Sequence record: SRR22947727_329
Reading direction: 5' to 3' (one strand)
Length of the DNA stretch: 48,654 nt
Part shown: piece by piece, positions 1 through 48,654 of the stretch
Numbering within the stretch: the first letter of the stretch is position 1
Layout: every line of letters begins with the position of its first letter
Program-made: the position numbers and the translations under genes
Notes under the pieces: model-generated
Database searches by the model: none
What the model was told of the DNA's origin: nothing
The model's input: only the letters and a program-made list of their open reading frames with translations

Positions 1-45
1 ACATCCAACCGTCCAACATCCAACCGTCCAGGCTCCAATCGCCTG
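1..45 (+). repeat. 15-bp in-frame tandem repeat in the csoSCA N-terminal region
   Basis: ACATCCAACCGTCCA twice (1-30) plus a degenerate third unit GGCTCCAATCGCCTG; encodes TSNRP-TSNRP-GSNRL. Confidence 0.85.
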
Positions 46-1446
46 CATCCTTTAACCGATTCGGTTGCTAATGACCATTTACGGGCTTACGAGCTGGAAG
101 TTAAAGGGCGCTTCGAAAGAATTGTTCCTGTTCTCCAAAAGATTTCAGCGCTTCAACATCACGCTGATTTTATCGATCAGGCACAGCTACTAGCTTGTCG
201 TGAACTTGGTTTTGACCTGCCCAAGCACATTCTTGAGCGTGCTTGGGTACGTCCATTAGATATGAGAGCGCTTTATGCATGGTGCGTTTTTGAGTCGCAC
301 CGTGTTTTTAGTGATTGCTTTTTTCAGAACGATCCTCTCGCGGCCTCTTCAGGGAGTGAAGCGGCAAAGACGTTTGAGCGCTTCCTTCTTGATTGCGGTT
401 TCCATCTCCTCGATGTGACACCTTGTGCGGATGGTCGGCTGGCTCATTCCATTGCTTACGCCTTACGGATTCCGTTCAGTTCAGTGCGTCGCCGGAGCCA
501 TGCCGGAGCCATGTTTGATGTTGAAAATACCGTCAACCGATGGGTCAAAACAGAACATCGGCGTTATCGCGAGTCCATCCCTAACGCTGTCAGCCAAGAC
601 ACCCGTTATCTCAAGGTTGTGACCTATCACTTCAGCTCCTTGGATCCAAGCCATCAGGGCTGTGCTGCCCATGGAAGTGATGACAAATTGGCTGCCTCCG
701 CTGGATATCAGCGACTGCTTGATTTCCGACAAGCTGTTGAAAATAGCTTTTGTTGTGGTGCTTCCGTTGATTTGTTATTGATTGGACTCGATACCGATAC
801 CGATGCAATCAGGGTTCATCCACCCGCAAGCGATAGTTCAACTCAGTTGGATCGTTGGGTGTCAGCTCGAGATCTGTATGAGGCAACGTCAACGATGTCT
901 CCCGATCAAGCCTTGATTCAAATCGCTGAAGCTGTTGAATCTGGTGCTCCCGGGGCGATGGACTCGGGAATGGTGTCTTTATTGACTCGCTTATTGGCCA
1001 ATAATATTTCTCAAATTGATTATGTATCTGAGCTTCATGGTGGTCCCTATCCAGATGCTGGCCATGCGGAACGTTTTATTGGTGTAGGAATCGGTTTTAA
1101 AGAAGTTCATTTACGAAATCTCACTTATTTTGCCCACCTAGATACCGTCGAAGAAGGGGCTCCAGATTTGGACGTTGGCGTGAAAATTTTCAAAGGTTTA
1201 AATGTTTTGCATGATCTGCCTATCCCCGTTGTAATTCGTTTTGATTATTCCAGTTCAGTACCTGGTGCGCGTGAACGAGCGATTTCAGATTGTCAGAGAG
1301 TGGATTCGGCTATTGCGAATCGATACTCAGATCTCGTTGGTGATGGTTTAATTCATACCTGTTTAACCATCCGAGATCGAAGTCAAACTTCTCCAGCAGA
1401 AGTTGTAGGGTCCACACTCGATCCAGATGTTCAGGAGGCTCACTGA
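1..1446 (+). CDS. csoSCA: Carboxysomal beta-class carbonic anhydrase CsoSCA (CsoS3), 5' end outside window
   Basis: Frame 1 is open from base 1 (TSNRPTSNRPGSNRLHPLTD...AWVRPLDMRALY) into the 262..1446 ORF; Zn-ligand motifs PCADGR and HFS...HQGCAAHGS; lies upstream of csoS4A/B. Confidence 0.95.
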   Translation, partial: TSNRPTSNRPGSNRLHPLTDSVANDHLRAYELEVKGRFERIVPVLQKISALQHHADFIDQAQLLACRELGFDLPKHILERAWVRPLDMRALYAWCVFESHRVFSDCFFQNDPLAASSGSEAAKTFERFLLDCGFHLLDVTPCADGRLAHSIAYALRIPFSSVRRRSHAGAMFDVENTVNRWVKTEHRRYRESIPNAVSQDTRYLKVVTYHFSSLDPSHQGCAAHGSDDKLAASAGYQRLLDFRQAVENSFCCGASVDLLLIGLDTDTDAIRVHPPASDSSTQLDRWVSARDLYEATSTMSPDQALIQIAEAVESGAPGAMDSGMVSLLTRLLANNISQIDYVSELHGGPYPDAGHAERFIGVGIGFKEVHLRNLTYFAHLDTVEEGAPDLDVGVKIFKGLNVLHDLPIPVVIRFDYSSSVPGARERAISDCQRVDSAIANRYSDLVGDGLIHTCLTIRDRSQTSPAEVVGSTLDPDVQEAH

Positions 1447-1448
1447 TC

Positions 1449-1733
1449 ATGCTTATCGTCAAGGTTATTAAGCCACTGGTTTCTACCAATCGCATTCCTG
1501 ATTTCGAACACAAGCACCTTCAGGTTGTTCTAGACGGCAGCACCCAAAAGGTTGCCGTTGATGCTGTTGGTGCGAAGCCTGGTGATTGGGTGATTTGTGT
1601 CAGTAGCTCTGCCGCTAGGGAAGCTGCAGGAAGTAAGTCGTATCCAAGCGATCTCACCATTGTTGGAATCATTGACCATTGGGATCCCGATCCACCGAAG
1701 CCATCGTCTTCATCGAATGAGGCGAAGAGCTAG
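1449..1733 (+). CDS. csoS4A: Carboxysome vertex protein CsoS4A (peptide A, CcmL/EutN family)
   Basis: MLIVKVIKPLVSTNRI...VAVDAVGAKPGDWV...SDLTIVGIIDHW pentamer signature; directly after csoSCA. Confidence 0.95.
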   Translation: MLIVKVIKPLVSTNRIPDFEHKHLQVVLDGSTQKVAVDAVGAKPGDWVICVSSSAAREAAGSKSYPSDLTIVGIIDHWDPDPPKPSSSSNEAKS

Positions 1734-1984
1734 TGGAAATCATGCAGGTGATGGGGACTCTTGTCTGTACCTTCCGCGTCGGAGGTTTGGACCATATGCA
1801 CCTGCGAATTCTGAAAAACAACAAGGGCAAACAACTCGTTGCTGTCGATCCTGTTGGCGCTCGAGAAGGCAATTGGGTTTTTACCGCTAGTGGTTCTGCC
1901 GCACGACATGCCTGTCCTGACAACACGGTGCTCACAGATCTCACCATCGGTGGAATCATCGACCACTGGATGCCAGATGGATAA
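1733..1984 (+). CDS. csoS4B: Carboxysome vertex protein CsoS4B (peptide B)
   Basis: MEIMQVMGTLVCT...VAVDPVGAREGNWVF...TDLTIGGIIDHW; GTG start overlaps the csoS4A stop. Confidence 0.95.
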   Translation: MEIMQVMGTLVCTFRVGGLDHMHLRILKNNKGKQLVAVDPVGAREGNWVFTASGSAARHACPDNTVLTDLTIGGIIDHWMPDG

Positions 1985-2030
1985 CTAATTCACGTTCTGC
2001 TCTCCGTCCCACCTCAACCCAATCCATCCA

Positions 2031-2570
2031 ATGGCCACCCCTTCACCCCGTCGTCGTTCCAGCGCCGACTCCGCCGCATCAACCCCAACGAATAAATCCG
2101 CTACCCCCACTTCAGCCGCTGCGAAAGCCACCGTTGATGTGAAGCCTGTCGAGAGCGCTTCTGCTCCTGTAGCGAGCTCCCCTGCTCGCAGCACCTCCCG
2201 ACGGACACCACCAAGTGGAGGCAGTGGAAAAGGGTCCTCCCTTCAGGCTTCTGCGAGCCCTTCTCCGAGGCGTCCATTTGGTATCGCCCTTGGCATGATT
2301 GAGACCCGAGGCATGGTGCCTGCCATTGAGGCAGCTGATGCAATGACGAAAGCTGCAGAGGTGCAGCTGATCAGTCGTGAATACGTCGGCGGTGGATACG
2401 TCACGGTGATGGTGCGTGGCGAGACCGGAGCGGTGAATGCTGCCGTGCGCGCAGGTGCTGATGCCTGTGAACGGGTTGGAGACGGTCTTGTTGCGGCACA
2501 CATCATTGCTCGTCCTCACGATGAAGTGGAACCAGCTCTCTCCTGTACGAACGTGACGCGGCGGATGTGA
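2031..2570 (+). CDS. csoS1E: BMC-domain shell protein with long S/P/A/R-rich N-terminal extension (CsoS1E type)
   Basis: C-terminal CsoS1 domain GIALGMIETRG...AAHIIARPH after about 80 low-complexity residues. Confidence 0.85.
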   Translation: MATPSPRRRSSADSAASTPTNKSATPTSAAAKATVDVKPVESASAPVASSPARSTSRRTPPSGGSGKGSSLQASASPSPRRPFGIALGMIETRGMVPAIEAADAMTKAAEVQLISREYVGGGYVTVMVRGETGAVNAAVRAGADACERVGDGLVAAHIIARPHDEVEPALSCTNVTRRM

Positions 2571-2649
2571 GCAATACGTCACCTCTGTCCAACTCCGTTT
2601 AGATTCCCCGCCCAACATTCCTCTCAACGGCGCAACCGCCCCGTTTCTC

Positions 2650-4494
2650 TTGATTTCAGCTGCAACGCTGCCTCTGCAAACCGCCTGGTTGATCCCGCTC
2701 TATGGGTTCGCCGGGATGTTGGTTTCACTGCCTTGGGCTTTGGGTGTCTTTCGTCGTGATTCCCATCGCCCTGCGGCCTACCTCAACATCCTGCTCACAT
2801 TGCTTGCTTTCATCCATGGAAGCCTTGTGCTGCGCGACGTTATGGCAGGTGGACCCACCCTTCTGACGTTTCCATGGCTCAACGTGGCCGATCTCAATCT
2901 TGAGATCAGCTTCAGCCTCTCTCTCACCAATGTGTCTGCTCTTGAGCTGATCACCGGTTTGAGTTTCTTCTCTCAGTTGTATTCCCTGGGCTATCTCGAT
3001 AAGGAGTGGGCGTTAGCCAGGTTCTTTGCATTGCTGGGCTTCTTCGAGGGGGCGATGTCCGGGGTTGTTTTGAGCGACTCCTTGTTCCAGAGCTATTTCC
3101 TGCTGGAAATGCTCACGCTCTCGACCTACCTCTTGGTGGGGTTTTGGTACGCCCAACCCCTCGTGGTGACTGCAGCAAGGGATGCATTCCTCACCAAGCG
3201 CGTTGGTGATGTGATGCTCTTGATGGGGATGGTTGCCCTAGCAACGTGGTCGGGTGTGACCAGCTTTGACGACCTCTATGCCTGGTCTGCAGCAGACACA
3301 ATCAGTCCACTAGCGGCAACCTTGCTCGGGCTAGGCCTGATTGCTGGACCAACGGGTAAGTGCGCCCAATTCCCAATGCATCTCTGGCTTGATGAAGCCA
3401 TGGAAGGTCCTAACCCAGCCTCGATTCTTCGGAACTCTGTGGTTGTGACCTGCGGTGCTCTTGTTTTGCTGAAGGTGATGCCTCTGCTGCAGAACGCGCC
3501 AGTCACACTCGTTGTTCTCCAGGTGATTGGAACGATTAGTGCGATTGGGGGGTCTCTGGTCTCGATTGCTCAGGTGGATATCAAACGCACGCTGTCGTAT
3601 TCCACAACTGCTTATCTCGGGCTTGTTTTCATCGCGATTTCCTTGCAGGTGCCCGTACTGGCCCTGCTGCTCCTGTTCGCCCATGCTGTCTCGAAGGCAC
3701 TGCTTTCGATGAGTGTGGGTGGCGTGATCGCTTCCACGAATTGCCAGGACATCACTGAGCTTGGTGGCCTTGGCGGGAGAATGCCTGCCACAACTGGTTC
3801 TTATTTGGTGGGAAGTGCGGGGCTTGTGGGTCTTCTCCCCCTAGGCGGATTCCTTTGCCTGGCGCAGGCCGTTGAGCTAGTGGGAGCTCGCTCAGTGATT
3901 TTTGTACCAGTTTTCCTTCTCACCAATGCGCTAACCGCCCTCAATCTCACCAGGATTTACCGACAGGTTTTTCTTGGCCGCTCTTTAACAAAGACGCGTC
4001 GAGCCGCAGAGGTGAACTGGCAGATGGCCTTCCCGATGGTGTCTCTTGCCGTCATCGTTGTCTTAACTCCGCTGCTGTTGATTCGCCTGGAGTCTCTGGA
4101 TGGTTTGCTGGCGTTCCCTCTGTGGGCAGCTGGTGTTGTGGTGGGGAGTGGTTTGATTGGCTTGTTGGTAGGAGCTTTTATTCCCCTCAACAAAGCCTGG
4201 TCTCGATCTCTCAATCCCGTGCTGCGTTGGATCCAGGACCTTCTTGAAAATGATTTTTATACAGAGAGGTTCTATCGCTTGACGATCGTTAATGTAGTGG
4301 CCTTATTCTCGAAGCTTGCTTATAGCTTTGATCGAAATGTTGTTGATGGAGTACTCCATGGTCTTGCTCGATTCTCACTTCAGAGTGCTGAAGGCTTGAA
4401 GTTGAGCATTAGTGGTCGAAGCCAAAGCTATCTTCTAACCGTCATTGCGGCCATCGTGTTGCTCTTGTCATCTCTGAGCTGGTGGCTGAACTGA
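2650..4494 (+). CDS. ndhF4: NDH-1 CO2-uptake subunit NdhF4
   Basis: Polytopic NuoL-like protein with GKCAQFPMHLWLDEAMEGPNPAS; clustered with ndhD and cup genes. Confidence 0.9.
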   Translation: MISAATLPLQTAWLIPLYGFAGMLVSLPWALGVFRRDSHRPAAYLNILLTLLAFIHGSLVLRDVMAGGPTLLTFPWLNVADLNLEISFSLSLTNVSALELITGLSFFSQLYSLGYLDKEWALARFFALLGFFEGAMSGVVLSDSLFQSYFLLEMLTLSTYLLVGFWYAQPLVVTAARDAFLTKRVGDVMLLMGMVALATWSGVTSFDDLYAWSAADTISPLAATLLGLGLIAGPTGKCAQFPMHLWLDEAMEGPNPASILRNSVVVTCGALVLLKVMPLLQNAPVTLVVLQVIGTISAIGGSLVSIAQVDIKRTLSYSTTAYLGLVFIAISLQVPVLALLLLFAHAVSKALLSMSVGGVIASTNCQDITELGGLGGRMPATTGSYLVGSAGLVGLLPLGGFLCLAQAVELVGARSVIFVPVFLLTNALTALNLTRIYRQVFLGRSLTKTRRAAEVNWQMAFPMVSLAVIVVLTPLLLIRLESLDGLLAFPLWAAGVVVGSGLIGLLVGAFIPLNKAWSRSLNPVLRWIQDLLENDFYTERFYRLTIVNVVALFSKLAYSFDRNVVDGVLHGLARFSLQSAEGLKLSISGRSQSYLLTVIAAIVLLLSSLSWWLN

Positions 4495-4498
4495 ATTA

Positions 4499-6007
4499 AT
4501 GATGATTCTTACTCTGCTACTTGTTATTCCTTTCTTGGGGGCTCTGTTGCTGTCCCTATGGCCTCAAGGATCAACGCCAGCTCAACTAAGACGTCTAACC
4601 CTGGTCATACTTTCCGTTCAATGCCTTGCCAGTTTCGCGTTGCTGTTCTGGTTTGATCCGAGCAACCCTGGTTTGCAGCTTCAGGAACGCTTGCCTTGGC
4701 TTCCCAGTGTTGGGCTTGACTACTCTTTAGCGGTTGATGGAATCTCCCTTCCGCTTGTTTTGATGAATGCTGTGCTCTGTCTCGTTTCAGCAGTGGCATC
4801 GCGAAAGATTGAGGATCGACCAAGAATTTATTTCGCACTTTTATTAATCATTAGTGGGGCTGTGAATGGAGCCTTTTTAGCTCAAAATCTTTTGCTCTTT
4901 TTCTTGTTTTATGAGCTTGAGCTGATTCCACTTTGGTTGTTAATCGCTATCTGGGGTGGTGCCAATCGAGCCTATGCGTCCACGAAGTTTCTGATTGTTA
5001 CCGCAGTTTCTGGGGTCTTGATTTTGGGAGCATTCCTTGGGATTGCTCTCGTCACTGGAAGCGTTGATTTTGGAATCCGACCGATCTTGTCGGGAGAGAT
5101 GGGTCTCACCTCACAACTGTTGCTGATGGGGGCGCTGTTGATTGGGTTTGGGATCAAGATCCCTCTCTTTCCTTTTCACACCTGGCTACCGGATGCTCAC
5201 ACCGAAGCTTCGACTCCGGTGTCGGTTCTTTTGGCAGGAGTTCTCCTCAAGCTTGGGACCTACGGGTTGTTGCGATTTTGCCTTGGTCTCTTCCCTGAGG
5301 CATGGGAGGTTGCAGCCCCCTGGTTGGCTCTCTGGGCAGCGATTTCTGTCCTGTATGGCTCCTTAGCTGCAATTGCTCAATCCGATATGAAGCGCATGGT
5401 GGCTTACAGCTCTGTGGGACATATGGGATATGTCTTGCTCGCTGCTGCCGCTGCAACGCCATTGGGTTTGATCGGTGCACTATTCCAAATGGTGAGCCAC
5501 GGTTTGATTTCAGCGATTCTCTTTCTCGCTGTAGGTGTTGTTTATGAACGAACAGGTACAAGAGATCTGAATGTTCTTCGCGGACTCCTTAATCCTCAGC
5601 GTGGCTTACCCCTCACTGGAACCCTGATGATTGTGGGTGTGATGGCAAGTGCTGGAATCCCAGGCATGGCGGGTTTTATCTCTGAATTTCTTGTTTTCAG
5701 AGGAAGTCTTCAGCCTTTTCCAATCGCCACTTTGCTTTGCATGGTGGGGTCAGGTTTGACAGCTGTGTATTTCTTGTTGCTTGTGAACCGAGCCTTCTTT
5801 GGACGCTTGGCTATTGCTCCAGGCCGAGTCTCTAATCCCACCATTCTTTCCATCGTGCCGCTCCACGAGCAGCTCCCTGCGATCGCGCTGTCTTTCCTGG
5901 TGTTGCTCCTGGGTCTGGCTCCGGATCTTTTGGTTGGAATGAGTCAGGCAGCTACCACCGGTCTCAGCGAATTAGCGCTCTTACCCATCACAGGAGGACT
6001 TTCATGA
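4499..6007 (+). CDS. ndhD4: NDH-1 CO2-uptake subunit NdhD4
   Basis: NuoM-like motifs KIPLFPFHTWLPDAHTEA and KRMVAYSSVGHMG. Confidence 0.9.
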   Translation: MMILTLLLVIPFLGALLLSLWPQGSTPAQLRRLTLVILSVQCLASFALLFWFDPSNPGLQLQERLPWLPSVGLDYSLAVDGISLPLVLMNAVLCLVSAVASRKIEDRPRIYFALLLIISGAVNGAFLAQNLLLFFLFYELELIPLWLLIAIWGGANRAYASTKFLIVTAVSGVLILGAFLGIALVTGSVDFGIRPILSGEMGLTSQLLLMGALLIGFGIKIPLFPFHTWLPDAHTEASTPVSVLLAGVLLKLGTYGLLRFCLGLFPEAWEVAAPWLALWAAISVLYGSLAAIAQSDMKRMVAYSSVGHMGYVLLAAAAATPLGLIGALFQMVSHGLISAILFLAVGVVYERTGTRDLNVLRGLLNPQRGLPLTGTLMIVGVMASAGIPGMAGFISEFLVFRGSLQPFPIATLLCMVGSGLTAVYFLLLVNRAFFGRLAIAPGRVSNPTILSIVPLHEQLPAIALSFLVLLLGLAPDLLVGMSQAATTGLSELALLPITGGLS

Positions 6008-7146
6008 CTGCTTCCAAGATCACTGATGTCCCAACAATCCCCACCCTCCCTGATCGTGAAGAGCTGATCCGTCGCTTGCTTTCTGACCAACCTTTATTGG
6101 TTGATACGCCTGATCATCTTCTCCAGATTGTCAATGTTCTCGATAGCTACGGGATCGTTCTTGATGCCTACAGCCGCAACCTTGTGAATCAGGGTGAAAC
6201 TCAGCTTTTGAATCCATTTCCAGTGATGCGATTCTTTCACGAGGGTTTCAGTGTTGAACGCTTATGGCAGCACCTTCGCGGTGATCGCATCAACTTTGAG
6301 TATGCCGAGTATTGCCAGAAAGCAATGTTTTGGCATGGTACTGGCGGAATGGATGCTTATTTCGATTCCGAGCCTTTTCTGGAGACCTGTCAGAAAATCA
6401 TTGCTTTGCGAAGTCGCAGGGATCCATTGTTGGCATTGGTGCATCGGCTTTATCCAGGCTTTGCGCCTGAGGCCATTCGATCGATGGCCACCATTTATGC
6501 CCTTGGTCTGTTTTGGCGGGTGATGAGTGACCTCTTCCTTGACCTGTCTCGTAAATATCGCAATGGTGAAATTGTGTCTGTTAATGATGCTGTTCATCAC
6601 ATCAGAGATGGTTTAGTTGCTGCCGCTGGAGATCCGATGACTTACAAAGTCACGGTGGGGAATGAAGAGGTTTGGGTTCTACCACCAGAGGCAGGACTGA
6701 CATTTTTGGTTGATGTGGCGGTGCCTTACGTGGAGGCTGTCTTTTTTAGGGGCATGCCCTTCCTTGGGACTGTGTCCTACAACGCACAGGCGCGACAGAT
6801 TTCAGCTGACATCGGTGATTTCAAGTACGGAGCCTTGTACGCAGATCCCATCCCGAGCATGGGAGCGGGAATTCCTCCAAGTTTGTGCATGCAAGATATG
6901 TACCGAAATCTTCCAGAAGAGCTCAGTGATTGGTACATGTCGCATGGCAGGGGCATGCATGATGTTCATGTTCAGATCTGCATCAGTTTTCAAAAATCGA
7001 TGTTTTGTGTCACGAATGGTGCGATCTCAGGCACGATGCCTCATCCCCTTGATACGACAGATGCTGATCAGCAACAAGCCAATCATGCTTACGCTGAATC
7101 ATGGTCTGAGCGGTTGATGGGATGTCAGCGAGGAGCTCTTCTCTAA
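6004..7146 (+). CDS. cupB: CO2 hydration protein CupB (ChpX)
   Basis: DRINFEYAEYC..AMFWHG, FFRGMPFLGTVSYNAQ and SFQKSMFCVT motifs; 380 aa; ATGA overlap with ndhD4. Confidence 0.9.
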   Translation: MTASKITDVPTIPTLPDREELIRRLLSDQPLLVDTPDHLLQIVNVLDSYGIVLDAYSRNLVNQGETQLLNPFPVMRFFHEGFSVERLWQHLRGDRINFEYAEYCQKAMFWHGTGGMDAYFDSEPFLETCQKIIALRSRRDPLLALVHRLYPGFAPEAIRSMATIYALGLFWRVMSDLFLDLSRKYRNGEIVSVNDAVHHIRDGLVAAAGDPMTYKVTVGNEEVWVLPPEAGLTFLVDVAVPYVEAVFFRGMPFLGTVSYNAQARQISADIGDFKYGALYADPIPSMGAGIPPSLCMQDMYRNLPEELSDWYMSHGRGMHDVHVQICISFQKSMFCVTNGAISGTMPHPLDTTDADQQQANHAYAESWSERLMGCQRGALL

Positions 7147-7321
7147 TCAATATTATGCAAAGAGATCGTCTGCTGTGAACACCCTAGAAGCATGGGATAC
7201 TGATTTTTAAATCTCATATTTGTTGTACCCTTCGTAGCATATAATGCAGTCATTGTGAAACATTCGCATGTATGTTCGTTGTTAAGTGGTTGATGATTGC
7301 TAAATAGCTGATTGCCCTTTA

Positions 7322-7498
7322 ATGAAAATTCATGATGGTGCTGCATTTTTATCTAGATTTGATGAGTCTGCTCAGATCCTTGAAGATTGGATCAATCGCA
7401 CAACATCAGAGGATCATGCTCAATTGAATAAGCTTTATTCTGATATGAATAAAAAAGTCCAGAAAAAAGTATCTAATCCTCCCGTCTCTGATGGATGA
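7322..7498 (+). CDS. Hypothetical 58-aa protein (not in the supplied ORF track)
   Basis: Read by hand: ATG 7322 to TGA 7498, MKIHDGAAFLSRFDESAQILEDWINRTTSEDHAQLNKLYSDMNKKVQKKVSNPPVSDG; amphipathic-helix-like composition. Confidence 0.45.
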   Translation: MKIHDGAAFLSRFDESAQILEDWINRTTSEDHAQLNKLYSDMNKKVQKKVSNPPVSDG

Positions 7499-7544
7499 CA
7501 AGACTTTGTATTTTTTGTTGGGAATTGCTTTGACTTTAAGGCTT

Positions 7545-7757
7545 TCACGTGGCTTGGATTTGTAGGGCCAGCTTCTCTTTTGATTTAATAACAAAGCACT
7601 TGATATCTCTTCCTATCGAACGTGGGGTTGTACTTAGGTGATCTCCTATTTGCTGATATGACCATCCTTGCTTCCTTAGGGCGATTGCAAGCCTTAGGCG
7701 CTTGGATCTCCATCCACTGGCTGAACCAAGAAAACGAGAGAATCTTTCTTCTTTCAT
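7545..7757 (-). CDS. Small helix-turn-helix protein (70 aa)
   Basis: AIALRKQGWSYQQIGDHLSTTPRSIGRDIK fits an HTH pattern; GAGGAG about 14 nt upstream of the ATG. Confidence 0.65.
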   Translation of the reverse strand: MKEERFSRFLGSASGWRSKRLRLAIALRKQGWSYQQIGDHLSTTPRSIGRDIKCFVIKSKEKLALQIQAT

Positions 7758-7781
7758 AGTGATTTAATTTACTCCTCAAGG

Positions 7782-7811
7782 CTATCAATCAGATCCATTT
7801 CTGATTGATAG
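7782..7811. promoter_or_regulatory. Perfect 12-bp inverted repeat (operator or hairpin)
   Basis: CTATCAATCAGA-tccatt-TCTGATTGATAG, 25 bp upstream of the HTH gene start in the divergent HTH/ferredoxin gap. The function is inferred. Confidence 0.55.
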
Positions 7812-7996
7812 GATGATCTTCTCCTTTCTATCAGATTAATCTCTTTGAGCACCTTTTAAGGAGGAATAGGGCATCTAATTGTCGGACTGACTGTTACCGT
7901 TGTTGAGCGAGAAGTGCTTTATGATACATTATGGGCCAATCGTTGTTTCGAATTCATTGATGAATGCAATAAAGTAATTGTTGGACTATTCTTGTG

Positions 7997-8290
7997 ATGA
8001 CATTTTTTAATGTTCAGCTAATGACTCCTCAAGGAGAGGTGTCATTTCAATGTCCTGATGATGAATATATTCTGGATGCTGCAGAGCAAGCGGGTATTGA
8101 TATGTCGTACTCATGTCGCGCTGGCGCATGTAGTTCATGCGTAGGCCGGTTGATTCAAGGAACATTAGATCAGAGTGATCAAAGTTTTCTAGACGAGGAA
8201 CAAATTAAAGATAAATATGCACTCTTATGTGTATCATATGCCACTTCTGATTTGATCGTCAAGACTGATTGTGAAGAAGAGCTTTGGTGA
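7997..8290 (+). CDS. petF: Plant-type [2Fe-2S] ferredoxin (PetF paralogue)
   Basis: [11 protein letters not shown]...DQSDQSFLD...LLCVSY; acidic C-terminus EEELW. Confidence 0.93.
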
Positions 8291-8370
8291 TGCCTTCTTT
8301 CTGCGATCACTTCTAATTGACTCACTATTTCATTGGCTTCTAATTACGCCCGCTCTCCTGCTTCTATTCC

Positions 8371-8589
8371 GTGAAAATTTCATCTATTGTTGCAATCTAT
8401 CTTGAAGCAGTCACCTCTATGGTGATTCCTCTCTCTGCATTGAATGCGCTTTCTTTTTTGAAGAAAACAGCGGACAATGCTGAATATCGTTTAATTTCTA
8501 CATTAGAATTAAAGGTAAGGCAAGGAGTTATTCAAGTTATTCCTGTGATGAATGGTGATCATTCGCCTGATTCCTTTGTAACATATTAA
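8371..8589 (+). CDS. Hypothetical small protein or gene remnant
   Basis: 72-codon ORF (GTG; alternative ATG at 8419), co-oriented between ferredoxin and the hydrolase-fold gene. Confidence 0.35.
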   Translation: MKISSIVAIYLEAVTSMVIPLSALNALSFLKKTADNAEYRLISTLELKVRQGVIQVIPVMNGDHSPDSFVTY

Positions 8590-8660
8590 CCTTATTTCGG
8601 TGCCTCTTCACTCGAGTCATAGCCGCTATTACGGCATTATTGTAAAAGCATCATTAACGC

Positions 8661-9422
8661 ATGTCATCAATTTTTTGGATTGATTTGCAGCCTTCTGTTT
8701 TTTGCTTTAATAAGAAGCTTGCTTGCATTTTAAGTCAGTCAAGGCATGTACGCCGTTGGTCTTTTCAGCATGATCTTGATGAGATCTGTTCATTGTCAAC
8801 AATTTTTGATTTTCTTAGGGAAACTGTTGATGAATTAGATTCACCCCCTCATGTTGTAGCACATGGGCTTAGTGGCACTATTGCTTCGTTATTTGCGCGT
8901 CAATTCCCAACATTATTTGGGTCTCTCACCTTGATTTCTGTAGACCCAATCTCTACTAATCAATGGTCGAGTCATTACTTGGAAATGAGACGAAAATTAC
9001 CCTGCTCAAGATCTTCTATTTTGTCCCATATTGTGCCACTTTTGTTCGATAAACAATTCAATCCAACTAATTTAGCTCTTTCTGGTTTTTTTGAAAAATG
9101 TCTTGATTCCGATTTCATACCTGGTTCAATTGCTTCTCATTCTCTTCTTCCTAACCTTTCTTCGATTGACATACCCTTGTCGGTCATTAACGGTTCTGAT
9201 GATTTTGTAGTGGATCAGAACTCTTCTCTGCGTTGGCAGCCTCATTTGAAGAATGGTGATCGCTTCTATTCATTGCCAGGGGGACATCATTTTTCTCACT
9301 TTACCCAGCCCAGGCTGTATGGAAACTTGATCAACTCTTTTCTTGAGATGATTCCAACTTCTTTTTCACCTATTTTCCCTAGTCAATTTCATAGTTCACT
9401 TTCGAGAAAGATTTCAACATGA
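8661..9422 (+). CDS. IsiC-like alpha/beta-hydrolase-fold protein
   Basis: HVVAHGLSG elbow, LTLISV, NGSDDFVV and GGHHFSHF; resembles the cyanobacterial iron-stress protein IsiC as I recall it; isiB is nearby. Confidence 0.7.
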   Translation: MSSIFWIDLQPSVFCFNKKLACILSQSRHVRRWSFQHDLDEICSLSTIFDFLRETVDELDSPPHVVAHGLSGTIASLFARQFPTLFGSLTLISVDPISTNQWSSHYLEMRRKLPCSRSSILSHIVPLLFDKQFNPTNLALSGFFEKCLDSDFIPGSIASHSLLPNLSSIDIPLSVINGSDDFVVDQNSSLRWQPHLKNGDRFYSLPGGHHFSHFTQPRLYGNLINSFLEMIPTSFSPIFPSQFHSSLSRKIST

Positions 9423-10378
9423 CAGAGTTTATTGATACCGATGTTTTGATTATTGGTGGTGGTCCGGCTGGTTGTTCTTGTGCTCTTTACACATCAAGGT
9501 CATCCTTGAAGACCTATATCTTAGACAAAAATAAATCTGTAGGGGCTTTAGCTATTACCCATAAAATTGCTAATTATCCGGGTGTCTCTAATGAGATTTC
9601 TGGGTCTGATCTGCTTGATATGATGAGAGATCAAGCTACTTCTTATGGAACAAACTATATACGAGCTCAGGTTTTTAGTCTGGATTTGTCTGGAGAGCAT
9701 AAACTTGTTTATACACCAGAAGGTGTCTTTCGTTCTCGTACGATCGTTTTAGCGACTGGCGCGATGGGTCGGACATCGACTCTTCCAGGTGAAAAAGAGT
9801 TTTTAGGTCGCGGTGTTAGTTACTGTGCAACCTGTGATGCCGCTTTTTATCGCAATGAGGATGTCTTGGTTTATGGTTCAAATCAAGAAGCCGTTGATGA
9901 GGCACTTGTTCTTACTAAATTCGCCAAAACTGTTCATTGGGTTACCAGTGGTAAACCAAGTCGATCTACGAATCGGGTTGAATTACTCACTGATCTTCCC
10001 AATGTCAAGCAATGGGAACGCACTAAGTTATTATCTATTCACGGGAATGATGCTGGATTGAATTTTGCAAAAGTTCAATCCACGAAAGACAAGGTAACTT
10101 TTACTTTGGATGTTGCCGGAGCTTTTTTATACTCTACAGGTACGCTTCCGATCACCGATTTCCTTCATGGACTTATTCCACTTCGTGCCGATGGTGGAGT
10201 TGATGTGGATGACAATATGATGACTTCTGTTCCAGGTGTTTGGGCTATAGGTGACATTCGTAATACCCCTTTTAAGCAGGCTGTTGTTGCGTGCTCAGAT
10301 GGTTGTATCGCTGCAATGTCAATTGATAAATATCTAAACTCTAGAACTGAGTTTCGTGTTGATTGGGTCCACAAATGA
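9419..10378 (+). CDS. Thioredoxin-reductase-family flavoprotein, probably ferredoxin-dependent (FFTR/DTR type)
   Basis: IIGGGPAG FAD motif, GRGVSYCATCD, TSVPGVWAIGD; the NADPH motif position reads YGSNQEA with no HRR; C-terminal tail RVDWVHK; ATGA overlap with the upstream gene. Confidence 0.85.
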   Translation: MTEFIDTDVLIIGGGPAGCSCALYTSRSSLKTYILDKNKSVGALAITHKIANYPGVSNEISGSDLLDMMRDQATSYGTNYIRAQVFSLDLSGEHKLVYTPEGVFRSRTIVLATGAMGRTSTLPGEKEFLGRGVSYCATCDAAFYRNEDVLVYGSNQEAVDEALVLTKFAKTVHWVTSGKPSRSTNRVELLTDLPNVKQWERTKLLSIHGNDAGLNFAKVQSTKDKVTFTLDVAGAFLYSTGTLPITDFLHGLIPLRADGGVDVDDNMMTSVPGVWAIGDIRNTPFKQAVVACSDGCIAAMSIDKYLNSRTEFRVDWVHK

Positions 10379-10383
10379 CAGAC

Positions 10384-10416
10384 AAAAGGCGCTCATTGTG
10401 GGCGCCTTATGTTTTG
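10384..10416. terminator. Probable bidirectional intrinsic terminator
   Basis: AAGGCGCTCA-ttg-TGGGCGCCTT hairpin with an A-run before and a T-rich tail after, between the convergent reductase and isiB stops. Confidence 0.7.
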
Positions 10417-10420
10417 GCTT

Positions 10421-10930
10421 TTATGCTTCTAAATTTATTTGTTTGACCCAGTCACTTAGGCGTTGATCTGTTAAATCAGACTCATTGTCTTCGTCAATTG
10501 CTAAGCCGCAAAATTTTCCGTCAATCACACTTTTTGATTCTGCAAATGTATAGCTGTCTGTTGGTACTTTTCCAATAAGTTTTGCACCGGCTTGTAGGAA
10601 GGCAGTATATAACTCTTCCATTGCATCACAGAAGTAATCTGAATAGGAAGATGAATCTCCAAGGCCTAAAATTGCTACTGATTTTCCGCTGAAATCCATG
10701 CTTGGTATTTCTTCGGCATAAGTATCCCAGGCAGTACCAGAGCGACCTTCATCTGCCCCTGTATTCCATGTAGGAACACAGCAAATGAGTGCCTCTGCTT
10801 CAGCTAGCTCTGCTGCAGATCCGATGCTGTCTACATCTTTGCTTTCTGTACCTGGTAATAGCTCTTTGAGTTTGTCGGCAACATCCTCAGTCTTTCCTGT
10901 GGAGGTTGCAAAAAAAATGGTGTAAGCCAT
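10421..10930 (-). CDS. isiB: Long-chain flavodoxin IsiB
   Basis: IFFATSTGKTE FMN loop, VPTWNTG, GLGDSSSYSDYFCDAM, GLAIDEDNESDLT. Confidence 0.95.
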   Translation of the reverse strand: MAYTIFFATSTGKTEDVADKLKELLPGTESKDVDSIGSAAELAEAEALICCVPTWNTGADEGRSGTAWDTYAEEIPSMDFSGKSVAILGLGDSSSYSDYFCDAMEELYTAFLQAGAKLIGKVPTDSYTFAESKSVIDGKFCGLAIDEDNESDLTDQRLSDWVKQINLEA

Positions 10931-10940
10931 GACGTTATCG

Positions 10941-10960
10941 TTGACGCATCTATTCTCAAT
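10941..10960 (-). promoter_or_regulatory. Possible Fur-box-like site upstream of isiB (half-site only)
   Basis: Minus strand ATTGAGAATAGATGCGTCAA: a good ATTGAGAAT half-site 22-30 nt before the ATG, with a poor second half. Confidence 0.3.
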
Positions 10961-11025
10961 GTTTTTGTCTTCCCGATTTGTGCGATTGAATGTTGTTTGC
11001 TGTTTATTCTTATGATTTTACAGGT

Positions 11026-11214
11026 TCATTGCATTCTTTGTTTGTGATCATACGATACTTCTATTGGATTAATTTGTATGGACTCATTGTATTCTCCGAG
11101 CGTTTGCTCAAGCCCGTTCTGTCCAACCTTTTTAAGCCAGCGCTCCCTATTGATTCTGCTTGACTCAATGGTCTCAATGAATGATTCAAGAAGACTGATG
11201 TGTTTTTCTTTCAT
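11026..11214 (-). CDS. Hypothetical 62-aa protein
   Basis: ATG preceded by purine-rich AAGGAAAGGAA; 26 bp downstream of the 11241 ORF; co-oriented with isiB. Confidence 0.55.
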   Translation of the reverse strand: MKEKHISLLESFIETIESSRINRERWLKKVGQNGLEQTLGEYNESIQINPIEVSYDHKQRMQ

Positions 11215-11240
11215 GGATTTGTTTCCTTTCCTTGGTTTTT

Positions 11241-11537
11241 TTAATTTTCGTTGCTTTGACAGCCGCCTCTGTTTTGTAATTCTTTTTCCGCTGAATTAAT
11301 TGTGTTGTAGGCAGAAATTGCTGTTGCTCTGAGTTCCGCAAGAAATACAAGGCATGATTTACAGTTTTGCTCATCTGCAATATCCATCAGCTCAGCAAGA
11401 GATGTGGTTGCATGGCTTAACTCTGATTTTGCCTTTGTAAGGTTGATGGCTACTAAATTGATTGCTTGACTTGCATCGTTTTTTCGATGACGATTCTCGA
11501 GTGCTTGTCGAAATGCTTCTAAGTTTTCCATTTCCAA
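11241..11537 (-). CDS. Hypothetical helical protein with a central CxxC
   Basis: 98-codon ORF (TTG; ATG at 11531); two heptad-like helices flank NCKSCL. Confidence 0.6.
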   Translation of the reverse strand: MEMENLEAFRQALENRHRKNDASQAINLVAINLTKAKSELSHATTSLAELMDIADEQNCKSCLVFLAELRATAISAYNTINSAEKELQNRGGCQSNEN

Positions 11538-11911
11538 TTTTTTACAACCTTATGGTTTGACAACATCAATTCTGTTTGCTTGTGTCTTATATTCTGTATC
11601 ATAATTGTCGTTGCTGCGTATCTATTTTATGTTTGCAGGCTGTTGGATTATTCTGCTTTTTTGCAGTGAGGTGTAATTTTCCTAGCCATCTCTCTTGCGC
11701 CGTGTGTTTGTCTTTTTTCTGGCCACTGTGCTTGAACTCTGATTGATTGTTTGTTTTTACCCTGTCTTCCTCTTGTTTTCTGTGTTATGCAGTTTTTCTG
11801 TTTGATGAGCCGTTTGGTTTTCTCTTTGTGTGTCGGTTGAACTTTAAGATTTATTTGTTAGGTCATCGGACCGCTCTCTACTAGGTTTGTAGGTGATGAA
11901 GGGATTGTCTT

Positions 11912-12163
11912 ATGGACCAATGGCATGAGCGCAAAAGGCCAGTTTGCCTCGAGCGCCGATTTGAGTTTGAAAGCTACAGTGACACACGTGATTTCCTTGA
12001 TCGTCTCGGCGATTTCAGCGAAGCGAAACAGAGATTTCCTGATATTAGTTTTGGCCGAACCTATGTGAACATCACTCTGCGCCCAGAGGCTGAGGGCGAT
12101 GATAGTCAGCTCAGCGATGATGATCGTAGCTTCGCTTTAGAGATTGATGCCCTCTTCTGTTGA
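11912..12163 (+). CDS. Pterin-4a-carbinolamine dehydratase-like protein (alpha-carboxysome Rubisco assembly factor, acRAF type)
   Basis: [20 protein letters not shown]...[15 protein letters not shown]; overlaps the cbbX start. Confidence 0.85.
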
Positions 12164-13070
12164 TCTGGCGGCTGCTTATGCCGAGTCAGGCGTTGCGGAG
12201 GTTCTTGACCAGCTAGACCAGGAGCTCATTGGTTTGCTGCCAGTGAAGACGCGCATTCGTGAAATCGCGGCTTTGTTTCTGGTGGATCGTGCCCGTCAAC
12301 AGTTGGATTTGCAAACCACTGCTCCCGGACTACATATGTCGTTTACTGGAAGACCAGGGACGGGGAAGACCACGGTCGCTAAACGAATTTCGCAAATTCT
12401 TTATCGGCTTGGCTATTTGCGAAAGGGACATGTTGTCACCGTGACTCGAGATGATCTCGTGGGTCAATATGTTGGTCATACTGCTCCTAAAACGCGTGAG
12501 ATGATCAAGCGTTCTCTGGGTGGTGTTCTATTCATTGATGAAGCCTATTATCTCTATAAGTCTGATAACGAACGTGACTATGGGGCCGAAGCGATTGAAA
12601 TACTCTTGCAAGATATGGAGAATCAGCGATCAGACTTTGTGGTGATTTTTGCTGGTTATAAGGATCGTATGGCCAGTTTTTACCAATCCAATTCGGGGCT
12701 TTCCTCGCGAGTGGCTCATCACATCGACTTTCCTGATTACAGCGAAGATGAGCTCATGGGGATTGCCCTTTTGTTGCTCACTCAGCAGGATTACCACTTC
12801 AGCGAATCAGCGCATGATGCCTTCAGCCTTTACATCAACAGGAGATGTCAGTTGCCACACTTTGCGAATGCTCGTTCCATTCGGAATGCCCTTGATCGTT
12901 TGAGGCTTCGTCAAGCGAATCGGTTATTTTCTCGCCTCGATCAATCTCTTAGTCGAGATGATCTGACCACCATCGAAGCAGAAGATGTTTTTGCAAGTCG
13001 CGTGTTCCAGGGTGAGATTGAGGGTCGCGATCCTTCTCAGCCCTTGACAAAGATTTCGGGTTCTTCTTGA
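12147..13070 (+). CDS. cbbX: CbbX AAA+ protein (Rubisco activase family)
   Basis: [14 protein letters not shown] Walker [12 protein letters not shown] pore loop, LFIDEAYYL Walker [10 protein letters not shown]. Confidence 0.95.
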
Positions 13071-13074
13071 GCCG

Positions 13075-13299
13075 TCAGTGCTTGGGTTGATCCAGATCCC
13101 GCCGAATCAATGCCAACAAATAGGACGGTGCTTTGTAGCGACCTGGAAGGCAGCGATTCAGTGTTTCCAGGTGCCCCCAGCACACGGTTCGTTCAATGTC
13201 CTTAATGCTTCGCCCCTCTTTGAGAAGTCTCCGGAGGGCTTTGCAGTACAGGGGGTAGCCCGCTTCGAGTTCGCCAATGGTCAGCTTGGCTTGGGCCAT
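13075..13299 (-). CDS. Conserved cyanobacterial small protein (DUF3136-like)
   Basis: MAQAKLTIGELEAGYPLYCKALRRL...RTVCWGHLETLNRCLP; likely ATG at 13299. Confidence 0.75.
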   Translation of the reverse strand: MAQAKLTIGELEAGYPLYCKALRRLLKEGRSIKDIERTVCWGHLETLNRCLPGRYKAPSYLLALIRRDLDQPKH

Positions 13300-13369
13300 G
13301 GGGTCTCTCAGCATCGTCTCAACCTAAGAAACCGTGGGCCCCCCTTCTTGTGGAGGGCCCATTCCATGC

Positions 13370-13768
13370 TCAGTTCAACCAGGCAATGCAATCAATTTCT
13401 ACTTTTGAGCCTTTTGGCAATGCTGCAACCTGAACGCAAGCTCTGGCAGGGCTAACTCCATCACCAAACACCTCGGCATAAATGGCATTGACGGCTTGAA
13501 AATCACCAAGATCCACCAGAAATACTGTGGTGCGCACGACTTTTGAGGGGTCGGTGCCGGCCTCTTGAAGTACAGCTTTTAAGTTGCTCAGCACTTGGCG
13601 GGTCTCAGCCTCCACATTTCCGTCTCCCACCATCGCTCCAGTTGCAGGATCAAGCGGAATTTGTCCGGAGCAATACAGCCAACCACCGGCGATCACAGCC
13701 TGGTTGTAAGGCCCCACCGGAGCTGGTGCCTCTTGGGTGATGACAGCCTTAAGTGGGGTGGATGACAT
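13370..13768 (-). CDS. ridA: RidA/YjgF family enamine-imine deaminase
   Basis: APAPVGPYNQA, CSGQIPLDP, PARACVQVAALPKG, VEIDCIA. Confidence 0.92.
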   Translation of the reverse strand: MSSTPLKAVITQEAPAPVGPYNQAVIAGGWLYCSGQIPLDPATGAMVGDGNVEAETRQVLSNLKAVLQEAGTDPSKVVRTTVFLVDLGDFQAVNAIYAEVFGDGVSPARACVQVAALPKGSKVEIDCIAWLN

Positions 13769-13811
13769 GGTTACGGCTCAGAATGAAATCTCATTTTCGC
13801 GTTCCGTGTTG

Positions 13812-14888
13812 ATGGAGTCGTGGCCGGTTGAGCTTGAGGGTCTCTGGCACCGCTATGGCGGCGCAGATGAAGCTTGGATTTTGAAAGACATCAATCTTCA
13901 GTTGAAGACGGGTGAGCTTGTGGGTTTGCTGGGGCCATCAGGCTGCGGAAAAACCACGCTTTTGCGTTTGATCGCTGGTTTTGAACATCCCAGCCAGGGC
14001 GTGGTTCGACTGCATGGGAATGACGTCGCGTCGTCGCGCTTGCGCCTCGCTCCAGAGCGCCGTGGCGTGGGCATGGTCTTTCAGGACTACGCCCTCTTTC
14101 CCCATCTCAACGCTTGGGAGAACACATGCTTTGGCCTTCGTCGTGGACAGGACACCAGCCGTGCCTCATGGTTGCTCGAACTTTTGGGGCTGACCGATCT
14201 CAAAGGACGCTACCCGCATGAATTATCGGGGGGGCAACGTCAGCGTTTGGCTCTCGCAAGGGCTCTCGCGCCTGCGCCCTCTGTTTTGTTGCTGGACGAA
14301 CCCTTCTCCAACCTTGATGTTGAAGTGCGTTTGCGATTGCGCAGTGAGCTACCCGGAGTGCTCAGTGCGTGCGGGGCTAGTGGTTTGTTGGTGACCCACG
14401 ACCCGGAGGAGGCCCTTGCTATCTGCGGGCGGGTTGCCATTCTTCGTGACGGTCAACTTCATCAATGCGCTACTCCCCGTGAGCTCGTGGAAGTCCCGGC
14501 AACACCCTTTGTGGGCCGGTTTGTGCTTCAACGCAATGTGCTCCCGGTCTGGAGGGACGGATCCACGTCGTTGTGCCGTTGTTTGCTTGGTGATCTGGAG
14601 ATTCCAGAAGGGCAGCGGTCTATGGCGCTTCCTGATGACGCCACCGTTTTAGTTGATCCGGCATTGATCGATTTGGCTCCTGATCCTTCAGGAGATGCCT
14701 ATGTGATGGGGCGGGAGTTTTTGGGTCGCTCCTGGCTGTATCGCATTCAGATTGGAGATCAGCAGTTGCGTCTCATCAGGCCTCTTGCTGAAGACCATCA
14801 GAGGGGATTGCGCTGCAAGCTTTCTTTGCAACAAAACAGTGAGGTTCTGCTCCATCCTCAGTGCCTTTCACTTCAAGTTTTGAATTGA
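13812..14888 (+). CDS. ABC transporter ATP-binding subunit, Fe(III)/polyamine (FutC/PotA-like) family
   Basis: GPSGCGKT, MVFQDYALFPHL, LSGGQRQR, LLLDEPFSNLD; start moved to ATG 13812 to avoid overlap with ridA. Confidence 0.85.
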   Translation: MESWPVELEGLWHRYGGADEAWILKDINLQLKTGELVGLLGPSGCGKTTLLRLIAGFEHPSQGVVRLHGNDVASSRLRLAPERRGVGMVFQDYALFPHLNAWENTCFGLRRGQDTSRASWLLELLGLTDLKGRYPHELSGGQRQRLALARALAPAPSVLLLDEPFSNLDVEVRLRLRSELPGVLSACGASGLLVTHDPEEALAICGRVAILRDGQLHQCATPRELVEVPATPFVGRFVLQRNVLPVWRDGSTSLCRCLLGDLEIPEGQRSMALPDDATVLVDPALIDLAPDPSGDAYVMGREFLGRSWLYRIQIGDQQLRLIRPLAEDHQRGLRCKLSLQQNSEVLLHPQCLSLQVLN

Positions 14889-14893
14889 TGTGA

Positions 14894-15658
14894 TCAACCT
14901 CTCCAATTGTCTTTGTGTTGACGCAGACGTCCCAATTGTTCGGCGCTGGTTGCCCGTAAGAACAAATTGGAGCGCCACTCCTCGGCAATGCTGCTGGGAA
15001 GGGTTAGGGAACCTGACCGACGTTTCGCCTGAACCTCCTGCAGTCGGTTTGTGATGAGGGCATCGTTAGGCACCTGTTGCGCGGCCCAGCGAAGATTTCC
15101 CTCGGTGTATTCGTGAGCGCAGCAGACCAAGGTGTCTGGGGGCAGAGACCCCAGCCTTTGCAGAGCGCGGTGCATGTCCGCAGGGGTTCCCTCAAAGAGC
15201 CTTCCACATCCGCCGCTGAACATGGTGTCGCCGCAGAACAACACACTGGTTCGAGAGGTTGAGCACGCTCCCTCTGGCAACCAGTAAGCAATGTGAGCTC
15301 GGGTATGGGCATGCACATCCATAACCCTTACGGGCCTGCCCAGGAGCTCAATGGCGTCACCGTCGTGGACGGACAGCGTTTGAAATGGGATGCGCTCTAG
15401 GTCGTCCGCAGCGGCCACGACTTCAGCTGATGACCAGCGTTGAAGAAGTCCAGGGGTGCCGCCGATATGGTCGGAGTGGTGATGGGTCTGAAGCACTGCG
15501 ACGAGCTGCAGCCCACGCGTGTCGAGCCAGTCGATGATGGGTTCAGAGACGGCAGGATCGATGACGATGGCCTGATTGCCATGCACCCAAACCCAGACGA
15601 TGTTGTCGCTGAGGACGGCTACTGGGTGGATGCCATCAATCGTGGAGGCCATCGCCAT
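14894..15658 (-). CDS. gloB: Hydroxyacylglutathione hydrolase (glyoxalase II)
   Basis: [38 protein letters not shown]; start approximate. Confidence 0.92.
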
Positions 15659-15687
15659 CGTTAAAGTTCTGCTCAACGCTTGATTCC

Positions 15688-16341
15688 ATGATCACTGTTG
15701 CCCTAGCCAAGGGAGCACTTCTGAAAGATTCAGTGGCCCGCTTTGCGGCGGCCGGGCTCGACTTTTCTGCAGTTCTCGACCCCGATAACAGGCAACTGAT
15801 GGTTCCATCTGCATGTGGTCGAGCCAGAGCTTTGCTTGTGAGGAACGGAGATGTTCCTGTCTACGTGGCCTATGGGCAAGCTCAACTTGGAGTGGTTGGG
15901 TACGACGTTTTGCGGGAGCACCAGATGCCTGTCGCGCAATTGGTTGACCTGGGCTTTGGAGGGTGCCGTATGGCAGTGGCTGTGAAGGCCAGCAGTGGAT
16001 ATCAGCGGGCGACGGATCTTCCTCCCCATTGCCGAGTGGCAAGCAAATTCACCCGCTGTGCACGCGACTACTTCGATGCCATCGATTTGCCTGTGGAACT
16101 TGTCCACCTCACGGGTTCGGTGGAGCTAGGTCCGATTACCGGGATCGCTGAAGCGATTGTTGATTTGGTGGCTACGGGCAGGACGCTCCGCGATAACGGG
16201 TTAGTTGCAATCGAAGATCTTTTCCTTACGACGGCTCGTTTGGTGGGCCACCCCCTGTCATTGCGCCTTGATCAAGGCGATCTGCGCCAGATCGTTGAGG
16301 CGATGCGATCTACAACACCAGTGTCCAAGGTGACCAGCTGA
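15688..16341 (+). CDS. hisG: ATP phosphoribosyltransferase, short form
   Basis: [40 protein letters not shown]. Confidence 0.95.
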
Positions 16342-18203
16342 TGGCTGGTTCCGATTTTCAGCGGGTTAAGCGGCTTGGTCGCTACTTAGGTCGAGATCGA
16401 CGACGACTCACGCTCACGTTGGTGCTGCTCATTCCAGTGGCTGTTGCCGGCGCGATTCAGCCGCTGTTGGTTGGGCAGGCGATTGCCGTTTTGCGCCGTG
16501 TTGGAGGGGCCGCCAACGAGTCGGTGATTCCTCTTTTTCAGGGTCTCGACAGCACGGTTGCGATCCGACTGATCATCCTGATGTTGTTGGGATCGGTTCT
16601 GGTTCGCTTGGCTCTTCAGGGAGTTCAGTCGTTCAATATTCAAGCCGTCGGCCAGCGGCTCACCGCTCGCATCCGCAAGGATTTGTTTGCCCATGCGATG
16701 AGTTTGTCTCTGCGGTTTCATGACCGCATGCCCGTGGGCAAGCTGCTGACTCGCCTCACCAGCGATGTGGATGCATTAGCCGAGGTGTTTGGAAGCGGTG
16801 CCGTTGGTGTGCTCGGAGATCTCGTCAGTTTGCTGGTGATTGCGGTTTCGATGCTGCTGATCGAGTGGCGTTTGGGTTTGTTGTTGCTCGTGACCCAACT
16901 GCCTGTCACCTTCGTGATTGTTTGGCTTCAGAGGCGCTATCGAAAGGCCAACTATCGTGTGAGAGAGGAGCTTTCTCAACTCAACGCTGATTTTCAGGAG
17001 AACCTCCAAGGTCTTGAGGTTGTGCAGATGTTTCGCCGTGAAGCCGTCAACGGAGATCGGTTTCAGAGAACCGGTTTGGCGTATCGAAGTGCAGTGAATG
17101 GCACGATTTTTTTTGACAGCAGCATCTCTGCCTTTTTGGAGTGGGTGTCGTTAGGTGCCGTTGCCCTCGTTCTTGCGCTTGGCGGATGGATGGTCACATC
17201 AGGAGCGATGGGCCTTGGCACGCTCACAACCTTCATCCTCTACTCACAGCGCCTGTTTGACCCCCTTCGCCAAATGGCTGAGCGGTTTACCCAGATCCAA
17301 GGAGGACTCACTGCTGTGGAACGGATTGGCGAGCTCCTGGAGGAGCCTCTCGAGATTGTTGACCATGGTGCTGCCATCGGTTCAACCTTTGGTTCGAGAG
17401 GTGGATCCACGGTTGATCCCAAGGTTGGTCCCACGCTCCTCCAGAACGCTTCATCTTCACAAGCTCGTGGTGAAGTGATTTTTGAAGACGTGGACTTTGC
17501 TTACCGAAAAGATGAGCCGATCCTGCGCGATCTCAGTTTTCGGATTGCACCTGGTGAGCATGTTGCTCTTGTTGGACCCACCGGATCTGGCAAGACCACG
17601 GTGATTCGGCTCCTCTGCCGGTTGTATGAGCCCCAGCGTGGACGAATCCTTCTGGATGGCCAGGACATCCGCAGCTTGCCTTTGCAAGAGCTGCGTCGTC
17701 AGCTGGGTGTGGTGCTTCAAGACACTTTTCTCTTTAGTGGAACGGTGGCCGACAATTTGCGGTTGGATCGGCCCCTCGATGACCAGAAACTGCAGGAGGT
17801 TTGCCGTGATCTCGGACTTGATCCCCTGCTCGGTCGATTGCCTGAAGGTTTGGATACCGCATTGAGAGAGCGGGGAGGGAATCTCAGCTCTGGGGAAAGA
17901 CAGCTGCTAGCTGTGGCCAGGGTCGCGATTCGCAACCCAACGGTCCTGGTGATGGATGAAGCGACTGCGTTTATGGACCCTTCTACAGAAGCCACCCTGC
18001 AGCGGGACCTAGATCGTCTCCTCAACCGGCGCACGGCAGTGGTGATTGCCCACCGGCTTGCCACCGTTGAGGCGGCTGACAGGATTTTGGTGCTTCGTCG
18101 AGGGAGCCTGATCGAGCAGGGCACCCATCTTCAGTTGCGTGCCAGTGGTGGTTTGTACGCCGAACTTGCCGATCTTCAGGAGCGAGGACTCGCCAGGCTT
18201 TGA
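16341..18203 (+). CDS. ABC exporter, fused permease/ATPase (MdlB-like)
   Basis: N-terminal TMD plus GPTGSGKT, LSSGERQ, VMDEATA and IAHRL. Confidence 0.9.
   Translation: MAGSDFQRVKRLGRYLGRDRRRLTLTLVLLIPVAVAGAIQPLLVGQAIAVLRRVGGAANESVIPLFQGLDSTVAIRLIILMLLGSVLVRLALQGVQSFNIQAVGQRLTARIRKDLFAHAMSLSLRFHDRMPVGKLLTRLTSDVDALAEVFGSGAVGVLGDLVSLLVIAVSMLLIEWRLGLLLLVTQLPVTFVIVWLQRRYRKANYRVREELSQLNADFQENLQGLEVVQMFRREAVNGDRFQRTGLAYRSAVNGTIFFDSSISAFLEWVSLGAVALVLALGGWMVTSGAMGLGTLTTFILYSQRLFDPLRQMAERFTQIQGGLTAVERIGELLEEPLEIVDHGAAIGSTFGSRGGSTVDPKVGPTLLQNASSSQARGEVIFEDVDFAYRKDEPILRDLSFRIAPGEHVALVGPTGSGKTTVIRLLCRLYEPQRGRILLDGQDIRSLPLQELRRQLGVVLQDTFLFSGTVADNLRLDRPLDDQKLQEVCRDLGLDPLLGRLPEGLDTALRERGGNLSSGERQLLAVARVAIRNPTVLVMDEATAFMDPSTEATLQRDLDRLLNRRTAVVIAHRLATVEAADRILVLRRGSLIEQGTHLQLRASGGLYAELADLQERGLARL
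17376..17435 (+). repeat. Degenerate 12-bp tandem repeat (5 units) in the ABC TMD-NBD linker
   Basis: ATCGGTTCAACC/TTTGGTTCGAGA/GGTGGATCCACG/GTTGATCCCAAG/GTTGGTCCCACG = IGST-FGSR-GGST-VDPK-VGPT. Confidence 0.55.
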
Positions 18204-18922
18204 TCGATGAGCCAGTGATGGATCGTTTGTGCCAGTAGGTCGGGATGGCTCTGCATGGCCAGATGTCCGCACTGTTTGAGTTCTTTTAGGCAGTGCTTGT
18301 CGCTGTATTCGGCAAGATGTTTCACATAGCCGGGTTCCATCACGCGGTCCTGCTCACCGCTAATCCATAGGTTCTTAGCCTCCAAATCTGCAACCAGGTT
18401 TGGAATCTGTTTGACAGCTCCTCGCGTGGTGCTGTTCACCAGCAGACCCAGTGCCGCGCGTTTCTCCGCTTGAAATGGCCCCAACTGGCCGATGGGCCCT
18501 GGAAGTGAGGTGGGACGGAGTTTCAGAATCAATTGCCCTCCAAACCTGAGGCGTCGAAACGGTCTGGGTTGGTAGATCCCACCTCCGGCCGCCAACATCA
18601 CAAGACCCGAGAGAGGCTGATCCCACTGTCGACGTAGATAGGTTTCTGCATGCAGGGCAATGCTTCCTCCCAGTGAGTGACCCATCAACACCACGTGGTG
18701 GCCCTTGGCTTGAGCTCGAATCTGCTCCGCAAGCCATTGGCCGTAGGACGCCAAGGTTGGTCGAAGCTGAGGAGGGCGAGACTCCAGTCCAAATCCTGGT
18801 AAATCAGGACACCACAAAGGGATAGAGGTGCCTAAGCGTGTCCAGCTTTCTTCAAACGGTGCCCAAACCTTGCGGCTGAGCATCCAACCGTGTACGGCGA
18901 TCAGCAGCAGATCAGAGGTCAT
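18176..18922 (-). CDS. Alpha/beta hydrolase
   Basis: VHGW, PDLPGFG, GHSLGG nucleophile, GEQDRV, CGHL; likely start MTSDLLL at 18922. Confidence 0.88.
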   Translation of the reverse strand: MTSDLLLIAVHGWMLSRKVWAPFEESWTRLGTSIPLWCPDLPGFGLESRPPQLRPTLASYGQWLAEQIRAQAKGHHVVLMGHSLGGSIALHAETYLRRQWDQPLSGLVMLAAGGGIYQPRPFRRLRFGGQLILKLRPTSLPGPIGQLGPFQAEKRAALGLLVNSTTRGAVKQIPNLVADLEAKNLWISGEQDRVMEPGYVKHLAEYSDKHCLKELKQCGHLAMQSHPDLLAQTIHHWLIDQSLASPRS

Positions 18923-18958
18923 CGGTGCGTCAGGATTAAGGCATCGTCGCAGGACAGG

Positions 18959-19462
18959 GTGACTAGTACTCCCTCTCTCACCCAAGAGATTTTGGTGCAT
19001 TCCTACGGGAAAGAGGCTCGGATCTGTGAAACGGCCAATACCAAGCTAAGCCTGGTATTCAGCCAGTCTCGTCCAATGGATTTAGTTGAGCTGGAACAGC
19101 TCCTAGAGGCGGTGGGGTGGAGTCGCAGGCCAGTTCGGCGCGTTCGCAAGGCCCTTGATAACAGCTTGCTCAGGGTGGGGTTATGGCGCCATGACCCACG
19201 CATTCCACGCCTTGTGGGTTTCGCACGCTGCACTGGAGATGGTGTTCTTGAAGCCACGGTTTGGGATGTGGCCGTTCACCCCTTGTATCAAGGTGCTGGG
19301 CTTGGTCGTCAGTTGATGGATTACATCCTCGATGCCCTAACAGAGATGGGAACGGAGCGCGCCACGCTGTTCGCCGATCCAGGGGTGCTGCCCTTTTATG
19401 ACCGTCTTGGTTGGGACCTAGAGCCCAATGGTCACCGTTGTGGTTTTTGGTATTCCAATTGA
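18959..19462 (+). CDS. GNAT acetyltransferase (Ycf52-like)
   Basis: LVGFARCTGDG, WDVAVHPLYQGAGLG acetyl-CoA motif, FYDRLGW; likely GTG start at 18959. Confidence 0.88.
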   Translation: MTSTPSLTQEILVHSYGKEARICETANTKLSLVFSQSRPMDLVELEQLLEAVGWSRRPVRRVRKALDNSLLRVGLWRHDPRIPRLVGFARCTGDGVLEATVWDVAVHPLYQGAGLGRQLMDYILDALTEMGTERATLFADPGVLPFYDRLGWDLEPNGHRCGFWYSN

Positions 19463-20196
19463 ATGGTTGAAAAGGGCTTTCCGTAGTACTCAGCTGCCAA
19501 GCGTGCTGGAGATTCCCCACGTCGCCAGCGATGCCGCAACCAGGCATTTTCAAGGCTGCGGCGCAGCACGCCTCCCCGCTGCCAGCGACGGCCATCGGTG
19601 CTGATCGCCAGGCCAAGGGGACGTAAGCGTGTGAGTTGGCTAAGTCGCTGTACGAACTCAAGATCCTCCATTAACGGCAAGGCTGCGTATCCACCACTGC
19701 GCTCATAAAGAGACCTATGGAGCAGGAGGCCCTGATCTCCGTAGGGTTGTTGGCACCAGCGACTACGAAGAGCGATCACCCCTTCCAGCAGGCGTCGGGC
19801 TGGAGTGCTGGGGTGAATGTGTAAGTCAAAAAACCATGCGAATCGTTGTGCATCGGGATGCTGAATCCGACGCAGCACGCTGCTGCACCAGTGTCTTGGC
19901 AGACGGCTATCGGCATGGAGAAAAAGGAGCCATTTGCCTTGGTTTTGCTGGATGGAGTGCTGGGCACCTGCAACCAGTTGCTTGCCTCGCCCAGGTGGAT
20001 GCTCCGTGATGAAGCGTCCACCAGCAAGAGCGCTGATGCGATGGCTGTGATCGTTGCTGCCACCATCCACCACCGTGATCTCGATCGGAAGAGGCCAGCG
20101 CTGCAGGTCAGCGAGGAGAAGTGGAAGACGCTCCGCCTCATTAAGGCAGGGAATCACCACGCTGAGCATGAGCGGGTCAGCGCTCATCGCTGCCAT
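19432..20196 (-). CDS. GT2 glycosyltransferase (TIGR04283-like)
   Basis: SVVIPCLNE, VVDGGS, FLHADS, PYGDQGL, LMEDLE. Confidence 0.88.
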   Translation of the reverse strand: MAAMSADPLMLSVVIPCLNEAERLPLLLADLQRWPLPIEITVVDGGSNDHSHRISALAGGRFITEHPPGRGKQLVAGAQHSIQQNQGKWLLFLHADSRLPRHWCSSVLRRIQHPDAQRFAWFFDLHIHPSTPARRLLEGVIALRSRWCQQPYGDQGLLLHRSLYERSGGYAALPLMEDLEFVQRLSQLTRLRPLGLAISTDGRRWQRGGVLRRSLENAWLRHRWRRGESPARLAAEYYGKPFSTIQLEYQKPQR

Positions 20197-20822
20197 GAAT
20201 GGAGATCAGCAAGACAATCAATGTCGTTTTTCATGCTGAGTAGATGGGGGGTGAGACCCAGCCCCCGAGCGCGAGCGCAAGTGATGTCCAACACCTTGTT
20301 GCTTCCCCATGGCACGGCCGCAAAGAGTGCATCGAGCTGTTGCTGCGTTAATGCAGCACCCAGCCCCAGCAACCAATACCCACCGTCTGCGGAGGGGCCC
20401 AGCACCAAGGGTTGGTTGTGGAGCTTTTGGATCGCATGGCGCAGATCGTTTTGGCAAAGATCTGCAAGATCGGTTCCGATCACGATCACAGGCTTGTTCT
20501 GCTGTCTGAAGCGCGCGCGATGAATCTGACGGAGCATGCGAGCCCCAAGCGATCCCCGTCCCTGATCCACGAGGGTGCAGGGCGGTAAGGAGGGCAGACA
20601 GCGTTGGGCTGATCGCAGACTCACGCCGCTCATTGCCACCTGCACGTCCACGTCACCCTGCTCGTTGAGTGCTTCAGAAACAGCGAAGGTATGGGCGGTG
20701 AGGCGTTGCTGAATGATGGCCGCCTGCTCGCTTCCGATGTCGACGGCCAGGCGACGCTTGCAGCGACCGCTAGCTGGCCAGCGAGCCATCACAACGAGTG
20801 TTGGGATGGGTGATTGAATCAT
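20184..20822 (-). CDS. DUF2064/TIGR04282-like transferase
   Basis: MARWPASGRCKRRL, QGRGSLGARM, IGTDL, LGPSADGGYWLLG, DIDCLADL. Confidence 0.85.
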   Translation of the reverse strand: MIQSPIPTLVVMARWPASGRCKRRLAVDIGSEQAAIIQQRLTAHTFAVSEALNEQGDVDVQVAMSGVSLRSAQRCLPSLPPCTLVDQGRGSLGARMLRQIHRARFRQQNKPVIVIGTDLADLCQNDLRHAIQKLHNQPLVLGPSADGGYWLLGLGAALTQQQLDALFAAVPWGSNKVLDITCARARGLGLTPHLLSMKNDIDCLADLHSWQR

Positions 20823-21976
20823 CTTTGGCGTGGTAGCTCCTCAGGTGTGACATCCAGGGTTTGCTGTTCCCCAGCTCGTTCCACAATCAGCGGCATGACC
20901 TGACCCACCTGTCCTCGGTCAACGGCCAGCTGCACTTCAGAGGGGTCGTTGACGGCGGAGCCATTCACGTTGCGGATTAAATCACAAGGCTTAATACCAG
21001 CTTTGGCTGCGGGGCTGCCCTCCACCACTTCAATCACGAGCACGCCGTTGAGCTCGGGCACGGTGCAAAGGTTGCTCGTGGCGTTGATTTCTTTGGCCAA
21101 TTGGGGGGTCAGGCTCTGCAGTCGTACACCGATATAGGGGTGGGAGGCCTGACCAGTGCTGATGATTTGTTGGGCAATACGCTTGGCCAAGTTGATCGGG
21201 ATGGCAAAACTCAGTCCTGCGCCAGGTGCTTGGCGAATCGCTGTGTTGATGCCGATCACTTGCCCAGCGGCGTTAATGAGGGGACCACCGCTGTTTCCTG
21301 GGTTTACTGCAGCGTCGGTTTGGATGTAGGGGACACGCTGACCTTCTCCTACGGCATTGGTCCGATCCACAGCACTGATGATGCCCGCTGTGACCGTGTT
21401 GTTGAGCCCAAGCGGATTGCCGATCGCGATGGCCCATTCACCGGGTTTTAGGTCGTTTGAGTTTCCAAGGGGTGCGACAGGTAGCTTTTCAGCTACGACT
21501 CTCACCACCGCCACATCCGTTAAGGGGTCGCCGCCAAGAACGCGTCCACTGAAGCTGCGACCGTCAGGCAAGGTGACGGCCACTTTGTCCGCGCCTTCCA
21601 CCACGTGCGCATTCGTGAAAATCAGGCCGTCAGAGCGTGTGATGAATCCTGAACCTTGACCGGCTTGTTTTTGGGTGGTTGGCCCACCTCCAAACAGGTT
21701 GCCTAGTGGATTGGATACCCGTTTCACGGTGTCGATGCGTACGACCGACGGTCCAACCCGTTCAACGGCTTGGACGATCACGTTGCGACCAGGTTGTAAA
21801 GGGGCCGAACGAGGCCCATCACTCACTTCGGGAAGGGTTGCGGGGGCCTTCGCTTCTGGCTCTAAGCCAAGCCGTTGACGCAAGGATGATCCACACCCTC
21901 CCATCGTCAAGCTGACGATTCCGATCCCGATCCAGGGCAGGGATCGTGCCAGGGCGCGGGAGGCGGCAGCTGCCAT
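20819..21976 (-). CDS. HtrA/Deg serine protease with PDZ domain
   Basis: TNAHVV, TDVAV and GNSGGPL triad; C-terminal PDZ; likely start MAAAAS at 21976 with a lipobox-like MGGC. Confidence 0.93.
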   Translation of the reverse strand: MAAAASRALARSLPWIGIGIVSLTMGGCGSSLRQRLGLEPEAKAPATLPEVSDGPRSAPLQPGRNVIVQAVERVGPSVVRIDTVKRVSNPLGNLFGGGPTTQKQAGQGSGFITRSDGLIFTNAHVVEGADKVAVTLPDGRSFSGRVLGGDPLTDVAVVRVVAEKLPVAPLGNSNDLKPGEWAIAIGNPLGLNNTVTAGIISAVDRTNAVGEGQRVPYIQTDAAVNPGNSGGPLINAAGQVIGINTAIRQAPGAGLSFAIPINLAKRIAQQIISTGQASHPYIGVRLQSLTPQLAKEINATSNLCTVPELNGVLVIEVVEGSPAAKAGIKPCDLIRNVNGSAVNDPSEVQLAVDRGQVGQVMPLIVERAGEQQTLDVTPEELPRQR

Positions 21977-22062
21977 GAACAGAAACGTGTTGAAACTGGT
22001 TTCATTAAAGACGGGCCACTCGGCATAAGGCACGTAGATTCGTCATTCGAAGAAGGTGGAAT

Positions 22063-23460
22063 GTGGTGCTGACGGGCAGTGAGCTCTGGAACAAGGTGCA
22101 GCACGCTCTTCAGAGCAACCTCAGCAAGCCCACCTTTGAAACGTGGATTCGTCCTGCGCGCTGTAACTCCTTCCAAGATCGGAGGCTGACCCTGCAGGCT
22201 CCCAATCGTTTTGCTAGCAATTGGCTGCGTAAGAACTACGTCAGCACCATTGCTGAAGTGGCGCAGGAGATCACGGGGCATCCGATCGAGGTGATCGTGC
22301 TTGCTCAAGACGATGAAGATGGGGCGCCTGGGTCGACTCTCGAGGCTCGGGTGTCGCCTTCCAGCCAGCAGGCTTTGGCACCAACGACGGCTGGAGTCGC
22401 TGCCCCGCCGAGCACCGCTCCCCGTCGGCTCCCCGGCTTGAACATGCGCTATGTGTTCAATCGTTTTGTCGTTGGCCCCAACAGTCGGATGGCGCATGCG
22501 GCTGCTTTGGCAGTAGCCGAGGCCCCAGGCCGTGAATTCAATCCGCTATTCATCTGTGGAGGTGTGGGCCTAGGCAAGACCCATCTAATGCAGGCGATTG
22601 GTCATTACCGCCTAGAGATTGATCCTGAAGCGCGCGTGTTTTATGTGTCGACGGAAACGTTTACGAATGATCTGATTACTGCGATTCGTAAGGACGGTAT
22701 GCAGGCTTTCCGAGACCGTTATCGGGCCGCGGATCTCATCTTGGTTGATGACATTCAATTCATCGAAGGCAAGGAATACACCCAAGAAGAGTTCTTCCAT
22801 ACGTTCAATGCTTTGCACGATGCAGGGCGACAGATTGTGATTGCGAGTGATCGGCCTCCTAGCCAAATTCCTCGGCTGCAGGAGCGATTAATTTCTCGCT
22901 TCTCGATGGGATTAATCGCGGATATCCAGGCCCCTGATCTGGAAACACGAATGGCGATTCTTCAGAAAAAAGCTGAGCAAGAACGCGTTGCTCTTCCTCG
23001 CGACTTAATTCAATACATCTCTGGCCGCTTTACCTCCAATATTCGTGAACTTGAGGGAGCGCTCACTCGGGCTGTTGCGTTTTCTTCGATCACAGGAATT
23101 CCGATGACCGTTGAATCGGTCGCGCCGATGCTTGATCCCAGTGGCCAAGGTGTTGATGTCACACCGCAGCAAGTGATTGAAAAGGTGTCTGAGGTGTTCG
23201 ACGTCACGGCAGAAGATATGCGCAGCAGCAGCCGACGGCGAGCGGTGAGTCAGGCTCGTCAGGTGGGGATGTTCTTGATGCGGCAAGGCACAGATTTGAG
23301 CTTGCCGAGAATCGGCGACACCTTCGGAGGTAAGGATCACACCACCGTGATTTATGCCATTGAACAAGTGGAAAAGAAGCTTGCTACTGATCCGCACCTA
23401 GCGAGTCAGGTGCAAAGGGTGAAGGATCTTTTGCAAATCGACTCTCGCCGTCGTCGCTAG
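22063..23460 (+). CDS. dnaA: Chromosomal replication initiator DnaA
   Basis: [50 protein letters not shown]. Confidence 0.98.
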
Positions 23461-23466
23461 GAATCA

Positions 23467-24246
23467 TCAGGCATCACTGCCTTTCCATCCTGCCAAGTGG
23501 GATGCCGCTGATGAGCGAGCCAGCCTGCGCGCTGCAGGTAGGGCTGGATCCAAATGTTTTGAGCTAAAAGGAGGCATGGGCCTCGTTCGCAACCAGAGGC
23601 CCCAACGAAACTCGTGATAAGGAATCAAGGGCTGTGGCTTGATCACTCCCTCCTGCTTCAGTTTCCAAACAAGGCTGCGGTAAGGATCATCCTGAAGGCC
23701 AAGCAATGTGGCGGGCAGGTCTTTCGCTGGCCACGGGCCATTGCCTCTGCCGTCTTGAAGATAGAGCCAACCCTTGTTGTGTAGAGCCTGGAGAGCCTCC
23801 TCCCTGGTGCTAGTGGTTAGGTCGTCGATCACGTAGCCGTAAGTCGTAATCGTTGGAACCATTTCGAGCAAGGCTCGGAGGCGGTGATGTCGATCCACCA
23901 TCCAAAGGTGTCCAAGCTGATTGCGTACCAATGGCACTGGCTTGCGATTGAGATACCGGCGACGTTCTTCGGGACTTTCCTCACGGAAATCACGTTGCCG
24001 GTTCCATACCTCAGCCATCCCCACACACATCTGTGTGGGCTGAAGGTCAGCAACGGCCACCTCAAAAAGCTTGAGACCTTTGTTGTGATCAGGTATTGGG
24101 GCGTAATCAGGAAGATGCAGAGGGCAGGCCTCAACGCTGCATCCATCCACTATGCCGAGGTTGAGTTGTGAATTGACTCGCTGATCACTCCTGAGCTGAC
24201 TTGGCTCTGATTGTTGGTGTACTCGTGCATCGAAGGCAGCGGGCAA
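23467..24246 (-). CDS. ParB/Srx-like nuclease-domain protein (ParBc_2-like); true start probably downstream of 24246
   Basis: DLQPTQMCVG, MVDRHHR, DDPYRSLVW, EFRWG motifs. Confidence 0.75.
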   Translation of the reverse strand: MPAAFDARVHQQSEPSQLRSDQRVNSQLNLGIVDGCSVEACPLHLPDYAPIPDHNKGLKLFEVAVADLQPTQMCVGMAEVWNRQRDFREESPEERRRYLNRKPVPLVRNQLGHLWMVDRHHRLRALLEMVPTITTYGYVIDDLTTSTREEALQALHNKGWLYLQDGRGNGPWPAKDLPATLLGLQDDPYRSLVWKLKQEGVIKPQPLIPYHEFRWGLWLRTRPMPPFSSKHLDPALPAARRLARSSAASHLAGWKGSDA

Positions 24247-24269
24247 AATGTGAGAAAACAGTGAACCCC

Positions 24270-25631
24270 ATGGAACAAATCTTTGATCTTGTGGTTCTCG
24301 GTGCTGGGTCTGGAGGCTTAGCTGCTGCCAAACGTGCTGCCCGTTATGGAGCCAAGGTGGCGATTGTTGAGGGAGATCGCGTTGGCGGTACCTGTGTCAT
24401 TCGTGGTTGCGTGCCGAAAAAGCTGCTGGTGTACGGCTCTCTTCTCTCCGAACAACTCGAGGGTGCGTCGAGTTATGGCGTGAGTGTTGCGGGGGCAACG
24501 TTTGATACGTCTGTGCTTTTGCGCAATGTGCGTCAAGAGGTGGATCGCCTCAATGCACTTCATATCGATTTTTTGGCCAAAGCTGGAGTGGAGTTGATCA
24601 CAGGTTGGGGCCGTTTTCTTGACCCGCATCGCATTGGTGTGTCTAAGGCGCGCGAGGGTGAGATCGATCAGGTGCTGCAGGCCAAGCGGGTGATGATTGC
24701 AGTGGGTGGGCGACCTTTTCGGCCGAACATTCCAGGGGCTGAGCTTGCTTGGATCAGCGATGACATGTTTTTGCAGCAGCGTTTCCCAGACCGGGTTGTA
24801 GTGGTGGGAGCTGGGTTCATTGCATGTGAATTTGCTGGCATCCTGCGAGGCCTTGGTGTTGCGGTGACCCAATTGGTGCGTGGCGAACAGCTTTTGCGAG
24901 GGTTTGACAGCGAACTGTCAGGAGTTGTGCAGGAGGGTATGCAGTCCAAGGGCATCGACCTGCGCTTTGGACAAGGCCTTGCTGCGATTGAGGGTCAATC
25001 AAATGATTTGACTGTCGTGACCAAGAGCGGTGATCGTCTGCCGTGTGGTGGGGTCCTGTTGGCGACGGGGCGTCAACCATTCCTTTCAGGCCTGGGTCTC
25101 GATGCCGCTGGCGTGGTGGTCGAGGGGCATCGAATCCCAGTTGATGCCGATCAAGTCACCAACCTTCCCCATGTTTTTGCGGTTGGAGATGTGACGGATC
25201 GCATTTGCTTGACCCCTGTCGCGGTGGATGAGGGGCGTGCTTTTGCAGACAGTGTGTTTGGAAGCACTCCTCGGCAGGTCAATCACAACTTGGTTGCAAG
25301 TGCTGTGTTCAGTCAGCCGGAGCTAGCCACAGTGGGCTTATCAGAGGAGGCAGCGATTGCCCAGCTCGGTGCGGATCAGGTTGTGGTTCATCGCGCGCGT
25401 TTTCGCTCCATGGCTCAGGCGTTGCCTCAACACGGTCCCCGTTGCTTGTTGAAGTTGGTCTTGGAATTGAACAGCGGGAAGGTGCTCGGATGTCACATGG
25501 TTGGTGAGCATGCGGCAGAAATTATCCAGATGGCTGCTATCGCCGTGGGAATGGGGGCGACCAAGGCCGATTTCGATCGCACGATGGCCTTGCACCCGAC
25601 GGTTTCAGAGGAGTTTGTGACGATGGCTTGA
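24270..25631 (+). CDS. gor: Glutathione-disulfide reductase
   Basis: GAGSGG, GGTCVIRGCVPKK, GAGFIACE, ALHPTVSEE; start at ATG 24270. Confidence 0.95.
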   Translation: MEQIFDLVVLGAGSGGLAAAKRAARYGAKVAIVEGDRVGGTCVIRGCVPKKLLVYGSLLSEQLEGASSYGVSVAGATFDTSVLLRNVRQEVDRLNALHIDFLAKAGVELITGWGRFLDPHRIGVSKAREGEIDQVLQAKRVMIAVGGRPFRPNIPGAELAWISDDMFLQQRFPDRVVVVGAGFIACEFAGILRGLGVAVTQLVRGEQLLRGFDSELSGVVQEGMQSKGIDLRFGQGLAAIEGQSNDLTVVTKSGDRLPCGGVLLATGRQPFLSGLGLDAAGVVVEGHRIPVDADQVTNLPHVFAVGDVTDRICLTPVAVDEGRAFADSVFGSTPRQVNHNLVASAVFSQPELATVGLSEEAAIAQLGADQVVVHRARFRSMAQALPQHGPRCLLKLVLELNSGKVLGCHMVGEHAAEIIQMAAIAVGMGATKADFDRTMALHPTVSEEFVTMA

Positions 25632-25652
25632 TCCGTTCAGCCTTTTGTTGGG

Positions 25653-27170
25653 TCAGGTCATGCGCTGGCTGAGAGTGTCAGCTAATCGCAGGGCTAAGGC
25701 GATGGTGGTCAGACCCGGCCCCACGCTGGGACAGCTAGGAAACACACTTGAGTCGGCGATATAAAGATTGTCGAGTTCATGGCACTTCCCTGATGGGTCG
25801 ACCACAGAGGCCGCTGGATCGGTGCCCATGCAACAGGTGCCGCATGCATAGCCCACAACGCTTAAGGGTGCTTCGCCCCTTGGGTGGGTCGGTGCAGTAC
25901 TCACCACCCGAGTGAGTGGGTCGGCTTCGATCGCTTTGAGGGTGTCAATCCAGCGATAGACCAGTCGATCATGAGCTTCGCGATTGTTATGGATGTAGTT
26001 GATGCGGAGCTGATCGTTGTTTAGCCACACCTTGTTGTGGGTGTCGGGCAAGACTTCAGACATGGCCCACCAAGCCACCGATCGGGACGCCAGTCGCTCC
26101 AGTCCAAAATCAGGAATCATTTTGGTAACAAGGGACAGCACTGGCGGTGACTCTGCAAATAGGGCGTCCTGCAAGACACCTCCTGCGGCTTGAATGTGGC
26201 CCAGCGGGAACGAGACGTTTTTGTCTCCCCAGTAATAGTCATTGATTCCAAGCGATCGGGCATAGCGTCCGTCGTTGCGTTCGGTTGCGAGCTGCAGGAT
26301 GGAGGTGAGTTGCAGATTCATCAGGTTGCGACCGACCTGGTCGGACCCATTACTGAGGCCTCGGGGGTGATGGCTGGAATGCGATCGCAGCAGGATGGCC
26401 GGAGAGTTGATGGCTCCTGCGGCCAGCACGATGAGATCCGCCTTGAACAGCCAGGCTTCACCGGCTACGTCAACTTCCACCCCCTTTACGCAGCTGCCGA
26501 GAGGATTTAAGTGCAAACGCTTCACTGCGGCTTGCGTTCGGATTTCCAGTTTGGCAGGATCGGCATTGTCGATGCCATACAGCTGAGAATCTCCACTTGG
26601 ATCTTCCTGGCTGTTGGACCAGCTCAGCGGAAGGTCATAGGGCTGACATCCCTGGCGTTTGAGCGCTTCTCGTAGGGGCTCAAGAAAAGGAACCAGTGGT
26701 TTTGGCTCATGCTCAAAAGGGGAAGAGCGGGTTGGTTCAGTGGGGTCGATTCCTGAGCGACCATGCACTCGGTACAACTTTTCAGCTGCTGAGTAATAAG
26801 GAGAGAGCTGGTTGTAGTTGATGGGCCAGGACGGTGAAACCCCTTCTTGCAGCGGGACTTCATCAAAATCCTGTTCGCGCATGCGTTCCAGCACTGCACC
26901 CCAGATTTTTGTGTTGCCGCCGAGGGAGTAGGTGGTTTGTGGTGCGAATGGATCACCGTCAGGCCCAAACCAGCGCTCATTTTTTGGGTGATAACGATCT
27001 TTCCGGAATAGATCCACATCGGCCACATTTTGATCTTCGAGAGCCATGGCCTCTCCTCGCTCAAGCATCAGCACCGAGTGACCCTTTCGGCTCAGGGCAC
27101 CGGCAAGGGTTCCACCACCGGCACCACTGCCGATGATGATCACGTCGTAATGGCTGTCGTCGATGATCAT
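25653..27170 (-). CDS. GMC-family flavoprotein oxidoreductase with a divergent active site
   Basis: IIGSGAGGG, LGGNT, LAAGAINSPAILLRS, NLYIADSSVFPS; C-terminal GYACGT and VGPGLT replace the usual His and Asn. Confidence 0.85.
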   Translation of the reverse strand: MIIDDSHYDVIIIGSGAGGGTLAGALSRKGHSVLMLERGEAMALEDQNVADVDLFRKDRYHPKNERWFGPDGDPFAPQTTYSLGGNTKIWGAVLERMREQDFDEVPLQEGVSPSWPINYNQLSPYYSAAEKLYRVHGRSGIDPTEPTRSSPFEHEPKPLVPFLEPLREALKRQGCQPYDLPLSWSNSQEDPSGDSQLYGIDNADPAKLEIRTQAAVKRLHLNPLGSCVKGVEVDVAGEAWLFKADLIVLAAGAINSPAILLRSHSSHHPRGLSNGSDQVGRNLMNLQLTSILQLATERNDGRYARSLGINDYYWGDKNVSFPLGHIQAAGGVLQDALFAESPPVLSLVTKMIPDFGLERLASRSVAWWAMSEVLPDTHNKVWLNNDQLRINYIHNNREAHDRLVYRWIDTLKAIEADPLTRVVSTAPTHPRGEAPLSVVGYACGTCCMGTDPAASVVDPSGKCHELDNLYIADSSVFPSCPSVGPGLTTIALALRLADTLSQRMT

Positions 27171-27214
27171 GATGGAAAGATTGAGGGCAGATCAGATCTG
27201 AAAACTCGGATGGA

Positions 27215-27820
27215 TCAGGTCGTGCGTTGCCAGACGTAAATTAAAAGGTAAAGAATGATCCAAATAACATCAACAAAATGCCAGAAAAGACTTACTGATG
27301 TGACGCCCATATCCCCCTTCTCATAATTATTTGGCCTGAAAGATCGAATCAGCATCAATCCCATTAACAGAATGCCTGTGATGACATGCAGGCCGTGAAA
27401 TCCTGTTAAAAGAAAAAATGTACCACCAAAGACTCCACTGCTAAGGCCGAATTGAAGTTCGGACCATTCCACATATTGTCCATAAACAAAGTATGCTCCC
27501 ATGGCCATCGTGAGGAGCCATAAAGATCGAAAGCCCCAAAGGTTTTTCTGATGCAAATAGCGCTCTGCAAAATAGGCTACAAAGCTTGAACTGACCAGCA
27601 CGATTGTGTTGATCAAAGGCATGCGTGTTTCTAGCCCCTCAACACCTTCTGGAAGCCACTCTGGAGCGGTGGTTTTTAAAAGCGCAAAGCCAATAAAAAA
27701 GGCTAGAAAAATAATACTTTCTGAACACAGGAAAATGATAAAACCTGTGAGGTTGTGCCCATCGTGCTTGATGTGACCGGGTTGGTGATTGAGCGGTAAG
27801 TCGGGATTGGTTGTGGTCAT
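27215..27820 (-). CDS. ctaEII: Alternative respiratory terminal oxidase (ARTO) subunit III
   Basis: FLCSE, NTIVLVSSS, TGFHGLHV, FWHFVDVIW. Confidence 0.9.
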   Translation of the reverse strand: MTTTNPDLPLNHQPGHIKHDGHNLTGFIIFLCSESIIFLAFFIGFALLKTTAPEWLPEGVEGLETRMPLINTIVLVSSSFVAYFAERYLHQKNLWGFRSLWLLTMAMGAYFVYGQYVEWSELQFGLSSGVFGGTFFLLTGFHGLHVITGILLMGLMLIRSFRPNNYEKGDMGVTSVSLFWHFVDVIWIILYLLIYVWQRTT

Positions 27821-27824
27821 TGCT

Positions 27825-29513
27825 TCAGGCCTCCATGGAGCGATGGACGTAGAAGTCTTGGTCTTCGACTAAGGGTTTGCCCAAGCCATAGCCGTAGGGC
27901 TCGCTGATAACGGTTGGGACATCGTCTTCGAAGTTTTCGGCTGGAGGCGGGGAAGGTAACAACCACTCCAAGCCAATAGCATTCCAGGGATTGGCAGGTG
28001 CTTTCGGCCCTCTGGCCCAGGAGCTCACAATGTTGAGAATGAAGGGAATGGAGGCCACGCCCAGCATGAATGCCCCAATGCTTGCAATCACGTTCCAGAT
28101 GGCAAATTCCGGGTCATAGGAAGCCACTCGTCTTGGCATGCCCAGTAATCCTGCCCAATGCAAAGGCAACCAATTCAGTGTGGCGCCAATAAATGTCAAT
28201 ACAAAGTGAACTTTGCCCAGTCCTTCGTAATACATGCGTCCCGTAAATTTAGGAAACCAGTGGTAAATTCCTGCGAAAATACCAAAGCCAATGGTATTGA
28301 AAATGATGTAGTGGAAATGAGCGACAACGAAATAAGTATTACCTACGTGGATATCAATGGGTGCGGTGCCAAGCATGACCCCAGTAATCCCTCCAAAGAT
28401 GAAATTTATAAGTCCGCCAAGCACAAATAGCATGGGTGTACTGAGCCGTATTTTTCCTCCCCATAGAGTTCCCAACCAGGCAAAGACTTTAACCCCAGTG
28501 GGAACAGCAATCAACATGGTGGTCACCATGAAAAGGTTTCGCATCCACTGTGGTGTTCCGGAATAGAACATATGGTGAACCCAAACAATGAGCCCCAAGA
28601 AAGTGATGATAAATGAAGCAAGGGCAACAAATTTGTAGCCGAAGAGGGGTTTGCGCGAATAAACCGTAATCACTTCCGAAAAAATACCGAAAACGGGAAG
28701 CACCATCACATAAACTGCTGGATGGGAATAGAACCAGAAAAAGTGTTGATAGAGAACGGGATCACCGCCTCCTTCTGGACGGAAGAAGCTCGTTCCAAAG
28801 CTGAGATCAAATAGAAGCATGATGGCTCCACCTGTTAATGCGGGGAGTCCAATCAGTTGCAGCGTTTGAGCAGCCCATGCAGTCCAGATGAAAACGGGCA
28901 TCCGGAAATAGCCCATCCCAGGAGCTCGCATGCGAATGATTGTGGTAACGAAATTAATCGCTCCCATGATCGATGAAACACCGGATAAAGCGACGGCGAG
29001 GATCCATAGAAATTGACCGTTAATGAAATGGCCTAAGGGATTCTGGATGCTCACAGGCGGATAGGACCACCATCCTGAGGACGCAGGGCCACCGGGTACA
29101 AAAAAGCTGGCCAAAAGAACGATGGCAAACACTGGCACCAACCAAAATGCTGCTGCATTTAGTTTTGGGAAGGCCATGTCGGGTGCGCCGATCATGGTTG
29201 GAATCAACAAATTGTTGAATCCATTCAGGACGGGAAATAGAAAGAGAAACAGCATGATTGTTCCATGCATGGTGTAGAGCCCGTTGTAAACAGAGGGGTC
29301 CACTAAATCGGCGGGAGGTGTAATCAATTCTCCGCGCATCACCATGGCTAATAATCCACCGATGAGAAGGAAGATCAGAGCCAGGCACATGTATTGGATG
29401 CCGATCACTTTGGCATCGGTGTTGAATGTGAAAAATCTCTTCCAGTTGTCCGGTGCTCCTGGAACCGGATGTTGTGTTTTAAGGATGCGTGGATCGTATT
29501 TTGTACTAGTCAT
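27825..29513 (-). CDS. ctaDII: ARTO heme-copper oxidase subunit I (A2-type)
   Basis: HGTIM, WFYSHPAVY, VWVHHM, VAHFHY, GMPRR. Confidence 0.93.
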   Translation of the reverse strand: MTSTKYDPRILKTQHPVPGAPDNWKRFFTFNTDAKVIGIQYMCLALIFLLIGGLLAMVMRGELITPPADLVDPSVYNGLYTMHGTIMLFLFLFPVLNGFNNLLIPTMIGAPDMAFPKLNAAAFWLVPVFAIVLLASFFVPGGPASSGWWSYPPVSIQNPLGHFINGQFLWILAVALSGVSSIMGAINFVTTIIRMRAPGMGYFRMPVFIWTAWAAQTLQLIGLPALTGGAIMLLFDLSFGTSFFRPEGGGDPVLYQHFFWFYSHPAVYVMVLPVFGIFSEVITVYSRKPLFGYKFVALASFIITFLGLIVWVHHMFYSGTPQWMRNLFMVTTMLIAVPTGVKVFAWLGTLWGGKIRLSTPMLFVLGGLINFIFGGITGVMLGTAPIDIHVGNTYFVVAHFHYIIFNTIGFGIFAGIYHWFPKFTGRMYYEGLGKVHFVLTFIGATLNWLPLHWAGLLGMPRRVASYDPEFAIWNVIASIGAFMLGVASIPFILNIVSSWARGPKAPANPWNAIGLEWLLPSPPPAENFEDDVPTVISEPYGYGLGKPLVEDQDFYVHRSMEA

Positions 29514-29518
29514 TAGTG

Positions 29519-30466
29519 TCAGGCTTCGTGGGGATCGTCAGGGTTGCCGGGATCGTTGACCATCGGAGGTGGTGCAGGTGGAACTGTTGCCCAACCTTTG
29601 TTTCCTTTGGAGAGCCTTTTTTGGTATTGAACTGTTCCCGGACTCAATCCAGGAACCAGTGGCTTCTCATTTGTGGATTGAAGCCAATTTGAGTAATCGT
29701 CTTTGGATTGGACGATGACATGGGTTTGATTATCAGAGAAGTAAGCACCGCTGAAGTGGGCATCACGAAGGCGATAGCGGCCTTCTCTCGTTGGGGTGAT
29801 GCTGTAAGAAATGACGCTTCCCGGAATGATGTCTTGCTTGAGCCGGAATGCTGGGATGTAGAAACTGTGGATTACATCTTTTGATGTGAGTAAGAAATTT
29901 GCGCGTTGATTGATTGGTAAATGCAATTCCGAACTTCGTACACCATTTGGATAGACGAATTCCCAATTCCATTGCCTTGAAATTACTTCGATCGGACCTA
30001 CCTCGCTCAGTCCATCGAGACTGGCAACCGTTTTTGCTGACTGATTGACAGCCATGTCGTATTTATTCTTAGGCCCCAGCGTGTCGAGTTTTCCATTCAC
30101 ATCAATGGAGTAGATGGCTAGAGCCATCACGATGATGAATGGAATGACAGTCCAGATAATTTCGAGCTTGGTGTTTCCTTCGATAGGAAGTCCATCGCTC
30201 TCATCATATTTCTCCGCACGATTCGCAATGACCGACCACAAGATGAAGCCGACGCAACCGTTGAATAGAAACGCACCCATCCCTACTTCTAGGGAGAAGA
30301 GCCCATCAACATAGGGAGCTGCCGTAGAGGCAGCCACAGGTAGCCACGAAAATGACCATTGTGCAATTTGAAGACTGACAAGCAGATTCAGTCCCACAAG
30401 ACTCAGCAAGATAAGTATCAACCTGAGCGATAGACCTTTCTTGGGTTTAGGGGTTGTGGATGTCAT
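29519..30466 (-). CDS. ctaCII: ARTO subunit II lacking CuA ligands
   Basis: LEIIWT, QWNWEF, DVIHSF; the CxExCGxxH site reads RDAHFSGAYF. Confidence 0.9.
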   Translation of the reverse strand: MTSTTPKPKKGLSLRLILILLSLVGLNLLVSLQIAQWSFSWLPVAASTAAPYVDGLFSLEVGMGAFLFNGCVGFILWSVIANRAEKYDESDGLPIEGNTKLEIIWTVIPFIIVMALAIYSIDVNGKLDTLGPKNKYDMAVNQSAKTVASLDGLSEVGPIEVISRQWNWEFVYPNGVRSSELHLPINQRANFLLTSKDVIHSFYIPAFRLKQDIIPGSVISYSITPTREGRYRLRDAHFSGAYFSDNQTHVIVQSKDDYSNWLQSTNEKPLVPGLSPGTVQYQKRLSKGNKGWATVPPAPPPMVNDPGNPDDPHEA

Positions 30467-31083
30467 GGCAATACTTGTCTTAGGTCCGTCCCTGAAGCAA
30501 GCAGCTGATCGGCTGTGATGTGAACACCAAATTCACTCGCAAGCCAGGCGCCAAGGCTTCCATGCACGCCCATGGCCAGGAGCACTACGGCTCCGCATCC
30601 CAGATAGAGCCAGCTCACCTGGCGACCGTAATCTTTACGCCATAAAAATCTTTGAAATCCCCGCCAGATGGTCATCACCACAATGATGAGCAGCAGTGCG
30701 ACCCCTCCGATCGCGTGCCACAACATGGTGTCGATTGCATTTTGGCCGATGATGCTGCGAATTCCTGGCAATGGAACGGCCAAGAGCATTTCGTAAAAGC
30801 CAGCTGCAACAGTGAAAAAGGTGATCACGCTGCAAGCGAGAACGTTGTACCAGCCAACATCGTGAAAACCGCTTCGTGTTGCGGGTAGTGCCAGGAAACG
30901 AAAAACTCGTTTCTCTAGGGGGTAAAAGGCTCCGGCAAAATCAAAGGCAATCCCGATGGCAAACAGGCCAATGGTGAAGTGCACCAAATTGGGATGGATC
31001 GGGATTGAGTAAGGGAGATTATTCGCCCCAAGTTGGTCGGCAATTTCATTTACCGGCGAGAGAATCGTGCTGATTACATTCAT
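30463..31083 (-). CDS. DUF2231-like membrane protein
   Basis: IHPNLVHF, WHAIGG, VHGSLG; about 4 TM helices; ATGA overlaps on both sides. Confidence 0.85.
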   Translation of the reverse strand: MNVISTILSPVNEIADQLGANNLPYSIPIHPNLVHFTIGLFAIGIAFDFAGAFYPLEKRVFRFLALPATRSGFHDVGWYNVLACSVITFFTVAAGFYEMLLAVPLPGIRSIIGQNAIDTMLWHAIGGVALLLIIVVMTIWRGFQRFLWRKDYGRQVSWLYLGCGAVVLLAMGVHGSLGAWLASEFGVHITADQLLASGTDLRQVLP

Positions 31084-31589
31084 GACAGTGCTCCACTACG
31101 GACTGCTTCCACCACCGGGACCGTATGGAGGCCGTACACCCAAACGAGTTTGTCGCCTAGGTAAACCTGGCAGAACACCAGCACTGCAAGTACGGCGTCA
31201 ATAATCAGAAATCCTCGCGGCAGCACGGTGGGGTCTTTTTGTCTTGCGACGTATCGCCACCCCGTCAGGAGGCTGAGAATCGCGGCGAGCGACCAGCCAA
31301 GCGTGCTGTGGTAATTCAAAATGTCTCTTGAAGCTCCATAAGGAGTGGCTAAGCCCGCTTCAATCTGCCCAAAGATGATGGCCACAAAGATGGCCACGGT
31401 CGCCACCAACAAGTTCCAGAAGCTCACCTCAAACAGGTTGCGCCGCCGTGTGAGCACTCCAATCAGGTCAAAGACCACCGTGATCAGCGCCATGGCAATC
31501 ACGAAATGAACCACGATGGGATGGATGACATCCAGCCAGGGGAGATTCTTGTCGTTGAGCGGGGGGAGCAGCAGCCCAATCATCGGCAT
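31080..31589 (-). CDS. DUF2231-like membrane protein
   Basis: IHPIVVHF, YHSTLG, YLGDKLVWVYG; about 4 TM helices. Confidence 0.85.
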   Translation of the reverse strand: MPMIGLLLPPLNDKNLPWLDVIHPIVVHFVIAMALITVVFDLIGVLTRRRNLFEVSFWNLLVATVAIFVAIIFGQIEAGLATPYGASRDILNYHSTLGWSLAAILSLLTGWRYVARQKDPTVLPRGFLIIDAVLAVLVFCQVYLGDKLVWVYGLHTVPVVEAVRSGALS

Positions 31590-31675
31590 GCCGATCGTGC
31601 TCTTTAAGCATGGATAGCTTTTGCTCCGCAGTCATCCCTCCATAACGGAAGAGAAGCAGAAGCCCTTGTTGAACG

Positions 31676-32773
31676 TTATGCGCCCTTTCGTTTGAGCTGT
31701 CTCCAATAGCGAGCTGCCTGCACCGTGATGAGCACGACAACAGCAGGCAGTACAACGCAAAGCATGATGAGGCGAAATTCGTCTGACCATGACGACAGCC
31801 CTGTGCGGGGAAGAACGTTGTCAGTGATGTACAGGACGTAAAGGCCAACCAGTAAGCCCCCTTCAAGTCTGCTGATTCGTCCTTTGGTCCAGAAGATTGG
31901 TAGGCAAGCCAGGCTTGTCAGAATCATCACTGGCATGTCGTCATGAATTAAATCCTGGCTCACACTTAAGCCGTCTGATCCAGCAGCCAATGCTCCTCCA
32001 GCAAGGACAAGAAGAAGATTGAGAAGACAGCTGCCAACAACGTTTCCGATTGCGAGATCCGTTCTTCCTTTCAATGCTGCGACCACTGAAGTGATCAGTT
32101 CAGGCATGGAAGTGCCTGCAGAAACAATGGTGAGACCGATGATGGGTTGAGGAACCTTGAGGATCTCGGCAACTCCACTGGCTCCATTCACAAGCAGATT
32201 GGCGCCAAATCCGAGAACAACAATGCCAACGACAAGGCGCACCATGGCCTTGATCCAACCCTCTTTAGCTGTCTCTAGGTCAATCTCTGGTTCGGCAGGC
32301 TCCATCTCCTCTGGTTCCTCCCGTGCGGTTCGGATCTCCCAGACGGTGTTAATGACAAGGGCCAGCAACAGAGCAACGCCTGATTGCCAGGTCACACGTC
32401 CTGCAGATGCCATCCCCCAAGCAGCAGCCGACACGGCGAGCAGAAGGGGGACATCCCTTCTCACCAAGCGGCTTTCGACTCTCAGAGGAAGAACTAGGGC
32501 GCTGCAGCCGAGCACGACCAACACATTGAAAATGTTGCTTCCCACCACGTTGCTGACGGCGAGCGCATCAGCCCCTTGCATCACTGAACTGATGCTGACG
32601 AAAAATTCTGGCGCGCTCGTTCCAAGCGAAACCACTGTCAGGCCAATGACCAGCTGAGGGACGCCGAGGATGACGGCAAGAATCACCGCACCTTGTACGA
32701 ATAATTCTCCCCCTCCGAAGAGCAGTCCGATTCCCACCAAGAGCTCGAGGGTAGAGATCAGAAAGTCAGGCAT
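31676..32773 (-). CDS. Ca2+/Na+ antiporter (CaCA, YrbG-like)
   Basis: Two alpha repeats: GTSAPE...VVGSNIFN and GTSMPE...VVGSCLLN. Confidence 0.92.
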   Translation of the reverse strand: MPDFLISTLELLVGIGLLFGGGELFVQGAVILAVILGVPQLVIGLTVVSLGTSAPEFFVSISSVMQGADALAVSNVVGSNIFNVLVVLGCSALVLPLRVESRLVRRDVPLLLAVSAAAWGMASAGRVTWQSGVALLLALVINTVWEIRTAREEPEEMEPAEPEIDLETAKEGWIKAMVRLVVGIVVLGFGANLLVNGASGVAEILKVPQPIIGLTIVSAGTSMPELITSVVAALKGRTDLAIGNVVGSCLLNLLLVLAGGALAAGSDGLSVSQDLIHDDMPVMILTSLACLPIFWTKGRISRLEGGLLVGLYVLYITDNVLPRTGLSSWSDEFRLIMLCVVLPAVVVLITVQAARYWRQLKRKGA

Positions 32774-32871
32774 CGACTCCTTGCTTTATCAGAAACTATC
32801 TTCCCTGCTGGCCTCGACGGCTGCAAAGGGGAAGAGACTTAGCATTATCCAACTTCTAAGGAGAGACCCTG

Positions 32872-34548
32872 GTGCTCCTGAATTACATCAGCACCCGCAA
32901 CCTCCGAGGTGATGCCTTTGGTGGGCTGACGGCAGCTGTGGTTGCCCTTCCGATGGCATTGGCTTTTGGAGTTGCTTCTGGCGCTGGTGCGGCTGCGGGC
33001 CTCTGGGGTGCCGTGATTATTGGCCTGGTGGCGGCACTGTTTGGCGGGACATCCACGCTGATCTCTGAGCCCACTGGTCCGATGACGGTGGTGTTTACTG
33101 CGGTGATTCTCAATTTCACCAGCCAAATCCCAGACCGAGCCACAGCGTTAGCTCTGGCTTTCATGGTGGTGATGCTCGCAGGCCTTTTCCAAATCCTCTT
33201 TGGGTTGTGTCGATTAGGCAGATACATCACGATGATGCCTTACACCGTGATTTCAGGCTTTATGTCTGGCATTGGTGTGATTCTGGTCATTCTTCAGTTG
33301 GCCCCATTTTTGGGTCAGAGCAGTCCAACCGGTGGTGTGATTGGGACGCTGACTAGTCTGCCTCAATTGATTTCTGGTGCACAACCACTTGAGTTTTTAT
33401 TAGCGCTGATTACTCTGCTAATCCTTTGGTTCACCCCTGAAAATTGGAAGCGTTTTTGTCCTCCCCAGCTTCTCGCTCTTGTTGTGGGAACAATTCTTTC
33501 GCTCACAGTGTTTTCGAATGTGGGTTTAAGTCGAATACCTGAGTTTTCAGCTGATTTTCCTAGTTTTCAGCCTCCTACTTTTTCGGCAATTACTCCAGAT
33601 TTGCTTCGATTAATGGTGGTGAATGGAGCTGTATTAGGAATGCTCGGTTGCATAGATGCTCTGCTTACTTCTGTTGTGGCAGATAGTCTGACTAGGACAG
33701 AACATGATTCCAATAAAGAATTAATTGGTCAGGGTTTGGGAAATTTGGTGTCTGGTCTTTTTGGTGGCTTGCCAGGCGCTGGCGCCACGATGGGAACGGT
33801 TGTCAATATTCAGGCAGGCGGTCGTTCTGCTCTTTCGGGAATTGTGAGAGCCATCATTTTGATGCTTGTTATTTTGGTAGCAGCACCCTTGGCTTCGCGC
33901 ATTCCCCTGGCGGTGCTTGCAGGTATTGCCCTGAAGGTTGGTTTTGACATTATCGATTGGAGCTTTTTGAGGCGAGCGCACCATTTGTCGATGAAGGCGG
34001 CTTGTATTACTTACGGAGTGATTGGCCTCACGGTACTTGTTGATCTGATTTGGGCAGTTTTTATTGGTGTGTTTGTTGCCAATGTTCTAACGATTGAGCG
34101 GATGACTGCTCTTCAGTCCAAGGGCGTTAAGACGATTAGCACCACTGATGATGATGTGATTCTTCCACCTGATGAGCAGGAACTTCTTGATCGGGCTTCC
34201 GGTCGATTACTGCTCTTCCAGCTCACCGGTCCAATGATTTTTGGTGTTGCCAAAACGATCAATCGAGAGCACAACGCGATTGAAGAATGTGAGGCTGTGT
34301 TGTTTGATCTGAGTGAAGTTTCTCACCTGGGTGTCACAGCATCCCTAGCACTTGAAAATGCAATCAAAGAAGCCATTGAAGTGGGCCGTTTGGTGTATGT
34401 GGTTGTACTCCCTGGGGCGACGCGCAAGCGCTTAGAAAAACTCAAGCTTCTGGATCTCCTCCCAGAACACCATGTCAGCGCAAATCGCTATGAGGTGTTG
34501 TTGCATGCCGTCAATCAATTGCCTCAGTTACAGGAGCTCTCCTCTTAG
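32872..34548 (+). CDS. bicA: SulP/SLC26 anion transporter, BicA-type bicarbonate transporter with STAS domain
   Basis: RGDAFGGLTAAVVALPMALAFGVASG, ISEPTGPM, GAGATMGT; C-terminal STAS (GPMIFG, FDLSEV). Confidence 0.8.
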   Translation: MLLNYISTRNLRGDAFGGLTAAVVALPMALAFGVASGAGAAAGLWGAVIIGLVAALFGGTSTLISEPTGPMTVVFTAVILNFTSQIPDRATALALAFMVVMLAGLFQILFGLCRLGRYITMMPYTVISGFMSGIGVILVILQLAPFLGQSSPTGGVIGTLTSLPQLISGAQPLEFLLALITLLILWFTPENWKRFCPPQLLALVVGTILSLTVFSNVGLSRIPEFSADFPSFQPPTFSAITPDLLRLMVVNGAVLGMLGCIDALLTSVVADSLTRTEHDSNKELIGQGLGNLVSGLFGGLPGAGATMGTVVNIQAGGRSALSGIVRAIILMLVILVAAPLASRIPLAVLAGIALKVGFDIIDWSFLRRAHHLSMKAACITYGVIGLTVLVDLIWAVFIGVFVANVLTIERMTALQSKGVKTISTTDDDVILPPDEQELLDRASGRLLLFQLTGPMIFGVAKTINREHNAIEECEAVLFDLSEVSHLGVTASLALENAIKEAIEVGRLVYVVVLPGATRKRLEKLKLLDLLPEHHVSANRYEVLLHAVNQLPQLQELSS

Positions 34549-35628
34549 ATGGCCTCAGATCGTCTGGTCATGCGTCGTCCGGATGACTGGCATGTCCATC
34601 TCCGAGATGGCCCCATGTTGGAAGCGGTGCTGTTTGCAACGGCCAGGGTCTTTGGAAGGGCGGTGGTGATGCCGAACTTGCGACCACCCATCACAACTGT
34701 GGAAGCTGCGCGTGGCTACCGCCAGAGGATTGTGGATGCGCTGAACCACGGCGTGATGTTTACGCCATTGATGACTGCGTACCTAACGGATGATCTTGAC
34801 CCCAACGAGTTGGAACGAGGTTTTGTTGAGGGGGTGTTTGCAGCAGCGAAGCTTTACCCAGCCAATGCCACGACCAATTCAGCAGCTGGGGTAAGCGATC
34901 TGATGTTGATTGCGCCTTTGCTGGAAAGGATGGAGGCGATCGATATGCCCTTGCTCATTCATGGAGAGGTCACCGATCCAGATGTGGATGTGTTTGATCG
35001 GGAGGCAGTTTTTATCGAGCGGCATCTCATCCCTTTGCGTGAGCGTCACCCTGGATTGCGGATTGTTTTAGAGCACATCACCACAGAGCAAGCCGTGGAT
35101 TACGTCGCCAATGGAGACCAGCGTTTGGCAGCCACAATCACGCCCCATCACCTCCATCTCAATCGCAATGCGATGTTTGTGGGTGGCTTAAAAAGTGATT
35201 TTTATTGTCTTCCCGTCGTCAAGAGAGAATGTCATCGTCGCGCCCTGGTAAAGGCGGCGACGAGCGGCCTTCCTTGCTTTTTTCTAGGGACGGATTCAGC
35301 CCCCCATCCCCGATCGGGTAAGGAGTCAGCCTGCGGTTGTGCCGGGATTTTCAACGCTATGCATGCCATGGAGAGCTATGCCGCTGTGTTTGAACAGGAG
35401 GGTGCACTGGATCGTTTAGAGGCTTTTGCGAGTGAATTCGGTCCGCGCTTTTACGGCTTGCCCTTAAACACCGACACCATTGCATTGGTGCGTCAGCCGC
35501 AGATTGTGCCCCAGCAGCTCACTCTTCCTCAAGGTGGTTTCGAAGCATTCGACTCTGAAGAGGCGCCTTTCTTCTTTCATGCCGGTGAGTCTCTGGCTTG
35601 GTCTGTTGACTTGACGGGTCTGGCTTAA
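34549..35628 (+). CDS. pyrC: Dihydroorotase
   Basis: [36 protein letters not shown]. Confidence 0.96.
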
Positions 35629-35667
35629 GGGATCTGCAATACGTTCGACGCTTTGACGGAATGGGTC

Positions 35668-35690
35668 CAGAGGGGCTCCCTCTGTCTTCT
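35668..35690. terminator. Possible terminator hairpin between convergent pyrC and tRNA
   Basis: CAGAGGG-gct-CCCTCTG followed by TCTTCT. Confidence 0.4.
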
Positions 35691-35737
35691 GCTCTAAAAA
35701 CTAGATGTGTGATCTGTTGCGACCATGTCTTGACTGA

Positions 35738-35823
35738 TGGGGGCGGGGGGACTTGAACCCCCACAGACATTTCTGCCCAAACGATTTTAAGTCGCGTGCG
35801 TCTACCGATTCCGCCACGCCCCC
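35738..35823 (-). tRNA. trnL: tRNA-Leu (anticodon TAA), no intron
   Basis: Reverse complement GGGGGCGTGGCGGAATCGGTAGACGCA...GACTTAAAATC...GGTTCAAGTCC...CGCCCCCA: 7-bp acceptor stem, long variable arm, TTCAAGT T-loop. Confidence 0.95.
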
Positions 35824-35880
35824 GCGTGCCATGCAGGCTCGCTCCGACATCTTAGATTCACCCCAATCAGGTCGTCTTCT

Positions 35881-36132
35881 GTGTCCATCGATAATCTCCT
35901 GTCTTCGGTCTCGTCAGACACGCTGCTTGTGATCGGTGGCTATGCGGCTTTGGGTGGCCTCTACCTAGTCGTGATGCCACTTGCACTCTTCTTTTGGATG
36001 AATCGGCGCTGGCATGTCATGGGGAAGATTGAGCGCTTCTCTGTGTATGGGCTGGTGTTTTTCTTCTTTCCAGGAATGATTGTGTTCGCACCATTCCTCA
36101 ATCTCCGCCTCAGCGGTCAAGGGGAGGTTTAA
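35881..36132 (+). CDS. ndhL: NDH-1 subunit L
   Basis: [13 protein letters not shown]...WMNRRW...ER...[16 protein letters not shown]. Confidence 0.92.
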
Positions 36133-36136
36133 GTCT

Positions 36137-36484
36137 TTGACGCGTGCCGGTGTTCTCAAGCTTGGTTTAGGTCTCTTACTCGCTGGGGGTGTTGGATTTT
36201 GGCTATTTAAGGCCGCAGGGTTTGAGGGGTTTTCAGCAGGAATCGCTGCTGAGGCCGTGTTGGTGGTGATTGTCGTGGTCTGGACAGGCTCCTACCTCTT
36301 CAGGGTGGTGACAGGGCAGATGACGTACATGCAACAGCGTCGCCGCTATCGAAAGGAGTACGACCAACTCACAACCGATCAGCTTCAGGCTCGTTTTGAT
36401 GCCTTGAGTCCGGATGAGCAGCAAGCCCTGCTCGCATCTCTCAATTTGGATGAGTCTGAATCGGAACAGACCACAGAACCGTAG
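36137..36484 (+). CDS. DUF3007-like membrane protein
   Basis: Two TM helices, WTGSYLFRVVTGQMTYMQQRRRY; likely TTG start at 36137; ndhL-trpA context. Confidence 0.8.
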   Translation: MTRAGVLKLGLGLLLAGGVGFWLFKAAGFEGFSAGIAAEAVLVVIVVVWTGSYLFRVVTGQMTYMQQRRRYRKEYDQLTTDQLQARFDALSPDEQQALLASLNLDESESEQTTEP

Positions 36485-36512
36485 GCTCCGTTAATCAGAC
36501 CCTCTGCTTTCT

Positions 36513-37319
36513 GTGACGGAACAACTTTCCAGGATTGAAGCGGTTTTCTCCCGAACGGCTCAGGAACAACGCATGGCATTGATGCCATTTCTGATGGCAG
36601 GGGATCCAGATTTGAGCGCGACTGCTGAAGTGCTCCTGAGCCTTCAAGCCAATGGCGCTGACATTGTGGAGCTTGGCATCCCCTATACGGATCCATTAGC
36701 GGATGGGCCTGTGATTCAGGCTGCTGCCTTTCGGGCCTTGGCGCAAAAGACCACGCCAGCGAAAGTGATCGAGATGTTGGCTGGCTTGAAAGATCAGCTC
36801 AGCATGCCCGTGATTCTGTTCACTTACACGAACCCTCTTCTCAATCGTGGACCGGAGCGCTTCTTTGCGGAAGCATCTGCTGCTGGTGCGGCAGGCTTAG
36901 TGGTGCCTGATCTTCCTTTAGAGGAAGCAGAGAGATTGTCTCCTTTAGCTGCATCATTTGGATTGGATTTGGTCTTACTCGTTGCACCAACAACACCGCA
37001 AAATCGGATGCAGAGGATTGCTGAATCCAGTCGTGGTTTCACTTATTTGGTGAGTGTGACCGGTGTGACCGGCGAGCGCGTCAAGCTCCAGGATCGCGTA
37101 GCGACGTTGGTTAGCGATTTGAAGGCGTGTAATAGCCGTCCAGTGGCTGTTGGGTTTGGGATTTCTGGGCCTGACCAAGTTTTGCAAGTGAAACAGTGGG
37201 GGGCTGATGGTGCAATTGTTGGTAGTGCTTTGGTTAAACGAATTGCCGCTGCTTCGCCCGGAAACGCTGCTCTTGAAGCTGGAGAGTTTTGTCGGCAACT
37301 TAGGGATGCCGCTGGATGA
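36513..37319 (+). CDS. trpA: Tryptophan synthase alpha subunit
   Basis: [42 protein letters not shown]. Confidence 0.97.
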
Positions 37320-37332
37320 TCTGGCTAGCTGA

Positions 37333-37359
37333 TCGATGCCGTTGTTGCAAAGGCATCGA
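37333..37359 (+). terminator. Hairpin directly after trpA
   Basis: TCGATGCC...GGCATCGA 8-bp stem with an inner TTG/CAA extension; no clear U-tract. Confidence 0.4.
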
Positions 37360-37379
37360 ATCGAAGGTTCCTTAGGCAG

Positions 37380-37394
37380 ATCGTTAATAACGAT
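37380..37394. promoter_or_regulatory. Perfect 7-1-7 palindrome upstream of the YciI gene
   Basis: ATCGTTA-a-TAACGAT; an operator role is inferred. Confidence 0.4.
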
Positions 37395-37471
37395 TCAATG
37401 AATACAAGTCGTTTGTGCAACCAGAAGATGCCATTCTATTGTCAACAAAATACTTAAAGGGGGATGGACTA

Positions 37472-37741
37472 GTGGCACGTTTTGTTCTTTGGGGAACATA
37501 TTGCGATGGCGCACTTCAAAAGCGTGAGCCTTTTCGAGATGAGCATCTTGCTGGACTGCGTGCGCTCAAAGAACAGGGAACATTAATCACGCTGGGCCCT
37601 ACAGAAGGCAGTACGCACGTGTTTGCGATTTTTGAATCAGACAGCAAAGCAAGCGTTTGTGCCCTACTTGAGCAAGACGTGTACTGGCGTGAAGGGATCT
37701 GGACACAGCTTGATGTTTATCCCTGGGTCCAGGCCTTTTGA
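37472..37741 (+). CDS. YciI family protein
   Basis: FVLWG.YC...KREPFRDEHL...LGPT...DVYWREGIW; GTG start at 37472. Confidence 0.85.
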   Translation: MARFVLWGTYCDGALQKREPFRDEHLAGLRALKEQGTLITLGPTEGSTHVFAIFESDSKASVCALLEQDVYWREGIWTQLDVYPWVQAF

Positions 37742-38049
37742 GCTTGTTGCCAAACCCATTCACCCACAATCACATCACCACCCTCACCAAGGGTTTCGGC
37801 GTAACCACTCATTTGTCCGATTCCTTCTCGGGCGACTTGCGCGATGGCCTCACTGCTATCGAGTCCACGCTTTGATAGCGCTTTGATCTTGAGAGTGCGT
37901 CCTCGACGAATAATGTTTTCGCCATTGGGGTGGCAACTCGCGCAATTGTTTTGAAACAACGAGGCTCCCGACTCAACGGCAAGTGCAGTTGAAGGCCACA
38001 AGAGCATTACGGCAAGCAGGATTGATGAGAGGAGTCGAATCATGCTCAC
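37717..38049 (-). CDS. Cytochrome c6-like protein (c6B/c6C type)
   Basis: Signal peptide ending ALA, CASCH heme motif, axial Met in GIGQMSGY. Confidence 0.88.
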   Translation of the reverse strand: MSMIRLLSSILLAVMLLWPSTALAVESGASLFQNNCASCHPNGENIIRRGRTLKIKALSKRGLDSSEAIAQVAREGIGQMSGYAETLGEGGDVIVGEWVWQQAQKAWTQG

Positions 38050-38145
38050 AGAGGGTGGTAGAGCAATAGTTTGCTTCCTTGTTCGGCGACGTGCTGATGC
38101 TTGTCTCGATTGTTGGCAGGATTAGAGAATTGATGGACATTCCCC

Positions 38146-38718
38146 TTGGCCGAAAAGGATCTTCAGCGATTCCTGCAAAAGGTGAATCATCTGAATGGCT
38201 TGGTTCAGTCCCTTCACGAGCATCCTGAGCGACGTGAGCAGCTCGCCGCTTGTGACGATCACAACTCAGTTGTGCAACTTGCCCGTTCCTGGGGGTTCGA
38301 GATCGCTCGACGATGGGGTGATGGAGAGGGGGAAACGATTGATAGGCCGTTTAACAACCTGTTTCATGGTCAGGATTTAGATGATGGCGAGGAGCACGAG
38401 CGGATGCTTTGCCAAGGTCCTGATTGGCGCTTGATGCGGATCGAGTCATGCGCGGCTTCCAGCCCTGAAGGGTTCTGGTACGACCAGGCTGAAAACGAGT
38501 GGCTGACCCTGATGCGTGGCAGCGCCAGATTGCAATTCAAGGATCCCGAGGAATGTTTTGATCTCAGTGTGGGTGATCAGCTCTTGATTCCAGCCCATCG
38601 TCGCCACCGTCTCGTGAGGACAGATCCGCACCCTGGAACGTTATGGCTTGCTCTGTATTGGGCTGTGAACTCCAGTCCTCCTGTCTTGTCGCTGAATCAA
38701 GAGGGGTTGAGCGTTTGA
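38146..38718 (+). CDS. Nif11-like domain/cupin fusion protein
   Basis: N-terminal MAEKDLQRFLQKV...LAAC...VVQLARSWGFEI; C-terminal cupin WYDQAENEW..L.RGSA...GDQLLIPAHRRHR. Confidence 0.8.
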   Translation: MAEKDLQRFLQKVNHLNGLVQSLHEHPERREQLAACDDHNSVVQLARSWGFEIARRWGDGEGETIDRPFNNLFHGQDLDDGEEHERMLCQGPDWRLMRIESCAASSPEGFWYDQAENEWLTLMRGSARLQFKDPEECFDLSVGDQLLIPAHRRHRLVRTDPHPGTLWLALYWAVNSSPPVLSLNQEGLSV

Positions 38719-39136
38719 CGAGCCAGTAGGAGCCGGCAAGGGCAATCGAAGCGACACCAAGCCCAATGAGCAGTTGTGGTTTGTTCTCAGACCCTGAAGG
38801 TAAAACAATCACTTTTCGGGCAACAGCCGTTAAAGCTGTGACCAGAACGAGTTCAATCTGGATGACATGTTTCCTGAGGTAGCTGGTGACGTTCTGAAGA
38901 ACTTCAAGGGCAATCAGGACGGTTAGGAGATCTCCAAGAATTTTGATCAGTCCATCGCCGAGCCAGTAGGAATTGCGATCGGTGTAAATCAGCGCAAGGC
39001 TGACGCGAATGGTGAGTTGGATCAGGGCCGCCACAATCACCACAGCTGTGATGACTGTGAGCAGCTTGGCGACTTGTTGCTCTGCGGAGTCAACGAGCAG
39101 CAGGAAGGATCGACGCTTGCGACGGGCCTGAGGCAC
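38564..39136 (-). CDS. PsiE-family membrane protein
   Basis: LLTVLIALEVL, ELVLVTALTAVARKVIV; 4 TM helices. Confidence 0.82.
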   Translation of the reverse strand: MPQARRKRRSFLLLVDSAEQQVAKLLTVITAVVIVAALIQLTIRVSLALIYTDRNSYWLGDGLIKILGDLLTVLIALEVLQNVTSYLRKHVIQIELVLVTALTAVARKVIVLPSGSENKPQLLIGLGVASIALAGSYWLVKRSTPLDSATRQEDWSSQPNTEQAITFQGADLSSRDGGDDGLESRADHPH

Positions 39137-39142
39137 GGCTGA

Positions 39143-39400
39143 TCAGTTGGTGAATGGGTTGTAGTAAGGCTTGGCAGGGGTCGTACCTGCTGGGTTTTCG
39201 ATCTTGGTATTACAGGTGATCGAACCGTCGTCTCCCGTTACGCAATCAGTTGGCACCACAGTGCTGCCTGGCCCTGAACGGCTGTTGGGACCAAGCAGCC
39301 ATGTTTCTGTTTGAGCCTGCGCGATCTGGGGCGCAACAACACAGAGACCAGCACCAGCCATAAGTCCAACGCTGAAGACGAGGGAAGCGGATAAACGCAA
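39143..39400 (-). CDS. Small secreted hypothetical protein
   Basis: Likely TTG start at 39400; signal peptide ending AQA; mature part has C-x9-C. Confidence 0.65.
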   Translation of the reverse strand: MRLSASLVFSVGLMAGAGLCVVAPQIAQAQTETWLLGPNSRSGPGSTVVPTDCVTGDDGSITCNTKIENPAGTTPAKPYYNPFTN

Positions 39401-39440
39401 GGCAGGAAGGCATCTAAAACCACTTTGCCTGTGATTGCCC

Positions 39441-39770
39441 TCAGTTGCCGCGATCGTCGCGGATTTCGCGCAGAAGGAGATCGAGTTGGCCAAATGGATC
39501 GGTGTCTGTTGTTAAATCTCCTGCGGAGGCGTTGGCATGCGCTGGAGCGTTATTGATCCAATCGGCTTCGATGCTGCAAAGCTTCGCAGCGAGACGGGGT
39601 AGCCCTCCGAGCCGATGCTCTCTTTCAAGCACTTCCATCAGAGCGGGCATGCGCGTTGAGGTTGCTCGAAGGCTACGGCGAAGATCGGCTTGGGTTCGAC
39701 CCTGCTGTTTCAGCCAATCCTTCAGAACGAGAGCAAGCTCTTCCTCAACGTCTGGAGACCAGGGATTCAT
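39441..39770 (-). CDS. Hypothetical protein with a possible Cro/XRE-like HTH
   Basis: MNPWSPDVEEEL..LKDWLKQQGRTQADLRRSL; ATG at 39770 overlaps the upstream stop (ATGA). Confidence 0.7.
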   Translation of the reverse strand: MNPWSPDVEEELALVLKDWLKQQGRTQADLRRSLRATSTRMPALMEVLEREHRLGGLPRLAAKLCSIEADWINNAPAHANASAGDLTTDTDPFGQLDLLLREIRDDRGN

Positions 39771-40141
39771 GAGCGTCCGAGGGGGAACCATCGATCCAGT
39801 CTGCGTTGTGCCCGTAGACGGATGTCTGGTGTGATGTGTTTGCTGCATAAACCGATCACAGCTGTCAACGCAACAAGGTCATCGCTGAACCCCGCGACAG
39901 GAAGAAAGTCGGGAATGAGATCGGTCGGTATGAGCAGGTAGGTGAGCGCTGCCAGCATTGTGAGTCTGGCTTGAGGAGGAGTGGCCTGATCGATCACCAT
40001 CTCAAGGGCTTCAAGGGCTGGAGCCGCAATCGTTCTTCCAGCACGCCTGAGTAACCGCTGAAAGACTCCTTCATCAATGACGGAGCTGTCGATCACATCA
40101 GCTTCAAAAACGGAATCGGTGCAAGAAGAGGCATCAGTCAT
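39767..40141 (-). CDS. YkvA/DUF1232 family protein
   Basis: AALTYLLIPTDLIPDFLPVAGFSDD. Confidence 0.88.
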   Translation of the reverse strand: MTDASSCTDSVFEADVIDSSVIDEGVFQRLLRRAGRTIAAPALEALEMVIDQATPPQARLTMLAALTYLLIPTDLIPDFLPVAGFSDDLVALTAVIGLCSKHITPDIRLRAQRRLDRWFPLGRS

Positions 40142-40199
40142 GAACGATGCAGCATTGAGCAGTCAAGGTGCCTCCACTATCACTTAAATCGCTGGATTT

Positions 40200-41126
40200 T
40201 TAGTAGGCGGGTTCCACCAAGCCCTGTTGGATGCTGGTTTTACGCAGTTTGCGTAATGCTCTTTGAACCACCTGGCGGCAATATTCTCTGCTGCAATTCA
40301 TCTGTCGGGCAACTTCGGCAAGGGTGCGCCACTCGTGGCTTCCATCAAGGCCAAACCGCAGCATGACGATGGTTCTCTCCTTTGGGGTCAGGTTCGAATT
40401 GTCGAGCAGTTTCCAGGCGGAGTCTGTGCGCTCAGCGATTTCAGCCCGCTCCATCGGTGGGATTTCATCGCTTGGCAGCACATCCACCAATTCGGATGGA
40501 TCGGATTTCGACTTCACAACACCCTGAAGGCTCACCGTGACACTGCGGAGTTCACAGCCCAACAAGTCCTCAACCTCGCTGATCGGCAACTTCATGCTTT
40601 CGGCCAATTGCTCCGCGGATGGGGCAAGCCCATTGCTTTGCATGAGACGCGCTTTCGCAGCACGTAATTTCGTCAGTTTTTCATTGACATTGACAGGGAT
40701 GCGAATCGTTCTACTTTGCGTAGAAAGGGCGCGATTCAAGCCTTGGCGAATCCACCAATAGGCATAGGTAGAAAAACGATGGCCTCGGGTGGGATCGTAT
40801 TTTTCCACAGCTCTGGTCAGTCCGAGCGTGCCCTCTTGGATGAGGTCAAGAAGATCAAGTCCCTTGCCTTGGTAACGCTTCGCAAGATTGACAACCAACC
40901 TTAAATTGGCCGTAATCATTTGATTTTTTGCCTTTTCTCCCCGTTTGATTGTGCGCTTCTCTTCGTCGTTGTAAACGCACGCATCTCCTTCGCCACCTGC
41001 GATTGTGCAGCGCTCAGTCAGAGCTGCCATAGCCTGCACCTTGCGGCCCAGGGTTAATTCCTGTTCAGGCGTCAACAGTTGATGCCGACCGATTTCGCCG
41101 AGAAAAGCACTCAGAGAACTCACCAT
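40200..41126 (-). CDS. Group 2 RNA polymerase sigma-70 factor
   Basis: ANLRLVVNLAKRY, DLIQEGTLGL, RFSTYAYWWIRQ, region 4 HTH; no region 1.1. Confidence 0.93.
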   Translation of the reverse strand: MVSSLSAFLGEIGRHQLLTPEQELTLGRKVQAMAALTERCTIAGGEGDACVYNDEEKRTIKRGEKAKNQMITANLRLVVNLAKRYQGKGLDLLDLIQEGTLGLTRAVEKYDPTRGHRFSTYAYWWIRQGLNRALSTQSRTIRIPVNVNEKLTKLRAAKARLMQSNGLAPSAEQLAESMKLPISEVEDLLGCELRSVTVSLQGVVKSKSDPSELVDVLPSDEIPPMERAEIAERTDSAWKLLDNSNLTPKERTIVMLRFGLDGSHEWRTLAEVARQMNCSREYCRQVVQRALRKLRKTSIQQGLVEPAY

Positions 41127-41351
41127 CTGTGACTCCTGGTTTTCTTGAACTTAGGGCGAAAGTCTTTCTATCCAGATTGCGTAATAAAGACTGCGGAATT
41201 TATATTTATACCTTAATTCATGTTTTTATCGTTATTCATTATTGCTCCATGATTTCTTTTTGTTGCGCGTTAGCCAGAGGCCTGCAGGTGGTCCTTACGC
41301 CAGCGCGCTGGCAAGCCAGCAGCTACGGTCAGCCCCACTGAATCATTTGTT

Positions 41352-41843
41352 ATGCCGCTGGCCACTTTGCTGACTCCAGAAATCGCCAAAAGCGCTGGTG
41401 TGGCCTATGTGCACTATCTAAGTTTCATGCTTTGTTTTGCCGCTCTCGTGGTGGAGCGTCGCTTGTTGCGTCCAGATCCCGATCGACGGGCAGCTACGGC
41501 CATGGTGATCACTGACATCATTTACGGGATCGCCGCTTTGGCCCTGCTGGTGAGTGGCATTTTTCGTGTCTTGTACTTCGGGCAAGGCAGCGAGTTTTAC
41601 ACGACGAATCCTTTGTTCTGGTGGAAGGTGGGTCTGTACCTATCCGTGGGTGCCTTGTCGTTGTACCCAACAGTGACTTACATCCTCTGGGCAATTCCTT
41701 TGCGTAAGGGAGAACTCCCCAAGGTGTCTGAAGCGCTCGCTACTCGCCTGGGCTGGATTGTCAACATTGAGTTGGCGGGTTTTGCCCTTGTGCCCTTGTT
41801 GGCAACACTGATGGCGCGTGGTGTCGGACTACCGGCATCGTGA
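41352..41843 (+). CDS. DUF2214-like membrane protein
   Basis: AYVHYL, DIIYG, NPLFWWKV, ATLMARGVG. Confidence 0.8.
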   Translation: MPLATLLTPEIAKSAGVAYVHYLSFMLCFAALVVERRLLRPDPDRRAATAMVITDIIYGIAALALLVSGIFRVLYFGQGSEFYTTNPLFWWKVGLYLSVGALSLYPTVTYILWAIPLRKGELPKVSEALATRLGWIVNIELAGFALVPLLATLMARGVGLPAS

Positions 41844-41851
41844 TTTGAAGC

Positions 41852-42496
41852 ATGCAAGTTGACCCCTGTCCCCCAGTCCAGGCTCAGCAGATCAGGACCG
41901 ACTCGTTGCGAGCTAGTGATCTGACCAATGCGCCAGGGTACGGCTCCAGATTGGCGATTAGCTCATCTGGATTCCCTGTGCTGCATCGCTGGTGCGTCTG
42001 GGTTCAGCCAGCTGAAAGCACTGAGCCCAATCGCTGGGAAAGACGATGGTTCGGCGCTGTAGATCGTGCTCTTGATGAGTGGTCTGCTGTTTTGCCGATC
42101 ATCCGGGTTGACGACCCTGAGCGGGCTCATGTCCGAGTGGAACGTCGCAGGCCGCCCCGGCGACGTCTGGCTGATGGATGGCGAGCGAGCAATGGCAGAA
42201 GCGTCCTTCAGGTGTTGGAGGTACAACGGCAGGGGGTGTGGCGTCTTGAGCCCCAAGTCACCGTGATGGTGTCACCTGAGTTGAGATCGGAATCTCAACA
42301 GGCCACAGCGCTTCATGAGTTAGGACATGCGTTCGGACTATGGGCCCATAGCTTGGCGCCGAATGATGCGATGGCACCTGTCCAAGGAGCGTCCCCGGTG
42401 TTGAAGCTGTCGCCCCGTGATCAGCTCACTCTGGAGTGGATGCGACGGCAGCCCACTCGATTTGGACTGCCTTTGCCTGCGCCTGCAAGGCCTTAG
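41852..42496 (+). CDS. Zn-dependent metalloprotease (matrixin/M10-like)
   Basis: HELGHAFGLWAHS followed by Met-turn DAM. Confidence 0.8.
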   Translation: MQVDPCPPVQAQQIRTDSLRASDLTNAPGYGSRLAISSSGFPVLHRWCVWVQPAESTEPNRWERRWFGAVDRALDEWSAVLPIIRVDDPERAHVRVERRRPPRRRLADGWRASNGRSVLQVLEVQRQGVWRLEPQVTVMVSPELRSESQQATALHELGHAFGLWAHSLAPNDAMAPVQGASPVLKLSPRDQLTLEWMRRQPTRFGLPLPAPARP

Positions 42497-43161
42497 GAAC
42501 GCCTGGGCGCTCCACGTCGACTGGCGAGAACAGCTTGGACGTCTCGCCAGCTGACGTTGTGATGGGCTAGAGCCACTTGGAGGTGAAAAATTAAATCAGC
42601 AGCTTCACCTGCGATTTCGTTGGCGTTGTTGTCTTTGCATGCCATTACGAATTCTGCGCTTTCTTCACCGATTTTTTTGAGAATTCGATTGTCACCCCCT
42701 TCAAGCAATCGGTTGGTGTAACTCCCTTCGTCTGGGCAGTTGCGGCGATCTTCAATCACGCGCATCAATTCGGTGCAAGCATCGGCTGGTGGGGGTAATG
42801 CCTCGTGTCCTCCTTGGCTAGGAACTGGACCATCGTCATAGAAACAGCTGCGTGCTCCTGTGTGACACGCCACATCGCCGGTTTGTTCGATCGTGAGAAG
42901 CAATACATCAGCGTCGCAGTCGTAGCGAAAGCCCTTGAGACGTTGAATGTGACCGCTGGTTGCTCCCTTATGCCACATCTCTTGTCGAGACCGACTCCAG
43001 TAGTGCACTTCACCGGTGCTCAGTGTGAGTTCTAGTGCCGCACGATTCATCCAGGCCTGCATGAGGATGGCACCATCAAGCCAGTCTTGAGCGATCGCAG
43101 GGATGAGCCCCTTCTCATTGAAGCGGAGTTCGTCAATGAAGGCGATATCAGCGGCTGGCAT
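42493..43161 (-). CDS. hisIE: Bifunctional phosphoribosyl-AMP cyclohydrolase/phosphoribosyl-ATP pyrophosphatase
   Basis: YWSRSR, KGATSG, DCDAD, ACHTGARSCF, KKIGEE, EAADL. Confidence 0.95.
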   Translation of the reverse strand: MPAADIAFIDELRFNEKGLIPAIAQDWLDGAILMQAWMNRAALELTLSTGEVHYWSRSRQEMWHKGATSGHIQRLKGFRYDCDADVLLLTIEQTGDVACHTGARSCFYDDGPVPSQGGHEALPPPADACTELMRVIEDRRNCPDEGSYTNRLLEGGDNRILKKIGEESAEFVMACKDNNANEIAGEAADLIFHLQVALAHHNVSWRDVQAVLASRRGAPRRS

Positions 43162-43228
43162 CGGGCCTCGGTGCATTTAGATGTAGACAAGGTCAATTCT
43201 CCCGCAGTGTGCTCCCTCTTTTGAGCTG

Positions 43229-43714
43229 ATGTTTCTGCCTCCCGCCGGCTTCACCTGCAGCAAGCATTTCGAGGGGTATCCCTGCTGTCATAGGCAGTGG
43301 CAACACGAAGGACATTGTCATTTCGTCCATGGCTACAGCCGAAGCTTCACCTTTTGGTTTGCCGCTAAGGAGCTTGATGCATGTGGCTTTGTGGTGGATT
43401 TCTCAAGTTTGCGTCCCTTAGAGAAACAGTTGAGAGATCAGTTTGATCACACTTTTTTGGTCAATGATGATGATCCCTTGCTTGAACAGTGGCGTTCTCT
43501 GCATGAGCAGGGAGCCATCGATCTTCGCGTGATGAAAAATGTGGGAATGGAAAATACGGCACAATTATTGTGGAACTGGGCCAATGAACTCCTGAATGAA
43601 CGTGATCTTGGCCGAACCTGTTGTTGGAAAGTAGAAGCGAGAGAAAATATTAGTAATGAAGCAACATATTATTCAGTCCCACACTGGTTTGAGTCTACTG
43701 ATCCGGAGAAGTAA
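43229..43714 (+). CDS. queD: 6-carboxytetrahydropterin synthase (PTPS/QueD family)
   Basis: CHRQW..GHCHFVHGY, VVDF, FDHTFL, MEN, EARE. Confidence 0.8.
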   Translation: MFLPPAGFTCSKHFEGYPCCHRQWQHEGHCHFVHGYSRSFTFWFAAKELDACGFVVDFSSLRPLEKQLRDQFDHTFLVNDDDPLLEQWRSLHEQGAIDLRVMKNVGMENTAQLLWNWANELLNERDLGRTCCWKVEARENISNEATYYSVPHWFESTDPEK

Positions 43715-44744
43715 CTTTCTGCATCGAACTATTGCTTTTTACAGCTTGCATCGTATTGATCGTGCTGTGAGCCGTAGATCCTGCTCGAAGTGGATGATTT
43801 GATGATTGCTTTATTTTAATGCGCACAGGGAAACGTTGTGGCACTTTCACCCAATTACCAGTGGCATTCTGAGGTGGGAGAAGGGAGTAATAGGCTCCAC
43901 TACCTGAGCTAATATTAATAACAGTCCCTTCGAATTTCTTGCCTGGGTACATATCAAGCTTGATCGATGCTTTCATGCCAGGACGTATTCGATGAATTTG
44001 TGATTCTTTGTAGTTCGCATCAACCCACCATTGACTGTTGTCGACGATTTGGAAGAGAGCTTGCCCAGGTTTTACATACTGCCCTGTTCTGATCGTGAAT
44101 TTGTTGCTGATGAAACCATCAAAAGGGGCATGATATTTTGCGTAATTGAAGTTAATCTTTGCAGTTCCTAATTCGCTTGAATTTGCATCAATTAGTGATT
44201 CCTGCTCGAGAAGCTTTTGCGAAATTCTTCGTATCTCTGCTGTGGCTCGAGTGACATCTGCATCTGCTTCAATGGTGGAAGCTTGGAGCTCTTGTTCTTT
44301 TTCAAGGGAAACGACATCTTTCTCCAAAAGGAAGGCATAGCGTTTTTGGTTTAAACCAACTAGCCAACGAGAAGCCTTTTTACTTTTGAGATCGTCTTTT
44401 GCTTTTTGAAGCTCTTGATGCATGCTTTTTAAGTTTTTCTTACTGGCTTCAAGTTTGCTTGTTTTTTGATCAACAATTACCTGAAAGGAATCAGGAACAA
44501 TCTCATATATAAGCTCTCCTTTTTTGATAAATTGATTAGGTTGAATATGGATGTTTTTTATATAACCAGCGACATAGGGTGCGACTGTGACGGTATATGC
44601 ATGAACATATGCGTCTGGAGTGTTTGGATAGTAATGCCCATAAACGAAAAAGCCTGTTAATCCAAGCGTTGTGATTCCGCCGAGGATTCCACCGGTTAAA
44701 ATGAGCTTACGATTTTTGTTGTCCATCGCGTCCTGCTCAGTCAT
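43695..44744 (-). CDS. EmrA/HlyD-family periplasmic adaptor (membrane fusion protein)
   Basis: N-terminal TM, DAYV, coiled-coil hairpin, APFDG, WVDANYKESQ, SLLPPQNATGNWVKVPQRFPVRI. Confidence 0.92.
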   Translation of the reverse strand: MTEQDAMDNKNRKLILTGGILGGITTLGLTGFFVYGHYYPNTPDAYVHAYTVTVAPYVAGYIKNIHIQPNQFIKKGELIYEIVPDSFQVIVDQKTSKLEASKKNLKSMHQELQKAKDDLKSKKASRWLVGLNQKRYAFLLEKDVVSLEKEQELQASTIEADADVTRATAEIRRISQKLLEQESLIDANSSELGTAKINFNYAKYHAPFDGFISNKFTIRTGQYVKPGQALFQIVDNSQWWVDANYKESQIHRIRPGMKASIKLDMYPGKKFEGTVINISSGSGAYYSLLPPQNATGNWVKVPQRFPVRIKIKQSSNHPLRAGSTAHSTINTMQAVKSNSSMQKVTSPDQ

Positions 44745-44808
44745 AGCTTGATTTTGGGTGCCCCTAGGTGTAATTAATTGATGAGGACCTAATTACTATA
44801 ACGTGAAT

Positions 44809-46359
44809 TTATGCTTTGTCTTGTCGCTCTCTATGTAAAAAAGGAAGTGCTCCAAAGCAGATTAGAAGACAGCCTGTGAGGGTTGCCTGGTTGATGTAAG
44901 ACACAACTGCTGCTTGGTGAGAAAGAGAGTGGTTGATCATATCAAGTGATGCTTGATTCCAGTTATGAGCATGTATTCCTTCGATCATTTGATTGTTCAG
45001 AGGGGCTTGAAACTTCTCAAGTCCGATACTTGTTTGATTAATGTGGCTGCGAAATCTTTCCCAGCTCCCTTGAGTAGATACGGTGTCAATGCCACCACTT
45101 AGGGCACCACCAAAAACTTTTGCTAGGTTGCCACCAAACAAGGTAATTGAGCTGGCTGTTGTTGCAAGTTCGGCTGGGATCGTGGCAAAAGCCATCAAGA
45201 ATTCATGAAAGAAAAAGCCAAAAGATATTCCAAGTAGGATTAATTGAATTGTGATGGTTTGATTGGATTGTGCAGATGATGTCTGTGCCATCCATAAGGA
45301 AGTTAGGCCGAATCCAATAACCCCTAGGCTTGACATGACTCGTCTCGACTTAACTGTTCTCGCAAGGTAGTGAGTGTTAATACCTGGAGCAAAGATATAG
45401 ATTGTGATTGTTGATGCTGCTGAAAACAGGAAAAATGGCCCTGAATAAGTAGCAATTGTGTTGTGGGTCACGCTAATCATGAATTCGGGGACAATTGCAA
45501 AGATCAGATATACCGAAAAAAGGATGACCGAAATATTGATGCTACTGATGACAAAATTAATGTCAGAGAAAACCTTTGGGTTGAGTAGGGGAGGTGAGCT
45601 GCTGAAGCGAATAAAAAATAGGATAAGACCAATAATTGAGATTGCTAATAATAAAATATACGTCTTGCTTTGGAACCATTCATGCTGATTGCCGTAGATC
45701 AAAGAAATGCTAAATGTGCCGAATCCAGCACTGCATAGTATGAATGTTATCCAGTCTAGTGATGCGTTTTCGTCACCCTGGTCTTTTGGAAGATATCGAA
45801 AAATAAGAAACCAAGATATGAATTGAATCAGCGCCAAGCTCGCGTAAATGATACGCCAACTGAAGTACCAAGATATTGCTCCTCCATAAGCAACACCAAT
45901 CGTTGCAGAAAATGCAAATGTAACGACAAAAAGTCCTTTCCCAATGTCACTTTGCTGTTTCCCAATTCCACCATTTAGAAATCCTCCTGCTAAGCCGCCA
46001 CAAACTGCTGCGCCAGCTCCTTGCACAATTCGAGAGATGATTAAAGCCAGGCTATCTGTAGCTATTGCAGCTCCGACAAGCCCGATAATAAAAACGACTG
46101 GTCCATAGGTTGCCATTGTTTTTCTGCCGAACTTTTTAGTTAAATTTCCAACGAATATCATTATCAATGACATTGGTATTAAGAATGCATTCATGTACCA
46201 AAGACTATGATGTGGCGTTCCTCCTAAATAACCTCTTGCGTAATTGTGGGCAGGAACGCCAATGGCCCCTGCGATCGCGTAACAAAACAGCATCGCCATG
46301 AATGCTCCTGTTAGTACACCTCTGTTGGTCAGGAAAAATGATGGATGGAATTTTTGCAT
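44809..46359 (-). CDS. EmrB/DHA2-like MFS transporter, paralogue B
   Basis: About 14 TM helices, GNLTKKFGRK, RIVQG, SWRIIY, LDW, GNQHEWFQS. Confidence 0.85.
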   Translation of the reverse strand: MQKFHPSFFLTNRGVLTGAFMAMLFCYAIAGAIGVPAHNYARGYLGGTPHHSLWYMNAFLIPMSLIMIFVGNLTKKFGRKTMATYGPVVFIIGLVGAAIATDSLALIISRIVQGAGAAVCGGLAGGFLNGGIGKQQSDIGKGLFVVTFAFSATIGVAYGGAISWYFSWRIIYASLALIQFISWFLIFRYLPKDQGDENASLDWITFILCSAGFGTFSISLIYGNQHEWFQSKTYILLLAISIIGLILFFIRFSSSPPLLNPKVFSDINFVISSINISVILFSVYLIFAIVPEFMISVTHNTIATYSGPFFLFSAASTITIYIFAPGINTHYLARTVKSRRVMSSLGVIGFGLTSLWMAQTSSAQSNQTITIQLILLGISFGFFFHEFLMAFATIPAELATTASSITLFGGNLAKVFGGALSGGIDTVSTQGSWERFRSHINQTSIGLEKFQAPLNNQMIEGIHAHNWNQASLDMINHSLSHQAAVVSYINQATLTGCLLICFGALPFLHRERQDKA

Positions 46360-46370
46360 TGTTTTTTGTC

Positions 46371-47930
46371 CTAACTTTTGCGAGCTTCTCTGCCTGCTTT
46401 ACCTTCACGGTGTAGAAACGGGAGTAAACCGAAGGCCAGGAGAAGGAAGCCGGTCAAGGTAGCTGTATTGATATAAGTAATAACCTCTGCCTGTTGTGAG
46501 ATCGCATGATTAATGATATGTAGTGATGCCTGTGACCATGATTCCGCTTTAATTCCTTCTTGAAGATGATTTTGTAGAGGTTCTCGAAAGCTGGTAATGG
46601 CTTCTTGGCTGGCTCCAACTTCAATCCGAAAACGTTCCCAGCTGCCTTGGCTAGATGCTGTGCTGATAGCCCCGCTGAGGCCTCCCGATAAGGATTTGGC
46701 AATATTAGTTCCGAAGAAATTGACGGCACTTGCCGTGGTTGTTAGTTCTGCTGGCATTGTTGCAAAACACATAAGGAGTTCATTCAGGATGAGACCAAAG
46801 CTGATTCCCAGAGCAACTAATTGTACCGTTAGATTTGCATTGCTTTGGAAAGCATTGGTTTGTGCCATCCACAGGGCTGTTAGTCCAAAGCCAAAAACCC
46901 CAGCGCTCGAAAAGATTTTTCTTTGTGTAATAGTGTGTCCGATTGCATAGGGATTTAGCCCAGGGGCAAATAAGAAGATTGTTGCAACACTGGCAAAGCT
47001 AAACCAGGCAAATGGTCCAGCATAACTTCCTACAGTGTTTCCAACCACTTCGATCATAAAAGTAGGAACGATGTTGAAGACAAGAAAGACGGCAAATAAA
47101 ATCAGAGTTAAATTGGCTGTGCTGATGCAGAAATTGATATCTTGAAAGACCTTGGGGTTGAGCAGTGGAGGCGCGCTAGAGAGCCGAATGAAGAAAAGTA
47201 TGATGCTTACGATCGATAACCCAAGTTGAATGCAGTAAAACGGACTTTGAAACCATTCATGTTGGTTACCCCAAGCCAAGGAAAAGCTAAATAACCCAAA
47301 ACCGCTACAGATTAGTCCAAACGTTGGCCAGTCAATTTTGACGGATGAATCACTCGGGGTATGTGGCAAATAAAGCAAGATGAGCAACCAAGCTGCTCCA
47401 AGTAGTATCCCTGAGAAGCCATAGACAACGCGCCAGCTTAAATACCACGTTGTATAGGCTGAAATTGCGATGCCTGCTGTTGCGCCAAAGGCAAAAACAA
47501 GGACAAATAATCCCTTCCCTAATTTACTGTGTTTCGGTCCGATTCCACCATTCAGCCATCCACCTCCTACAGCTGCGCAGACTGCTGCACTTAATCCTTG
47601 AACGATACGTAGGATGATAAACAGGCGACTATCTTCTGTAAGTGCAGCACCGATTAGGCTCAGACTAAAGATTGCTGGGCCAATGATGGCCAAGTTTCTA
47701 CCCCCGTAGCGTTGGCGAAGGTTGCCTACTAACGTCAGCATTAGCGCGCAGGGAATGAGGTAGGCGTTCATATACCAAATGCTTTGGTACGGAGTTCCTC
47801 CTATAAATCCTCTGACGTACTCGTGGGCTGGAACACCGATGGCGCCAATCACAATGAAGGTGAATAACACCACCATGAAAGCCACTGTGAGCACACCACG
47901 GTTGGTAAAAAGAAATTTGTTGCTTCCCAA
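46371..47930 (-). CDS. EmrB/DHA2-like MFS transporter, paralogue A
   Basis: About 14 TM helices, GNLRQRYGGR, RIVQG, SWRVVY, IDW, GNQHEWFQS; TTG start 35 bp after the clpB stop. Confidence 0.85.
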   Translation of the reverse strand: MGSNKFLFTNRGVLTVAFMVVLFTFIVIGAIGVPAHEYVRGFIGGTPYQSIWYMNAYLIPCALMLTLVGNLRQRYGGRNLAIIGPAIFSLSLIGAALTEDSRLFIILRIVQGLSAAVCAAVGGGWLNGGIGPKHSKLGKGLFVLVFAFGATAGIAISAYTTWYLSWRVVYGFSGILLGAAWLLILLYLPHTPSDSSVKIDWPTFGLICSGFGLFSFSLAWGNQHEWFQSPFYCIQLGLSIVSIILFFIRLSSAPPLLNPKVFQDINFCISTANLTLILFAVFLVFNIVPTFMIEVVGNTVGSYAGPFAWFSFASVATIFLFAPGLNPYAIGHTITQRKIFSSAGVFGFGLTALWMAQTNAFQSNANLTVQLVALGISFGLILNELLMCFATMPAELTTTASAVNFFGTNIAKSLSGGLSGAISTASSQGSWERFRIEVGASQEAITSFREPLQNHLQEGIKAESWSQASLHIINHAISQQAEVITYINTATLTGFLLLAFGLLPFLHREGKAGREARKS

Positions 47931-47965
47931 TTCTGAGGCTCGTCTGCGCCAATTAAAGCGTGCTT

Positions 47966-48654
47966 TTAGATCAGGTTTAGGCGTTCTTCTATGACTTCGA
48001 TTTGGACGCTACTGCCTTCCTCGTAGGCGCCTGCGAGGATCGCTTTCGCAATGGGTGTTTCCAGTTCCCGCTGAATCGCTCGTTTGAGGGGCCTCGCTCC
48101 ATAAACGGGGTCATAGCCGGCATTGGCTAGCCAGTCGGTGGCTTCTTCACTGATGTTGAGATCGAGCTTTCTCTCGCTCAGGCGTTGTCTTAACCGTTCT
48201 ACTTGAAGGCCAATGATTTGGCGCAATTCATCGCGACGAAGACTATGAAAAATGATAGTGTCGTCGATTCGGTTTAGGAACTCTGGACGGAAATGGCTGC
48301 GTAGAGCTTCATTGACCCGACTCTCCATCTCTTGATGTTGGTTGTCATCACCTCCTAAATCGAGGATGGATTGACTGCCGATGTTGCTGGTGAGAATTAA
48401 CACAGCATTGGTAAAATCAACAGTGCGGCCTTGGCCGTCGGTGACGCGACCATCATCGAGGATTTGGAGCATCACATTGAAGACGTCTGGATGAGCTTTT
48501 TCCACTTCATCAAACAAGATCACCGCGTATGGTCTGCGCCGTATCGCTTCTGTGAGCTGTCCTCCAGCCTCGTATCCCACATATCCGGGAGGTGCACCGA
48601 TTAATCGGCTCACCGTATGTTTCTCCATGTATTCCGACATGTCGATGCGCACCA
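47966..48654 (-). CDS. clpB: ClpB chaperone, 3' part (NBD2); 5' end outside window
   Basis: [50 protein letters not shown]. Confidence 0.93.

Follow-up and report, generated by a model that had tools for sequence, protein, structure and literature searches.

The 4765-nt block (4.77 kb) at positions 7147–11911 of the 48,654-nt stretch of DNA analyzed here (the window) represents, in clade-I marine Synechococcus, a published accessory gene cluster, Syn-eCAG_011, seen here in a fuller form. In the passages of Dore et al. (2023, ISME J, PMC10119275) that describe it, Syn-eCAG_011 consists of trxB, isiB1, and a putative hydrolase/acyltransferase (plus isiB2), lies in genomic island Syn_GI065, and is common in low-iron HNLC waters. 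Since this trio is already published and an isiB-linked ferredoxin was already noted by Dufresne et al. (2008), the proposal of an earlier sequence-only reading that the block is an undescribed module does not hold. Beyond the published cluster, the block contains a ferredoxin gene, a helix-turn-helix (HTH) gene, three conserved small ORFs, and a terminator shared by two operons, and its reductase is identified as an FFTR. Taken as a whole, the best explanation, which we consider probable, is that a known iron-stress cluster runs an iron-cheap redox branch under iron shortage.

The block fills the interval between the stop of chpX and the start of acRAF. Its GC content is 0.396, compared with 0.520 and 0.547 in the 5 kb to the left and right, respectively; in 500-nt windows GC is 0.378–0.436 across 7001–12000 and 0.47–0.61 on either side, and GC3 is 0.26–0.41 in the block and 0.46–0.65 for flank genes within the window. 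These values bear out the description of an AT-rich block of ∼4.7 kb between cupB/chpX and acRAF-cbbX. The left border is a chpX/cupB-type CO2 hydration protein gene (6004–7146, + strand; PF10216, 495.8 bits) that ends ndhF-ndhD-chpX, and the left flank is carboxysomal, with CsoSCA (1–1446) and a BMC protein (2031–2570). On the right are genes for an acRAF-like Pterin_4a protein (11912–12163, + strand; PF01329, 35 bits) and CbbX (12144–13070, + strand; TIGR02880, 502.6 bits). Within the block, the small HTH gene is divergent from an operon encoding ferredoxin, orf72, an IsiC-like hydrolase, and FFTR; facing this operon is the convergent orf98-orf62-isiB operon. The gene map confirms that two convergent gene sets meet at one hairpin (10386–10408; 10 pairs, 6 of them G-C), a bidirectional intrinsic terminator common to both operons that is preceded by an A-run and followed by a T-run; it is conserved in 7/7 aligned loci, of which L005 carries a two-sided change. 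A further ORF, orf58 (7322–7498), is doubtful: it is present in two of five relatives and has a dN/dS of about 0.4.

The reductase gene (9419–10378, + strand) encodes a cyanobacterial FFTR (formerly DTR). The top PDB match of its product is the Gloeobacter enzyme 5J60/6XTF (E = 3.2e-127, residues 4–318; second match 6.7e-53), and in a tree it branches within the picocyanobacterial FFTR clade. The CxxC residues C136 and C139 and the C-terminal W316 are invariant in 35/35 sequences, the motifs that mark the NADPH site in the aligned M. tuberculosis enzyme have been substituted, and the score against TIGR01292 is 287 bits, below the cut-off of 343. The enzyme is predicted to be of the NADPH-independent, ferredoxin-dependent flavin type, and the suggestion that it is NADPH-independent is supported by these features and by passages of the Gloeobacter work (PMC8154056). 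According to those passages, FFTR is reduced by plant-type ferredoxin and in turn reduces thioredoxin, and its tail Trp is needed to bind ferredoxin; the tail is described there as an adaptation to plant-type ferredoxin, and therefore ferredoxin may be the sole donor. The Cyanorak annotation of the reductase is trxB, “NTR system.”

The first gene of the operon (7994–8290, + strand) encodes a plant-type [2Fe-2S] ferredoxin, a petF paralogue (TIGR02008, 130.9 bits, cut-off 81; PF00111), that matches both the ferredoxin chain of the Gloeobacter FFTR complex (6XTF_C, E = 5e-34) and Synechocystis ferredoxin (1OFF, 1.6e-35). Its relatives start with ATG and are 97 residues long, and translation of the gene probably begins at the ATG at 7997. 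Long-chain flavodoxin IsiB (10421–10930, − strand; NF006738, 251.9 bits, cut-off 172; TIGR01752, 164.4 bits) is 90–97% identical within the clade and 83% identical to its counterpart in NAT70 (locus L006). Both carrier genes have dN/dS values of 0.03–0.05. The IsiC-like alpha/beta hydrolase (8661–9422, + strand; Abhydrolase_1, 26.8 bits, cut-off 25.8; dN/dS 0.07–0.14) retains Ser71, Asp181, and His210 as well as Cys15, Cys43, and Cys115 in 8/8 sequences, and all named members among its 105 relatives are from marine Synechococcus. Its gene end and the reductase start overlap by 4 nt (ATGA), through which the two genes are putatively translationally coupled. Cyanorak names the hydrolase “putative hydrolase/acyltransferase” and JGI “pimeloyl-ACP methyl ester carboxylesterase,” the BioH name; the BioH model is absent from its NCBIfam matches.

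The HTH gene (HTH70, 7545–7757, − strand), overlooked by the sequence-only reading, encodes a stand-alone 70-residue protein that matches Pfam HTH_23 with E = 1.5e-4 and 21.9 bits, under the cut-off of 24.6. It is present in 5/5 clade loci and in L006 at 54–99% identity, with a dN/dS of 0.02–0.06. The predicted model (pLDDT 76) has three helices and, by fold comparison with the PDB, comes closest to sigma-70 region 4 and LuxR/NarL-type domains, with no match reaching E ≤ 0.001; a search of 5.8 billion proteins found only 16 clusters, all unnamed or “hypothetical.” HTH70 is a candidate local regulator. The other three small ORFs have no Pfam or NCBIfam match. Of these, orf72 (8371–8589, + strand; dN/dS 0.14–0.31; top Atlas score 0.81, uninformative) occurs in 5/5 clade loci and L006 at 35–82% identity, and orf62 (11026–11214, − strand; dN/dS 0.15–0.24), directly upstream of isiB, occurs in 5/5 clade loci and weakly (32%) in L006. 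The clade-restricted, helix-rich orf98 (11241–11537, − strand; dN/dS 0.14–0.32; top Atlas score 0.79) is 54–91% identical in 5/5 clade loci and was not found in L006. Its earlier designation as a CxxC protein is correct for five of six genomes and fails in L004, where the second Cys is Trp. Purifying selection acts on all four small ORFs, the HTH gene included.

Positions 7758–7993, which separate HTH70 from the ferredoxin gene, contain non-coding blocks conserved in a seven-locus alignment and a −10-like TTATGATAC near 7915–7925, and are a putative divergent promoter region; a consensus scan of the + strand there returned no sigma-70 match. In the T-rich spacer at 11538–11911 (AT skew −0.37 to −0.43), a block at about 11603–11640 is conserved in a six-locus alignment and may be the minus-strand promoter of orf98-orf62-isiB. 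The block contains no E. coli-type Fur box of at least 13/19, where shuffled sequence averages 1.9.

Nine genes occur in identical order at an identical site in 5/5 close Synechococcus genomes, among them AG-679-C18 (L002), which is syntenic with the window and whose reductase is 91% identical. In each genome pair the dS of block genes agrees with that of flank genes (0.25–0.8 to near relatives, >0.9 to L002 and L004), and dN/dS is 0.02–0.32 over all eight conserved genes. The block is inherited vertically within the clade, and its divergence has kept pace with that of its flanks. In L006 seven of the nine genes recur at a different genomic site, with idiA-like, ferritin-like, and isiA-like genes as neighbors, the isiA-like gene lying inside the module. 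FFTR is also found beside isiA-like genes in L008, L010, and L012, and in the last two beside ferredoxin and flavodoxin in a different gene order. Overall, the reductase has isi-type neighbors (isiA-like, ferredoxin, flavodoxin, idiA-like, ferritin-like) in four of seven more distant cyanobacterial loci and none within 13.4–13.6 kb in the other three (L007, L009, L011).

The published tables show the same linkage. In Dore et al. (supplement file 7, rows 125–128), trxB, isiB1, and the hydrolase have the same cluster label in every trxB-bearing genome; a count by eye gives about 55 genome columns out of 138 with identical trxB and hydrolase labels, including AG-679-C18 and NAT70. The presence patterns of trxB and isiB1 are nearly the same across Synechococcus (supplement file 5, rows 121–124). 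The co-occurrence expected of these genes is observed both in synteny and in cluster labels. In field metatranscriptomes (PMC11970481), Synechococcus cluster syn8, representing clades I, IV, CRD1, and CRD2, groups trxR and bioH together with isiA, isiB, and idiA, and its expression was not anomalous under iron addition; judged by name, these trxR and bioH groups may be the reductase and hydrolase of the block. The anticipated link to iron is present in the literature, in the passages on low-iron waters and on co-expression with isiA and idiA.

Flavodoxin, ferredoxin, and the flavin-type reductase probably maintain light-driven redox control when iron is scarce. Under iron shortage the cell would turn on an iron-cheap branch in which electrons pass from photosystem I to the ferredoxin paralogue or flavodoxin, then to FFTR (FAD), and then to a housekeeping thioredoxin encoded elsewhere. 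This branch would relieve or replace the 4Fe-4S enzyme FTR, so that thioredoxin targets (Calvin-cycle control, peroxiredoxins) would stay reduced; the hydrolase and small proteins would be accessory parts. FTR, which is not encoded in the window, is present in every Synechococcus studied and FFTR in some only. FTR (FtrC/FtrV) likewise reduces thioredoxin with electrons drawn from photosystem I carriers, but its fold is unrelated to that of FFTR and its cofactor is iron-sulfur. As precedent, flavodoxin donates to FTR, although less well than ferredoxin, in the passages of PMC5322553; in the literature, represented here partly by excerpts, no experiment with flavodoxin reducing any FFTR was found. 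The economy of an iron-sulfur ferredoxin inside an “iron-sparing” module is not obvious.

The three core genes of Syn-eCAG_011 are adjacent as in the block. As published, the cluster comprises three to four genes, with the reductase labeled “NTR system.” Passages of PMC8634477 describe the isiAB(E)CD operon of freshwater cyanobacteria as induced by iron shortage, and in Synechocystis flavodoxin adjoins an alpha/beta-fold hydrolase (isiC) and small proteins, as here; the isiA-like gene within the L006 module is a further likeness. However, isiA was not found in the block of the window, whose small ORFs are neither DUF2555 (IsiD) nor Cys-rich like IsiE, and the Synechocystis operon, as described in those passages, lacks thioredoxin reductase and ferredoxin. 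The Gloeobacter violaceus Fdx1-FFTR(DTR)-TrxA system (5J60, 6XTF; passages of PMC8154056) shares an end-to-end reductase alignment, the CxxC, the tail Trp, the loss of the NADPH site, and a plant-type ferredoxin partner. It differs in that FFTR is the sole thioredoxin reductase there and in Prochlorococcus, whereas in Synechococcus it is accessory alongside FTR, and in that the FFTR of the block is grouped with flavodoxin and isi-type genes.

Alternatively, an iron-stress reductase might mainly feed peroxiredoxins or other ROS defenses without standing in for FTR. We regard this as unlikely, although the field study reads trxR in this way, grouping it with ahpC as an oxidative-stress response (PMC11970481), and Synechococcus PCC 7002 has a PerR-controlled trxB-peroxiredoxin pair (PMC4628125), the enzyme there being known as trxB only. 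However, in none of the 12 loci examined was a peroxiredoxin gene found within the block or next to it. The neighbors are electron carriers and isi genes. This role and FTR replacement are compatible because both run through thioredoxin.

The genes might also be co-regulated without forming a relay, flavodoxin serving FNR and other ferredoxin clients while FFTR is fed by the islet ferredoxin only and the islet merely collects genes. The reliance of FFTR on a tail thought, in the passages cited above, to have evolved for plant-type ferredoxin, the dedicated ferredoxin gene heading the FFTR operon with isiB in the opposite one, and the separate islands of trxB and isiB1 in Prochlorococcus (Pro_GI040 and Pro_GI050; PMC10119275 supplement) are consistent with this. 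Nevertheless, we doubt it, in view of the matching presence patterns and cluster labels of trxB and isiB1 across Synechococcus and the recurrence of the trxB-isiB pair in another gene order in L010 and L012.

A fuller form of the sequence-only reading, that a self-contained relay sits by carboxysome and Rubisco-activase genes in order to control them, is improbable. All five close genomes share the site between chpX and acRAF-cbbX, and CP12 is reduced by FFTR-thioredoxin in Gloeobacter, in the passages of PMC8154056. But no thioredoxin-fold gene was found in the block or in 33 more of the window's large ORFs, and for this reason the block is not self-contained. Moreover, carboxysome genes adjoin the reductase in 0/7 more distant cyanobacterial loci; chpX and cbbX are absent near the L006 module and not nearby in L008, L010, or L012, and the abrupt GC fall marks an insertion rather than a co-evolved neighborhood. 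The site beside carboxysome genes is specific to the Synechococcus clade of the window.

That the block is recent foreign cargo, brought by phage or lateral transfer, is suggested by its low GC and GC3 but is highly improbable: the 46 matching phage-collection records each cover ≤5% of the block (the ferredoxin gene in the best 10 of 46), cyanophage is absent among the named reductase matches, identity stays below 60% in 86/86 reductase matches, the block has neither a tRNA nor a flanking direct repeat, and the reductase lies inside the picocyanobacterial FFTR clade. A “recent” transfer was rejected on the agreement of block and flank dS and the purifying selection on all genes. An old transfer from a low-GC picocyanobacterium is possible, and the low GC of the block is stable.

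The AT-rich block between chpX and the acRAF-cbbX genes is 4765 nt long (7147–11911) and has a GC content of 0.396, whereas the flanking 5 kb have 0.520 (left) and 0.547 (right). The window is chromosomal DNA of a marine Synechococcus, and its first 7 kb carry carboxysome and CO2-uptake genes: CsoSCA at 1–1446, a BMC shell protein at 2031–2570, then ndhF, ndhD, and chpX, the last ending at 7146. To the right, an acRAF-like Pterin_4a protein followed by CbbX begins at 11912. On the plus strand the block holds genes for a plant-type ferredoxin, a 72-codon ORF (orf72), an alpha/beta hydrolase, and a thioredoxin-reductase-like protein, the reductase gene overlapping the hydrolase stop through ATGA; on the minus strand lie a 98-codon ORF (orf98), a 62-codon ORF (orf62), and the gene of a long-chain flavodoxin (isiB). 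The two sets meet at a hairpin (10386–10408) that is preceded by an A-run, followed by a T-run, and kept in 7/7 loci. Gene calls, GC content, and the hairpin confirm the layout of two convergent gene sets meeting at one hairpin in an AT-rich block that was put forward in the sequence-only reading, and the fall in GC at the borders, which it had proposed as a check, is as expected. Its gene inventory is correct for these two sets but overlooks a 70-codon helix-turn-helix gene, HTH70, on the minus strand at 7545–7757, divergent from the ferredoxin gene. No tRNA or direct repeat borders the block, the sole tRNA of the window being at 35738, and a search of 6900–12300 against Rfam at E ≤ 1 gave 0 matches. 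Two further short ORFs, both probably non-coding, lie in the 400-nt interval that separates chpX from HTH70: orf58 (7322–7498), doubtful as a gene, is present in only 2/5 relatives with a dN/dS of about 0.4, and the other (7143–7346) has no family match.

The reductase is an FFTR in all the sequence-level features that were checked. The closest solved structure is 5J60/6XTF, from Gloeobacter violaceus, with an end-to-end alignment at an E-value of 3.2e-127, and the runner-up structure match, an ordinary NADPH enzyme, has an E-value of 6.7e-53; the two-Rossmann fold is supported by Pyr_redox_2 (111 bits, residues 8–295). In an alignment of 35 reductase sequences that takes in Chloroflexota and Nitrospirota, residues G13, G15, and G18 of the FAD site GxGxxG (GGGPAG at 13–18), residues C136 and C139 of the redox-active CxxC (CATC at 136–139), and W316, which aligns with the tail tryptophan of 5J60, are invariant in 35/35. 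The NADPH site of the M. tuberculosis enzyme reads 'gggdsa' and 'hrrdefras'; at these positions the block reductase has 'gsnqea' and 'tsgkpsrst', lacking both the NADPH-binding motif and the HRR motif, a second mark of such a site. The Gloeobacter enzyme has 'glnpea' at the position of the NADPH-binding motif, defined as GxGxxA/G in PMC9025218. According to Buey et al. (PMC8154056), FFTR takes electrons from plant-type ferredoxin and not from NADPH, and the C-terminal tail tryptophan stacks on the FAD and is required for ferredoxin binding; reduction by ferredoxin instead of NADPH, and reduction of thioredoxin, are predicted for the block reductase as well. A second, divergent reductase copy was considered after identity was seen to drop from 86% to 71% among the relatives, and was discarded because the table of Dore et al. 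gives every genome a trxB score of 0 or 1 and the clade nests inside the picocyanobacterial FFTRs in the tree.

Both candidate electron carriers score above the cut-offs of their families. The ferredoxin reaches 130.9 bits with TIGR02008 (cut-off 81.15) and has the four cysteine ligands of a plant-type [2Fe-2S] ferredoxin in the CxxxxCxxC...C pattern of the alignment; the flavodoxin reaches 251.9 bits with NF006738 (cut-off 172) and 164.4 bits with TIGR01752 (cut-off 146.75). The ferredoxin ORF was called from a GTG at 7994, and the likelier start is at 7997, since relatives use an ATG 3 bases later, giving 97 amino acids.

The hydrolase is only barely over the cut-off of Abhydrolase_1, and its structure model has a mean pLDDT of 50. 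Its Ser-Asp-His triad is invariant in 8/8 sequences, as are C15, C43, and C115 (PCSR motif), down to 31% identity. Three invariant cysteines in a hydrolase coupled translationally to a thioredoxin reductase are suggestive. With IsiC (Synechocystis sll0249) the protein shares the alpha/beta-hydrolase fold and a place beside isiB in an iron-stress unit, and all of the named relatives found are from marine Synechococcus. Automatic annotation at JGI gives the family the name of BioH, 'pimeloyl-ACP methyl ester carboxylesterase'; yet no curated BioH model matched the protein, NCBIfam at E ≤ 0.01 returning only three weak non-BioH models.

HTH70 is modelled as a three-helix protein (pLDDT 76) similar to sigma-70 region 4 and to the DNA-binding domains of LuxR/NarL, no match being significant; the family comprises 16 clusters. 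Non-coding sequence is conserved ahead of the ferredoxin gene, in a block near 7915–7925 (plus strand), and ahead of orf98, in a block near 11603–11640 (minus strand), and a TATGATAC-like element is common to both. The two blocks may be promoters, with HTH70 the putative regulator of both. A scan for Fur boxes gave 0 sites of at least 13/19 within the block, using the E. coli consensus; the Fur motif of marine Synechococcus being undefined, Fur may still act here. A sigma-70 scan gave 6 sites against 11.9 expected, none of them usefully placed. The CxxC of orf98 is not invariant and the gene was not found in the locus of strain NAT70, so a role as a core component of the redox system is unlikely for orf98. 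The best ESM Atlas scores of orf98 (0.79) and orf72 (0.81) are in the range reached by shuffled proteins. The spacer ahead of acRAF-cbbX (11538–11911) is strongly T-rich on the plus strand (AT skew −0.37 to −0.43), and 30 nt within it (11738–11767), beginning TCTGATTGAT, resemble 7800–7829 in the HTH/ferredoxin promoter region at 73%.

A genome scan with the reductase gave 184 pattern matches and 97 relatives, from which 80 loci were kept; loci L001–L012 were examined in detail and L013–L018 for four genes only. In five loci, all from Synechococcus MAGs or SAGs, the reductase is 86–96% identical to that of the window; one of them, L002, is from AG-679-C18, assigned to subcluster 5.1, clade I, sub-clade Ic in the strain table of Dore et al. 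(2023). The eight conserved block genes are found in one order between chpX and acRAF in 5/5 of these close loci, which bears out the co-occurrence and synteny expected by the sequence-only reading. For each genome pair the dS of the block genes is in line with that of the flank genes (about 0.25–0.8 to near relatives and > 0.9 to L002 and a second locus, L004), indicating vertical inheritance of a block that the common ancestor already had. The dN/dS values are 0.02–0.06 for the HTH gene, ferredoxin, reductase, and flavodoxin, 0.07–0.14 for the hydrolase, and 0.14–0.32 for orf72, orf62, and orf98, low enough to indicate that all eight are real genes. Across six genomes the GC content of the block is 0.376–0.406 against 0.48–0.55 in the flanks, and the GC3 of seven of the eight genes is 0.23–0.41 (orf62 up to 0.55) against 0.37–0.66 in flank genes; despite saturated synonymous divergence, the low GC3 has not drifted to host values.

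In both L002 (8058–8952) and L004 (7855–8946) an additional 0.9–1.1 kb separates the ferredoxin gene from orf72, where the NAT70 locus has an isiA-like gene. The L002 insert contains no ORF of at least 45 codons, and the two inserts are unlike each other apart from one 53-nt stretch at 74%. A remnant of isiA was rejected, as no tblastn match to the isiA-like protein was found at E ≤ 1.

As to the origin of the block, carriage by phage is dismissed because each of the 46 matching phage-collection records covers ≤ 5% of the block, the matched part in the 10 records listed is the ferredoxin gene, and all 86 phage matches of the reductase are below 60% identity. The tree places the reductase within the FFTR clade of picocyanobacteria (26 rows, support 100/100), where its grouping with the NAT70 sequences is weak (80/69). 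Acquisition long ago from a picocyanobacterium of low GC would fit, although a GC3 that has not drifted seems at odds with the saturated synonymous divergence.

The more distant loci place the reductase in a different setting. NAT70 (L006) is Cyanobium sp. in GenBank and Synechococcus 5.1 'Unk1' in the table of Dore et al.; here, at another genomic site, genes for HTH, ferredoxin, an orf72-like protein, hydrolase, and reductase converge on flavodoxin and an orf62-like gene, and the genes of the ferredoxin and the orf72-like protein are separated by an isiA-like (PSII-family) gene. The module has as neighbors genes for a porin, an idiA/futA-like binding protein, a ferritin-like protein, and a phycobilisome linker. 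With a GC content of 0.425 along the whole locus, the module does not stand out there in composition. In L008 the order is isiA-like, hydrolase, isiA-like, reductase, and in L010 and L012 the reductase follows an isiA-psaL fusion, another isiA-like gene, and a linker, with ferredoxin and flavodoxin 3–4 kb further on. No isi-type neighbors were found within 13.4–13.6 kb in L007, L009, and L011. The reductase thus has iron-stress genes as neighbors in 4/7 of the more distant cyanobacterial loci and carboxysome genes in 0/7. The isiA-like/PsaL fusion is at 6060–7538 in L010 and in the region 6268–7263 in L012, both marine non-picocyanobacterial MAGs; in both, the phycobilisome-linker gene and the isiA-like genes are directly upstream of the FFTR gene, and Suc_Fer-like, YwiC-like, ferredoxin, and flavodoxin genes follow it.

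The sequence-only reading had taken the block for an undescribed module, but its core has already been described by Dore et al. (PMC10119275) as Syn-eCAG_011, comprising trxB, isiB1, and a hydrolase, which in the window are the reductase, flavodoxin, and hydrolase genes within 8661–10930. The Dore table lists trxB ('NTR system'), isiB1, 'putative hydrolase/acyltransferase', and isiB2; according to supplement file 7 the trio in AG-679-C18 is under one label, and trxB and the hydrolase have an identical adjacency label in each trxB-bearing genome, AG-679-C18 and NAT70 included. By our reading of its columns, the Dore table scores the clade-I strains WH8016 and SYN20 as lacking trxB, and CC9311, BL107, CC9605, CC9902, and CRD1 strains as having it. 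A further family, CK_00009095 (row 127 of supplement file 7), carries the trio's label in many strains, among them NAT70 and not AG-679-C18, a presence pattern that would fit isiA. The same paper reports Syn-eCAG_011 to be enriched in low-iron (HNLC) Synechococcus populations and, in the parts available to us, calls the reductase 'thioredoxin reductase' or 'NTR system' and not FFTR. A ferredoxin linked to isiB had been noted by Dufresne et al. in 2008. Mallen-Ponce et al. (2022; PMC9025218) report FTR in all studied Synechococcus and FFTR in some only; the available part of that paper gives gene neighborhoods for DDOR and none for FFTR, and does not mention isiA. In a 2025 metatranscriptome study (PMC11970481), 'trxR' and 'bioH' rise with isiA, isiB, and idiA in Synechococcus clades I, IV, CRD1, and CRD2, this gene set is without anomalous expression where iron was added, and physiological conclusions are drawn from the names 'trxR, oxidative stress' and 'bioH, biotin synthesis'. 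We infer that this 'bioH' is the block hydrolase. The block thus exemplifies an iron-stress cluster that had been catalogued before, and the enzymology is known from Gloeobacter. The literature searched contains no fuller gene content for the cluster, no identification of its reductase as FFTR, and no test of flavodoxin as FFTR donor, and joining the thioredoxin literature with picocyanobacterial genomics yields a directly testable question.

Iron limits picocyanobacteria across large parts of the ocean, and the iron cost is a 4Fe-4S cluster for FTR and a 2Fe-2S cluster for ferredoxin. Under iron shortage an iron-cheap branch may be expressed in which electrons would pass from PSI to the islet ferredoxin or flavodoxin, then to FFTR, and on to a housekeeping thioredoxin, sparing the 4Fe-4S enzyme FTR. 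This overall reading appears reasonably probable to us. In the literature FFTR, reduced by ferredoxin, reduces thioredoxin and is an accessory on top of FTR. The gene order, in which the hydrolase is translationally coupled to FFTR and isiB lies opposite, is an argument for placing hydrolase and reductase in a single iron-stress electron-transfer unit. No thioredoxin gene was found in the block, nor among 33 further large ORFs in the window, and the relay is therefore not the self-contained one of the sequence-only reading; the enzyme class, the linkage, and the conservation of the genes are shown, and the claims of an undescribed and self-contained system do not hold. Against the iron-cheap branch are the lack of a recognizable Fur box (E. 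coli consensus) in the block, the position of an iron-sulfur ferredoxin at the head of the operon, and the description of the FFTR tail as an adaptation to ferredoxin (PMC8154056).

The step from flavodoxin to FFTR is the more tentative part, and we lean somewhat against it. Flavodoxin has been reported as a donor to FTR, poorer than ferredoxin (PMC5322553), and the idea thus has precedent; a predicted complex of the FFTR dimer with flavodoxin, made without supplied alignments, scored 0.00 and speaks neither for nor against binding. That the genes are co-regulated and flavodoxin does not touch FFTR is a live alternative, as is an antioxidant function in which thioredoxin would pass electrons to peroxiredoxin. 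Returning to the iron-cheap branch, its fullest form would be a complete iron-stress thioredoxin branch, carried by marine Synechococcus of waters poor in iron, in which flavodoxin too reduces FFTR, HTH70 is a sigma-4/LuxR-like mini-regulator, and the cysteine-bearing hydrolase and three small proteins are parts; this we consider possible and rather doubtful. If true, there would be a PSI-driven thioredoxin-reducing chain with no iron at all, and the ocean-omics labels 'trxB (NTR)' and 'bioH' would misname two parts of one iron-sparing device. Such a flavin-only route to reduced thioredoxin would extend the known iron-sparing swaps and would explain the commonness of the cluster in HNLC waters.

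Elsewhere in the window, about 10 kb away from the block, dnaA adjoins a gene for a ParB-like nuclease (22063–23460 and 23467–24246); a second alpha/beta hydrolase (18176–19000) is unrelated to that of the block, and a glutathione-reductase-like flavoprotein (24201–25631) and a cytochrome oxidase operon (27215–30466) are also present.
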